This document shows, piece by piece, positions 1-64,000 of a stretch of 64,000 bases of DNA (position 1 is the first letter of the stretch; each line of letters opens with the position of its first letter). Position numbers and translations under genes: made by a program. The notes below the pieces were generated by a model that had not been told where the DNA came from, did no database searches, and saw only the letters and a program-made list of their open reading frames with translations. This stretch comes from Takakia lepidozioides (taxonomy: Eukaryota > Plantae > Bryophyta), in NCBI GenBank assembly GCA_030704615.1, contig CM060731.1, positions 558,001-622,000 on the forward strand, read 5' to 3'.

Positions 1-649
1 AAATAAAAAAATGTCTAAGCCCCTGCATTATATAAATTTTCCGCATCCACCGATTGAGGGACAATGTTTTTCATTACATCGGTGGGTCCCATGTCTCGGA
101 GATACTGATATGAGAAATCATTGCCTCCGGCGTGTACACTGTATAATCCATTCACATAAATTTCTGAAGTGGGTATCAATTCTCTTGACAATCTTATTTT
201 GCATTGGTTTTAAAATCCAAAAATTGTTCAACTTGAAGCTCGAGATGATATGGAACCAAGTAGTCATCGTTTCGTGCAGTAGCTCCAGCATAGGCAAAAT
301 TAATGCCATGTCGAAAATTGGAATTTGTACGGTTTGTTATATATGCTTGAATTGGAGTGAGGAAAGGAAGTCCAAATGCGTGAGCCACGAAATCAATCAC
401 AATACGTCCATTCGAAAAGCGACCTGCTGGATGTCCGAAAAATGTTTCTCCGTAAGGTCTATTCAATTGCAACTGTTGGTTTGATGGAAATGCTAGTTGA
501 TCATTTCCAGTATCAGAGAGCGAATCTCCAAACATGAACACGGCACCCGATGGACAAACTGCTTTGACCGGATTCAAAGCTGAGGCTAAGATCACCAAAA
601 GCAACAACACGCCTCTCATAACATGAAGCATAGTGTTTGTCATTGCCAC
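1..649 (-). pseudogene. GDSL esterase/lipase, intronless, disrupted; runs off the left edge
   Basis: Signal peptide, FGDSLSDTGN (block I), GRFSNG and NFAYAGATA are present. After a TAA at 194-196 and a frameshift, the minus strand continues LYSVHAGGNDFSY (block III) and ENLYNAGA, followed by another stop/frameshift near position 15. Confidence 0.85.
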
Positions 650-707
650 CTACCCAAGATTACGCACCTCAAACTTGATGAGTGCAACTAAATACCAAAA
701 CTATCAA

Positions 708-920
708 TCAACAAGACCACAAAAAAGCTAACAAGATCAAAGAGAGAGAGAGAGTTACTACAACTAATGAGCAACTACAAAGGCCGTGAGGAAGTGAACA
801 AGACCTAGAAGAGAGAGAGAGACTTACTAAAAGTATTGAGCAACAAAGAACATAAGGAAGTGAGCAAGATTTAGAAGAGAGAGAGCTACCACAACTATAT
901 TTGAGCAATAGAGACCAAGA
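708..920. repeat. Degenerate ~60-bp tandem repeat with (GA)n cores
   Basis: About 3 units of caagacc/tt..agaagagagagag..tac..caacta..gagcaa upstream of the GDSL gene. Confidence 0.6.
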
Positions 921-2124
921 GGAAGGGAGGAAGGTCGAAGATGAAGTGTGAAATATGATAGAAAACTGCACTCTTATATACACTTTGTCTCAAGTGCTTT
1001 TTTCTTCTCTTTTGCATGCCAATTTAGTTTTTCTTAAAAGTACGATAAAACTGGCACCGTTTGTCCTATCAATAGAATTTGATCTTTCATAAAAGAAGCA
1101 AAAGTTCAACTTTCTTTTGAGCATTCAAAGAGGAAAAGAAGCAATTCTTAGTTAGCCTTCACAAAATGGTAGCTTTTAGGCTCCGTCTATCACTATTGCA
1201 CATCGTGTGGTCGTGGATTGAGATGGGGTTCCAGTTTTATTCTAGCTATCGATTTAGAAGATGTGACTCTCCGACTTGGCCAACTGTTTTGAGGCCATCT
1301 GTTCTCGACCCTCTTGGGTGAGATTTGTATTTTCTTTTTGCCAGACGAAAAGGGCTGTGTGAACAGTTGAACATTTCCAAAGGTTTTTGCATTCTGGTCG
1401 GCGGCCGCTATTTTATTGAGTACAACTCATTGTACGCGACAATGTAAAAGAGAGAGAGAGAGTCATTGTGAGCGTTGGCTCTGACATATCCTGTAAGGAC
1501 TAATCCTCGGTATCACCCAAGGTTGGTAGTGGAGTGAGGATGTGGGATAAAATTGTTGATTTGCCTAAGCGGAGTCGATCCATTTGATGACATGGAGTTA
1601 GGAGTGTTGCTCCACATGTTCGTTAAAATTAGAATTTGTTGGTTAGTTTCACTTTGAGCTTTCAAATCAAGATACGTTCACCTCCACATTTCAGTGGCAT
1701 TAGTTTTAAGATCCGAGACGAAGTTAGATAAATTAGAGATCAATGGATGCATTTGTTTGTATATAAAAACCAAAACGGACAGACCACATAGTGGAAATGA
1801 AGATTGAAGAACCTCAATTCTGAGTAGTTGAAACTTCAGTAGCAAGTATCCTAATCTTCTTTTGAATGCTTGCTGGATATGCCGACCATTAAAACGAAGC
1901 CAATATCTGGCGAGGAGTGGGCGTTATCACTACTTTACCGCCTGCTTCTGCTGTTGTAACATATAGGTATTCACATTACAACCTCCATTGCCACAACGTT
2001 GATGGCCTCTTGCATCCTTATCTTCTAAGCCAGGCTCTATGGGCAATCATCTACAATGAGCAGGCAGTATGTGGAAATGTGGTATAGGGTTTGTCTTTGG
2101 TTATAGTTAATTGCCTTGGACAGG

Positions 2125-2902
2125 GTGTAGGGAATTCCAGAAAGGCCTTGATGTGAAATGCATCCCAAGTCACTTGATCACCCCCCTAAAAGTGCGCAAT
2201 TGCTAAAACTAGCTTGAAAACAACCCTAATTTGCAATTCAATTGAATTGATAGTTGACAATTCAATAGGCTCATCATGTCTGAGTCCCTGACACTAGTAT
2301 TTGGCCCAGGACACAACCCCAAAGAAAACAAATAATCTGTTCATCTTGAGAATTATCAAAAATAATATTGTTTCAATACCCTTACAAAGGTCACTATCAT
2401 GTTGAAGTTGGGATGTATGTTCCATACAGAGTTTAATATATCAAACTCTTATACGTTGATACTCTTACATTGGTATCATGTTTGGTTATATGTACATAGC
2501 CATATATTGGCACCAACATCCACAAAGAGAGACAATCCGGCTTTTAGGGCAAGCGCTTCCTCTCTCCCTCTCCCGCTCTCCCTTAGGCTTATCTCGTGCT
2601 CAGGCCTCACGACGGGCAAAGGATAGACAGACGGGCAACATGTATTTTCAGCTTATATGTATAATTTGAATATGTACATATATGTATACATTATATATAG
2701 AAATAAATTAAAAATTATAGATTGACAATTGAATTGTATTTTGAGTTGACAATTGAATTGCAAATTAGGGTTGCTTTCAAGCTAGTTTTAGCAGTTCAAT
2801 TGAATTGCAAAGGCAATCCAATTGAATTGCGCACTTTTAGGGAGGGTGATCAAGTGAATTGCAATGCATTTCACATCAAGGCTTTTTTGGAATTCCCTAC
2901 AC
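2125..2902. mobile_element. Long-TIR (foldback) MITE-like element
   Basis: Arms of ~140-180 bp (gtgtagggaattcc... at 2125 and ...ggaattccctacac at 2902) are imperfect reverse complements. No clean TSD. Confidence 0.75.
2271..2722 (-). mobile_element. Dispersed non-autonomous repeat (possibly Helitron-like) nested in the foldback element
   Basis: A second copy lies at 44735-44895 plus 47790-48114. On the minus strand both copies begin A^TCTATAAT. The 3' end is not well defined. Confidence 0.6.
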
Positions 2903-4110
2903 GGTATGCTGCAGCGCTCACCCCGCAATCTCTATATCATCCGCTCCTGAACGCGCATATACATTAAAAAAAGTGAGGTTGGGTAGCGTGATGTGAGCAA
3001 AATAGATTATTTCGCATATTCTAAAAATATGCAAGTGGCACACCGCCAAGAAACCAGAGTCCACAATGTCTATCAAAGAGAGACTAATGGAATAAAAAGG
3101 GAAAATGATCATAAGTTGTTGCGCTGCCAAGTCCTTTTGTAAGGTTTGTAAGGAAGATGAATTCTAGATCTACATTTTTTAAAACCGCGTCAATGGCGCC
3201 CGTTACTCTGTGGCTCTTCTCCATCTACAGGGGATAATCTAGTGCCATGGGAACTCCCAACATGCAAGAAAGGAGTTGCTCCATGTAATTCATAATTCGG
3301 AAGCTCAGGTGCAGAAGACGCATTTTTTTCCCTAGATCGTGTCAAAACCAGTAATCGTTGCCTTCTGCCCTCTACGCATCTGTGAAAAGCTACAAGCACA
3401 ACCCTCCAAGCTTAGTCTGAACCAAAAAATTCTTGCATTGGGAACCAAGATAGAGCTTGAGCCTTTTGTAAAGCAACAGAAGCTCGTTGTCTAAAGAAAG
3501 CTATAAGGACAAAGACGTTTCGACTTTCGACACTTTTGTTTTCCGCTCTGCGATGGACATATACAAAAGGAGTTGTTGGACTCATGATGCAAACAATAAC
3601 TGAAGATCTCGACTGCAAAAAGGATGAATGTGTCTGTGGGGTGACGTTCTCGACAGTCGCGCTCCTTTCCCTGTTTGGCTAACGAAGGAGCACTCCATGT
3701 AATGAGGCTTTGCGTGGAAGGAGATCTGACCTAGTAGCATCAGCGATGACAACGTCCGCCAAGGGCCTAATAGATGACCCAATATCCCCATGACAGTCGT
3801 ATAAAAAGAAGACAAAACCTCCAAAAACTGGGGACTGGGGACATCGCAAGAGATATGAAGGTCGGTGTAAAAAACATTTGGCAAGATTGCCATGGGCTAC
3901 CTGCAGAGTGTATATCCCCTAGTTTGGGAAGCAGCTAAAAGATGTGGACTAAATCACTAAGATATATCAGCGACCTTTTTATTGGCGAATTTTCATCAGA
4001 TTTCAACCTCAAAAAATGAAATGGAATATTTTGTTACAAATTCCATGTTTTTTCATGGATGAAATCGCCAAACTTTTCCAAATAAAACATAAATTATGGA
4101 TGAATTTGCC

Positions 4111-4577
4111 AAATATAGATGATAAATGGATTAAAGTACAAAGATGGATGATTCTATCCTAATTTCAGTGGATGAACATAATGTATGGTTATTTTTAGCA
4201 AAACTCTGTATAGTCTGCCATGGATAAATGTTAACTTTCGGGAGTAGAAAAAAAAATAACATTTAGACAAGGTTAACACATTAACAGTTTATGAGGGGTT
4301 AGTTGTAGCACATTAACATTTACAGAATGTAACATTTAACAAATGTAAAAATATAGATGATAAATGGATTAAAGTACAAAGATGGATGATTCTATCCTAA
4401 TTTCAGAATGTACGGTTATTTTTAGCAAAACTCTGTACAGTCTGCCATGGATAAATGTTAACTTTCGGGAGTAGAAAAAAAATAACATTTAGACAAGGTT
4501 AACACATTAACAGTTTATGAGGGGTTAGTTGTAGCACATTAATATTTACAGAATGTAACATTTAACAAATGTAAAAA
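4111..4577. repeat. Tandem duplication of ~235 bp that includes the left end of a MITE
   Basis: aaatatagatgataaatggattaaagtac...aacaaatgtaaaaa occurs at ~4111 and ~4349, nearly identical. Confidence 0.9.
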
Positions 4578-5641
4578 TTATGAGAATAACACTTATGAAA
4601 CTGTAATACCGTACCTGCCTACGCTGTCCGATGATAATTAAATGTAAAAACAAACTGCTGGAAAAATTTAAAACAGAGCCTTACCAGGAACGAATGTTAG
4701 GAAATTCGATCCCAAGACTGCCCCACCATATTCACTTGCAATACCATTGTACTAGCCATATATTAATGCAATAGCAGTTCTTTTTTATTATTTATCGTAA
4801 TACTGCTGGAACTGCAGAAATGAAAAAAAGGCTGCCCTACCTCTTATGTAAGAAAAATTAATTAATTCGGCACGGTCCTGACGAATAGCATAGGCAAGTA
4901 CGGTATATTCTATTCTCTCTTTGTTTGTGAGTTGTCTTTGATCTTTATTAATCAACTTATTAGTACAACATATCTATCTAATCATATGTGGGTGCGCCTA
5001 CCTATCAACAACCAAAAAGAAAACTGCATAAGTATTTCAAGAATATTTTAACTACACTAGCATGCACTCCTACCTACAAGCCCATTGCCACTCCAACCAC
5101 CTTAGAGTGCATTTGTCTACTCCCATTGACCCACTTCCTTCATCTCCGCCTCCCATGACCCCACAGATTGGCTCTTCCCACAGTGTCGGGTTGCCTGACC
5201 TTCCCAAACTGGCCAAATGAATTGGGGGTACATAGTGGTCTCGTCTCTGGAAAACATCCTGCATGAGAAATGCTGAACATACATTCATTGTACCTCAGAA
5301 ATAACCTCCCGGATATCAAGTCTCAAAATGTTGTATATGCACTTGCTTCATCTATTCACTTTAGTATTACCTCCCACTTACTTTCTGGTGTTCTGATTGG
5401 TATGATTTAAGATGGAGTCTTATCATAATCTAGTTGGAACTTATACTACTTTCTTCTCTTATGCGAAGCCTTTATGGTACACTTAACATTTGTGGAGGGC
5501 AAATTAACAAAGAGGGGAGTAAACATTTGTTAACAAATAACACTTAACATTTGCTAGTGTGCACAAGTAGGGGAGTAAAACTTTCTTAACATTTATGGTA
5601 GTTTAACGGTTATAGAGGTAACATTTATCCCGGGCAGATTG
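4438..5641. mobile_element. Tc1/mariner-type MITE
   Basis: TA|cagtctgccatggataaatgtta ... taacatttatcccgggcagattg|TA: imperfect TIRs, TA TSD, many internal taacattt motifs. Confidence 0.75.
4609..4903. mobile_element. pogo/mariner-type MITE nested in the previous MITE
   Basis: TA|ccgtacctgcctacgct ... agcataggcaagtacgg|TA. Confidence 0.75.
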
Positions 5642-7198
5642 TAGCCCCTCGTGCAGTTTCCAAATTTCTTAGGAAAAAACGCTCAGATTTATAAAAAAAA
5701 AGGTATGACGCCTCCCCGAGGAAGCGTAACTTATGGAGTCACTTCACCCCCAAGGGCTACTGCCTTCCGCTAGGAAGGTGGATAAAACGCTGAGATATAT
5801 TAAGGGCCAGTTTCTATCTGGACTCCTATATCATGATGCTGTATGGGGAGTACGGGTCTATATGGGTACATCCATGTGTCCGTACACTTTGTGCGATTCG
5901 TCTGCAAGGCAAGTCGTGAGGTGCTAGCTGGCCAGGTCCTCTTCTTTCATTAACTTGTGAGTTGCAATAGCGGATCAAAAATAGTACATAGTCCCATCTG
6001 CCAAGTGCCCTCCCCCGAAAAAAGACAGAAGTTGTTAGATGAAATGACCATGACCCATTCTCGAGGCAGGTCTTACGGCGAAACCAGCAAAACGGAGACC
6101 ATACGAATAGTCAAAGCACGGACCCCGTGGTCAACACCATCTTGGACAATGTGAGCCAACTGAGAGGGTTCACGTGGAAAGTGACCATACGACGCAGTCT
6201 CGACTCTTGAAAAGGAAAATAAAAAATCTTCAAATGCTGTGAAGTAGGCGTCCATTTGGGCAATGGCTAAACCTGTGCTCGGGTTTAGCCACAAAAAGTA
6301 TTATAATAAAGTAAAACGCCCTTTAATGATTGTGACGTGGCACAACAGCTGGTGCGGAGGCCCTGGGATATCTGACAAGTGGATTTCTGTCACTGGAGAA
6401 TGTAAATACGACACCGTACGCAGAAGGTCTGTACGGCCGTACGATGCATTATCGACACGATATCCATAAAGCAGAAGTATCGCCGTAAATGACGATACAT
6501 TTACGATACTTAGATCCTGCTGGCAGTGTGAGAGTGGCAAGAACATGTCTGGCGCTTGTGTTTATTAACGAGTGCTCCCATAACGGACGACATCCGTCCA
6601 TGAAACTAGTTACAGGGAAGATTGGCAACAGTATAGGAGTGGCGAGAAGAAAGGCGGCCTGCACGAAACGGATCTTTTATAGGGGAAGGAGAGAGATGGA
6701 GAGAGGGACGTACAGGGGCGGGTGGCCTGCGACATGAGATACCTACTCCAGTGTTCAAGTCGGTGTTTTTGAGGCAGGTCTTTCCGTGTCTCTTCTTGGC
6801 TGGACCTTCAAGATAAGGCGGCCTGCTTGCCGGTACGTACGGTGGAAGTCTTTTTAGTCGGTTGCATTGGACAGAGGGCGTTTGGTTGGACTGTATACCA
6901 AGAGTGCAGGCGCACTTCTGGTAGAAAACCAAACTTCAAGAGTGGACCTTGACTGTCAAGAGCACAAATGATGTCCAGTATGAAGCTGATGCATTGGACC
7001 CGCCCATTGATGTCGAGCATGGGAGACCATTGATTCTTAGTGCACCTAGTTGGCAACGTAATTTCAGAAGCAACAGGAGTGACGGTGTAGACTTTGGTTT
7101 GTGCACGACTGTTGTCGATTAAAGACCACTTCTAGATTGTTTTGGAACTGCTCGTCGGGGTTGTCGGAGTGTATCTGGTCGGTAGGTTCCCTTACGAC

Positions 7199-10100
7199 AT
7201 GAAAAGTTTTGGAAAGTTATCGAGGAGAGTACCCTCGGCGGATGATGGTGATGCAAGTGAGGATGCTCTTGGAGGATACGAAGAGGAGACAGTTGACGAA
7301 GATGTCTTCATCCTTCCACCAAACCCGAGCCTAGACAGGTTGAAGAAATGGCGGGTATGTTCTATGATCTCACCATCCCAGCTCTTCTAAACATGGCCAC
7401 TCCTGTCCTTCCCTAGACCTTCTTATAGGCATGCATTGTACGATGGGAAAGATTCTCGGTTCTAGGACAGCGTGGCTATGTTTGCACTATTCATGCACGT
7501 TCCAAAGTAAAACCGGATGGTTATTGAATGAGCCTAGTGGGACGATAAGTCTTGGTGCTCACATTGAGAGGATTTTATTATTTCCTTAGAGTCTGTATCC
7601 AACTTCGACCCCAGCCTTTAACCTGGCCATTGGTAGCAGGCACAGTCGATCACAGGGTTCCCTGTCCCAAACATTGAACCGCAGTTTGGCTTTGGTTGGA
7701 ATCTTGCCATTGAAGTGTTGGTGCCTCCTGAGATGGTCCATTGTCTGTGATGGCGTTGAGAGCTGGTAGGGCTGCCAAGGCTTGCTTGGGTTTTTTGCAG
7801 TGTCCTTTTAGGGAACATTTCTACAATGTGCAGGGTGTTGGCTTCTGCAGCAAGCAACCTTAGCACTCAATGCCACAAGGCGATTTCGGTACACCTTGGA
7901 TCTTCGCAAGCAAGACACCCTTAATAAGGGAGCAGCTACCAGGCGCTTAAGAGCTGGTGCCCATGCTTTACGTGTAAGTGAGTTTGGCCAATGAATGCAA
8001 TCTTATACTAAAGATCTAAGTTCCTGTTCTTCTTGTTGTTCTGTACTCTTTATTCTGTGCATTACTCGTTCTCATTCTTACTGATGGGAAAACCTGCAAC
8101 GGGAGGACCGCCTATGTCCAGCTTGCATAGGGCGCAGCAAGGAAATTGAAACTGAAGAACACTTCTTCTTCTACTGCCCTCTATACTACGAGATCCGCGG
8201 AAGATTTCACTGTTTATTCAGTGGAACCCAAACTCTCACTGATGTCTTTCACTATGAGGATCAAAAATGCGTGGCAGCCTACCTACACGAGGCCTTCACC
8301 CTTAGACAATCGCTAGAACATTAATTGTGGTTTCTGGATTTGTTCCTCTCTCATGTTTTCTTCCATTCTGTCCCATAAGCTCTACGAGCTTTCCGCGGAT
8401 GTTATAAAGCACCATTTCATTTCATTTCTTACTTTCATATTCTTGTGGAGGTAAGAAGAATGACTATTTGTCATCAGTTTGATTGTGATAGTGATGCGGT
8501 TGCTTTTTGCGAATGAAGAACTGGACATATTCTTCACTTTTATTAGAGTGTTCTTGGAAAGCCATCTTAGACCTTCTGGATTCCATTATTATTGCGTTCT
8601 TAGCAAGTAGCTAAAGTAAAATTATCACCAGCAACTTCATCAATGCAGTTCTCAATTGTACTCTGTAGCCACGTGTTTGGCAGTTGAAAACCAACCATCT
8701 GCATTAGAGGTACATTTGCCACTCATGCAGTGATCATGATTGAGCATGTTGATTCGAAAGTTTCCCACATCCACCTTTGAGACAAGAATATGACTACTAG
8801 CAGGATCAACCAGGGCAGCTAATCTCTGTTAGGGCCTACAGAGCTTTTTTGACAGTTTTATGGTGCCATGTCTTTCAGGCGGTCCAACGTTTCAGAGAAG
8901 CAGGCTTGAGATTCAGATCAGGTACTAGTTCTGTCCTCAAGAATTCCATTTTGTCTTTCTCACAGTCTGCACTAAATCTTTCTGAAGTATCGAACAACAT
9001 CAATTTAAAAATCTTGACCTTCTGGAGGAGTTTACGAAGACTACGGGCTGCCAGCCAACCTTTAGAAAACCAAAGTCATGTTTTTAATCTGGCCCTGCTG
9101 ATCAGAAATTCCTCTACAGCAATCATGAGATTGAACTGGTCACATCTTACCCATATCTGGAGGTTGGTATTCATGCCCCACAATTCAAGTTTGCAGATTT
9201 TACCTATGGACAGACTGACAAAGGGGTAGCTTTTGTCTCCAAGGGTTGCCCTTTCTACCGTGAGATCCGTGGGAGGACAGGAAAAGAGAATCTGGTACGC
9301 TTGTAAGTAGAACGGTACAGTAGGAGCATAGAAAGCAAACAGTAGAACCAAGCAACACAAAAACAGCTAAACCCTTCCAGCCCAGTTTTTATTTCAACTC
9401 AGGAGAGAAGATTTCTGTTATGTGCTCCATCAAGCTCCATCTTCCATTATATGACGGCTGATACCCTTCTCTTGCTGTGTGTAGATCCACTGCCAGAGGG
9501 ATTTGGTGTGGCGCGTGGCCGGCTGCTGAACCTAATTCAGGATCATCAATTAGAAGATTTAAATAAGCTTGGTGGGGTGAGAGCTGTAGCCACTGGAAAG
9601 GGCATTCTTTTCTGTCCTTCTGAGAGCACTAATTAGTCAGGATCTAAGGACTCAGTGTTGCAGTTCATGAGCTACACCATACACTGGGACTTCTTTTGTT
9701 TGACTGTGGGCATTCTGTTCTGTCCTTCTTGGCTTATAGGTTTTGATTTTGGACAACGTTTTTGCCCCTTCTTCTCTGACATGCCACTGCCATCATTTTG
9801 TATAAGAGTATGAAGATTAGTTTCAGAGAACTGTTCATCTATGCTTTCTTTGGAATGGTTTGTCAGGTTTTGTGTTGCTGGTCACCTTACAGGCTGTTGT
9901 GTTTGGTTTGACAGGTTGGGGGGTTAGCAAAGTCACTCCATAGTCATTTAGAGGAAGGCATTGATAATATGCCTGAGGAAGTAAAGAGGCGACAGGTTGC
10001 TTTTGGGGTGAACAGCTACCCAAGAAAGCATGCCAAGAGTTTGTTGGTACGTGCACTTGATGCAAACCTTTGAGTTGCGTTCTTGGTGTGATGCTGTTGG

Positions 10101-13100
10101 GCTCTGTCAAAACTGTATTTTGGGCTCTTTTGGGCTCTTCGTGTCTTACCTACGGAGGGGTAGAGAGGAGCACACTCTCTTTCCCTGCAGAATGATGGAT
10201 CTCTATCAGAGGCAGGCTGTAGGCCACCTTTCTCTCAAAAGGAAGTGCTTAATTTTGTAAGCCTCACCTCTGACAAATTTATTGCCTGCAGTTCTTTGTG
10301 AATTTTAGGAGCTCATGTTCTTAGTCTTCACTATGTAGACATGCCTGCTTTTAATGCAGTCATATCTCCCTTTAGTTTCTTGTTTTGTGGATCTTACAAC
10401 TTCGCTTGTGGCATTGAGCCTATGAAACGTTACTAAGGCAGATTTCTCCCTTGTTGCCTGTATTGCAGGTATTTGTGTGGGAGGCCTGTCAGGATACCAC
10501 ACTTATTATTTTGATGGTGGCTGCAGCTGTCTCTTTGGCAACAGGAATGTGGGCTGATGTATGTTGCCCCAGCTACAGAAGATCTGGTGTAGAATTGGAA
10601 CCTTGCAATATGCATTGGGTAGTCATAATTTAGGGGTGAAAATCAGAAGGTCGCTAAGTGGTTGCCATGTAGGATTTTGCAAACCTGATTGAGAGGCAAG
10701 TCCCTGTGTGAATTCCCTGATGACACTTGGTAGAGTTGAATTATGACCACCACCTTGATGCTGTGCATCTATCTAAAGTGACCCAACCACTCAGCCACCC
10801 ATGGATAGTGGGTTGTGTAAAGCTATCATTGTAAATTGCTGTCAGGAGCATTTGTCTAGCTGTACATATTTTTATACTCTGTAGGGGATCAAGGAAGCTG
10901 TGTGGATGTCTTATTGGACTGTAGGATTGGAGCACCTATGGATAGTTGGTTGTGCAAATCCATTTACTGAAAATTGCTTGGCTAGCTTGTCAGTGTAGTA
11001 GTAGCTTATATTTTAGATCATGATGCAGGGGGTCAAGGAAGGCTGGTATGATGGCACAAGCATTGCGGCCGCGGTGCTTGTCGTAATTGCAGTCACAGGT
11101 AAAAGTTCTATGAGTGTCACTCCTTGGGGTGTTTCATACCCACCTTGTGGGTACTTTGTTTTCCTGCGGCATTGTCTGTGCTGGGCTACCTTCTTTGATA
11201 CAGCTGACAACTATCCACTATGCCTGGTTGCTAGATGTTCTGACACTGGTTGTGCAATAAATTGAAGATTTCACAAAGGAAGTGGAAAACTGCTATGCTG
11301 ATTGATGTGACCTCTGTTTCTCTTACCATACAGCTGGCAGCGACTACAAGCAATCTTTACAATTTCGCAATCTCAGTGAAAGCAATGAAAACATTCAACT
11401 GGAGGTGAGCCCCTTTCTTGTGCACAGGATAGTCATATGAGATTTGTGTTTTTCATGTGCATAGCACGATACTTGGAGGTCCAACTCCCTCTGCATGGGC
11501 AGAGGCGCTTCCGCAGTTCTGCATCGTCATTTACACATTTTGCACAGTTATGTTTATGTGGTAGAAATGTTGTAGATGTTAATATGGATACAGTGATGGA
11601 TGTAGCGAAGAAGTTAAGTTTCTGGTGTTAATACTATTTGCAGGTTGTGAGAGGTGGCCAACACCTCACTGTTTCCATATTTGACGTAGTGGTTGGGGAC
11701 ATTGTTCCCTTGAGCATCGGTGGCCAGGTGCCTCCCGCTCTTGTTTTCCTTCTGTTTTAAGCCTTAAGTTGCTTACTTGTGAATTTTCCTCATGTCATCT
11801 AACTGAGCTTATACGTTTCAAAATTGGGTCGGAATATGTTCTTATCCTGCAGGCAATAGACGTGGAGGGTATTTGTTATCATTTAGTACATAACAGAAAG
11901 ATATTTTGGTCCAGTAGTTTATCTCAGATAACATGCTTAGATACTTTTTCTCCAAATCTCTCTCCAAATCAATCCCTTTTGCTTCAGGTACCGGCAGATG
12001 GGATATTTGTGTCAGGACATGCTTTATCGATAGATGAATCAAGTATGACTGGTGAAAGTTGTCCGGTATGTTCTTGTTTTTGTCAGAGTAGATATGCATT
12101 ATTTGCTAGGTGCACAATTTGTGTGTCACTTGTGTCCCTTACTTTGACACAGTCTGAGCTAGAGTCCAATGTTTTGAATCAGCAGTCAAGGGGCTTGTAA
12201 GTGCAGGGTGCATATAGCTTGACACTTGCTTTGGGGGTTCTCTGTCACTGGTGAAGTATTATATTTTATTGCAGAAAATGCCAAAGCAACTGGACTGTTT
12301 TTCTTTACCTGATTTATTCGGCCCTATGTCTACCTATCAAATGCGAGTTTTAAGTTTAGAAGGTTTTGACATAGATTGGTAATAATCGGGCATTATGCAG
12401 GTCAAGAAGGATCATAAGAACCCCTTCCTTCTGTCAGGCTGCAAGGTGGAGGATGGTTATGGGATATTGCTGGTAATCTGACTGACCCTTCCACTTTGAT
12501 TCTGCTACATCTTTATTCATTGGGCTGGAGAATGAAGCAGTTAATTTCAAAATTTGATTCAGCATGTCATTCAGACAGTTGCCTGCTGCAAAACAGCATG
12601 CAGGAGTCGTAACTTATGCTATGGTACAGGTAACAGGAGTAGGCACAAACACAGAGTGGGGCCAAATCATGGCAACAATTAGTGAAGATAATGCGGAAGA
12701 GACCCCTCTGCAGGTATATTTCAGAACTGTCTCTCCAGTGACACACATTATTGGTTGTCGCATATGGCTGGTTTGGATAGCTCCTCAGAATTTTTCAGAT
12801 GACTTTCTTGGTGTTCTTCAGATCTTCTCATCTCTGAATGGGAATGTGGTTTAATCTTTACCTGGGGCCCCGCAGGTCCGGTTGAATGGAACTGCCACAC
12901 TCATTGGCAAAGTCGGATTGTCTGTTGCAGTAGTTGTCTTCTTCATCCTTTTTGCACGGTAGAGGTTTTCCCTTTCCGTGGCAAAGAGTCGAACAATGCA
13001 ATTGTTTGTCTTAGACAGTTGTTCATAATCATTTTATATCCGATTGAAGACAAGTGTGGATGGGTACCTTGTTCTTGTTTGTGATATCCATTGAATGTTT

Positions 13101-16100
13101 TCAGAAAGGTCATTGGTTGAGGACCATGAAGGATTTGTGACACCTCAAAGTTTCTATCCTCAAGTTTCTTTACAATGTCAAGCAGTATGAGTTCCATGAG
13201 CCTTTTGTGCTGTCATTTTCTGTCTCAATGTTGGATAGCGTTTACTTGTCTTTCAGGTATTTTGCACTGGAGTACAAAATGGATAAGAAGGCCTCAGTAG
13301 TAATCAAAAGCGTGGTGAACATATTCTCGATTGCTGTGAGTACTTTGGGTCCTCTTTGGCAAGTATTCGGTGTGGGGACAGACGACAAATGCAAAATTCT
13401 GAAGACAACGGCAGTCTTGTCTTGACGTGTCAAGCTCAGTTTTTCAGCTGTGAATATCACTCTGTGAAGCTCTCATGTAGAGTTCTCTAAGTTTTTCAAG
13501 GTTTAAGTTTGATGAGTTATTTTGTAGTGTTTGAGTTTGTCTTACTGGTCCAGTAATGTGAATAGCAATTGGCAGGCTCTACTAATCAAGTATCGTGTGG
13601 CAGGTGACAATTGTGGTGGTGGCTGTGCCAGAGGGACTTCCACTGGCAGTGACTCTAACGTACTTTTCCTGATGAATTGTTACATCGAAATGTTTGGTGC
13701 CCAATGCAAGCTGTTACTCTTGTATTTTTTCATGTCTGTTGTGCATCATGTGCGAGAAAATTGCACTGCTATTACTGTGGTGAGAGCCCTGTTGAAAAAG
13801 CCATGCATGTAAAATAACTCCTGATTTACTGATTATTGTTACACCTTAATCAGGCTGGCATACTCAATGCGTAAAATGATGGTGGATAAGTCCTTGGTAC
13901 GTGAATTCACTTTTGATGTCGTGAGTATTGTTTTTGCTTTTTGTACGAATGAATAGAGATTTTAGTATTTCCTGTGAGAATGACACCATTTTATACTACT
14001 CAAGGATGTCAAGAGTCTAGGTTTTGATTACAAATGTCTTATTATGAGTTGCTTTACAGGTCCGCCATTTGGTGGCGTGTGAGACAATGGGTTCAGCGAC
14101 AGCAATTTGTAGTGACAAGACTGGTACACTTACAACAAATAAGGTGAGGAACCCACTTTGGCAGGATTGTTTATGGCAAGGTATTGCAGAGGGAATCTTT
14201 GACCTGCAGTTTTAATTCAGCTATTTGTACATATTGCTTTCAGTTTGCCGTCTCGTCATAATCGCAGATTAGTGAAACAGGGTTAGGTTTGCTGATAGTA
14301 TCTTTGGTCTCTAATCTAGTGTTTGTCTGTGTTGCAGATGTCTGTGACTAAGGCCTGGATGGCAGGCAATATGAGGGAGGCGAATGACACCCAGATGTTG
14401 CCCCATAATCTACACGAGTCTCTGAAACAAGCAATTTGTCTAAATAGCACTGGCTCTGTTGCTCCTTCTAAGGTAATTTGTGGTCTCTGTTTCTTATACG
14501 GACGTTATAAAGTACCATTTCATTTCTTGTACGTGACCAACTCATATTTGTAGTCATGCAATTTCTAAGTCAATTTTCACACCCTATGGATCGCGAGAAT
14601 CGGGAGAACCAACCTCGTGACGGTATGGTATTGTCCAGCTCTCACCAACTTCATTTTTGACCACGTCTCCATAGGGCAAGTCAAAGCCTTGGGCTAAATT
14701 CAATCCAGACATGAGGTCAGATATACCATCAAATAAGACAAAGCATACTTCTTTCTCTTGTGTCCTACATAAGATGACCTCAAAGGTAGGCATGACTGTC
14801 TTTTAGACTAGGTTATATGTAACAGAAATGAAATGGTGCTTTATAACGTCCGCGGAAAGCTCATAGAGCTTATGGGACAAAATGGAAGGAAGAACATGAG
14901 AGAAAATAGGAAAACCAGAGTCAGAGAAAAGAACTATTGTTCGAGTGATTGTCTAAGGGTGAATGCCTCGTGCAGGTAGGCTGCCAAACATTTCTGATCC
15001 TCATAGTGGAAGACTTCAGTGAGAGATTGGGTTCCACGGAATAGACAATGGAATCTCCCACGGATCTCATAGTATAGGGGGCAATAGAAGAAGAAGTGTT
15101 CTTCAGTTTCAATTTCCTGGTTGCGCCGGTGCAAGCAGGACATAGGCGGTCCTCCCGCTGCAGGTTTTCCCATCTGCCAGTCTCTATCCATAGGTTGTGG
15201 GAGCCCACCCTGAACCGCCCCAAAGCCCTCAGGAGAGATTGTACTCATAAGACGTTGTTTGCCGTAGCCTTGTGGCCATTGACCCCGCGCCCAGTTTGAG
15301 CGGGAACAAAAGGGACAGAACCTATCTCTGTCAGGGTCACACAAGCATCAATCTGCTGTGTGTGATTTGCCCAAAAACTAGGCCTCAGGAGGGCCTGGGC
15401 TTTTGGCTCAGCCTCGAGACTTTCAAAGTTGGTAAACAGGGGTACAGGCACAATTCCCTTAATAGATTTGAAGAGAGCGTCTCTTTGGTGAGAGAACCCC
15501 GGACAGTGTATCAGAAAATGAATACTGTCTTCAGATTGCCCACACAACGGGCAATTGCACTCTCCCTTTCCTCTCTGCTTCTGTTTACTGTTCAAAGGTA
15601 GGCTTCCTGCCCTGAGTTTAAATTTCAGTCTAGTGCCGAGAGTGGGTAGACCCTTGAGGTCATCCAAGATGTCCTCCCCCACGTCACAGACTGGAAACAA
15701 GTTCAGGGAAGTTTTCTGCCTAACTTCATTGCCCTCAGGAGAGAAGGAGATAAAGAGGCCGAAAGGTAATTGGGCCGCAAGATTCTATCATCCCGGAGAA
15801 CCAAAAATGTTTCTCGATCGAAATGGAGCTTTGTTGTGAGGTTGGGTAACTTCCAAGTTCTCCTGACATGTAACTCCATGAGCTCCTTTCTAATGAGTTG
15901 GTTGCGGTCATGCCTGGATGTGATTTCCACCTCTTCTGGGTTCACTGGCAAAAGTGAAGCTATAGAGAGTCCATGGCGTTCAAAAAAGGTATTCACACGG
16001 GCATACCAGGATTGTTTGAAGCCTGCATTTTTGAGTCTCATAGATGTTGTGAGGGCCCTGGCCACAAGCCCCTTGGGGGGAAGGCCTTGTAACCTATGCA

Positions 16101-19100
16101 GGAAAATTGTAAGCCGGAAGAGGGCCTCAGTTTGGAGTGGCACACAGGCAAATTCTGCATTCAATATGTGCGATGGAGTTGTGCCTCTGGCGCCAAGCAT
16201 TGCTTGGAGGAAAGATGACTGCAATGGTTCCAGATTGTTTTCCCACCAGGAAACTGGGACTGCAGGTGCCCAAAATTCACAACCAAAAGTGGCATTTGGG
16301 GTGACTACGCTATCAAACAGCCACTTCTTGGTCGGTGGGTGGCGCAGGTGTATCTGCTTGCATTTGGCCTGAAGGCGGATGGAGGCTGCCTTGTCTTTTG
16401 TCAATCTGTCCAGGCAGTGGCTGCAAAGTGGAATTTGGGGGAGTGGATAACCAGCCCCAGATATCGATAGAATTTGACTATTTAACAGAGAGAGTTGTGT
16501 TTTGCTACTGTGTTGGACTGAAGTGGCGCGTTGTGCTGGTGATTATAGGAGGGCAAGGGAGCTGCGATCACTGGCAGCCCGACAGAAGCAGCTGTTCTTT
16601 CCTGGGGCCTTTTGGTAAACTACAGTTGTTTTCCTGATTATTGCTGTGATAGGTGAAGAGCTACATTGAACTTCGCTTGAAGTTTATGTCCCATCATTGT
16701 TAAGGGAGACATTTTTGCTTGCTCCAGCCATTTCATTTGTCAACCCTCTCTTAAGCCATAGTAGGTGATTCTGCAACAAAAGTTTCGGCAATACAAATGA
16801 GCCTTGAAATTTGCCCATGACAGTGATATGTGTCCCACTGTAAAGGCGCCTTATTTGCCATAGTATACCGCAGTTGCCAAATTCCTCTCTATTCTTGTTT
16901 ATGTTTGTTTTTCGAAGGAAACAAGAGCCCCTCTGACTCTTAAGAAACAAAAATCATGAACGCCAAGAAATGTTGCCTGTGCTGTTTCTTCAGCTGTAGT
17001 CATGATTAGTAGCTTTCTGTCAAAGCATTGCATTTGTTGCAATTCAATGCTGTACTAGCTATAATAGGTTTTGCATTTGTTTCTGCTGTATTCAGCTTGG
17101 CATGGACTTCAAGGAGATAAGAAGGGAGACTCCAGTGCTACACGTGGAAATATTTAACTCTACAAAGAAACGTGCTGGAGTGGTGTATGAGGTGGACTTT
17201 TTCTCTACCATTTCATTTCATTTCTCTAACTCCTTTCTTGATTACATTACGAGGATCAGAAACACTTGGCAGCTTATCTGCATGAGGCCTTGGCCCTTAG
17301 GCAATCCCTTGAGTAGTAGTTGCTTCTGGGGCTGCTTTTGGCTGTGGTTTTGTCTCTTCTTTCCTGTTTTTTCCTTTTGTCCCATAAGCTCTTTGAGCTT
17401 TCCGCGGACATTATAAATTACCATTTCATTTCATTTCATTTCTCTGCGGCTTAGATGCACTGCAATGCAGTGATAGACATTCTGTCACCTAAAAGTGTTG
17501 TGGTGTTAATGAGTTTGTGGATGCACGTAGCAGCTCACAAATGGCGACGTGCAAGCTCATTGGAAGGGAGCCGCAGAGATTATTCTGGATCAAAGCACCC
17601 ACTGGATAGACTCTCAAGGGTCTGTTCAAATTTTGACATCAGAGAAGGTGATTTGTTGCTGTCTTTCTTTTGGTGTCAGGGTTCATTTGTGTTCACTCAT
17701 CTCTTTCATGAAATTGGAAATGTCTCCTTCCTAATCTTTGGATAGGTGCTCATTTCACACCTGACGTCTGTTTATGCTGGGCTATTTTTCCTGTATTTAT
17801 ATGTTTTGGTACATTGGGATTTTGTTGTAAAGTGCGTCTTCAGCCTCATGTAAAGATAGATGTAGCAGAGCGAGTTTTGATGCCCTCATCGAGAGAAGGG
17901 AGAAATTGAAAGAAGCAATCGCTTGAGTATCTAATCATTTTGATAATGCTATAACAGGTATCAGAAATGAAAAATGTTATTGAGGGAATGGCAGCTGGTT
18001 CATTGCGTTGTATAGCCTTCGCTTACCGGGCTATTGACAGAGCTACGGTCCCCCTCGACGAGGAAATGCGGGCTGAGTGGACAATTCCCGAGACGGGTCT
18101 CATTCTTATGGCAATTGCGGGTATAAAGGTACGATTGTTCATCCCTTATAAAGAGATGCATGTGGAAGAAAATCTTCATATCGATTGTGTCTTTGACTTA
18201 AATGTGGTTGAATGTGGGTGTATCGCCCCATAAAGCCCTCTCCTCTTGCTGGATTTAAACTTCCTTTCCTTGCCTTGCCTTTCCTGTAAAATACAGTCGT
18301 GAGTTTTGTCTGATGTCAATGTATTTATTCTCTTCATGCTAATCAGGGCATGAATGTGTTTTCAAGTGTGCTGCAACACCAATTGGGTGGAAATGAATGA
18401 GCCTTCTGCATTGGTGTTCTTTCAGATAGGTTACAATTTGGAAGGAATGTCCTCCAATCACAGAAACACCCATCCTCATCATCATACCCATGCTGTGAGG
18501 AAAAGATCCCAAACCTAAGTAGGTTCTAACAGTAATAAGGTTTGGAAACCTAAACCTTCCTCATGTTTCAGTGGTCACAGGGTGGAAGGTTCCATCCCTG
18601 TGGTAGTTTCTTCCTCCTCGTTATCCAGCTCACCCTCATTCCCCTTGCCTCAGCCCTCCTCAAGCTTAGTCTCTTTCTTTCAGAGTTCCTGATGCTCTAA
18701 GCCTTCACTTATAGAGACTACATGCTCAGATTAGTCTTTTTCATTAGATTGATGTCCTTAAGGCAGATTCTGTTTTCATTTCTTAGAGAAGTATGTAATT
18801 CAAGACCTTTTCCAATGATCCTGACTCTAAATGAGTTCTCTCATGAAGACTTGAAGTTCAAGGAAAGATCATACCTTCCAACTCCTGAATCATGGGGGGA
18901 TTTATCGAGACTAACTTCCATTAAGTGTCTTTGGTTGTATGTAGAGGTCTCGTTGTTTCTGCATTTGTACCTCTCACATGGACAAGATCGGTCTCGGTAT
19001 AGGGTTTTAGCTTCCCTCCCGCTTCCTTTGAAAACAGCAGGGGTCCTTGTGAAGTACATGAAAACCTACAAAAGTTCAACTACGTTGACGTTGGTGGAAG

Positions 19101-22100
19101 GTTTGGCGAGCCTTTCTTCAAAATTGTGCATGTACTGAATTGGAGTCTTTTATAGACAAAAGTTCATGGCATGTTTTTACAGCAGATCCATCAATTCTTT
19201 CCCATCCTATGCTGGTTGTACTGTTTGTGAGAAGTACAAACTTAGAATTTCAACACCAAAGAGCCTTTCTATTCTTCAAGAAAAAGGGTTGTCTACTTTT
19301 GTGGTTAAATAAGACCCTCTTCAGGACCCTCTTCAGGACCATCAAGAACATTGTCCCTGCACCTCTGTTCACCAACTTCAAAAATCTCAAGGCTGAGCCT
19401 GAAGCCCTGGCCCTGTTGGGGTCTAATTGCTGGGCAACTCACACACAGCAAGTTGATGCTTGTGTGAAGGTAGTATCTGTTCCCTTTTGTTCCGTCCAAA
19501 CTGGGCACAGGATGTATGGCCACAAGGCTTCGGCAAATAATGCCTAATGAGTACATTCTCTCTCTCTCGTTGTTTGCTTTCGTTGAGGGGCTACGGCAAA
19601 CAACATCCAATATATTCTCTTCCTCCAGGTTTTGTTGTGCCGGGCTTGTTTTCATCTTAACTGCTCTTCTTACCCTTCCTGTGGATATCTTTGTAACCTT
19701 TGGTTACCTCTGTATGAGTTGAGAGAGTTTACTAAACTGTCACATTGATCTATGTTTTTTTCCTGGATGTCAAAAAGGCTTATGACACAGTGTGGAGAGA
19801 TGGCCTATGGTTCCGCCTCTGGTCTTGTGGGATCAAGGGAAAGATGTGGAGAGTTGTCCACAACTTGTATGCTCACACCAAAAGCTGTGTCACTGTTAAC
19901 GGACAGAAGTCCAACTTCTTTGACATAGACCAAGGTGTAGCTCAAGGATGTACTCTCTCCCCTCTGCTCTTCAATGTTTTCATCAATCAACTCCTCGAGG
20001 ATGTGGAAAGTGAGGGATTTGGGTAAAGGGTGGGTGATACCACCATACCAGCCCTTATGTTTGCGGATGACTTCGCAGGCATAGGGGAGACTCCAACCAA
20101 TCTCCAGGAGTTGATTGATTGCGCGAAGAGATACTTTGATCTTTGGGGGCTAGAGGCTAATGTCAGCAAATGTGCAGTGGTAGCATTCAACGACAGAGGA
20201 GAGGGAGGAAGTGATCTTAAGTGGCAGTGGGGTAGCCAAGAGATCCCGGTCCTCCCTTCCTACACTTACCTGGGCATTGAGTTTTCCTCCAATTGTAATT
20301 GGGATGCACATATCCGGAAAGTTGTTCAAACTGGCAAGGGCAAAGCTCTGGGGCTCACTAAATTTTTCCACTGCAGAGGGTTCAACTCTGAGGTTAAGAA
20401 AACCATGCTTTGTCGCGTTATTAGACCTCCCTTGGAGTACGGATCTGCTATATGGGTTGATAACTCCAACCAGGCTAAGTCTCTAGAATCCATTCAAGTG
20501 GGGGTGCTTAAGGAGTGTATGTCAGTATGCTCCAAAACAGCCAATGTGGCTGTTCGGGGTGAGTTTGGCATTCCGTCCTTAAGCTCCCGACGAGATGAAT
20601 TCAAGGTCAGATGGTGGGGTCAGCTGCAACATATGCCCAACACCAGATATCCTAAGTTAATCGACTCTATATCTTGGAAACAGGACCGCCCTGTCAAACA
20701 GGCTAAGTCCTGGCAGAAGAGAGTAGAAGAGATTCTCAAGGACCTGGACCTGGATCCGCAAGTCTTGACCCTGCTGGATAAATCTGACTTAGAGGCTGTA
20801 GTGTCCTCAGCCATGTCTGTTGCCATGAGATTGTCTGATGAAAATGAAGTTAGGCAGAAAACTTCCCTGAACTTGTTTCCAGTCAGTGACATGGGGGAGG
20901 ACATCTTGGATGACCTCAAGGGTCTACCCACTCTCGGCACTAGACTGAAATTTAAACTCAGGGCAGGAAGCCTACCTTTGAACAGCAAACAGAAGCAGAG
21001 AGGAAAGGGAGAGTGCAATTGCCCGCTGTGTGGGCAATCTGAAGACAGTATTCACTTTCTGATACACTGTCCGGGGTTCTCTCACCAAAGAGATTCTCTC
21101 TTCAATTCTATCAAGGGAATTGTGCCCGTACCCCTGTTTAACAACTTCGAAAGTCTCGAGACTGAGCCAAAAGCCCAGGCCCTCCTGAGGCCTAGTTTTT
21201 GGGCAAATCACACACAGCAGATTGATGCTTGTGTGAAGGGATTTCTAGAGGATATCTGGAAAACCCGGATTAATTCTATATATGATGGTAAGTCACACTA
21301 CCAACGTCAGCCCCTGACAGAGGTAGGTTCTGTCCCTTTTGTTCCCGCTCAAACTGGGCGCGGGGTCAATGGCCACAAGGCTACGGCAAACAACGTCTTA
21401 TGAGTACAATATATAGGAAGAACTTAAAAATGTGTGACTGATTCAGTGTGTCACATTTTTTCTAGGGGGGAAACTGGTTGGATGTGGAACGACACTGTTC
21501 AGTCATTTGAGCTCTTGTACTTGTCTGTCGCAGGATCCTTGCAGACCAGGTGTACTTGAAGCTGTTCGCAAGTGTCAAGCAGCGGGTGTGAAGGTGTGTA
21601 TTGTGTGTGTGGTTCACTGTATAGCCAAGTGATTAGTTTGTGTTTCATTTACTTGCACACAGATCCCATTTTCAACTCCTTGCTTCTACCATGTTGTCAT
21701 CAGTTAGAGTTGTAAGTTAAAAACTTGGAAGTTGTCTTTCTGAAAAGAGAGTTCTTTTTGGAAATGTGTGAACTCTTTCTTTTTTAGAAACTATTGGGGT
21801 TGTGTTGCGCAGGTTCGCATGGTGACAGGTGACAACCTGTTTACAGCCAAGGCCATTGCTCAGGAGTGTGGGATTCTGACGACCAGGGGGTTGGCAATCG
21901 AGGGGAAAGAGTTCCGCACTTTCACTATGGAGCAGATGAACGAATTCTTGCCGAAGCTTGATGTAAGCTTGCAAAATTCTGAGAATTTTCATGATGGATT
22001 AAATCTGCAGTAAGGTAGTAAGTAGTTATTATTCATTTCCTCTGATATGTTTGAAGAGGTGATAGCTAAGTATTAGCAACCCAACTGATGAGTAGAGTTT

Positions 22101-25100
22101 CCCGCAATAGTAGCTGTTCTAGGAATGGAAGTTTTTCTTCTCTCTCATGTGTGACACAGCCACATACGTGATAAATTCTGGGAACTATGTAGGTTATGGC
22201 AAGGTCATCCCCTATGGACAAGCTCCTGTTGGTGAAATCTCTTAGGGAGAGGGGAGAAGTGGTAGCTGTGACAGGCGATGGAACAAATGATGCGCCTGCC
22301 CTTCATGAGGTTGTATTCTGAAACACTAGTTTTGATTTCTTCTGTGTTTCCAATCACACCAGAACATAAGTATGCTGTGGACTGGCATTGATTCAGTGAT
22401 CGCCTTTTGAAGTTTACAATCTTTTTCATCTATCATTTAGGGAAGAGAGGCATGTGGCATGGCAGGCAGACATTGGACTCTCGATGGGTATAGCAGGCAC
22501 AGAAGTTGCCAAGGAAAGTTCAGATATCATTATTCTGGATGATGATTTCACTTCAGTGGTTAAGGTAGGATTCTTTCATACACCTTACCATCACTTTGTG
22601 ACTCTGGCAGTGTCCTTTCTACTTGATGGAGACAAGATATTGATCTGCTTCATGCCAGTTCAAGGATCTTGTTGGTGTGGATGGTGATATCTGGGTTTTC
22701 GTAACCATTTGTCCCCTTGTCTGATTATCTTTCAGGTGGTGCGCTGGGGCCGGTCCGTCTTCGCCAATATTCAAAGGTTCATTCAGTTTCAGTTAACAGT
22801 GAATGTGGTAGCACTGGTAATCAACTTCGTGGCTGCCATTTCTACGGGAAATGTCCCTTTGACTGCAGTCCAGGTGTGTTTCTGACAAGTCTTGAATGAT
22901 GTCCACTTCTGAAAACCAGTTGGATGTATTGGATTACTAAAGCACCTCGGTCTAATTGACAATATGGCTTGATTGGAGATCCTTAGAGGTAGGATATAAT
23001 CTATATTTTGTTTCCTTATGCCTCTGATGTAGATGAAGTTGAAAAGCAAACTCTTTTCACCCTTTGTTGAGACTTAATGCTTTCGTCGCACTTGATTAAG
23101 TACTTCAGTTTTTCTTTGGCAGCTCTTGTGGGTGAATCTGATTATGGACACATTGGGAGCCCTTGCACTAGCAACTGAGCCGCCCACAGATGAACTTATG
23201 GAGAGGAAGCCAGTTGGCCGCAGGTATATGTGTAAGAGACTTGTAGCTATTTGTGTGTTGTCAAAGTCATATCTTGTTGGCTGCACTAAATTCTGCAGCA
23301 CCTAATGGGGTAAGGTGGGCGATAATGCAGGGAGCCTTTGATCACAAATATAATGTGGAGGAACATATTTGTACAAGTAAGCAGTCATAGTCTCTGACAT
23401 CCACATGTGTACTGCATTGTCTCTTCCCCCCACCCCAGACCCTTGCAGCCCTCCCTCCCCTCTCTCTATAAAGTACCATTCCATTCCATTCCCCTCTCTC
23501 TATGGGGACCTGATGGATGTCATCGAGTTTTCTTCTCACTGGCAGAGGCCTTAGTTATTGCCCCAGTGGATGTAGTAGAGTGAACTCACCATTGTTTGCT
23601 GTTTATTGATGTGGTTTTGTTTTGTTTTATTTTCTCCCATGGGTCATTGGGGTCCCCCTGTGTGTTGGAAACTAGACCTGCCCTCTACCTCCTAGAGATA
23701 TTGACAGATAGTTTCTAGCACAAGCAGCAGTACAGTAACTGACAGCCTAAACCAACCAAAGAGTTTAGCTAACAAGAATGCTCCTTACTGCAAAAGAAAA
23801 GATTTACAAAAGTAGATGCTGGACTTCTCCTCCTCCTCTCTCTGCAATCTACTAGGATAGCACATCCAAAATGCTAGAAGAAGTGCTGGGCATTGCCTCA
23901 GCCTTTCCCTTAAATCCTACATGGGTTCTCTAGAAACTTCTGGTGGAACCATGGGCTGGAACCTTCTGGTAGAACTATCCCTAGCCGCCAAAAACCCTAA
24001 CAGAACCCTAACTAAATCTGAGCTAACTTCTAACACTCCCACTCAGCGAGGATTGAGGCTTAACCCAATCAGTTCCATGCATCTAGAATGCTTTTCTTTG
24101 GATAGAGCTTTTGTGAGTGCATCAGCTGCCATGTCCTCAGTTCTACAGACCAACTCAATCTCCTAACCAATCATTTCTCTAGTGAAATGATGTTTGATAT
24201 CTATGTGCTTGGTCCGGGCATGATGAACAGGATTCTTGCTCAGCTCAATGCTGCTCCTGTTATCAGCATGCACTTTCGTTGGCTGTTCTTGACTGAAGCC
24301 AAGTTCACCAAGAAGCCTTCGAATCCAAATGGCTTCTTTAGCTGCATGAGTCAGAGCCATATACTCTGACTCAGTCGAGGATAGAGCAGTGGTCTGCTGT
24401 CTTTTGCTGCTCCAGCTCACAGCACCTCCACTCATTACAAAGCAGTAGGCAGATATGGATCTCCTCTCATCTGTGTCTCCTGCCCAATATGCATCACCGT
24501 ATCCTTCTAGTGATGCTCCAGTGTCCTGCTTGTTGTAAGTTAGACATGTATCCGCAGTCCCTTTCAAATATCTAATCACCCTCTTGAGTGCTTTCCAATG
24601 CTGAGGTCCTGGGTTGTGCATGAACTTACTGAGCACTCCCACTGCATAGGCAATGTCTGGCCTGGTGCCAATCATTGCATACATCAGAGATCCCATGGCT
24701 TGCTGATATGGAACCTTAGCCATTTCCTCAATCTCACTTGGAGATTTTGGCTCCATTTCCTTACTCAGCTTGCAGCCGGTTTCCAATGGTGTTGGTGCTG
24801 GTTTGCAGTCCTGCATACCGAACTTCGCAACAACATTCCTGACATACCTCTCTTGGCTCAACTTTATAGTTCTTGCCTTCCTGTCCCTCAGAATCTGAAT
24901 TCCAAGTAGGTAGTTCACGGCTCCAAGATCAACCATCTCAAAGGTTTCACTCAAATCATGCTTCTGTCTGCGCATGGTGTCCTTGTTGTCGCTGATCAGT
25001 AGCAGGTCATCCACATAAAGTGCTATTATCATGACACCTGATGTCATGTAGTAAATGCTCTGATCAGCTGTACTCCTTACAAAACCTTGGCCTGTCAAGT

Positions 25101-28100
25101 AGCTATTGATCTTCTCATACCATGTCCTCGATGCCTGTTTGAGTCCATATAACGATTTCTTGAGCCGACACACCTTATCACCTTCTTGGAAGCCTTCTGG
25201 TTGTTTCATGTAGATCTCCTCCTGGAGATCCCCATTCAAGAATGCAGTCTTCACGTCCATGTGTTCTATCTCCCAGTCATGCTTCGCTGCCAATGCCAGT
25301 AAACATCGGATGGAGGTGAACTTTGCCACCGGGGCAAAAGTTTCATTGTAGTCAAGCCCTGCAGTCTGTGTGAAGCCTCTAGCCACAAGTCTGGCCTTGT
25401 ACTTCACTACCTCATTGGTGAGTCCTCTTTTCACTTTGAAAACCCACTTGCAGTCTACCGCCTTTCTACCACCAGGCAGTGTTCCCAAGTCTGGTTTTTC
25501 ATTAGAGATTTCATCTCCTCTAGCACAGCTCCCTCCCACTCTTTGGCATCATCCCTTGCCAAAGCGTCTTTGAGGGTGGCTGGCTCCTCTGCATCATCAA
25601 GGGCATGGAATCAACTTTCCATCTGCCCTACGTCATCCATAGTCAGACCAGTCAGTCCTTCTGCCACATTAGCTCCAAACCTTGCTGGGGGTTTGCTGAT
25701 CCTTCCTGACCTTCTAAGCCCCGCATCCTTGTCAATAGGATCCCGATCTTCAGAATCTTCATCCTCTTCTGGTTTCTTCACCACCTTCTCCCTTCGAGTG
25801 TAGACCTTTAGTACTGGTTGTTCCCTTTCTTCTTCTCCCACATCAGGGTCACAGGAATGGACAGACCCTTGGGCTTTGTCTCCTTCCCAAAACTATCCTC
25901 ATCAAACAGGACATCTCTACTCCTGATTGACCTCTTGGTTCTAGGATTGTAGACCTTGTACCCCTTGCATCCCAGATCATACCCAATGAAGATGCATCTT
26001 TCTGACTTGGCATCCAACTTGCTCCTTTGCTCGTCAGGTATCAATGTATAAGCAGCACAACCAAAAACTCTTAGATGCTTCCAGTTTGGCTTCTTCCCAC
26101 TCCATGCCTCCTCTGGAGTCATGTCTTTCAAAGCTCGCGTGGGACTCAAATTTTTTAGATAGGTGGCAGTGCTGATCGCCTCTCCCCAAAACCCTGGTCC
26201 AAGGCCTGAGGTCTGTACCATATATCTAGCTTTCTCAACCAGCGTTCTGTTTAATCTCTCTGCCACTCCATTCTGGGCTGGGCTGTCCCTCGCTGTCACT
26301 TGGCTCCTTATGCCCAGAGATCAGATTCTTTGCCAAGTCTGGCACATACAGGACTTTCTGAAGGGTACAATGGGAAACCTTACTCTCTTGATGAAGTTGA
26401 CAGGGATTTCTCCTATCATCGTACTTACAGAAAAGGTCTTGTTGCCCATCTTTACACTCCTACGCTGAATGGGTTTCAAGTTGCGAAACAACTCCTTCCT
26501 CCCACACATGTGGTTAGTAGCTCCAGAGTCCAAATACCACTCATCTCCACAGTATTCTCCTTCAGTAGTCAGCAGGTAGTCTTCATCACGACTGTAAGCT
26601 GCGTCTGCCATAAACAGGTGAACTTCACTGTCATTGCCCATGTCAGCGACATGTGCATGTACAGACTTCCCTTTCCTTGGTTTCCACTTGTCCTTCTTGG
26701 GCTTGTCAATCTTCACCTTGCAGTCCTTCTGGAAATGCCCAAATTTGCCGCATCGGAAACATGCTCCATCTTTCTTTGATGGAAGTAGCCGTCAGGGCAT
26801 TGTCCATACTTGAGCTACCCCTAGTCAGCTTGCTTTCTTCCATGATAAGTTGTGAAGTGACATACTTCCAACTCAGTCTACTCTTACCATGAGTAGCCAA
26901 TGCGGTTTCCACCATGTCATAACTCTTTGGCAAGGTGCCAAACAAGGTCATGATCTGAAGTGATTCAGTCGTGGGTTCTCCCGCATCAATTATCTCCAGA
27001 CACGTGGCTTTAACAGTGGCAATGTGAACGGCTACACTCTCACCTTCTCTCATTCTCAAGTCCATGAGCTGTTTCCATAGGACATATGCTTTCCCCATCG
27101 CATCTGTCTCATACACCTCACTTAAGCTCTACCAGACCTCATGAGCAGTTGTAAGATTCCTTACCAACACTACCAGATCTCGTGTTTGTGACAAGAGCTG
27201 CCATTGCAAGCTCATTCTCTTGGATCCATGTGGCCTCCTTCAAGTTATCCTCTGAAGGCTTTTTAGTCACTATTGACCATAGGCCCTTGGAAGAGAGCAG
27301 GAGCTTCATCATGTAGATCCAACTCTTATAGTTGTTGCCATCAAGTGGCTCAACTGTCCAAGTAGTTGTAAAGTCTCGTGGGCCCATAACCTGTTGGAAA
27401 CTAGACCTGCCCTCTACCTCCTAGAGATATTGACAGATAGTTTCTAGCACAAGCAACAGTACAAAAACTGACAGCCTAAACCAACCAAAGAGTTAGTACT
27501 AACAAGAAGTGTCAGTCCTAACAAGAATGCTCCTTACTGCAAAAGAAAAGACTTACAAAAGTAGATGCTGGACTTCTCCTCCTCCTCTCTCTGCAATCTA
27601 CTAGGATAGCACATGCTAAATGCTAGAAGATGTGCTGGGCATTGCCTCAGCCTTTCCCTGAAATCCTACATGGGTTCTCTAGAAACTTCTGGTGGAACCA
27701 TGGGCTGGAACCTTCTGGTAGAACTATCCCTAGCCGTCAAAAACCCTAACAGAACCCTAACTAAATCTGAGCTGACTTCTAACACTGGACGTTATATCCT
27801 TTCTTGTTTTCATTGGGTTCGTGAATATCATTCTACACCCTTTGGGTATGTAGTGGTTGTCAAAAAACTTCTTAGCTCGTGCTATATTGGTTTACATGCC
27901 TCTCTCAAAACCCTTAACCATGTCAACCCAGTGCATAACATTTCACGTTCATGAACTTTGTCCTATTACCCCTTGGGGTTTTCTCTCTTTACACCAAGTT
28001 ATGTTAGTTGATTCCAGATGAATGTTTCCATGCCCAAGATAAATACATTTCATGCCCATCACCTGCCAGGACTCCAAAGCCCAGCCATTATCATTATTAT

Positions 28101-29438
28101 ACTTCAATTTATTAGATGGGAACATTGACATAATCTGGGTTTGCTTGTGCAGGCTGTATATCAACTTGCAGTGTTATTGACCCTGGACTTCGCAGGGAAA
28201 CAAGTTCTGAAACTTAAGGGTGACAAAGTGGATGAAGTCAAGAACACAATCATTTTTAATTCTTTTGTCTTCTGCCAGGTTAGCTATTCTTTGTGGACTT
28301 GCCATGCCAAACACGTCATTTTCTCTGGTAAGGAAGGGTATGATATGCCTCTACCTTTGAGTTCTTCTAAAAGCAACTCTGCTTTCTAGCTGTGAGAAGT
28401 TGCTCAGCTAGAAAGAGCTTGTGTTGGCTTCTATGAGGGAATGCCATTTCTCTCTTATACCGAGAATGAACCAACCCCGTTCTAATATCTCCTTTTTTTG
28501 CAGCTTTTTAATGAGATTAATTCCAGGCAACCCGAGAAGCTGAATGTGTTGAAAGGCATTTTTAAGAATCATATCTTCCTCGGAGTCTGGGCTGTTTCCC
28601 TTGTTTTCCAGGTATTTGCTGCTTTTGTCATCCTTCAAAGTTTTTGTTAAGATGTCTCTTTTGTCTAGTCTTGATCAAGTTGCAAGAGGATAGTATATTG
28701 AACTCTTTTCATAAACCTAGTCCTTTTTACTTTGAGTTGAAGGATTATTTGTGTCACCAGGGTCTTCACAATTGGATGCATGGAATATACAATTGTGTTT
28801 CTTTCACCTGTTGTATGTACGAGAGGTTAGAAAATTTGAGCTATTGTGCAAACCTCGTCATGGCAGGTAGCTGCTTGTTTAGAGATGAGCCAAGCATTAG
28901 ATGTTCGATGCTGCAGTAAAAGAAAGTAAAAGTTAACAGTGAAAGAAAGTTTCCTGTTGACAATTGTCTTGTGTGACCTCTAAATTAGGGTGTATTGTCC
29001 TCCTTCGCAGATCGTAATTGTTGAGTTTCTCAATAAGTTTGCGTCAACTGTTAAACTCTCTTTTACCCAGTGGGTTCTGTGCGTGATCATTGGTTTTATC
29101 AGGTATGTTGTTGCTGACCATCAGGTAAGCTTATTTGAACCTGTATCTTGTGTTTGAAGATGGCATGATGTTTATGGCTTGCTACATGTGAGAGGCTATG
29201 TTTCAGTCCCAAGATGCCAATTTCTGTGTGCTGCATTAGTGCTTATGTGTGACTCCACAGACTGTAAGTCTTGTTTGCTGTGTGGGTGGCATGGGGGAAA
29301 TAGTTTACCAATCGGATTTTTTTCCAAGTTTATACCTGTGCCGGAAAGGCCAATTATGCTGAGGAAGCCTAAAAAGTCGAAGCATGTAAGGCAGTCCCAA
29401 ATGAATCGTAAGACCCAATCGGATGGGCGTGAAGGTCC

Positions 29439-29473
<35 letters not shown>

Positions 29474-29549
29474 TGAATGTGGCCAAGTTCTTTATAACAA
29501 CACTTTGTAACAACATTCAAGAATTGCCTCATCCATGTGAGGCTTGAGG

Positions 29550-29590
<41 letters not shown>

Positions 29591-30797
29591 CCTTGAATGT
29601 GGCTAAGGTTGGAAAAGCATTCGAGAATTGCCTGATTCCGCTATTCTGTCCCAATTTTTTTGCCTAGAACAGAAAGGGAAAACGGAGAACGGGATGACTC
29701 ATTAGGATGACTCATTAGGGTTCTCCATAGGTCTTAACCTAAAGCAGCTGCCGTATAAGGTTAGAAAGCCTGGCCACTCTTCTCATTTGGAAGAGGAGCA
29801 GGCAAGAGCTGGAGCCGACTACCTTACTGCTGAACTATGGCTACAAGCAAGGTATCCATTCAGACTCCTTAAACACTTTGAAGGGCTACTTAGTATGGCA
29901 ACACAAAGAGAGTTGACACTATGAGGAACTTACATGGACTTGATTAAGCTCTACTCTGGATCTAGGAATACTTTTGCAAACCAAGGGCTACTATGTGTGC
30001 CCTTGCTTGAATACTTGGTCTAGTAACACTTTCCATTTGGGGATGGGTGCTGTCATGCTTACTTAGATGGACTTGACTAGCTCTCCTCTGGATCTATGAA
30101 TACTTCTGCAACCAAAGGCCTCTATGTCCCCTTGCTTCAGCACTCGGATCTCGTAACACCTTCCGTTTGGGAATGGGCACTTACTGACATGAGACCACCG
30201 TCCCTCCCTCTGGAGCATGGGCAGAGATAGGTGCGCTAAGCTGTGTACATATTGTTGACTGACATGGCTGAAAGGACCTCCCCTACCTCTCCTAGTGTGC
30301 ATCTGCTTGCCACTTAAAACACCTAAAAACTGGTTTTTCAGCAAGGATGTGTAAAGGGAGGCATGGAGTCAGATCTGAGTAAGAGACAGTTTGATGGTGC
30401 TGGCTGATGTCGTTAAAAAGAGGCCAACACAACACATTGTGTTTAGTGTTTCCTAGTCTACCTTTGACTTGCCATGCAATTTGTTAAGCAAAGCTGGTGA
30501 TATTTCTTATTTTGAGTGATTCTAGCCTTGCCGTTCAACACTTACGGGACATTCAGGCTGTGCTTGGTCGCTAATTGTACCCTTCATGCTCTATGTGCAG
30601 AGGAGGATCCAGATAGCTCCTCTCTGGCAAATAAAATGTTATCTGAGGGTGAGATTGAAGGATTGGGCCCTAAAATTAATCACAGCCCAAGTCATGAGAA
30701 TCACTTACCAGATGGAACAACCATAGATGGTGGAGTGGGCTTCCTTCCTCAATCTTACAGCACCAGCCCCAGGCAGGAGATAGCAACTGCAGTTTGA
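7199..30797 (+). CDS. ACA: Autoinhibited P2B-type Ca2+-ATPase (ACA8/9/10-like), ~34 exons
   Basis: Exons were joined by eye with GT-AG boundaries. Exon 1 7199-7354; CaM-binding [17 protein letters not shown] at 7851-7973; DESSMTGES ~12035; [10 protein letters not shown] ~13625; phosphorylation motif DKTGT 14114-14128; GSPTE ~16575; KGAAE ~17565; DPCRPGV 21534; TGDN ~21825; [10 protein letters not shown] ~22275; [19 protein letters not shown] 23123; FNEINSR ~28507. The last exon 30601-30797 is joined in phase 1 from a donor at 29435. Confidence 0.95.
8083..8425 (+). mobile_element. LINE family A (RTEX-like) 3' fragment in ACA intron 2
   Basis: Encodes [25 protein letters not shown], has a (CATTT)n tail and the TSD ttcttact (8075-8082 / 8426-8433). 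Homologous to 14827-15240. Confidence 0.85.
14827..16478 (-). mobile_element. 5'-truncated LINE family A (RTEX-like), interrupted by a family B insertion
   Basis: YRYLG RT motif ~16460; ORF 15703-16404 ([14 protein letters not shown]); [12 protein letters not shown] and CPAC..HFFFYC; (CATTT)n tail; imperfect TSD tatgtaacaga / tatttaacaga. Confidence 0.85.
15239..15730 (-). mobile_element. LINE family B 3' fragment nested in LINE A
   Basis: Very similar to 20840-21410. Flanked by the 14-bp TSD gccctcaggagaga (15225-15238 / 15731-15744). Confidence 0.9.
17250..17440 (+). mobile_element. LINE family A extreme 3' fragment
   Basis: gtcccataagctc..gagctttccgcggac.ttataa..accatttcatttcatttcattt, matching the other family A ends. 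Confidence 0.8.
19310..19557 (+). mobile_element. Older LINE family B 3' fragment
   Basis: [13 protein letters not shown]...QQVDACVK...GHKASANN and an atgagtaca end, homologous to 21100-21410. Confidence 0.8.
19745..21410 (+). mobile_element. 5'-truncated LINE family B (RTEX/CR1-group-like) with reverse transcriptase and C-terminal CCHC
   Basis: [45 protein letters not shown] and CPLC..HFLIHC motifs. One in-frame stop at 20024-20026. Confidence 0.92.
23663..27784 (-). mobile_element. Ty1/copia LTR retrotransposon, defective, in an ACA intron
   Basis: TG..CA LTRs at 23663-24035 and 27392-27784. Gag with a frameshifted CCHC knuckle, protease [11 protein letters not shown], integrase QNGVAER, RT YVDD, RNase H. 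Purine tract next to the 3' LTR; PBS GGTTATGGGCCCAC; imperfect TSD ctgtg/ctgga. Confidence 0.95.
29441..29640. repeat. (CT)n microsatellites within a ~110-bp tandem duplication
   Basis: (ct)n-ccttgaatgtggc..cattc.agaattgcct occurs twice in the last ACA intron. Confidence 0.85.
29935..30195. repeat. Diverged ~130-bp tandem duplication
   Basis: gacttga..agctct.ctctggatcta.gaatactt..gcaa..aaggg..tatgt..cccttgctt occurs at ~29937 and ~30070. Confidence 0.7.
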
Positions 30798-31061
30798 GCT
30801 CCCCTCTCCAGACTTGTGGACATGTATGGAAGCTGAATTTGTCTGTTCCAATATCAGACATCTATTGCAGGATTTATTTTGTTTTAATGAACAGCACATT
30901 GTTGTCTATTTTCAGCTTTTGTCTTGAGAGCGGTCAGGAACAGTGAGATGTCAATCATCCCTGTTGGGAACTTCTTTCAAAGCAGTCAGTTCTTAATGCT
31001 ACAACAGATCTATTGAGTCTAGTCATAGGTGTGGTTGTACATGATTCTGGCTGGCTGGGCC

Positions 31062-31528
31062 TTTTTTTTTTCAATGAAGGGGAGAAAGCCCTTTAAATCA
31101 TTTTGAAACAAGGGAAATATAACCTTGTCAAGATGCATCAGGCTTACAGAGAGGACACTGGAAGGGCTTAAAACAAAGGTTTCCTAACAAAGTTAGCAAG
31201 CCTAGGAACCTTGATAGGCAGCAACAAGGAGCTACAAACTGGAAGTGGATTTGCTGATATCAACTCCATAACCCCCTAGAGTGGAGCCTACTCCCAACAG
31301 GCAAAAGATTAAGAGGAGCCTTGACTTTCGAGTTCCTACACCTCCCGAGACCCCACAATGGACCCAACATTCTGGACCCGCACATACCATAGAGGATATT
31401 GAGCCATCCCCACAAGGCCTTGAAGGAGCTGTTCCCTCCTGTTCTGAGATTTCATGCAACCATGCGATCCCTGATAGCACGGTATGCCGGATATAGCACG
31501 TGAAATCTTCCCCACCTCCTCTCCAGAG
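31062..31528 (-). mobile_element. Degenerate L1-like 3' end with poly(A)
   Basis: The minus strand ends aaagggctttctccccttcattgAAAAAAAAAA. The sequence appears to continue after the 31529-32729 insertion. Confidence 0.4.
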
Positions 31529-32729
31529 TTACATAGACACCAGACACCGGAGTGACACAGAACGGGGTGACATCACCAGACTGACACTTATAGTTACAGA
31601 ATAGTTGGAGTGACACCGGAGTTACTAAAGGGAGTGTCACTGAAATCTGGGGATAGCTCCCACTTATGGTCACGATGTTTGACCAGGTATGAAGAGGAAG
31701 TGAAAACATGAAACAGGGTGACACCACCAAAATGACTCGAATCAAAGTAACATGGACCAGGGTGCTATAGCCATCCCACAAGAATCAATATATGAATCCA
31801 GACGTTACGTTTTGTTTTGTTTTGTCACATTGAGATGTCCCAAACCGCGGGTACCGTTGGAAAGCCCTCGACCAGGAGGGGTGCCCCGGCTTGGTCTCAC
31901 GATTTTTGGACCTGCGGTGTGGGAGCTACGGAATTGGAATTCCAAGTACTTTTGCACGCTGGAAATTCACAAAAAATAGTAAGAATGGCAAAGTGGGCAT
32001 TCCTGGACAATGGTTGGAGCCTCGACGGGAGAGATATCAAGGGAAAGGTCTCCGGTTCAAATTTGGTTGTGTGCTCTATGGATAAAAACTTAGTTAGATG
32101 ACATTGGACACTTGGCCCAACGGCAGAGGCTACCCTAGAGGTTGCATTGGGCCTCCACATAGGAGACGCACTGTGATACATAGGGGATTGCACTTGGACT
32201 TAGATGACACTGGACACTTGGGCCAACGGCACAGGCTACCCTATTATGATATGAAAAAATTAGGGGGGGGGGGGAAAGTGGGGGGGGGGGGGGAGGTTTG
32301 TTCTGGGATATCAAAAAATTGTAAGTCGGGAGAGAATTGCGGGCTCCACCGCGTATCTGGGGATGTGGGTTGATGTGAAAAAAATTCCAACTAGCGACAA
32401 AACTGTGGGGTCTATGTAATTCTGAGTAGCAGCAGAATTGCCAGGTCCACGGCGTGCGTGGACCTGGCAACAGACCTGAAGAGATTCCAACCGGCAGAAC
32501 TGCCGGGGTCCACCGTCCAATGGGGATAGTCGAACGCCACAGGTGTGACCCCATGGGCCCGCCATGGGCTTCACACGCTTGCATTGAACATCGTAATAAT
32601 CTAGAATGAGAGGCTGTTCTTTTAATTTAGGTGGCTCCTTCAGTGTCTGAGAGTGTGATGGCCCAGAGTACTTCTTCATGTTTCTCCCTGACAGATGAAT
32701 TGATGGAGCCGTCATCTGTTATGTGTAGA
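31529..32729. mobile_element. 1.2-kb non-autonomous insertion flanked by an 8-bp direct repeat
   Basis: ctccagag at 31521-31528 and 32730-32737; gtgacac motif array at the left end; internal 42-bp duplication (32096 / 32202); poly-G runs. Confidence 0.6.
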
Positions 32730-34188
32730 CTCCAGAGCCGTTGTGGGCTACCGTTTGGACCCTAGATATACCGTTGCAGATACTCTTAATTAGGGAGTGA
32801 CGTCGATCCCTGCAGCGGCTTAGATATGCTTACCTTGATGCAGACCTATGGCCCCTTGACGCGTGTTGATGACTTGGACATGACCTGGTTTTTGAATAAA
32901 AGGTTTCCCTGGGGGGGAAGGAGTATTTTGATGTTGAACTTGGGTCTACACGGTGGTGTGTGTATGGTGGTATGAGGGAGGATGAGTGACATTTCATTTG
33001 AAGAAGTTGATTGTAGACTCTTATTAGGATGCATTGCAATGCAAGAATCGTGGTAATGGTGACGATTGATTGATTGTATCTGATAATGCACATCACATTA
33101 ACACTGAAGTGTATGTTGAAAAGATTTTCACTGACGTTCCAGCTTTCCCATGAAACCTCTTGATACTCTGATATTCTGCCGGAGAGGGAGAGAGAGTCTC
33201 TGGTACATCAAGATTGCACTAAGATCCTTTCCAGAAATTTGTTGTGTGGCAGCAATGTGAACCAGTAGAGATTGTTTCCTACTTTTGAATATCAACTCTA
33301 ATTGGCAGTGATAGACTGTGCAGCTCATTGAAGATTGACATCCCATCACTATCAAGGGTTTATATTTCTCGTAGTCTATGCCAGCACGGCGTTATGGACC
33401 ATGGCAGCTCATGCTAGACTTCAAGAAAAAGACATTCATGCCACAACTCCCCCCATTGAAACACCCACCTTGCTTAGACTAGGAACTTGCAAATCTGAAA
33501 GTGAAGGATTACTCTCCTGGCTTCCAGTAGGACGGTCTTGGCTTGAGGCAGTAGGAAGCCGGAAACAAGAATCAATCCATGGTGGATACAGAAGGGTAAC
33601 CAGAGCTCTTGGACACGAATGACCGAATCAATATGCTGCTGACCTGCAGAGGTTCTTAAACATAGGACAAAGAGACTGTACTATATCGGAGTCCTAGTCT
33701 GGCAGGTGAATGTTTTGACGTCTAAGAGACTCCACACAACTCTGCTAAGACAAATCCTTCAATGAGAGTTCTTAGAAGATTCAAACACCATTGTTTTTCC
33801 TTGTTTAACTCAGACTCTTTCAATCATCAAGCTCGATGGTGCCCACAGCTCCAGAGCACCTACGAGGCCCCTTGGTAGCTTACAGAAACAATGCAGGCTG
33901 TGATTCTTTTTTGTCACCACTTGAGATAAAAGCTGCATTCTCTCCTCAGCATCTCTTTGTCACATTCAGAGAGAAACACCTACAGGCTATCATTGAAATC
34001 ACAAAAATACAGTGTTTTGTCTGGAGGCGCATCCTCTCCAATCTCCTCGCACCTGCTTGAACACAACCCGAATTTTCGTGACCAACGACAATCCAATCTT
34101 AAGACCCCTAATTCACCAGGTCCAATGCTGTGTACCACCCCAAAGGAAATATCCAAAAAAACGAGTTCACAGACTGGCGGGTATCTCA

Positions 34189-35117
34189 TCAACTGGTCGA
34201 GCAACATCCGGGTTTTGTCTTTGAATCGTCAATCCCAGCCAAACACTGACTGGTACCCAAAACTGTATTAGCTTTCATGGAGTCAGACGAAAGCACCTTT
34301 CTGCTAACTATTCTGTAAATCTCCTTCACCACTGTCTGGAAGGCATTGCTCACATTTGTGGCGTCCATGGCTGATGTCTCGATGAAAGACATCTTCTCTT
34401 TCTCTGCAAGTGCTGTGGCCTCTTCCACACTCACCTCCCTTATGTCGCTGAGATCGCATTTGTTTCCCACTAGCATTACCACAACGCTTGCATCCGAATG
34501 GACTGCAAACATCCGAAGTTGATATGCATTATTGCACAGACAGATACTTGCGCATTACTACCAATCTAATCTCTCACAAAGCTGTGTTGCAAAACTGAAC
34601 ACTGAAGTGACCTTGCAAATGAAAAACAAACAATCCAGTGTCCTCCAAGACATCCTCAGTTCAAATCTGAATCTCTGTCTAAGCAATCTATGTACATGTT
34701 TTGAACTCAACCCAACGTGATAACATTCTTTCTGGAGACTCAGTCCCCAACGCAATGCAGTTACAACATACAAGAAATTTTACCTCTAAGTTCTTCAAGC
34801 CAGCGACCTACACTCTCGAAGGTTCCTTTGCGACTGATATCGTATACAACAAGAGCACCAACTGCACCCCTGTAGTAAGCTGAGGTCACCGCGCGGAAGC
34901 GCTCTTGACCAGCAGTGTCCCAGATCTGTGCCTTTATCTCCTTCCCATCAATCTCCATAGTCTGCGTCTGAAACTCCACACCAATCGTTGCTTTCGAATT
35001 AAGATTGAACTCATTGCGGGCATATCTGGAAAGAAGATTAGACTTTCCCACCGCCGAGTCTCCGATCAAAACCACTTTAAAGAGGTAGTCCTCACTCTGG
35101 TCATTCTTATATGCCAT
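34189..35117 (-). CDS. RABA5: Rab11/RabA5-type small GTPase, 2 exons (35117-34784, 34502-34189)
   Basis: [31 protein letters not shown] and C-terminal GCCSTS. Phase-1 GT-AG intron. Confidence 0.95.
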
Positions 35118-38100
35118 TCTTGAGATGTACAACGCCTGTATGAACGACCGAATGCCTGCAGCATCCACAGACTCAACCCAAAGACACTGGAAAAAAAACC
35201 TCACAAAGCTGTAGCTGTCAGTGTCCCACACCGTTCAAATGTTACAATGTACTCCAGCGGGAAGTACAGCGGACGCCATGGAAGGCGTGAAAAGAGCAGA
35301 AGAGCAACGGGGGACAGGAGAGAGGAAATGCGACGGGCTAACCCTGTCTCCAGGCCAGGTCATCTAATGGTACTGGCTCCTAGTAGACAGCTACATTGTT
35401 CAAGTGCTCAGTAAATCTTGATTGGACTCTAGCACGGGCATGAGGCTACGGCCCAGAAACTTCACAACTCCCTCCCTTCAAGCACCACAATAAACGGTTG
35501 TGAGCTATTAGTGATGCATGATCTTGGTAGTTTGAATTTGAAATTCCAATGGGGTTAATCTTACTTTATCACCTCCCCTCTCCCTGGCATGATGATCGTA
35601 TGGACTTCGGGGGATACTAGGTAGTAGGCAGGAGCACTGAAAACTACATGGGAGAAAGAGAATATGGATCTCCGTAGACTGCTACACTTCCACCCTTGTT
35701 CACACGTACTTAAATAAGAGATTCCTCAACCTTCATAAACCATCAGGCCTATGTTCCTGCATATTTCCAGCTCAAAAATGTTGCAGATTCTGTCATCAAT
35801 TGAACCTCAACGACCAAGGTTGCTTCTCCCTACCGGCTGATTTCATGCTTTATTTGCTGGCGGGGTTCATGAGATAGAAGAAAAGAGAGTTTACCATTTG
35901 GCAAAAGAAGTGCACAAAACACTGTATGTGTCATGAGGAAGATCGAGTGAAACAAAAGCCTTAACACGACACAGACTGACACTCGGCCTGCCACCTATGG
36001 TAGGTTCTGCTTTACAACAACAATCAGGAAAATGACAGTGGCTCACCACTAGGCCCTGAGAAAGAACAGTTGGGCTGCTAGTAACCACTGGACTGGCAAT
36101 TACCCCCAACTTCCTTTCTGATGTATGCCCTACTCAATTACATAAAAAGCCATTCAATGATGAGGGTGAAGAGACTTGGTATAGCATTGCATGCATGGCC
36201 GCAGTATAAAACCCGTGTCTTGCCCCACAGTTATTGCCTGGCATGCACGCCAAGCAACGGAGGGCACAACACAGTAAAACCTCAGAGCAAATCTAACCCC
36301 AAACACTGCATGAAGGCGTAATGCCTCATGCAGGTGAGCTCCGGAGCAATTTGGCTGCTGCTACCAGGCACAAAAAAAAGCTGAAAAGACTCCATGTCTA
36401 TCCTCGATCTCGTACGGAAGAAATGATTCCAGTCTCCTGTCTTCAGGCGGTATCTTCCTGTTGCATTCCCCAGCATGTGAGAACAAAGTCTGAAGAGAGT
36501 ACTTCCCAAAAGTGTTTGCGCAGAGGACATATCAGATACAGCTACAAGAGATGCATGTGTCAAACAACAGACATCGCTTGGAGAATGAATGCCCAATGGT
36601 GTGAGAATCGAATCAGAAATTGCCCAAAGCCTCGTGTGAGGGATATGGACCAAGCATGTCCCACCTCCAAGCATGCAGGACCACAACACGGGTTTGCCAA
36701 AGATCCCATCTTCAGGAACAGAGACCACCACTACTTGGACAAGCAACATAGCTGGTGCTGTTTAGACAAATTGCTTGGTTCACAGACTCGTGTAGGTTAT
36801 TGGGCACCAACTTGGTAACATTTGCCTCGGGCTGTCGTCTGAATCCAGACCGTAGTCACCAGTTCTCTGCATGACATACCCAGAGACCAAAACGATGATG
36901 GGCAAAGCAACTCTGTTCAACAAATAAGACAAGAGTAGATGTGAAAAGAAGTCTCACATGTAGCCCAATCAGTTTTCTGAAAGGGCAAAAGACTGACAAA
37001 CAACAGATGCATATGGGAGACTTGCTGCATGAGTGTAGGACACCCTGTTGTAAGTGTACTGGTCTTACTAAAAATTGGTTGTCACTATGCCCATTTTCTA
37101 AAACAACAACATCCAACCTGTCAACATTGCCACTTTGCAGTGTCATGAAGCTCATACCATTCTGGTCTTTGAAGTACAAACAGACACATACATGTCCGAT
37201 TGAGTCCAATAGCTCAAGCAAATGCTGTTGTTTGATATATAGGTTTAGATACAACAAACTCATACTCCTATCGTCCTTCACTAATATAAGGGTTGTTATT
37301 CGGCGAAACTGCTGAAATTTCTTCCAAGGAAAATCTCCCGAGTCATCAATCCCAAAAGCAATCTCACTTACCAAGAATTTACTTTACTCATCAAGTATAA
37401 GAGTCTGAGACATGATTAACGTGCAACAAAAGTGTGTCTATGAGTAGCAACTCCACATGCACTTGTCTCCAGGGAACATCTCACTGCCCAAATGGCACTA
37501 GATTCCATCTGACACAATGGACCATGGAAAAAAAGACATGGGAGGGACATTATGACTTTGATTGTAGAATATAATGATCCCTTGCTGCTTCTATGAGTGA
37601 GATGATGGCAAAGGCCCAGTCGAAAATACCAGGGTGGCTTGATCAGGTAGAGAAGTTCCTGGGCAAGTGAGACAGTTGGACACATGAAATATTGCTTCAG
37701 TGTGATATTGCCCTGCACTCGATCTTGGGGGGGCACCTACCCTCAAGTAGATTTGTAGACAACAGAGCTGGCCAAGGGACTACAATACGATGAGAATAAG
37801 AGTGAGTCTGGTTGAGGGAAGGTGTCCAAAACTGCAGAAAGATCTGCCTCTTGACAAGGGTAAACTGGATCTTTGATTTGACTGAGTGCGGCTGGTATGT
37901 TGGAGGCAGGAGCAAAGAAGAGCAAGGAATCTTGAAATTGACAGCCAGCTAGTCGGTTCGAGTGACATACCGGTGTATTGCTGTAGCAAGTCCGAAGCAA
38001 AGGCATTAACATATGGGGCAATCTATTAGAATTATGCTGTATGCGCAATAATCCTCCGACATCGTCCTGCATCCTGGAGCCATTCTTCACATACCAAAGG

Positions 38101-38888
38101 CCTCATGCAAAACAGATGTTCCGGACCTTCAAAGCCACACGACGTACACTGCTGCCCCTTCCAATTGTTGTTCCCAAGCAAGAGAGTCAAATCCAAGTGA
38201 CTGATATATGGCTTGCAGGGTGCTGGATAGGAAATCCCTTTCACTTATGAGCACGTTTGTGCATGATTCTGAATGAAAGACCAAATTCAGCTTCATGCCA
38301 CTGCATTTATCATGCAGAGGTACTGCCCTGAACCAGTGACACAGGAGATGTATCAAAAGTGAGTGCGTAAATACCTACAACTGAGGCCTCTTCAAAATCA
38401 TAATCTAATCCACATCTGCTCTTAAGCTTTCAGCCTGAAAAAAATGATGTTTCATCTCAAGCACTGAAACATTTCTAGCATACACTATATTCAGGCCACC
38501 TGAGAGCACTTTTTAGCCTGTTGGAGCCAGTCATCTGGGCAGATGCTTTGGCTAACCTCCTCTGAAGTGCAAACCGCACATCATGTGCTGGCCATCTATC
38601 GAGACACAACTTTTGAGCTTTTATGCCAGCCTGCTTCCCCTGCTGCCGCCCCTTGACTACCCTTGGTTTCGGAGCACTTGAAGCTGCAGAAAGGTGATAG
38701 CATTACAAAAGTGAGTATAGAATGAGGTCCAGCTTAGTTACATATTCAAAATAATTTCTGGAGGGGTTTAGCTGTGGGGTTTGGGGCTCCTAGGCACAGA
38801 GTAAGACATTCATGCCATCCCACCCTTTGCTCTACAGCTATTCAGGAAAGACATCTAGTAAGGCCATTCCATTGTGTGGAAATGCCAT

Positions 38889-40481
38889 TCAGATATAATA
38901 AACTCTGGAGCTAACTGTGAACACACCTTGTAGCCTCTGCTTGTAATCATGACAGGTGTGCTTGCTGGGAGTTGATCTAGCCAAACATTGGGGTCTCCCA
39001 TTTGCACAACCAGCATTCGGCTTTCGCCACTGCCAGGGAACTGGCGTGCCAACTCTACTTGAAGGAATGGGATGTTTCGAGCCCACCACCTTTGAAAGCG
39101 AACACTGCAATGACAAGTCTTGTTCACTACCTTCTGTCCCATCCTGCCAATCTTGCCTGAAAAAATTTCGCCTTCGACTTTGCACCCTTTCTGACCTCTT
39201 TCCCTTGATCCCCACTCTGCCCTTTCCAGCAGTCTCCAGCATAGCCATGTCCCCCTGCCTGGATTGAACACTTAATATCTGAGGTGGGTTGGGAGCTGAT
39301 GATATACATGGCCTAAGCGAACAGGAAAAGCCAACAACAACCTTATTAACGACTGACTCAGCTGCCCAGAACTCCCGTGCATCCGTGGTTGTCCTCCCCA
39401 TCTTTTCAAACCCAAGAAAGCTGCAGGCTAAGGCCTCCACAGAGCAGAAACTATCGGGAAGGGACTCGTTCCTATGCTTGCCAGTTCCCATCGCCTTCAC
39501 TAATAGGCTATTTGGATGCAGTAGCTGGGACTCATAAGCCCAGTATTTGGCTCCTGCCATAGCCATGGTTGTCCGCTGCCTCTTGAAAGCTCTTCTGGCT
39601 GTGTCATGCTCTACTTCTACCGACATGTCCAGACATATTTTCTTCTCCTCTGTAGAAAGTCCCCCTCTTTTTTTGTAGTGCTGTGCTGCACTGAATGGGG
39701 ATCCCAAGTACTCTAACTCATTCCTTGCTGTACTTTCGGGTGATTCAGGACAGCACACGGGTTTAAATACTCTAGCCTTCATCTTCCATGTGCTCTGTCG
39801 ATTTGTTGCCCACTCTCCTCCAGGCCTGTATGTGATTGACTTACTGCCCACAGCAGGCCCCAGTGTAGCAGAGACTGAGAAAGCTCTCATTTTTGTCCTC
39901 GTGCCTTGTGTCCTGCATATGTGCCGTTCTTCCATCTTTGCTACAGGAAGTGGAAACTGCAAATCAGTCCACACTTGCTCTGCCTTAATTATCAACAAAG
40001 GCATATGGCTTGGGACTAGAAAATGAGCAGTGGGGTCCAAGGATTGCTTGGTGGCCCGTTGACAAAGCACAAGGCTAGAAGCAAGACCACCCTCTCTAAT
40101 GTCAGGCAGTTGGACCTTAAAAGGCACACAGGTACGCATTGTACTAAAGACAAAGCTGCTGTCATTTAGTGTCCCAGATTGCTTGGACATCCCTACCCAA
40201 GGCAGCAGAACATCGGACCCTGCAGGCTTTACAGACATGCCTGCAGAGTGCCTTCCAATCACAGAGTACTTCCTGTCCGACATGAGTTCCCCAACCTCAG
40301 AGTGATGGTGGCTTACAGGTTGTACCAAACCTCGAGAAGTCTGGATAGTCAAGTCATCATGCGTATTATGGTCCGATTCGATCAACATCTCTTCTCTATC
40401 TTTCATTGGTCCCCCCACTGTCACCTGCATTACATCATGTTTTAGAAATGTTTTTTGAACCATTCCGTACGGGATTATCAA
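38889..40481 (-). other. Long low-complexity ORF (530 aa), possibly a detached 3' part of the SANT gene
   Basis: Open frame with no recognisable domain, on the same strand as and just downstream of the SANT exons, separated from them by stops. Confidence 0.3.
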
Positions 40482-40564
40482 ATACCACCCCCGAGATTTT
40501 AAGACCTCATCTCATAGAAACCGTTGTGAGAGTTCCATTTCTGTCACTGGCACATGTAGCAGCA

Positions 40565-43050
40565 TCAAAGGCAGGAACAAATGGCTGAGAGAATGGGCTG
40601 TGACTCGACACTCATACAAGCCTGTATCAGTGATAGGGCCTTGGCTCATGATCCCAAACAAAAAACAACTGCAGACATACTAATATTGCCTATTACCAAA
40701 AGTGCTTAAGACAAAGAACCAACAACAACACAAAGGCAGCTAGCATAAGCTCCTGTGGCAAGAGAGAGATGAGAGCATAAGACCATTTGTAAATCCACCA
40801 AAGAGAGATTGTTGTCCACATAATGAAGTTCTAAAATATTACATCACTGCTACTTACCAGGCACGGCAATGAACTGTTGCCAGATACAGAAATATTGGCA
40901 TCCCCCCCAGCTGAGTTTACTTGAACTTGAGAGCCGTCAGCCTGAAGGGTAGGCAGCCTGCTAAACTTGCTAAGCTTCCCTATTTCTGAGTCATCCTTTC
41001 CCAATTTCAAACAGGGAGACTGCTTTGTGTTCCATGGTTGCTCTGACTTTCGCTTCTTCCTGCCTTTATCAAAATGTGACTCCACAGAGCACTGGCTCTG
41101 TGAGACGCCATCAGGTCGGACTTCAGCATCCTCCTCATTTTCACAATTCCGAGCAGAACCCCCTTCTTCCACTTCTGGGGGGTCAAGAAGGCTGGGATCT
41201 GATGTGACTAGATTAAGCACTTCACTCACTGAATCATAATAGTGGACCCCCTTGACTGACGAGCCCTTTGAGAAGCCCTGCACGCTTGGACACACAAACA
41301 CGAGTGAGCTCTTCGGCCCAAATGAGCTCTGGCTCCAAATTTCCTCAGAATGCCACTTCCTGGCTAATAGGCGTGGCCACACAGCTTCCCAAAACAAATC
41401 ATTAGCACGAGCTTTGCTGATGCGAAAGTCTCCTGTGAGGAATTTCACAAGCTCCTCCTTGGATAACGTGGAGCAAGCCTTCCCAACAGGAATTTCTGTC
41501 CTCCCCCCAGCCCCGTGGCCACCCCGCGAAGGGTCTAGAGGGACAGATGTTAGGTCCATCTTGGGTGCACCTATCCCCACACACTCCACTAGGAGCTCCA
41601 ATCCTGCTACAGCCTTGAGTTGCGCCACAAAGTCCTCTAGTGGGACCGCCCCATTGTTGAATGCATTTATAGCCTGCCAACAAAAGCCATGGCAAACCCC
41701 CACTTTCAAAACCCAGATGATGTAGGTGCTGTCAACAAACTGCTTCTTGAGCAGCTAGTAGTGCTGAGGCATGTTATGAATTGTGATCTTTGTCAATGCA
41801 ATTACTTTTGGTCACATCAAATTGAATTACAGACATGATTGCTTCAGCTAAGCAAGCCTGAAGGGTTGGTCTCCCCAATGAAGTGCTTCATATCACTGGG
41901 TTCCCCTGGAAGCCCCAAACACATACAATGTTGCACAATGAAGTCGAATGTTTCTTACCACCAGAAGTTGGGGCCTTGCGGACTCTGGTAGTCTAGAAAG
42001 CATCCGCACCAACAGCTCCTGCTGCCGCCAACCAGACAAAATACGTGCCCCATGAACACTCTGCCTGCTCTGAGAATTTTTGGAGGATGACCACCTCAGA
42101 TATGTAGAGGTTCCATAAAATTGGCCATAGTAATAATGCAATATGTCCTTCATCTCCTTGTCTCCTACAAATCTTTTTACAACAGATAAATCTTTGCCAA
42201 ACAGATGAAGCCCTAGTACAAATGCAGCCACTTCTTTGTCAGTCCATGAGGCAGGTCCGCCGCCAGGCACAGTCCAGCTGTGAGCGCCTGTTCCTCCCTG
42301 TTGCCATGCCTCATCAAATTCCATATGCTTGCTAATTGAGTGTGCCCCTCTGCTACCTTTGCGGCCCTTTTCTACATGCATTCTCTTTGTCACTTTCACT
42401 CGCGCCCATCGATTTCCTCTCCTCTTTCTGTTCCTACCTCCACGAATTCCATCACCTAGTGACATACCTTTACAGCCTTTAACGTCCAATTCGGTAAATC
42501 TAACACTCATTGAGGTGGGCAGTTTGATTTTTGGAATTTCCAAAGCAAGGCTTGTATCAAATGAACTTCCTGATGGCTGTCTATCTAAGTCTAAACCGTC
42601 TCTATTTGGCTCCTGCGGACCCCACTCAGATTCGCTGAGGTCCTTCACAACCTCAGTCGAGATCATGGAATTGTCCACAGGCTTTAATTCCTCCTCCCGG
42701 CCCAACCTAGAATCAACTTCTTCCCGCTTGGTTCTCTCTCGAGGAGGCTCCCCACCGAGCTGTCGCTTTGTTGAAGCCAAAAATGAAAGGCGAGGAATGC
42801 ACATCACGGGCACCACTGGTAGGCCATCCGCATACAGTCGCTCCATATCTACATCTACGATTTCCCTGCGAAATTGTTGCCTGTAATCACAATGCCTGGT
42901 CTGACAATTATATCCTGGAGTCCCTGTGAAAGAAGGTACAGTTGCCTGATGCTTACGTCCGATCTGAGGCCATACGCGTGGACCGCCAGACATCACCGCT
43001 GAGCTGGATGAACCCCAGTGCGAACGACCCTTTGGGGAAACGGTCTCCAT
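40565..43050 (-). CDS. SANT-domain / ELM2-like chromatin protein (At1g09040/At1g55050/At2g47820-like)
   Basis: PQIGRKHQATVP; SWTDKE..FVLGLHLFGKDL..VKRFVGDK..ILHYYYGQFY; ANDLFWEAVWPRLLARKWHSE. Exons 43050-41959 and 41673-40858. The 3' end is uncertain. Confidence 0.85.
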
Positions 43051-43777
43051 GTTGTGTCTTCCCGGTCAGGCCTGGCGCCCCAGGTCCCTACCTTCGTCCT
43101 TATGCATTGAATCCATTCTTCGTTTACTGCTCCGAAGCTATACAAGTTCGCAATTATCGCCAGATTTGGAGGGATATCGCTCTAAGTTTCCATGCGAGCG
43201 ATCTAAGCTCCCAACCCCACTGCTAGAGCCGAATTTACTGAGGCATCTATCGTTCCAACCTCAATCCAGGTGTTGTTGACTGTTTCACCTTTCACTCACG
43301 TCTCTAACTTTATACATGTACTTGGAAAAACCCCTTCAACGTGCAGATAATTGCTCCTAGTGTGGGACCCCAAAACAGGAGACTGTGATGGCGCGATTGA
43401 GCTCCTTCCAGCACATCCTGGGCAATGCGGGGTGTGGAATTGCGCTTCCACTTGGGAAATGCAAAGATTCCTCTGGGAAACAAACATCCCAGCTCCTCCC
43501 GCGCAATGCACCATCCCCTCCTGCAGAACCCGCGATCCTAATCACCACATCCGTCCTCTAGCCATTGCCCACCCCCAAGCACGCTGCACGGCCAGGAGCC
43601 CAGCCGCCAGAGAGCAGACATGTCACATGCAGCCGTCATAAAGTTCTAGGGGGCCAGGCCAGCCATCCCCGCTTTCAAACTCTCCCCACTACCCGCTTGC
43701 ACCGGTCTAAGGGCGTCCCGGGGCCTAACGGGATGCCAGAATCGGCAGACCCGGCCCGTTCCCTGGCGTTTTAATAT

Positions 43778-43922
43778 GGGGCTGCATATTCTGTGCACAT
43801 ACGTACACGTATACTTGCAGAATCTGCTATCCTGGCAGATTACGTTGCTGAATCGGCAGTGGGGTTTGGAAGGCCGATTCTGCCGCATAATTTAGCCCTA
43901 AACCTGCAGAATATGCAGCCCC
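43778..43922. mobile_element. 145-bp element with perfect 16-bp terminal inverted repeats
   Basis: ggggctgcatattctg ... cagaatatgcagcccc. No TSD recognised. Confidence 0.6.
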
Positions 43923-44734
43923 GGATGGTAACGCAATGACAACGGCAGCATCTAGATGACAAATTTTATATGTAAGCTTAAGTCTTCAATAAAGCAAGCT
44001 ATTTTCAATGCAAGGAGAGAATGTGATGGGCGGCATAGGGATCGAAACGCCCTAATTACTCAACGTATTATTGTGGGAGCTTGTTGGTTGATCCACCTTG
44101 AACAGCAAGTAAAACCATAACCCGTTTTAGGACGAGTTTTGCCGACGTGTCATGGTTTTAATGGCTTTGAGGACACAAAATATAACCAATATTCTTCGCC
44201 CTTCAATTGTTTCCTACCTACCATCTTGCGAACGTGCTCAGCTCTGATTCGCTCTAAGGACGCTGGTTATAACTTGTAGTCATCGGCCTTCAAACATTCC
44301 AAACTGCGTGCCTCTAGAGAAAGTGGACCTCATAAAGTGATTGCTAATCCTTATTTAACAAGGTCAAAGAGAGAGGTAGGTAGAGAGATGGAAACAATCT
44401 AACGGCTCAACTTGTCCTAAAACCAGTTATGTCAAGTAGCCGGTGGGAGTTGCCAAGTTACCGGTTGAAATTGGCACAGTTTAGGTCATGTGGTGAAATG
44501 CCATTGCTTATGAGGATGAGCGCTATATTGGATAGGGAGCGCTCCTTGTTTTTTTGGATGCGACGTCACATATGTGGATGTAAAGTAGCCAAATTTGGAT
44601 GTAAAGTGCACTCATCATGAGAGAGCATGTCCAATAGAGTTGAAGAGGAGGGGGAAGTACGGGATGTAGCTGCCCTGGCGTCTGAAAGAAATAGACAAAA
44701 TCAAACCTGACAATTGATGAAGGGCTTCCCCTGC

Positions 44735-47700
44735 ATCATCATGTAGTCCCCTGATATTAGTATCTGGCCAAGGACACAACCCAAAAGCAAACCAATGATA
44801 TGTTCATCTTGAGAATTATCAAAAATAATATAGTTTCGATACCCTTACAAAGGTATCATGTTGAAGTTGGGATGTGTGCTCCATACAGAGTTTAACCCTT
44901 AAGTGCCCAAGCTCATTTTCACCCTTTGGTGGAAAAACTTGACCCTGGCCCACAAAAACTTTTTTATCTGGAGATTTTCTGTGTCCATGTAAAACTGACC
45001 GTTAGAATGACTTCCCACCTACCCCACCTCCTGCCACAAAAAGTTTCATCAAAATTGAACCGCCGGATGTGCAGATTATAAAGTGTAGAGTGGGGACAAA
45101 AACAACTCTCCTCTAAGAAATAGGTGCCAAAAAAAAGCAGTGTTTTAGCCAATACCCGGGCAGTTTTTTTTTTTTTAATTTTACAGTCTCAAGAATGTTG
45201 TTCTATACCTGATAACACACATCCTTTGCAGTGACAAAAGGGGGGGTCAAATTATGCCATTTTCTTTGGGCAGACCAAAATCTCTCTTCCAAATATTCTA
45301 CAAAACATTTCAGCCGTTCAATTCCTAATCCCTCTGGTTGAAGTGTCAATGGCATCCATGTGAGGTCCCCAAATTGTCTTGAGACCAATCGGTAACTGTC
45401 ATTGCATCTTTAGGTTCCCTGCCCAAGACTTCAAATGGCACACCTATGTTATAGCCTGCAGGCCTAGGATATTTGGAACCATAGCCCACAAGGGTAGAGG
45501 GTTTGGGAGCTCCTCTTGCTACCCTGCCCCTACTTTCTTGGGGCCCACTCCACCCTCTACCCTATGAAACCCCTGCCCCAGGTTCGGCCCACCCCTCATA
45601 ATGAGGGGTTTTGGACTTTGCCACCCCACATATGTATGGCCTACCCCTAACCGGAAATGCATCCCGGGTTTTGCAGATGAAGGTGATTTCACCGGAAATA
45701 CATCCCGGATTTTTTACTTTACCAGGATGTTTCCAAACAGTTGAATGTCAAACTGTAGGAACCCCTGAATTTGTCTAAGTCCCTTATGTACTTGTGTGCT
45801 TGAAGCCCCTTGAATTTGTTCCAAGTCCTTTGTGTGTCTGAAGCTCATTGAATTTGCTTACAAGTCCTTTGTGTGCTTGAAGCTCCTTGCATTGTTCTAA
45901 GTTCTTTGTGTGTTTTCATCTTGAAATTGTCTGTCATGCAAAGCTGCGAAGGGAAGTATACATCAATTCAAGGAGTTCTAATTTGTTCATGATACATACA
46001 TATGAACACTAGTTCAGCCAGGTGTTGAACTTGGTGATACATGCTTTTTGCAACCAGTCCTACACATCCCCCTACCATAACCCAGACTCGAGTGGGGATT
46101 GAACCCACACAAAAACTGCCCATCGCAGCTGAGCCCCCGCCCCCCTATCCCCACCACTACCATCCCACAGCCCCCCTCTCCCCCTCCCTCTAGCTATTGT
46201 TAGTGATCCTGATGTTAATGATTACTAGTCGCAGTAGACTGTCAAATTATCATGTCAAAAAGTCAGCCCCCTGTACATCACACCACCACCCTGTCATCAT
46301 AGACCAAAATAGGTGAAACATGATCGCCACAAAGCTGGCTAGGTTTAGTGGCTCCCAATGAACACAACATACAGTGCAGGCTGGAGACAGGGCTGGAGCC
46401 ACCCATAAATCGATGGCCAAATGAAATAAGCAGGCCACTTAGGCTCTCAGGAAGAAATCTCACCAAGGTTGAATCGCACGTCAGAAATGTTACCAAGAAA
46501 TCGATAAAACTCCATTTGCAGAAAGGCCAACATGCCAAGAACTATGACACCCATAATCAAAATTTGCAGGTCAGTTAGGTAGACAATCAGAAATTGATAT
46601 GTGCTTGAAATGTCACCCCAAATCGACTGAACCCTCAGGCTGGACAAATGCCATCGTGCCAGCAACCATGCAAATGACAGCCAAATGACCAAAAATCGCA
46701 TGAAGTAACCATGGATCCAACCATCGATGGCCAACATTGATGAGCAGGTCAGGCATGTCACCTAATAATTGATAGAACTTCAGCCCGCAGAAAGGCCAAC
46801 GTGCCAGGAACCATGACAGCGTGAATGAAAATTCGCAGGTCAGTTTAGTTCCACAATTGTAAATGTCACCCCAAATCGAGAGAACCCTCAGGCTGGACAA
46901 AGGCGAACATGCCAGACACCATGGAAACCTGGGCCACCCACAAAATCACGCCATAGGTGCTTCTCTCATGCTCGAGCAAAATCGATGGCCAAAAACCAGT
47001 GATGAAGTAACCATGATCCCACAAATTGATGGGCAATGAAATGAGCAGGTCAGTTAGGGTTTTTAGGAAGGAATGTCACCCCAAATTGACCGAACACAAC
47101 GCCAAACAAACGCATTGGGTGATTCTCTCATGCAAAAATCGTGCCACAAACATCCATACACCCCAAATGAAAGATTCCAAGCAATGCGCGCGAAAATGAA
47201 TGCCACTAGCTGCATCGCCGCCATACAATCCTCATGGGTGGGCTGCATTAGCACCAACACCCTACAAATTCAACACACACCCTGCAAACAGTTGGGCCCG
47301 CGCATAGGAGAGACCTCTCGAGCCCTGAGATTGTCGCCCTCGCCGCAAAGCTCCATCCAGCCCGCCAGCCACGGGCCCGAGGCGATGGCCGAAGCTGCCA
47401 TCACCGTCGATTCCAGGTTAGGGAATAGGCCTGGAAAATCCCAGACCTGCGTCTGCCGCCCTGCCCCTGTCGGGCATTCAAGGGGTTTGGGGAAGCGTGC
47501 CGCCCCATATTTTCTAGGGTATATTTCTTTCACCCTAACCTGACCCAGGTTGCCATGTCAGCAACTTGGGTAGGTTTGGGGGGCCAAAATGGCCTCAAAA
47601 AGCTGAGTTGGCCCCCTTCCCATTGGTCCAGACCCATACCCCTTAAAGCATTGACCGATTGGCCAATGCCGTATGAAGGGGGACCCGATTTTCTATCGAT

Positions 47701-48114
47701 TGAGCCCAAAAAAGGCCAAATCAGCCTTAACCACAAGAAGTTATGGTTGGTTAAGCAACCCCAAGCGACCCATTTTGGGCACTTAAGGGTTAATATATCA
47801 AACTCTTATACGTTGAAACTCTTTACATTGGTATCATATTTGGTATATGTACATAGCCATGTATTGGCACCAACATCCACAAAGAGGGACAATCCCGCTT
47901 TTAGGGCAAGGGCTTCGTGACTTCCTCTCTCTCTCTCCCTCTCTCGTTCTCCCTTAGGTTTATCTCGTGCTTAGGCCTTACCATGGGCAAAGGATAGACA
48001 GACTGGCAACATGTATTTTCAGCTTATAATTTTATATGCATATATGTATAATTTGAATATGTACATATATATACATATATATATTATATATATAATAAGT
48101 TAAAAATTATAGAT
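44735..48114 (-). mobile_element. Second copy of the 2271-2722 repeat, split by the piggyBac-type insertion
   Basis: 44735-44895 matches 2271-2436, and 47790-48114 matches 2433-2722. Confidence 0.85.
44896..47789. mobile_element. Non-autonomous piggyBac-type DNA transposon
   Basis: TTAA|cccttaagtgcccaa ... ttgggcacttaaggg|TTAA. The paralogous empty site at 2433-2436 has a single TTAA. Internal tandem repeats at 45762-45912 and 46400-47110. No transposase ORF. Confidence 0.88.
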
Positions 48115-51100
48115 TACAATTTCTCCGATCAAGTTTTTGATGCATGGCTTCACAAGGCCACATTCTGGAGCCAGGTTTGTTGCATAAACAAACACGTTTT
48201 GTTCTCTTGTTGGGCATCCTTGTGGGTTTCTGGTGGTTTACTGAAAGCAAAATATCTTGTCTCAGATGGAGAAAAGGGCTGTCTCTGTGCTAGCAAAATC
48301 CATGTCTGATTACAACATCGACATTTCTAAGCCTGTTGTCTCATTCAAGGCTTACATTCAGAAATGGAAGGCATAGTGTGGAAGCATGGATTCTGAAGGG
48401 AGTTTGATAAAGATGGAGATATCCTTCGTTCGCATGATTTCGGTACGCAATACAATGGGGAAGTAGCCATGAAGCGAGTTATGTACATGTATGCTAAACC
48501 CATGTTTTCATGTGGCAAGTTTATGCATGACAGTTGGGCAAGGGAATTGGGTGTTGAAGTGCTTAGGAGGATGCAGGCGCTTGTGTTGACGCGCAAGCAT
48601 CATCATAGGCACTCTAACACCCTCTAGTTTGCAGTTCAACGCTAATTGAGTAAACATTGTCGGTAGGAGGTGAGTAGGAGGTAAGAGACATTATGTGGGT
48701 GTTGGAGTGCCAGGCAGGATGTTTGTGTTAACGCAAGCATCTTTGGCACTCCAGCACCCTCTCTCTGCAGTTTCTCCTATGGGAGTTGAGTAGGAGCTGG
48801 GATTGTAAGAGTGTGTGTTGGAGTGCCAAGGATGATGCATCATCGCTAGCACTACAACACCCACTATTTTCAAGTTCAAACATTGCTTGCGTCAACACAC
48901 ACACTCTGAGGTGGCGGGGAACTGACAATATTGTTTCGGTGGGAAGCATGCCAGATCTAGGATGGTCATTTTCACACCATTTGTACTCTCCACAGTGCTT
49001 GCATCAACGTAAGCATCTTTTTGGTGTGTTCGCAACTCTGTTTGGCCTCTGTTGGTTCCTTATTCCATATGTGGCCTTCCTCTTGAAAGGTACATCTACT
49101 CAATACTCATTCCAAGGAAGATCATGAGTTTGTACCTGGATTTCATTGACACATGGGCCAACCCTTCCACGAAGAAAACAAGGTTTATCACAAGAATTCT
49201 GTCCGACTAGTCCAGGTCCCATTTCAAGGACTGTGGGTGGTACTTAGACTGCATACGGGAATATCAGACACCCATACAGGATAACCTCATGAGGAGCCTC
49301 AATGACAATGCTTCGGCAATTGCTCCCCCAGCCTCTCGGATGCTCAATTGCAGGAGAGAGATCTTGGGGCTCCCTGGTAGGGGGGAGACCACAAAAAAGT
49401 TGGAACAAAAGAAGGGGAAAGACCCCATAGCCTCCCAAATCCCTCCCAACCCGATCCAATACAAACTGAGGCTGCATAAAAACCGAAGAAGGACGAAAGG
49501 TAGAACTAAGAGCCATTGAACATCCATATGAGGCTTGTCCCCATCCAAGCAGAGTTGTTGGCAGTCAGTTCCAACATAAGACTATGAACAAATGTTTTTT
49601 GGACATGATGGCCTCTCGCGGGTGGGAGCCAAAATAGAGAAGTCAGCCACTTGGGAGAATTTATCCTCTTTCCTTACTTTGGTACAACCTCCACTATATT
49701 ACATTTTTCCGTTCTTTTCTGACATGTTTGTTTTTTCCTGTATAGAGGTGGGCTCGCTGGTTTCTATCATATGACGTAGGCTGCTAGAGATCCAGCATAG
49801 GTGAAGTGTGAGAAGAAGTCATTCGCAACCGAGAGCTCGTAATTGTGGACATACCTGATGGCCTCCCTGTTCCCGATGTCCCTCCACTTGGAACTACCCC
49901 TAGTTGGAATTCTTGGGTCGACTGTTACTGGCTATGGGTCTTCAAGTGGTTTTCTTGGCTGACAATGTAAAGTATTGCTATCAGTTGGCTAGTTTCCTGA
50001 AGTCCGCAGGCATGAAGATTATAAAAACGCGGAATGGCCCTTGACGAAGGGAACTTTCCAAGCCAAAAGGTTCTCTGTTCATTTCAAAATTTGTGTGCTT
50101 TCGGAGTTCCTGGAGGTTGTTTTGAGTTTCCACTTGCTGGTTTTAGGTTTCCATTTCATAGTTTCCATTTTCCATTTCGAGTTGCCAATTTCATGGTTTT
50201 GGAGGTTGTTTCGAGTTCACAATGTCAACCTTCTGGTTTTGTGCCCTCATGTATTTATTCCATGTGTTTTGTTTGCAGACCTGCGCTTTTGATGCACATT
50301 GTCTTGTGCGTATCCGGCCCCCTTCCACATGACCATCTTTCGTTACAGAGTTCACAGTTTGGGATGGGGGGGGGGGCAGGCATATTGATCCCACTTACGA
50401 TCTTGTAGATGATGACTTCAACTACAACTACGTTAACTCCAACGTCACGCCTCACATTGAGGCGGACATCGGGTGTTCCTTGGAGAGGTGCACGGGAGAA
50501 GAGTCCGGCCTTGATTCAAACTCTGATCGAGTCTTACAAGTAGCCTGCACGGCACACAAGTTGTTGACCTGACCTTGTCCACATGTACATAGCACTTCAT
50601 ATTTCAGTCTTGTAGTTTCGATTATGTAACTTTCAAGTGCCACATATCCCTCTGAGCTTTTTTCATTTGTTGTGTTTCGGTACAGGAGCTTCTTTCCATG
50701 CTTGCAAGGCAGCAGGGAGGTATATCTTTGCATTTGAGGGTGATGCAGATTTATATGCTCATGTCATAGCTCCTCTCCACGAGGGCTCTTCTTCTGGCAC
50801 ATAGATAGAGGATGTTGTCATTACCGAGCCCTTGTCACTGCAAGATATGGAAATTGAGGACCATTTCTTCTGTGAGTAAGTCTGCACCTCTTGTGGTTGT
50901 TCGTTTTGCGCCATCACACTGTTTGTTTGTTTTCGTTGTGGGCTCTCCTCAGCACTTCTAACATTGCACCGTTTTGGGAATTTTCATGCCATGTATTGCA
51001 GTAGTATTTCTCCATCCTTGCGGATTTTTATTTTTTTTGGCCAACCCAGACTTTTTTCCAAGTCCTCCAACTGCTTTTCGCTTGCCAGATTACACGGAGG

Positions 51101-52631
51101 CACTACCCCACAGTTTTGTCTTGTTGCTTCGCCATTTCCACTTATCATCCACGACAAAAGTGTTCATTTCTACCACAGCTAGGGTGTTCATAGATAGTAG
51201 TGTCTCAGAATCAGAGCGCTATTCAAATAACAGTTGACCCTCATTTTCCAACTATTGAAAATTGACTCTATATTTCATTTGAATGAGCAGTTCTTTCTTG
51301 GTATTGCAATGTCAGCATCGTCTTTTCCTGTGTCACTCACTGTCTATTTTCGCGCCTCTCATCCATACAACCTATATACAATACAGTTCATCCGCAAACT
51401 CAACGCCCATCGACATTTCAAATAGTTCTGAATTACCCTGTAAACCTGTGCATCTTCTCCACCATTGCCTTCACGTCATCGCATATGCCCAAATCTCCCA
51501 CTGCAATGTTTTAGGTTTGTGGCTATGCTGCCTAGGATTTTTGCCTTGAAAAACATTGGTTGAGTTGCAATATTTATGAACTGGTGGCCCTATTTGTTCC
51601 TTTATCAAAGGCACGGTCATAGGTTTAATGTCGATAATGCTTCCGCGGTTATAGGCCCACCTGACGACTCAACTTATGTCAGACCGTGAGTAGAAAAATG
51701 CTTGAACGACTTCACAGGCTCACTTGAGTTGCTCACATTCTAGCATTCACGTTTGGTCGAGAGCCAGATTGTCCTACATCCATTCGCAGATACGTTCCTA
51801 CAGTCCTCAACCCTGATGATCCAGACGCGCAGAGTTGTTTAAGAAAGTCATGCCCATGGCTTTCGAGAACCTTGCAATTGCACAACATCGCAATACGTTG
51901 AGGTATGTCACTACATGTGGTGGGGGCTATCGTCCTAGGGTTCGGAGGTTTAACCTTGGTGACTATGTTTATCTACAGCAGACTGCTCCTTCGACCTTGG
52001 ATGTGACTGCATGACGTATTGTTTTGAGCGTTCGAGAGATGTTGCCCTCAGGAATCCTGATTTTGGAGGGTCGGGATGACGTGACTTGGAAGGACCGTGT
52101 GCGTAGTTGTACGTCATGTCACCTTCCCAACGTTGATGGCAGGATTGACCCAAATCTAATAATGGTACATGCATGTTTGCGGTGTATAATATGTGAATTT
52201 GCCAGAGGGGCAGCTACCATGTGAGTGTGTGATTGATGCTCAAGAGGTTGGCACATTGGATGCTTGAAGCCACCTCTTGAGATGGTTCCTAATGAGAATT
52301 GGTTATATCTACGCTGCATTTGATAGTGGTGATGGATACAACCATGGTGGCTAGGACCACCGATCTACGCAGTAGTTCTTTTCTTGTAAATGATGTAATT
52401 ACTCCAAGTTCACGGATTGTAAGAAGACGACTAACGATGGGGCTACTTTTGTACCCGGCCTCTTGATCTATCGAATTTTAGTACAATAAGGATAGTAGTA
52501 GAGGACCTAACGATGTTGTGGCTATCATTACATCTTGTAGCTATCTGGAGTTAGAGGGACCTAACCACCAGCTAGGGGCGCGATTGTGGCAGATTAATTT
52601 GTTGTTTACATATGTGTTGTGTGGTTTGGAT

Positions 52632-53689
52632 CAGTGTTGTGCGGGTATATTGATTTCAATATACCCTTAGGGTATAAGTAAATGATTTTTGTCCAATCAT
52701 TTACCCTCCGGGTATGGATAAATTAACTTAAGATTTCTATATAACCCCCGGGTATGGATATATATGCCAAAAATATACCCTGAGGGTATGAATAGTTTCC
52801 GGGTATGGATAGTTATTTCAATTAATATATAATTTAATGGTTTTAAAGAATACATGATGTTCTTCAATATGTACAAAACACAAAAAAAACAATCTAGGGT
52901 AAAAGAGAAAATTGATAAGATATTGCATAATATTTTGGTGTTAATTTCCAATGCAAGATGGAGGAGGTTTGAGATTAAAAAAAAATCACATCGGCTGGTA
53001 GCTCAGCTGGAAGTGCATAGTGTGTGGCGATATGGTGGTTCGGGGTTTGAACCCGCTACCTTGCCCCGTGTGTGGGATTGTTCGTGACGGTACGTCTGGG
53101 CGTTGATCGTCCTATAGGTCTCATGGTCCATAAATGAAAGGGGGTTAATCTTTCCCGCTCCTCAAGGGCCTGAATTGTGGGCTGTCGCTCCCAGGTTTCC
53201 TGCGGTGTAAAATTTAAAAATTAAAAAAAAAAAAAAAAAAAAAAAACCCCTTCAAGGACCTAAATTGTGGGCAGGTTTCCTTATATATATATGTGCGAGA
53301 TTTGAAGAGGTTATATGATATTTTAGGAATGATATATATGTAGCATTTGTTTTAGTTGTGATTGGAGCTTTCTTATAGCTCAAGGCGTCCTAACAACACA
53401 ACAAAAAGAGAAAAGACCTAGCACACAAAGGCTATGAAGGCACGTAAAGGCCCTTATATACCCTGATTAGATTTACTCTTCATTTTAACATATCCCCTTC
53501 AGAAAAGTAGGGTATGTTGAGCGTCTTGATGCAGGGTAAATATAAGGATAAGGGTATATCATAAAAATATACCCTGATAGAAGGGTATACATCCGGGTAC
53601 CTAAACTTGCTACACCAGGGCATATATATAATATACCCTGATATACCCGTCGGGTATATCGGGGTAATTTATATACCCGCCCAACACTG
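52632..53689. mobile_element. hAT-like MITE with atataccc/gggtatat subterminal repeats
   Basis: TIRs cagtgttgtgcgggtata / tatacccgcccaacactg; degenerate flanks gtttggat / gttggaca. Confidence 0.75.
52993..53246 (+). mobile_element. tRNA-derived SINE nested in the hAT-like MITE
   Basis: A box tagctcagctgg, B box ggtttgaaccc, 24-nt poly(A) tail. Confidence 0.7.
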
Positions 53690-54859
53690 GTTGGACAACA
53701 ATGTAGTTGTGTCGCGATACAGATACGCACAACAGCTGTCAAGTTCAATTAATTATAGTGTGAAACTAACTGAAATATATCTGATTATTTGTATTTAATA
53801 TTTGTAATTACTTCAAGTGTTAAGTCAAGTGTCAAGTTTATCTTGACACCTGAAACGTCTTATCCTCACAGAGTGTGTGAATGTACTTGTGGAGGGAGAG
53901 TAGATGTTCTGGGGTGGAGTCCCGATCAGGGTTTTTTTTTTCATTTTGGCTAAGAAGCGTAGATGGGTACAAAATTTGAAGGCTAAGTGCAAAGGTGGCG
54001 ATGACATAGATGCTTAGCTAAAAATCAACTGGCTACAGGCTATTTCATTTGCATGCAATATGGCGATTTGAGCCCACTCACAATCTGAAATCTAAAATAA
54101 TTAATCAAAGAAGTCCAAAGATGGCCAGCAAAAACCATAGCCTCAATTTCAAATAGCAAAGGTCCAGGTCGTGCTCCATGGCGAGATCTCCACCGTTGAT
54201 CGCGCAATGGGGCGACAGCCGCTAGATGTAGGGCTGTGGGGAACGTGTATTTCCGGCGCAACACGCATGTTCCCTTGCAGCTTTCTAGCACCAGCCCGTG
54301 CGCACGCCCCTATTTTCTGGCGCATTTTTTGTTTTTTTTCCCAGGATTTTACATAGGGTTGTCGCAGCCCTTTGTTTTTTATCGCTTTTAGGCTCCATTT
54401 CGCCTAAAAAAGAAGCGCTGGTCCCCATAGCTTGGGGTGCCCCATGCTTGACTACCTATTGAGTGATTGAGTTTATGTTTTATGTATCATGTAACAGTGA
54501 CTTTTAATAGTTTAGAAATCTATTGTGGCATACTAGTTTGTTGTTTGCATATGTGTTGTATGGCTTGGAAAACGATATAGTTGTGTAGTGATACGGATAC
54601 GCACAACCGCTGACGTGCCAGTGTTTCGGAATCAAGCATGAACATTTAGCTCCATATTGACAATAAAATGGGATGGTCAAAAGACTGATTCGTTCACTCA
54701 AAGAGTGCATGATCACGATGAGTTCACGGAGAAAAATGAATGGGACATAGATCTTTATAAAGCAGCATTTGGCTATAGAGTGGGGATACAGCTTCTTGTT
54801 TTCGTTCAAGGTACTAATAGGAAGGTCAATGCGGTTGGGAGTGGCACTACAACAGATGA

Positions 54860-55560
54860 GCGTTTTTATGACTTCACATATGACTATTTTTTCAGTCTTA
54901 TATGCGTTCATGACTACATCACTCTGTAGTGAAAAAAACCCTGTCATAGCGACTAGTCTATAGGACTGCGTTTTGCAAGTCATATCCATGACTGCTTGCG
55001 TGGCACCTGGAGTCCTGCTGCAGAGAGGGTTGCAGTCACAACTATATGACTAATATATGACTACATTGTCTGTTGAGCGCTGCCTACATGGAGAGGCTTC
55101 AGCGGGACATGTGCGCCACTGCGCAAGCGACACGTCATGCATTCGTCAGGGGATCATATGACTATATGTCTGCAAAGTGATGCCTACATGGAGAGGCGAC
55201 GGATGGACACGTGCGCCACTGCGAATTTGACATGTCACGACTTCTTGCCATGATCATATGACTACATGTCTGCACAGTGATGCCTACATGGAGAGGCGCT
55301 AGCGAGACACGTGTGCTATGGCAGATTTCACACGTGGTGACTACATGACTCGCTCATATGACTACAGGGATGTCTACATGGAGAGATATTAGCGGGACAC
55401 CTGTTGCACTTGAGATGTGACATGTGACACACAGACAAAATATATGACTAGCATATATGACTACGGATCTTTACACGTGGTGAAAATATGGATAAAGAAT
55501 GTCGTGTCATATACTGCCACGTGTTCTGGTTTGAGCAAGAGTGATGCCACGTGTCATCAA
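54860..55560. repeat. CACTA subterminal repeats (ATGACTA motifs; tgcctacatggagagg..cacgtg units of ~95 bp)
   Basis: About four ~95-100-bp units at 55050-55470 and more than ten atgact(a) motifs. Confidence 0.85.
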
Positions 55561-56017
55561 GATTGTTTTCCGAAATAGTTTATATTTTTAATGTTCATAT
55601 TTTAATTTTTAGTTTTCATTTAATATTTAAAAGAACAGGGAGATTGCAGCCTTGGATTTTTTTTAATGGTATTTTTTTAATATTATTATTTAAAATGAAA
55701 GTGAATTAAATGATTTAAAATCTTCATTACATGGTGAAATTCCAACATGAAAACAGAATGGATCCCTCCTGCATACTATCAACCACAAGGAGAATGAAAA
55801 TAGTCAACTACAAGGCAATACAAGCCCTATAAATCACATTACAAAAATCCAAATGAGACCAATATCCCAATGGACACCTCAAAAGCCACAAGGTCAAAAA
55901 ATCCATGCCTCAAAAGGCCAGCCAAAAACAAGCAAGCCCACACATGGGCTGAATTGTTGTAGCTAGTATGTTCTAGTGCTATTAGAATCAAGAACTCTGT
56001 TAAACAGTGCAATACTG

Positions 56018-59000
56018 ACTATCCCTTCCGCAGCTCCATAAGTTTCAGTAACTTTAGACTCCAAAGTGTTGTCTGGCCAACCACCTACCCCAACTCGGTC
56101 TGTTTCCTAACACCATTCACATATGGTAGAGGGGTGTTACTGACACATGCCTCTTTGATGTACACACAGGCATAATCAAGGGGCACAGCAGGGTACCCGT
56201 AACCCACCACAGCACCTTGAAGAGCAACAATCAGCCCTACTCCACATTTCTTGCGTTTGGAGTTCACATCCAACAGCCGAACCTCGTCACCCACCCTGAA
56301 CTGTGATCCCAACTCCACACAAAAAAGAACACGATGTGAAAACCCATGACATACACACGACTAGGACACTCAACATTTGTGAGTTAAAGAGAGCCCCAAG
56401 GTTGGAAAAAATATAACAGACAAGACAACGGCCTGGACTTACTCCATTTGCAGTCTCCAGTGGTGGTGAGACCTCTTTTGGGGGGCTACTCGCCGGGTCG
56501 ACACTCTTGCCCCTCGTCTGTACCGGCTTGTCGACAATATCACCTTTGTTTGTCACAAGTTCCTGTGTCACAGACCAGAGATCAACCAGGAAAGCAATGA
56601 GCAAACAGGAATAGTGAATAGAAACAAAATCCAAGTATGAATCAAACAAAAAAAGCCAACATGAAAAGCTGCAAAAAAAACCTAGCATTAATCAAGCAAC
56701 CGAGGAGAAGCATCCAGGAAAGCAATGCAATGAATGAACCCACAAAAATGTAGCCTCTGGAGCACTGTCAGAATGTTTGTACCTTCACAGTAGCAGTGTT
56801 GTATGGTTGTTGTCCGAAAACAGGCTGAAGACTCCAAAAACTTGGGAATACTGGCAGCTTTCGATGCCTTCCACAAGAAAGGCCACAACACCTCTGTTAG
56901 ATACTCATCAGTTGGTGAATCTGGTTGCACCTTCCATGGCTCTGGAAAAATCCCACTGAAGGGAGGATTGTTTGCCGCCTTTCTTGGTGTGTCGTCAACA
57001 AGAACAGTGTCCTCATAAGTCCATTCTGGCCAGTCTGCCCACACTGTAGACAAGTTCTTGAAATATAATGGCTTTGAATCAGACCCCTTACGGCATGGGA
57101 GGACTGGATCCTCGTCACAGTGAAGGGCATCCCACTGGAAAACCAGGTTAGTGTGGGCTGCAAAAATATAGTCCACCATTGGGAAGAAGTTGCGAGCTTG
57201 GCAACAAGACCACACCGCCACCTCAAAGTGTTCAAAACACTTTTGCAAAAAGTCATAACAGCGTGGTCTCAAAACTACCATCTTCTTGCCACACATCTTC
57301 CCCACAAAACCTTTGGGAAGGGATGCAGGCCCATTAGCAGAATGAAAAGATTCACATAACAGACCATTTAAGTCCAGAATTAGTAAATGCTTCCTCGTTG
57401 GTCCAGGAAGTAAACTGACATTTGGCTTCAACATGTGAGCAGGAGAAATTAAAGCAACCTGCTTGTTTGTTTTGTCCCCGTCTGCATCTTCCTCCCCATC
57501 TAAACTCCCACATACCTGCATACCAGAATCCGGTGTGCCCGGCGGCTCTGTCACCATTGCCCCCTGGACTGCTACTGCCTTTGTACGTGGCAAGGGCTGA
57601 ATTTCCACGTGTACCTCACAGCTGGCCTTCCCTGTATCCTGCTGCTGCTCGGTCAAATTCAAAAGATCATCAGTGACAGGAAGACATAAGGGCTTAGAGT
57701 GAGCACCAGTTACCGTCTGAAATTGGGATTCCAAACATTTTGATACTGTCACAGCAGACGTATCCATCGTAGATGTCACTGGTCCTGCGCCTGGTAGATT
57801 AATCCCCAATCTGGTCACAATGGCTTTCTGGTACTCAATCATACTCTGCATCTGTAATTTTAATTCTGCCATGTCACGTCCTTGTGATTCCACCAGTTTG
57901 TCCAAGCCATCCATCCTGCCAACTACTGTAGAATATGCGAGACTTCCCTCCTGCCAATCCATGAAAACTTGCCCAAGTATGAATCAAACCAAAAAAACCT
58001 AGCATGAACAACCATTGGAAAGAAAACCCAGGCCAAAAGCCGTGAAAAAAACCCTAGCAACCTATGATGCAGCAACCACTCTAGCAAACGTGGAAAACAC
58101 ACTTACCCGCCTGTCACTCCCAGCTGACAACCGTGACACTGAACCCTCTTGAATTTCATATAATGTAGGAGGGCACCCTGATAGTGTTTCCTACAAATTA
58201 ATCCATGCCACAAACAAACCCATGCCACAAGTCAGTAAGCAATGTGAGGGCTGACTATATACACATAGCAATTCAATGAGGAACAAAATACAGAGTCGTG
58301 ATGATGCCACTTACCAAGCGTGCTTCCACCATTGCCTTCCCACCACGGCCAGTCTTGGTAGGATTCAGAATTGCACCATTTGCCTTCTTCATGTTGCCCG
58401 ACACTTTGTGGAACACCTCTGTCTGCCAGTAACTTACAAGCTTGTTCCATACCTCGTCAGATACAGTAATGGGTTTCCCCTTACCACCCAACCACGCAGT
58501 GTGTGCTTCATAACGCTGGCTCTTCATTATTCTGCCAATTGTTTGTTTTAGGTGGAAGTCTTTTAACTCGTGCGGCGTATATGAAAATAGCTTAGCCAGG
58601 TGATCTCTGATTTCGTATACAACTTCATCAGGTTGGTTGTTGATGGCAAGGGAACAATCTAGCTTGCGATAAGCCTGTCCTTTAAGGGCAGCGTGCCATA
58701 CATTCCGGGTCTGACCATACGGGGCTCCTTTGAGGTTCGTCAAAATCACCGTGGGAGGAAGACCTGCAGCTATTCTCTCTTCCTTGACCTTGGCAGCTTC
58801 AATTTTGGCTGAGCTATTAGCCCTCCTTAAAGCATTGGTTCTATCATTCTTTGAAACGGCACCCTCCCCTCCTTCAGAGACCTCCGTGCGCTCAGGAGAA
58901 TTCAAAGCAGGATCCTGCCAAGTAGGGACTGGTGGCCATGGTTGTTGGCCAGAAGGCCGAGGACCATACTGGCCATACTGTCCATAAGCAGGAGGATATT

Positions 59001-60150
59001 CCGGTGGCCTGCCACCCCCATAGCTATTAGGGGGTGGCAAATATGGTGGAGGAGGATACTGGCCATACTGCCCATATGGAGGAGCACCATATTGACCCTG
59101 ACCATACTGAGTGCCAGACTGTGGGTACTGAGGCATACCATAATAAGGTGGGGGTACTGGTGGCACAGAACCCACAACGTTGGGAGAGTTAGGGCCACCT
59201 CCTGCGTTCTTGTGGGCGCCATCTCCATTGCTAGCAGCAGGGATCGTGGATCCAGTGCGCTTGTGCTTGCCCTGAAAAGAAATTCCCCCAGTACAATGTG
59301 GGTGATTACACATACATATAGGCAGCAAGCAGCAAATCCTTGAATTCAGGCAAAACAAACTGGAAGCACATATCATTTGTAAAGACAAGATTACCCAAAA
59401 CTCAGTATGATCTTGGGCAGTAAATCTCCCAAATTTGATTGGCCCCAATGATGTCCTCCCAGTACATTTTTGAGCCCTCTTAGGTATGGGGTGTTCCTGA
59501 AATCCATAGCAAGAATTCAAATGGACAAACCTGATGGGTCCATGAGAAGTATCCCTCCAAGTTTTACTGATATTCTGGGTGCATAAGTAACCCAAGTATC
59601 TCTATAAGTAGCCATTGTAGCTTAGTACCAGGACGTTGGTTTCATGGGGCAAAGAATTTGAACACACCTGAAGTCTACATTGGCCTGACATCATGCCTTT
59701 GGCACTTCAACTTGTCTAGTGGAAATCATTTGTGATTGTGCCTTGGCTGACCCCTGCATTGTCCAACTTCCCTGTCTTGACAGACATACCCTATCTCTTC
59801 GTGATTTTACCAAAAACATACATAATTAGAATCATGGTCATTGTGAAGAACTATAACTCACAGACGGAGAAGGTGTTCGTAGTGTAGATGATGGGCGTTT
59901 TTGTCCTGCGACATGAGCATGGGCATGTTCTCCTCGGCTTGCCGTGGCATCCGCCGACGACGCACTCGCCTCGCACTGGCGTGGGAGGAGTGGATCGTCC
60001 TCATCGTCCTCAGAAGAGCCCTCATGCAGAATCGTAGTCTTCATCGTCTTCAGTCTGGCACTTTGCCTTGCAGGACCTTGATCCCTACCTTTTTCCTTCG
60101 GAGCGCGTGGCTTGCGAGGGCGATTCGCTCCCGCAAGCCTGCACAAACAC
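56018..60150 (-). CDS. CACTA second gene: PYGQ-rich region + Ptta/TnpA-like domain + coiled coil + FCP1/NIF-like HAD domain + Tnp1/DUF8039-like C-terminus; probable frameshift ~56818 and stop at 56085
   Basis: Inferred exons ~60140-59861, 59272-58317, 58192-58107, 57951-56783, 56562-56443, 56300-56018. Motifs: VWNKLVSYW..K..SGNMKKAN..GRGG; LLILDLNGLL, LRP..DFLQKCFEHFEVAVWS, VLVDDTPRKA..NPPFSGIFP; VRLLD..GVG..VPLDYACVYI..TPLPY..LG*VVGQTTLW. Confidence 0.75.
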
Positions 60151-60702
60151 CTCCATGACCTCCCTCTCAAACAATCACAAACAAATGTAAGCATACATAC
60201 CCTAATACTCTTAAGCCTACGCTGAACCACAGCCGCACCCTACCCCCACGAATGACGGCGGACATCTCCCGCCTAATGACACACCCTCCTCAAACCTAAT
60301 CGTCACTCACTGCATGTTGTTTGCCTCTCTGTTTGTACAAGTCGCAGCTACTCGCCCCCATTTGTGCTATGAAGCTTATGATCGCTGTAGGAAGGTTAGA
60401 GGATAAGGCAAATCGCAAGTTTAGTGGGTGGGTATCCAAAGTCAGGAACTAAACTCACCCATCTATCGACTGCTTGAACGTTGCTTCCACCTCCTTTATG
60501 GCAGCAATCCGGCGCTCTCGGAACTTCTCGTACTCAGTGAGAGGGACTGTCACTTCGAAGACCTTCCGCTTCACCATGGACACTCAGAAACGATACTTAT
60601 AGTATACTATAGATATAGAAATAGCACATTGGCAGCTGGTGCAAAACTAGAGACAATGCACTGTGCGTAGCATGCAAAGAGGGAAGGGGTGACGTTCAAA
60701 GC

Positions 60703-63700
60703 ATGTACAGTGCAGGTGGCGAACGGATGCGTAGGCGTAGAATAGATGACCGTCTATGGCGAATGGAAGAAGCTTATGCCACAAGGAATGGGCATACAAA
60801 AATGCTATGCAACTGCGATGAGTGTCATGGAGGAAAAGTACTCTTGTTGGAAACAGTGAGGAATCATTACATGATACACGGGAGGGATCCTCTTCTCCAA
60901 CGCTGTTCTCTTCCGGTAAGATCGCCACTTTCCCTTCAGCACTTTAGTTTGAATTTTGAATGCAACGATCCTCTTCTCCACATGTCGACATTTCGTTGGG
61001 TGATTGTAGTCAAGAAGTCATAAGATACAGACGTGAGTATGACTACGCCACTTCCGTTATCACTTTAATTAATGCACATGTCGTGTTTTCATTGGTCATG
61101 TGTAGTCATGTAGTCATATATGACTAAGTAAGTGACTGCAACTATGACTTCAATGGTTACAAATGTCGTGTTTTGATTGGGTGTATATTCATAAGATACA
61201 TACGTAAATATGACTGCATCACTGCAACGTCACCGTGCCTCCTATGTCATAATATGAACAAGTGTCACATCGTTGTTGGTCCACTCACAAGATGACTATT
61301 GGGATGCAGGGATGTGAATATTCAGATGATGAAGACGAAGGCCCTGCGGCACAGCGGGAGCCCAATGTCACAGAGAACGCAGATGAGAGTGGTGGATTGG
61401 AGGTAGAAATGCAGCGTGCATTGCAGGAAGCGTTTCTCTTTGCAGATGCAAACAGAGAGGACCCCATTCATGGTGGAACCGATCACACATTTGCCGATCA
61501 TGACGATGATCTCGACGATTCGGGAGACAATGAATTTGATGAGAATGCTCACCTGCACGTTGATCCCGAGTATGATAAACTCTTCCGAGCGTCGCAATGT
61601 CCACTTTTTGAAGGGTGCTCCATCAGCCGGCTGCAAGCAACTTTGACGTTGCTGAACGCATGCACTACCCACAAGTGCACCAATGCATTTGTGGATGAGC
61701 TTCTGGGATTGTTGCGTAAGAGTTTTTTGCCTAAAGAGAATTCATTGCCGAAAACTCACTATGAAGCAAAAACCATGATTGCCAAGATGGGATTGCAGTA
61801 CACGATGATTCATGCCTGTGAGCGTGGTTGTGTACTCTTCCGTGGGGAGTATGAGAATGTAGACATTTGCCCAGTGTGCCGCAGTTCCCGTTACATTCCA
61901 GGTCGTGGAAGTGTGCCCAAGAAAGTATTGCGACACTTCCCTGTCATTCCAAGGTTGAAACGTATGTACCGATGTAAATCGATCGCTAACCTCATGACAT
62001 GGCACGACAGACATAAGAGCCAGGATGGGTTGGTTCGACATCCAGCTGATAGCAAAGCATGGAGACACATTGACACCACATTTGCGGATTTTGCTGCAGA
62101 GCCACGATCTCTGCGATTTGGATTGGCCTTAGACGGTGTAAATCCCTACGGAGCTCAATCCACAAGTTGGAGCACATGGCCCGTTCTCTTGGTCAATTAC
62201 AATCTGCCTCCGTGGTTAATGACCAAAAAGTTCTTTGTCATGTTAGCGCTACTGATTCCTGGTAAGGAGTCTGTTACCTCGGACAACGTAGATGTTTACC
62301 TGATGCCCCTAGTGGAAGAGCTATTGGAACTATGGAGAGGGATTGCAGCTCATGATGTTTCCCGTCCTCGTGGTCAACGCGAATTCACACTGAGGGCAGT
62401 GTTGATGTGGTCAATCCATGACTACCCTGCATATGGCTTGCTCTCAGGTCAAGTGACGAAAGGTTATGCTGGTTGTCCAGCTTGTGGACCCGGGGTGACT
62501 TCACAGCAGTTACACACATGTGGAAAAATTGTTTTCCTAGGCCACCGAAGATTTTTGGCCCGCAATCATCCATATAGAAGGTCAAGAATGTTCAATGGCG
62601 CTACTGAGCATGGAACTCCTCCAAAAACGCAGACTGGAACACAAATCAAGGACCTTGCAACAGCTCGCACTGCATGGGTGGAAAACGGAGGGACGCCAGA
62701 TAGCAGGACAGACCCAGCAAAAACTCATGGAGTTAAGCGATTGTCAATTTTATATGTCTTACCTTATTGGGAGGTAATTCCTTCATGGCCTTTAAATTGG
62801 CTGTGTACATTTTTGCATTTTCTGTTTAAATTGTGATGAGTAAATGCTCAATTGCTTATGTGTTCATTTTGTAGGGTCTCCTCAACTGCCACACGTTTGA
62901 CGCAATGCATTGCGAGAAGAACTTGGCTGAAAATATTATTAAAACTATCTTTGGTGAGAAAGACACATTGAAAGTTCGCTGTGATTTGGAGCTACTTGGG
63001 ATGCGCCCGGAATTGTGGCTACAACGTGATCCTGACAGAGCAGATACGTTAATTATGCCTCCTGCCCCTTATGTCCTCACTGAGGCTGAGTTACAAGTCT
63101 TTCTGGAGATTGTGCAGAACTTGAAAGTGCCAACAGGCTACGTATCAGCTTTCAAAAAGCATGTGGTGAAGAAGAAGTTGTCAGGCATGAAATCACATGA
63201 CTATCATGTGCTCATGCAGCAAATTATACCGCTTGCTATCCGTGGGCTCATGCCAAGTGGTCCTCGAAGGGCCATTTTGCGAGTATGTCGTGTATTTAAG
63301 AAGTTGTGTGCAAAAGTGGTGAATCCTATAGAGTATGAGGAATTGAGAACTGAAGCAGTTCTCACTCTGTGTCTTATAGAGAAGGAGTTCCCACCATCAT
63401 TTTTTGATGTGATGACACATCTGGTTGTTCACCTAGTGGATGAGTTGTACCTATGCGGGCCCGTAGCATCTCGTTGGATGTACCCCATGGAGCGGGCAAT
63501 GAAAGATATGAAGGGCTACGTAAGAAACATGGCAAGGCCCGAGGGGAGCATGGCAGAAGGATACCAATTTGAAGAAGCATTGGGTTTTTGCACAGAGTAT
63601 ATGGCAGGATTTGATGGAAGTGTACGAAGGGTGTGGGATGCAGATGAGGCAGAATCTGTGGAACGTGAAGTTGTGGAAGGAAGTTCTAAAGCCCGAAAAT

Positions 63701-64000
63701 TGAATGACCTGTGTGATATTGTACATGAGTACATCATTCAGAACCATCCTCGTCTATCAGTCATGTTGGGGTAAGAAATCTACTTCATTGACATTCAGAT
63801 TTCCAAGTTTTAGTCATTTATCATTAGTTGGCATATGGCGTCTTTTCAAATCTCCCACGCCACCTCTGTCAATCTCCTGGCTGACCCTCGGATTGTGACA
63901 GGATATATGAAGCAGAGTCCACACGGATAGAAGCCAGACGACGCTTGTTTCGTGCGGAGCAAGGGCTGGAAGGCATGAGCAATCCCACGGCAATTCAGTA
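60703..64000 (+). CDS. CACTA Tnp2/TnpD-type transposase, multi-exon, runs off the window
   Basis: Exon 60703-60915 (CNCDEC..VRNH..HG transposase-associated domain); 61310-62773 (IHAC..C.LF..CPVC, HPADSKAW, LALDGVNP, STWPV, IHDYPA); 62875-63770 (MHCEKN, KSHDYHV, FPPSFFDVMTHL..HL, WMYPMER); 63902 onward. Splice phases are consistent and no stops were seen. Confidence 0.93.

Follow-up and report, generated by a model that had tools for sequence, protein, structure and literature searches.

Sequence-specific anti-silencing by transposon-encoded proteins has been described in Arabidopsis for VANC, which acts at internal motif clusters, and for TnpA, which acts at the element termini (PMC5735166; 10.64898/2026.08.24.746577). 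TnpA is reported to bind dense terminal motif clusters, which leads to local hypomethylation and activation (10.64898/2026.08.24.746577); in the case of TnpA and Spm1, the same report describes the internal methylation as largely unchanged and dense motif clusters as required (10.64898/2026.08.24.746577). The genes of split Arabidopsis CACTA elements are given as head-to-tail (PMC13547354), and TnpA-like proteins are stated to be confined to flowering plants (10.64898/2026.08.24.746577; PMC13547354). VANC proteins are reported to bind motifs that have multiplied as tandem repeats within introns and between genes (PMC5735166; PMC10398659), with units gained or lost between copies (PMC5735166). 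The literature searched by us, which comprised few subscription journals, no classic maize papers and mostly titles and the beginnings of abstracts, contained no intronic clusters of subterminal motifs and no FCP1-like fusions in CACTA elements, and a search on CACTA with FCP1 returned nothing relevant.

Here we describe an element that shares features with both systems. The last 9 kb of the window, i.e. the whole stretch of 64,000 nucleotides that was analyzed, represent the left part of a CACTA element, of which the left end and the middle were examined, the right end being situated beyond the window. Its left terminus (54845-54857, plus strand; length of the terminal inverted repeat assumed) begins with CACTACAAC, a sequence found only once from 52 kb onward, and is directly preceded by the 3 bp TGG as a candidate target site duplication. 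Contig matches from the runs X8 and X9 begin exactly at position 54845 and have unrelated flanks. Short non-autonomous derivatives in these two runs have the left end in common with the element (window 54845-55464), being about 87% alike and carrying internal deletions. The terminus beginning with CACTA, a Tnp2 transposase with DUF4218 in a chain of 857 codons, and subterminal repeats in both direct and inverted orientation identify the element as an ordinary member of the CACTA (En/Spm) superfamily. Among the 120 transposase homologs listed, the sole species-named one is from a liverwort. A host gene in the window has 41-60% identity to its 120 listed homologs, the named members of which are from seed plants. 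On these grounds the host is taken to be a land plant, likely a non-flowering one. A SANT/DUF7650/DUF7952 host gene was noted in the window together with retrotransposon pieces at 20027-26320 and 38889-43065, which carry RVT_1 as well as RVT_2 of the copia type and integrase. ATACCC/GGGTAT motifs cluster at 53450-53690; this cluster is repetitive in all four runs compared and likely represents a small element of its own that borders on the CACTA end from outside.

The transposase is encoded on the plus strand. Exon 1 (60703-60915) has a weak match to a transposase-associated domain (PF13963, E 0.02) and tblastn matches in 18 loci, exon 2 (61310-62773) encodes the Tnp2 domain (PF02992, E 6.5e-75), and exon 3 (62875-63770, end approximate) carries DUF4218 (PF13960, E 6.2e-36) and was placed by domain and frame. 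Cutting out 60916-61309 and 62774-62874 joins the three exons to the stop-free chain of 857 codons. The predicted intron 1 (60916-61309, plus strand) begins with GT at 60916, ends with AG at 61308-9 and contains stops in all three frames; its boundaries are thus deduced from splice signals and reading frame, and two runs presumed to be RNA showed no joint across it, which speaks neither for nor against the intron. By eye, intron 1 has roughly the same place and phase in the related loci L002 and L004. The second gene, ORF2, is situated on the minus strand head-to-head with the transposase. The predicted starts of ORF2 (60577) and of the transposase (60703) both lie 5.7 kb inside the left end, while their distance to the right end is 3.3 kb or more, and the DNA between these head-to-head frames (60578-60702) is predicted to act as a shared divergent promoter. 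Long contigs of the runs X2 and X5 are more than 99% identical to the window. Relative to it, they have a gap of 1 bp at 56828 and an insertion of 26 bp at 59784, so that close to the end of the NIF frame the copy in the window, or the way it was assembled, deviates from the family.

The preliminary description of this DNA had claimed that the first transposase intron is dense in the motif of the element's end, and the counts bear this out. All five sequences that it gave as examples were found inside 60916-61309, where ATGACT occurs 8 times in 394 bp (20.3 per kb, both strands). The same motif was said to fill 54860-55470, and indeed 13 copies were counted in 635 bp over 54846-55480 (20.5 per kb). 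The coding exons, for which a lower density had been noted, have 0-2 copies each: ATGACT is absent from the 325 bp of exon 1 plus promoter, occurs once in the 1466 bp of exon 2, twice in the 895 bp of exon 3, and once in the 4591 bp of the ORF2 region. Outside the element, 37 copies in 54,845 bp (0.67 per kb) were found, so that the intron is 30 times denser than flanking DNA, and the best 394-bp window within 1-54844 has a count not above 2. Dinucleotide shuffles of the intron contained on average 0.50 ATGACT, and none of 5000 reached 8. In a blind count of all 6-mers, ATGACT ranked first in both intron 1 and the left subterminal region. The full ATGACTA is present in only 5 of the 8 intron sites.

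The similarity between intron and terminus extends beyond the core. The intron site consensus TATATGACTACA equals the terminal consensus of the window's element, and the consensus tATATGACTACAt in the intron matches the flank consensus at the terminus (10 intron versus 15 terminal TGACT sites). Under a matrix made from the terminal sites, the scores of the intron sites greatly exceed those of TGACT sites in the background (p 0.0002). A C at position +2 characterizes 8/10 intron and 9/15 terminal sites, and is found in 0/26, 2/18 and 2/9 sites of the end-type clusters of the relatives L012, L049 and L005, respectively. With the matrix from the L005 end-type cluster, the intron sites reach a score of 1.61, hardly less than the 1.84 obtained with the matrix of the window itself, so that the motif has to be regarded as clade-wide and not family-private. 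Close direct pairs and back-to-back inverted pairs are common to the intron and the left subterminal array (54868-55463; 13 ATGACT and 15 TGACT in direct and inverted pairs), the latter including 100-bp tandem units at 55055-55366. The densest part of the intron cluster, 61102-61126, consists of a direct tandem pair and a perfect 16-bp palindrome at 61111-61126, which represents two sites back to back. In total, 4 of the 10 intron TGACT sites are on the minus and 6 on the plus strand, which differs from the one-orientation arrays of VANC targets. A second motif class, RCAYGTS, reaches 10 per kb in the intron, 22 per kb at the left end and 0.9 per kb outside, with palindromes counted twice. The observed/expected ratio of CpG is 0.84 in the intron, 0.82 on the promoter side and 0.76 at the left end, compared with 0.34 in the ORF2 body. 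This CpG retention around cluster and promoter fits an anti-silencing reading and does not discriminate between readings.

The degenerate units of about 90 bp that had been proposed for the intron were recovered as about 3.5 decayed units of 96, 85, 99 and 51 bp starting at 60979, 61075, 61160 and 61259, which hold 2, 4, 1 and 1 sites; since the units are tandem repeats, these sites can be regarded as independent only in part. Tandem Repeats Finder gave no row at intron 1, the units being too decayed. A diverged copy of the intron (joint of record 11 in run X5) has 25 differences in 191 bases and lacks exactly one unit length: it skips 61177-61275, one unit length in register with unit 3 (99 bp, 61160-61258, plus strand). 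Eighteen of the 25 differences are listed, one of them common to the main family. The others are situated near the ends of the piece, which leaves the first two sites out of the scoring. Four of the five scorable ATGACT sites are kept versus 2.0 expected (p 0.07); one site of the palindrome at 61111-61126 is lost, while at the loose end of the copy the last site and the splice acceptor are retained. Conservation at the level of single bases is not significant (2/30 vs 16/99, p 0.16), and the site retention, coming from one comparison and not significant, is suggestive. The copy also shows 4 transitions and 14 transversions compared with 133 and 101 element-wide (p 0.006), which is not counted as support because thresholds and contigs differ.

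The possibility that the intron is an independent nested MITE, which the preliminary description had named as a competing origin, received no backing. Neither own terminal inverted repeats with a target site duplication nor the sequences CACTA or TAGTG were found in intron 1, and intron and left subterminal region do not align beyond the motif (46/300 and 198/300 motif-kept shuffles reach the score). The best MITE candidate, 60986-61168, has an 8-bp inverted repeat and a 3-bp flank, but the diverged copy carries changes in the left arm; it was rejected. Both X5 contigs on the intron core continue into exons with a depth like that of neighboring bins, although contigs cannot show absence; the runs X6 and X7 have no contig matching the intron. 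Hence, the intron is not a recognizable MITE.

The protein that could read these sites is ORF2. Its predicted exon 1 (60459-60577, minus strand; ATG at 60577, donor at 60459) contains a helical stretch to which, by eye, similar ones exist in L002 and L016. A longer exon includes a TnpA-like helical domain (about 58315-58857, minus strand) with a weak match to PF03004 (Transposase_24/Ptta; E 4e-4, 21 bits and thus below the cut-off of 28.7). A first homolog search with this domain yielded none, while a later search with 58318-58857 found 64 relatives, of which 62 were aligned and two long repetitive ones left out; 19 of the 63 aligned members match PF03004. The AF2 model of the domain reached a pLDDT of 94.8, compared with 41 for a single-sequence fold. 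In this model, residues 42-119 appear to resemble tri-helical DNA-binding domains (BEN, Zeste, GT-1, GARP, homeodomain) with Z up to 5.4, a value below the level that the fold-comparison tool calls reliable; for BEND6 (Z up to 5.4) the rmsd is 2.6 over 63 aligned residues. The fold matches of the domain have Z-scores of 4.1-6.2, the top two being unrelated proteins, and by hand count 24 of the 50 listed are DNA-binding proteins. A Foldseek search of PDB remained empty at E<=0.001. TnpA-like proteins are characterized by two tandem tri-helical HTH motifs; the match described for ORF2 concerns one tri-helical region, residues 42-119. The helical domain is therefore, by a weak likeness of its modelled fold, a candidate binder of the motif.

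Downstream in the gene, an exon at 56691-57950 (minus strand) encodes a NIF/FCP1-like phosphatase domain (PF03031, E 2.2e-16), and a predicted small exon at 58107-58190 (minus strand; splice signals, in-frame chain) may link it to the helical domain. The preliminary description had spoken of a TnpA-FCP1 fusion. An in-frame splice from the helical to the NIF exon is possible, since 2 of the 5 acceptors tried, 57947 or 57950, keep the frame. FCP1/SCP phosphatases have the canonical catalytic motif DxDx(T/V), whereas the NIF exon of ORF2 reads DLNGLL. A NIF/FCP1-like domain is also present at the ORF2 position in a second, distant lineage (L046/L048/L049, about 2490-2900, minus strand).

Regarding the described systems, the window's element resembles En/Spm (maize En/Spm, Arabidopsis Spm1 and Spm3) in its CACTA end, the Tnp2/DUF4218 transposase and the dense paired subterminal motif. 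Both also have a distinct accessory protein, which here is Transposase_24-like by a weak match and has a tri-helical domain according to prediction. However, TnpA of Spm1 is reported to act at the termini, while here the motif is clustered again 6 kb inside the element and the genes are head-to-head; moreover, a NIF domain is predicted for ORF2, and the host probably does not belong to the flowering plants. With the Mutator-like VANDAL elements of Arabidopsis and their VANC proteins, it shares a motif in tandem units of introns or intergenic DNA that is rare in exons, and a copy-number change of the motif-bearing units, seen here in one comparison. VANC belongs to another superfamily and is an unrelated protein, the Pfam domains here being Tnp2, DUF4218, NIF and Transposase_24. 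VANC sites are 9 bp long, in one orientation and family-private, whereas the window's sites occur in both orientations with a clade-wide core. For a protein-dependent loss of methylation, as at VANC targets, the CpG ratio gives an indirect hint. The intron is thus like a VANC target in its layout but not a VANC target.

Relatives were scanned among metagenome loci (best 80 of 477; 54 rows including the window in a quick tree); genome contigs gave one locus, L081, which was left out of the counts, and viral contigs none. With TGACT fixed beforehand from the window's end and a zone of up to 3 kb before the main exon (at least 600 bp), a cluster in the 5' zone was found in 2/23 clade relatives (L001, L004), and in 0/16 loci outside the clade. 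When the pattern was widened afterwards to [CT]GACT, L016 was added (3/23). An automatic test of downstream introns was positive in 2/17 clade loci and in 0/9 others. Altogether, TGACT is enriched in introns or promoter DNA of L001, L002, L004 and L016, four loci chosen after viewing the data, with L002 and L004 being sisters. In their hand-annotated, pooled introns, TGACT occurs 10 times versus 2.1 expected in L002 (top 5-mer of 333), 12 times versus 2.9 in L004 (rank 3 of 314) and, as a weaker case, 7 times versus 2.5 in L001 (24/2000 shuffles), whereas the exons of relatives have 1-3 per kb. In locus L004, promoter DNA as well as introns 1 and 3 contain unrelated units of 22, 34 and 41 bp that have this core in common, the L002 introns are enriched with no tandem array detected, and the introns of the two align poorly. 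Such differences look like a turnover of units at constant motif content. The clusters of L016 ([CT]GACT) are situated between its divergent genes and those of L004 probably upstream of exon 1.

Other relatives gave a different picture. In L049, both ends are present with TGACTA and the genes have the same divergent layout with NIF, though in broken frames, and there is no internal cluster; L038, the sister of L001, has none either. End clusters of the TGACTA type exist in L049, L012 and L005. Apparent internal clusters in L050, L056 and L072 turned out to be their two termini, and in L005 the apparent cluster is due to a nested insertion with a different motif, a very small palindromic sequence of CACTA type (L005:8645-8795) that has TGCAACT repeats and is situated upstream of transposase exon 1. 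Across the 54 loci, 23/284 tandem arrays contain TGACT versus 15 expected; given this slight general excess, arrays alone are not evidence. Since the termini of L001, L002, L004 and L016 are off their contigs, the statement that the internal motif is the element's own terminal motif holds for the window only, and with an open fork in the quick tree, the window, L001, L002/L004 and L016 may or may not have the trait by common descent. The feature itself is genuine and is found again in a small share of the relatives, with a function that is deduced. Two further designs were observed in related elements. A SET-domain exon is located inside transposase intron 1 at L004:538-1140 and L002:4442-5044 (PF00856, E 7e-11 and 7e-10) as well as L038:2984-3445 and L001:3-212 (tblastn), with none found in the window; it is probably an alternative exon spliced to exon 1 and a candidate for a transposon-borne histone methyltransferase. 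In L019 (335-787), paired AGGCCT palindromes occur in a 127-bp tandem array that closely precedes the start of the transposase, possibly the same design with another motif.

The explanation that we prefer, with a probability of about one half, is that the intron cluster serves as an internal landing pad for ORF2, which keeps the divergent promoter in the middle of the element active against silencing. It builds on the motif cluster and its agreement with the terminal consensus, on the tandem units and the loss of one of them, on the head-to-head layout, and on an enrichment that some relatives show as well. In intron 1, tandem duplication would have built a further cluster of the subterminal motif, the ORF2 protein would bind ATGACTAC-type sites, and, once bound at the intron cluster, would keep the predicted promoter of both genes active against host silencing. 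The likely effect would be local hypomethylation and positive feedback, by analogy to TnpA and VANC in Arabidopsis. An internal cluster may be needed or selected because the mid-element promoter would be out of reach of local terminal binding. The preliminary description had already suggested such a pad, and the enrichment, the lack of any MITE sign, the VANC-like turnover of tandem units and non-coding placement, and the repetition in relatives carry this suggestion part of the way. The cluster had also been placed close to the shared promoter; it indeed lies 0.3-0.6 kb from the transposase start, but the promoter itself has 0 TGACT sites. Speaking for the landing pad are a density equal to that of the terminus, the gain or loss of units between copies, the CpG retention and the tri-helical likeness, whereas the lack of the cluster in most relatives, the non-significant base-level conservation, the clade-wide nature of the motif, and a promoter that has no site and is yet as CpG-rich as the intron count against it.

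The same observations have to be weighed for other explanations. The cluster could be a neutral relic, for which the intron would have taken up a subterminal piece, e.g. from the right end or from a derivative element, that then grew by slippage without purpose, even if it may bind ORF2. The RCAYGTS motif class common to intron and left end, counts inflated by tandem units, the merely borderline site conservation and the precedent of L005, where a short CACTA-type insert with another motif sits just upstream of the transposase, would all fit. Yet intron and left end do not align beyond the motif, the intron is devoid of CACTA or TAGTG, and the L002 introns are enriched without a detected array while the arrays of L004 consist of unrelated units, which makes a relic rather unlikely. 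A cluster within the transposase transcription unit, instead of the promoter, could alternatively act as a built-in Suppressor, with ORF2 on the intron blocking or stalling RNA polymerase II in a negative feedback that limits transposition. TNPA on dSpm subterminal sites is reported as a steric polymerase block (PMC2613891), and the predicted fused FCP1-like domain could conceivably act on the polymerase tail. The dSpm case likewise places a TnpA-type motif cluster inside a transcription unit, but there a defective element is inserted in a host gene, whereas the window's cluster has no termini and belongs to the element's own intron. With the clusters of L016, and probably of L004, upstream of exon 1, a non-canonical NIF motif, and an Arabidopsis TnpA that is reported to activate (10.64898/2026.08.24.746577), we regard this function as unlikely.

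Proteins of the bZIP, WRKY and TALE homeodomain families recognize sites with a TGAC core, so the intron might instead be an enhancer with sites for host transcription factors that provide tissue- or stress-specific expression. It would agree with this idea that CACGTG-like boxes accompany the motif and that the TGACT core is common to lineages about 50% identical in the transposase, unlike the fast-diverging VANC motifs. However, position, density and direct/inverted pairing correspond to the CACTA subterminal repeats at the true ends of the window's element, L049 and L012, and the flanks are family-specific with the intron following its own end; host factors are thus distinctly improbable as the explanation. 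Hardly any weight is given to an aid for transpososome formation or packaging that loops the middle to the ends, or to a decoy titrating ORF2: TnpA has been modelled as bridging distant DNA (PMC13547354), but there is no TIR-like sequence near the cluster, and the non-autonomous derivatives carry the left end while the intron was not seen in them.

If the landing pad exists as proposed, a wider reading may be considered, which we put forward as a tentative idea that is more doubtful than probable. In a CACTA clade likely living in non-flowering land plants, the promoter would have moved to the middle of the element, and VANDAL-style anti-silencing would have been reached independently, with the element's own motif seeded by tandem repeats into introns and promoter DNA, and a TnpA-like protein with chromatin or polymerase cargo reactivating the element from within. 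The cargo would be the FCP1-like domain in the window and the SET exon of the same intron in relatives. The domain of 180 residues and the defined short motif with its natural variants supply a pair for a direct test of binding. If true, TnpA-type regulation would be extended beyond flowering plants, and a CACTA element would use the layout of VANC targets, the position of the motif cluster being tied to the position of the promoter.
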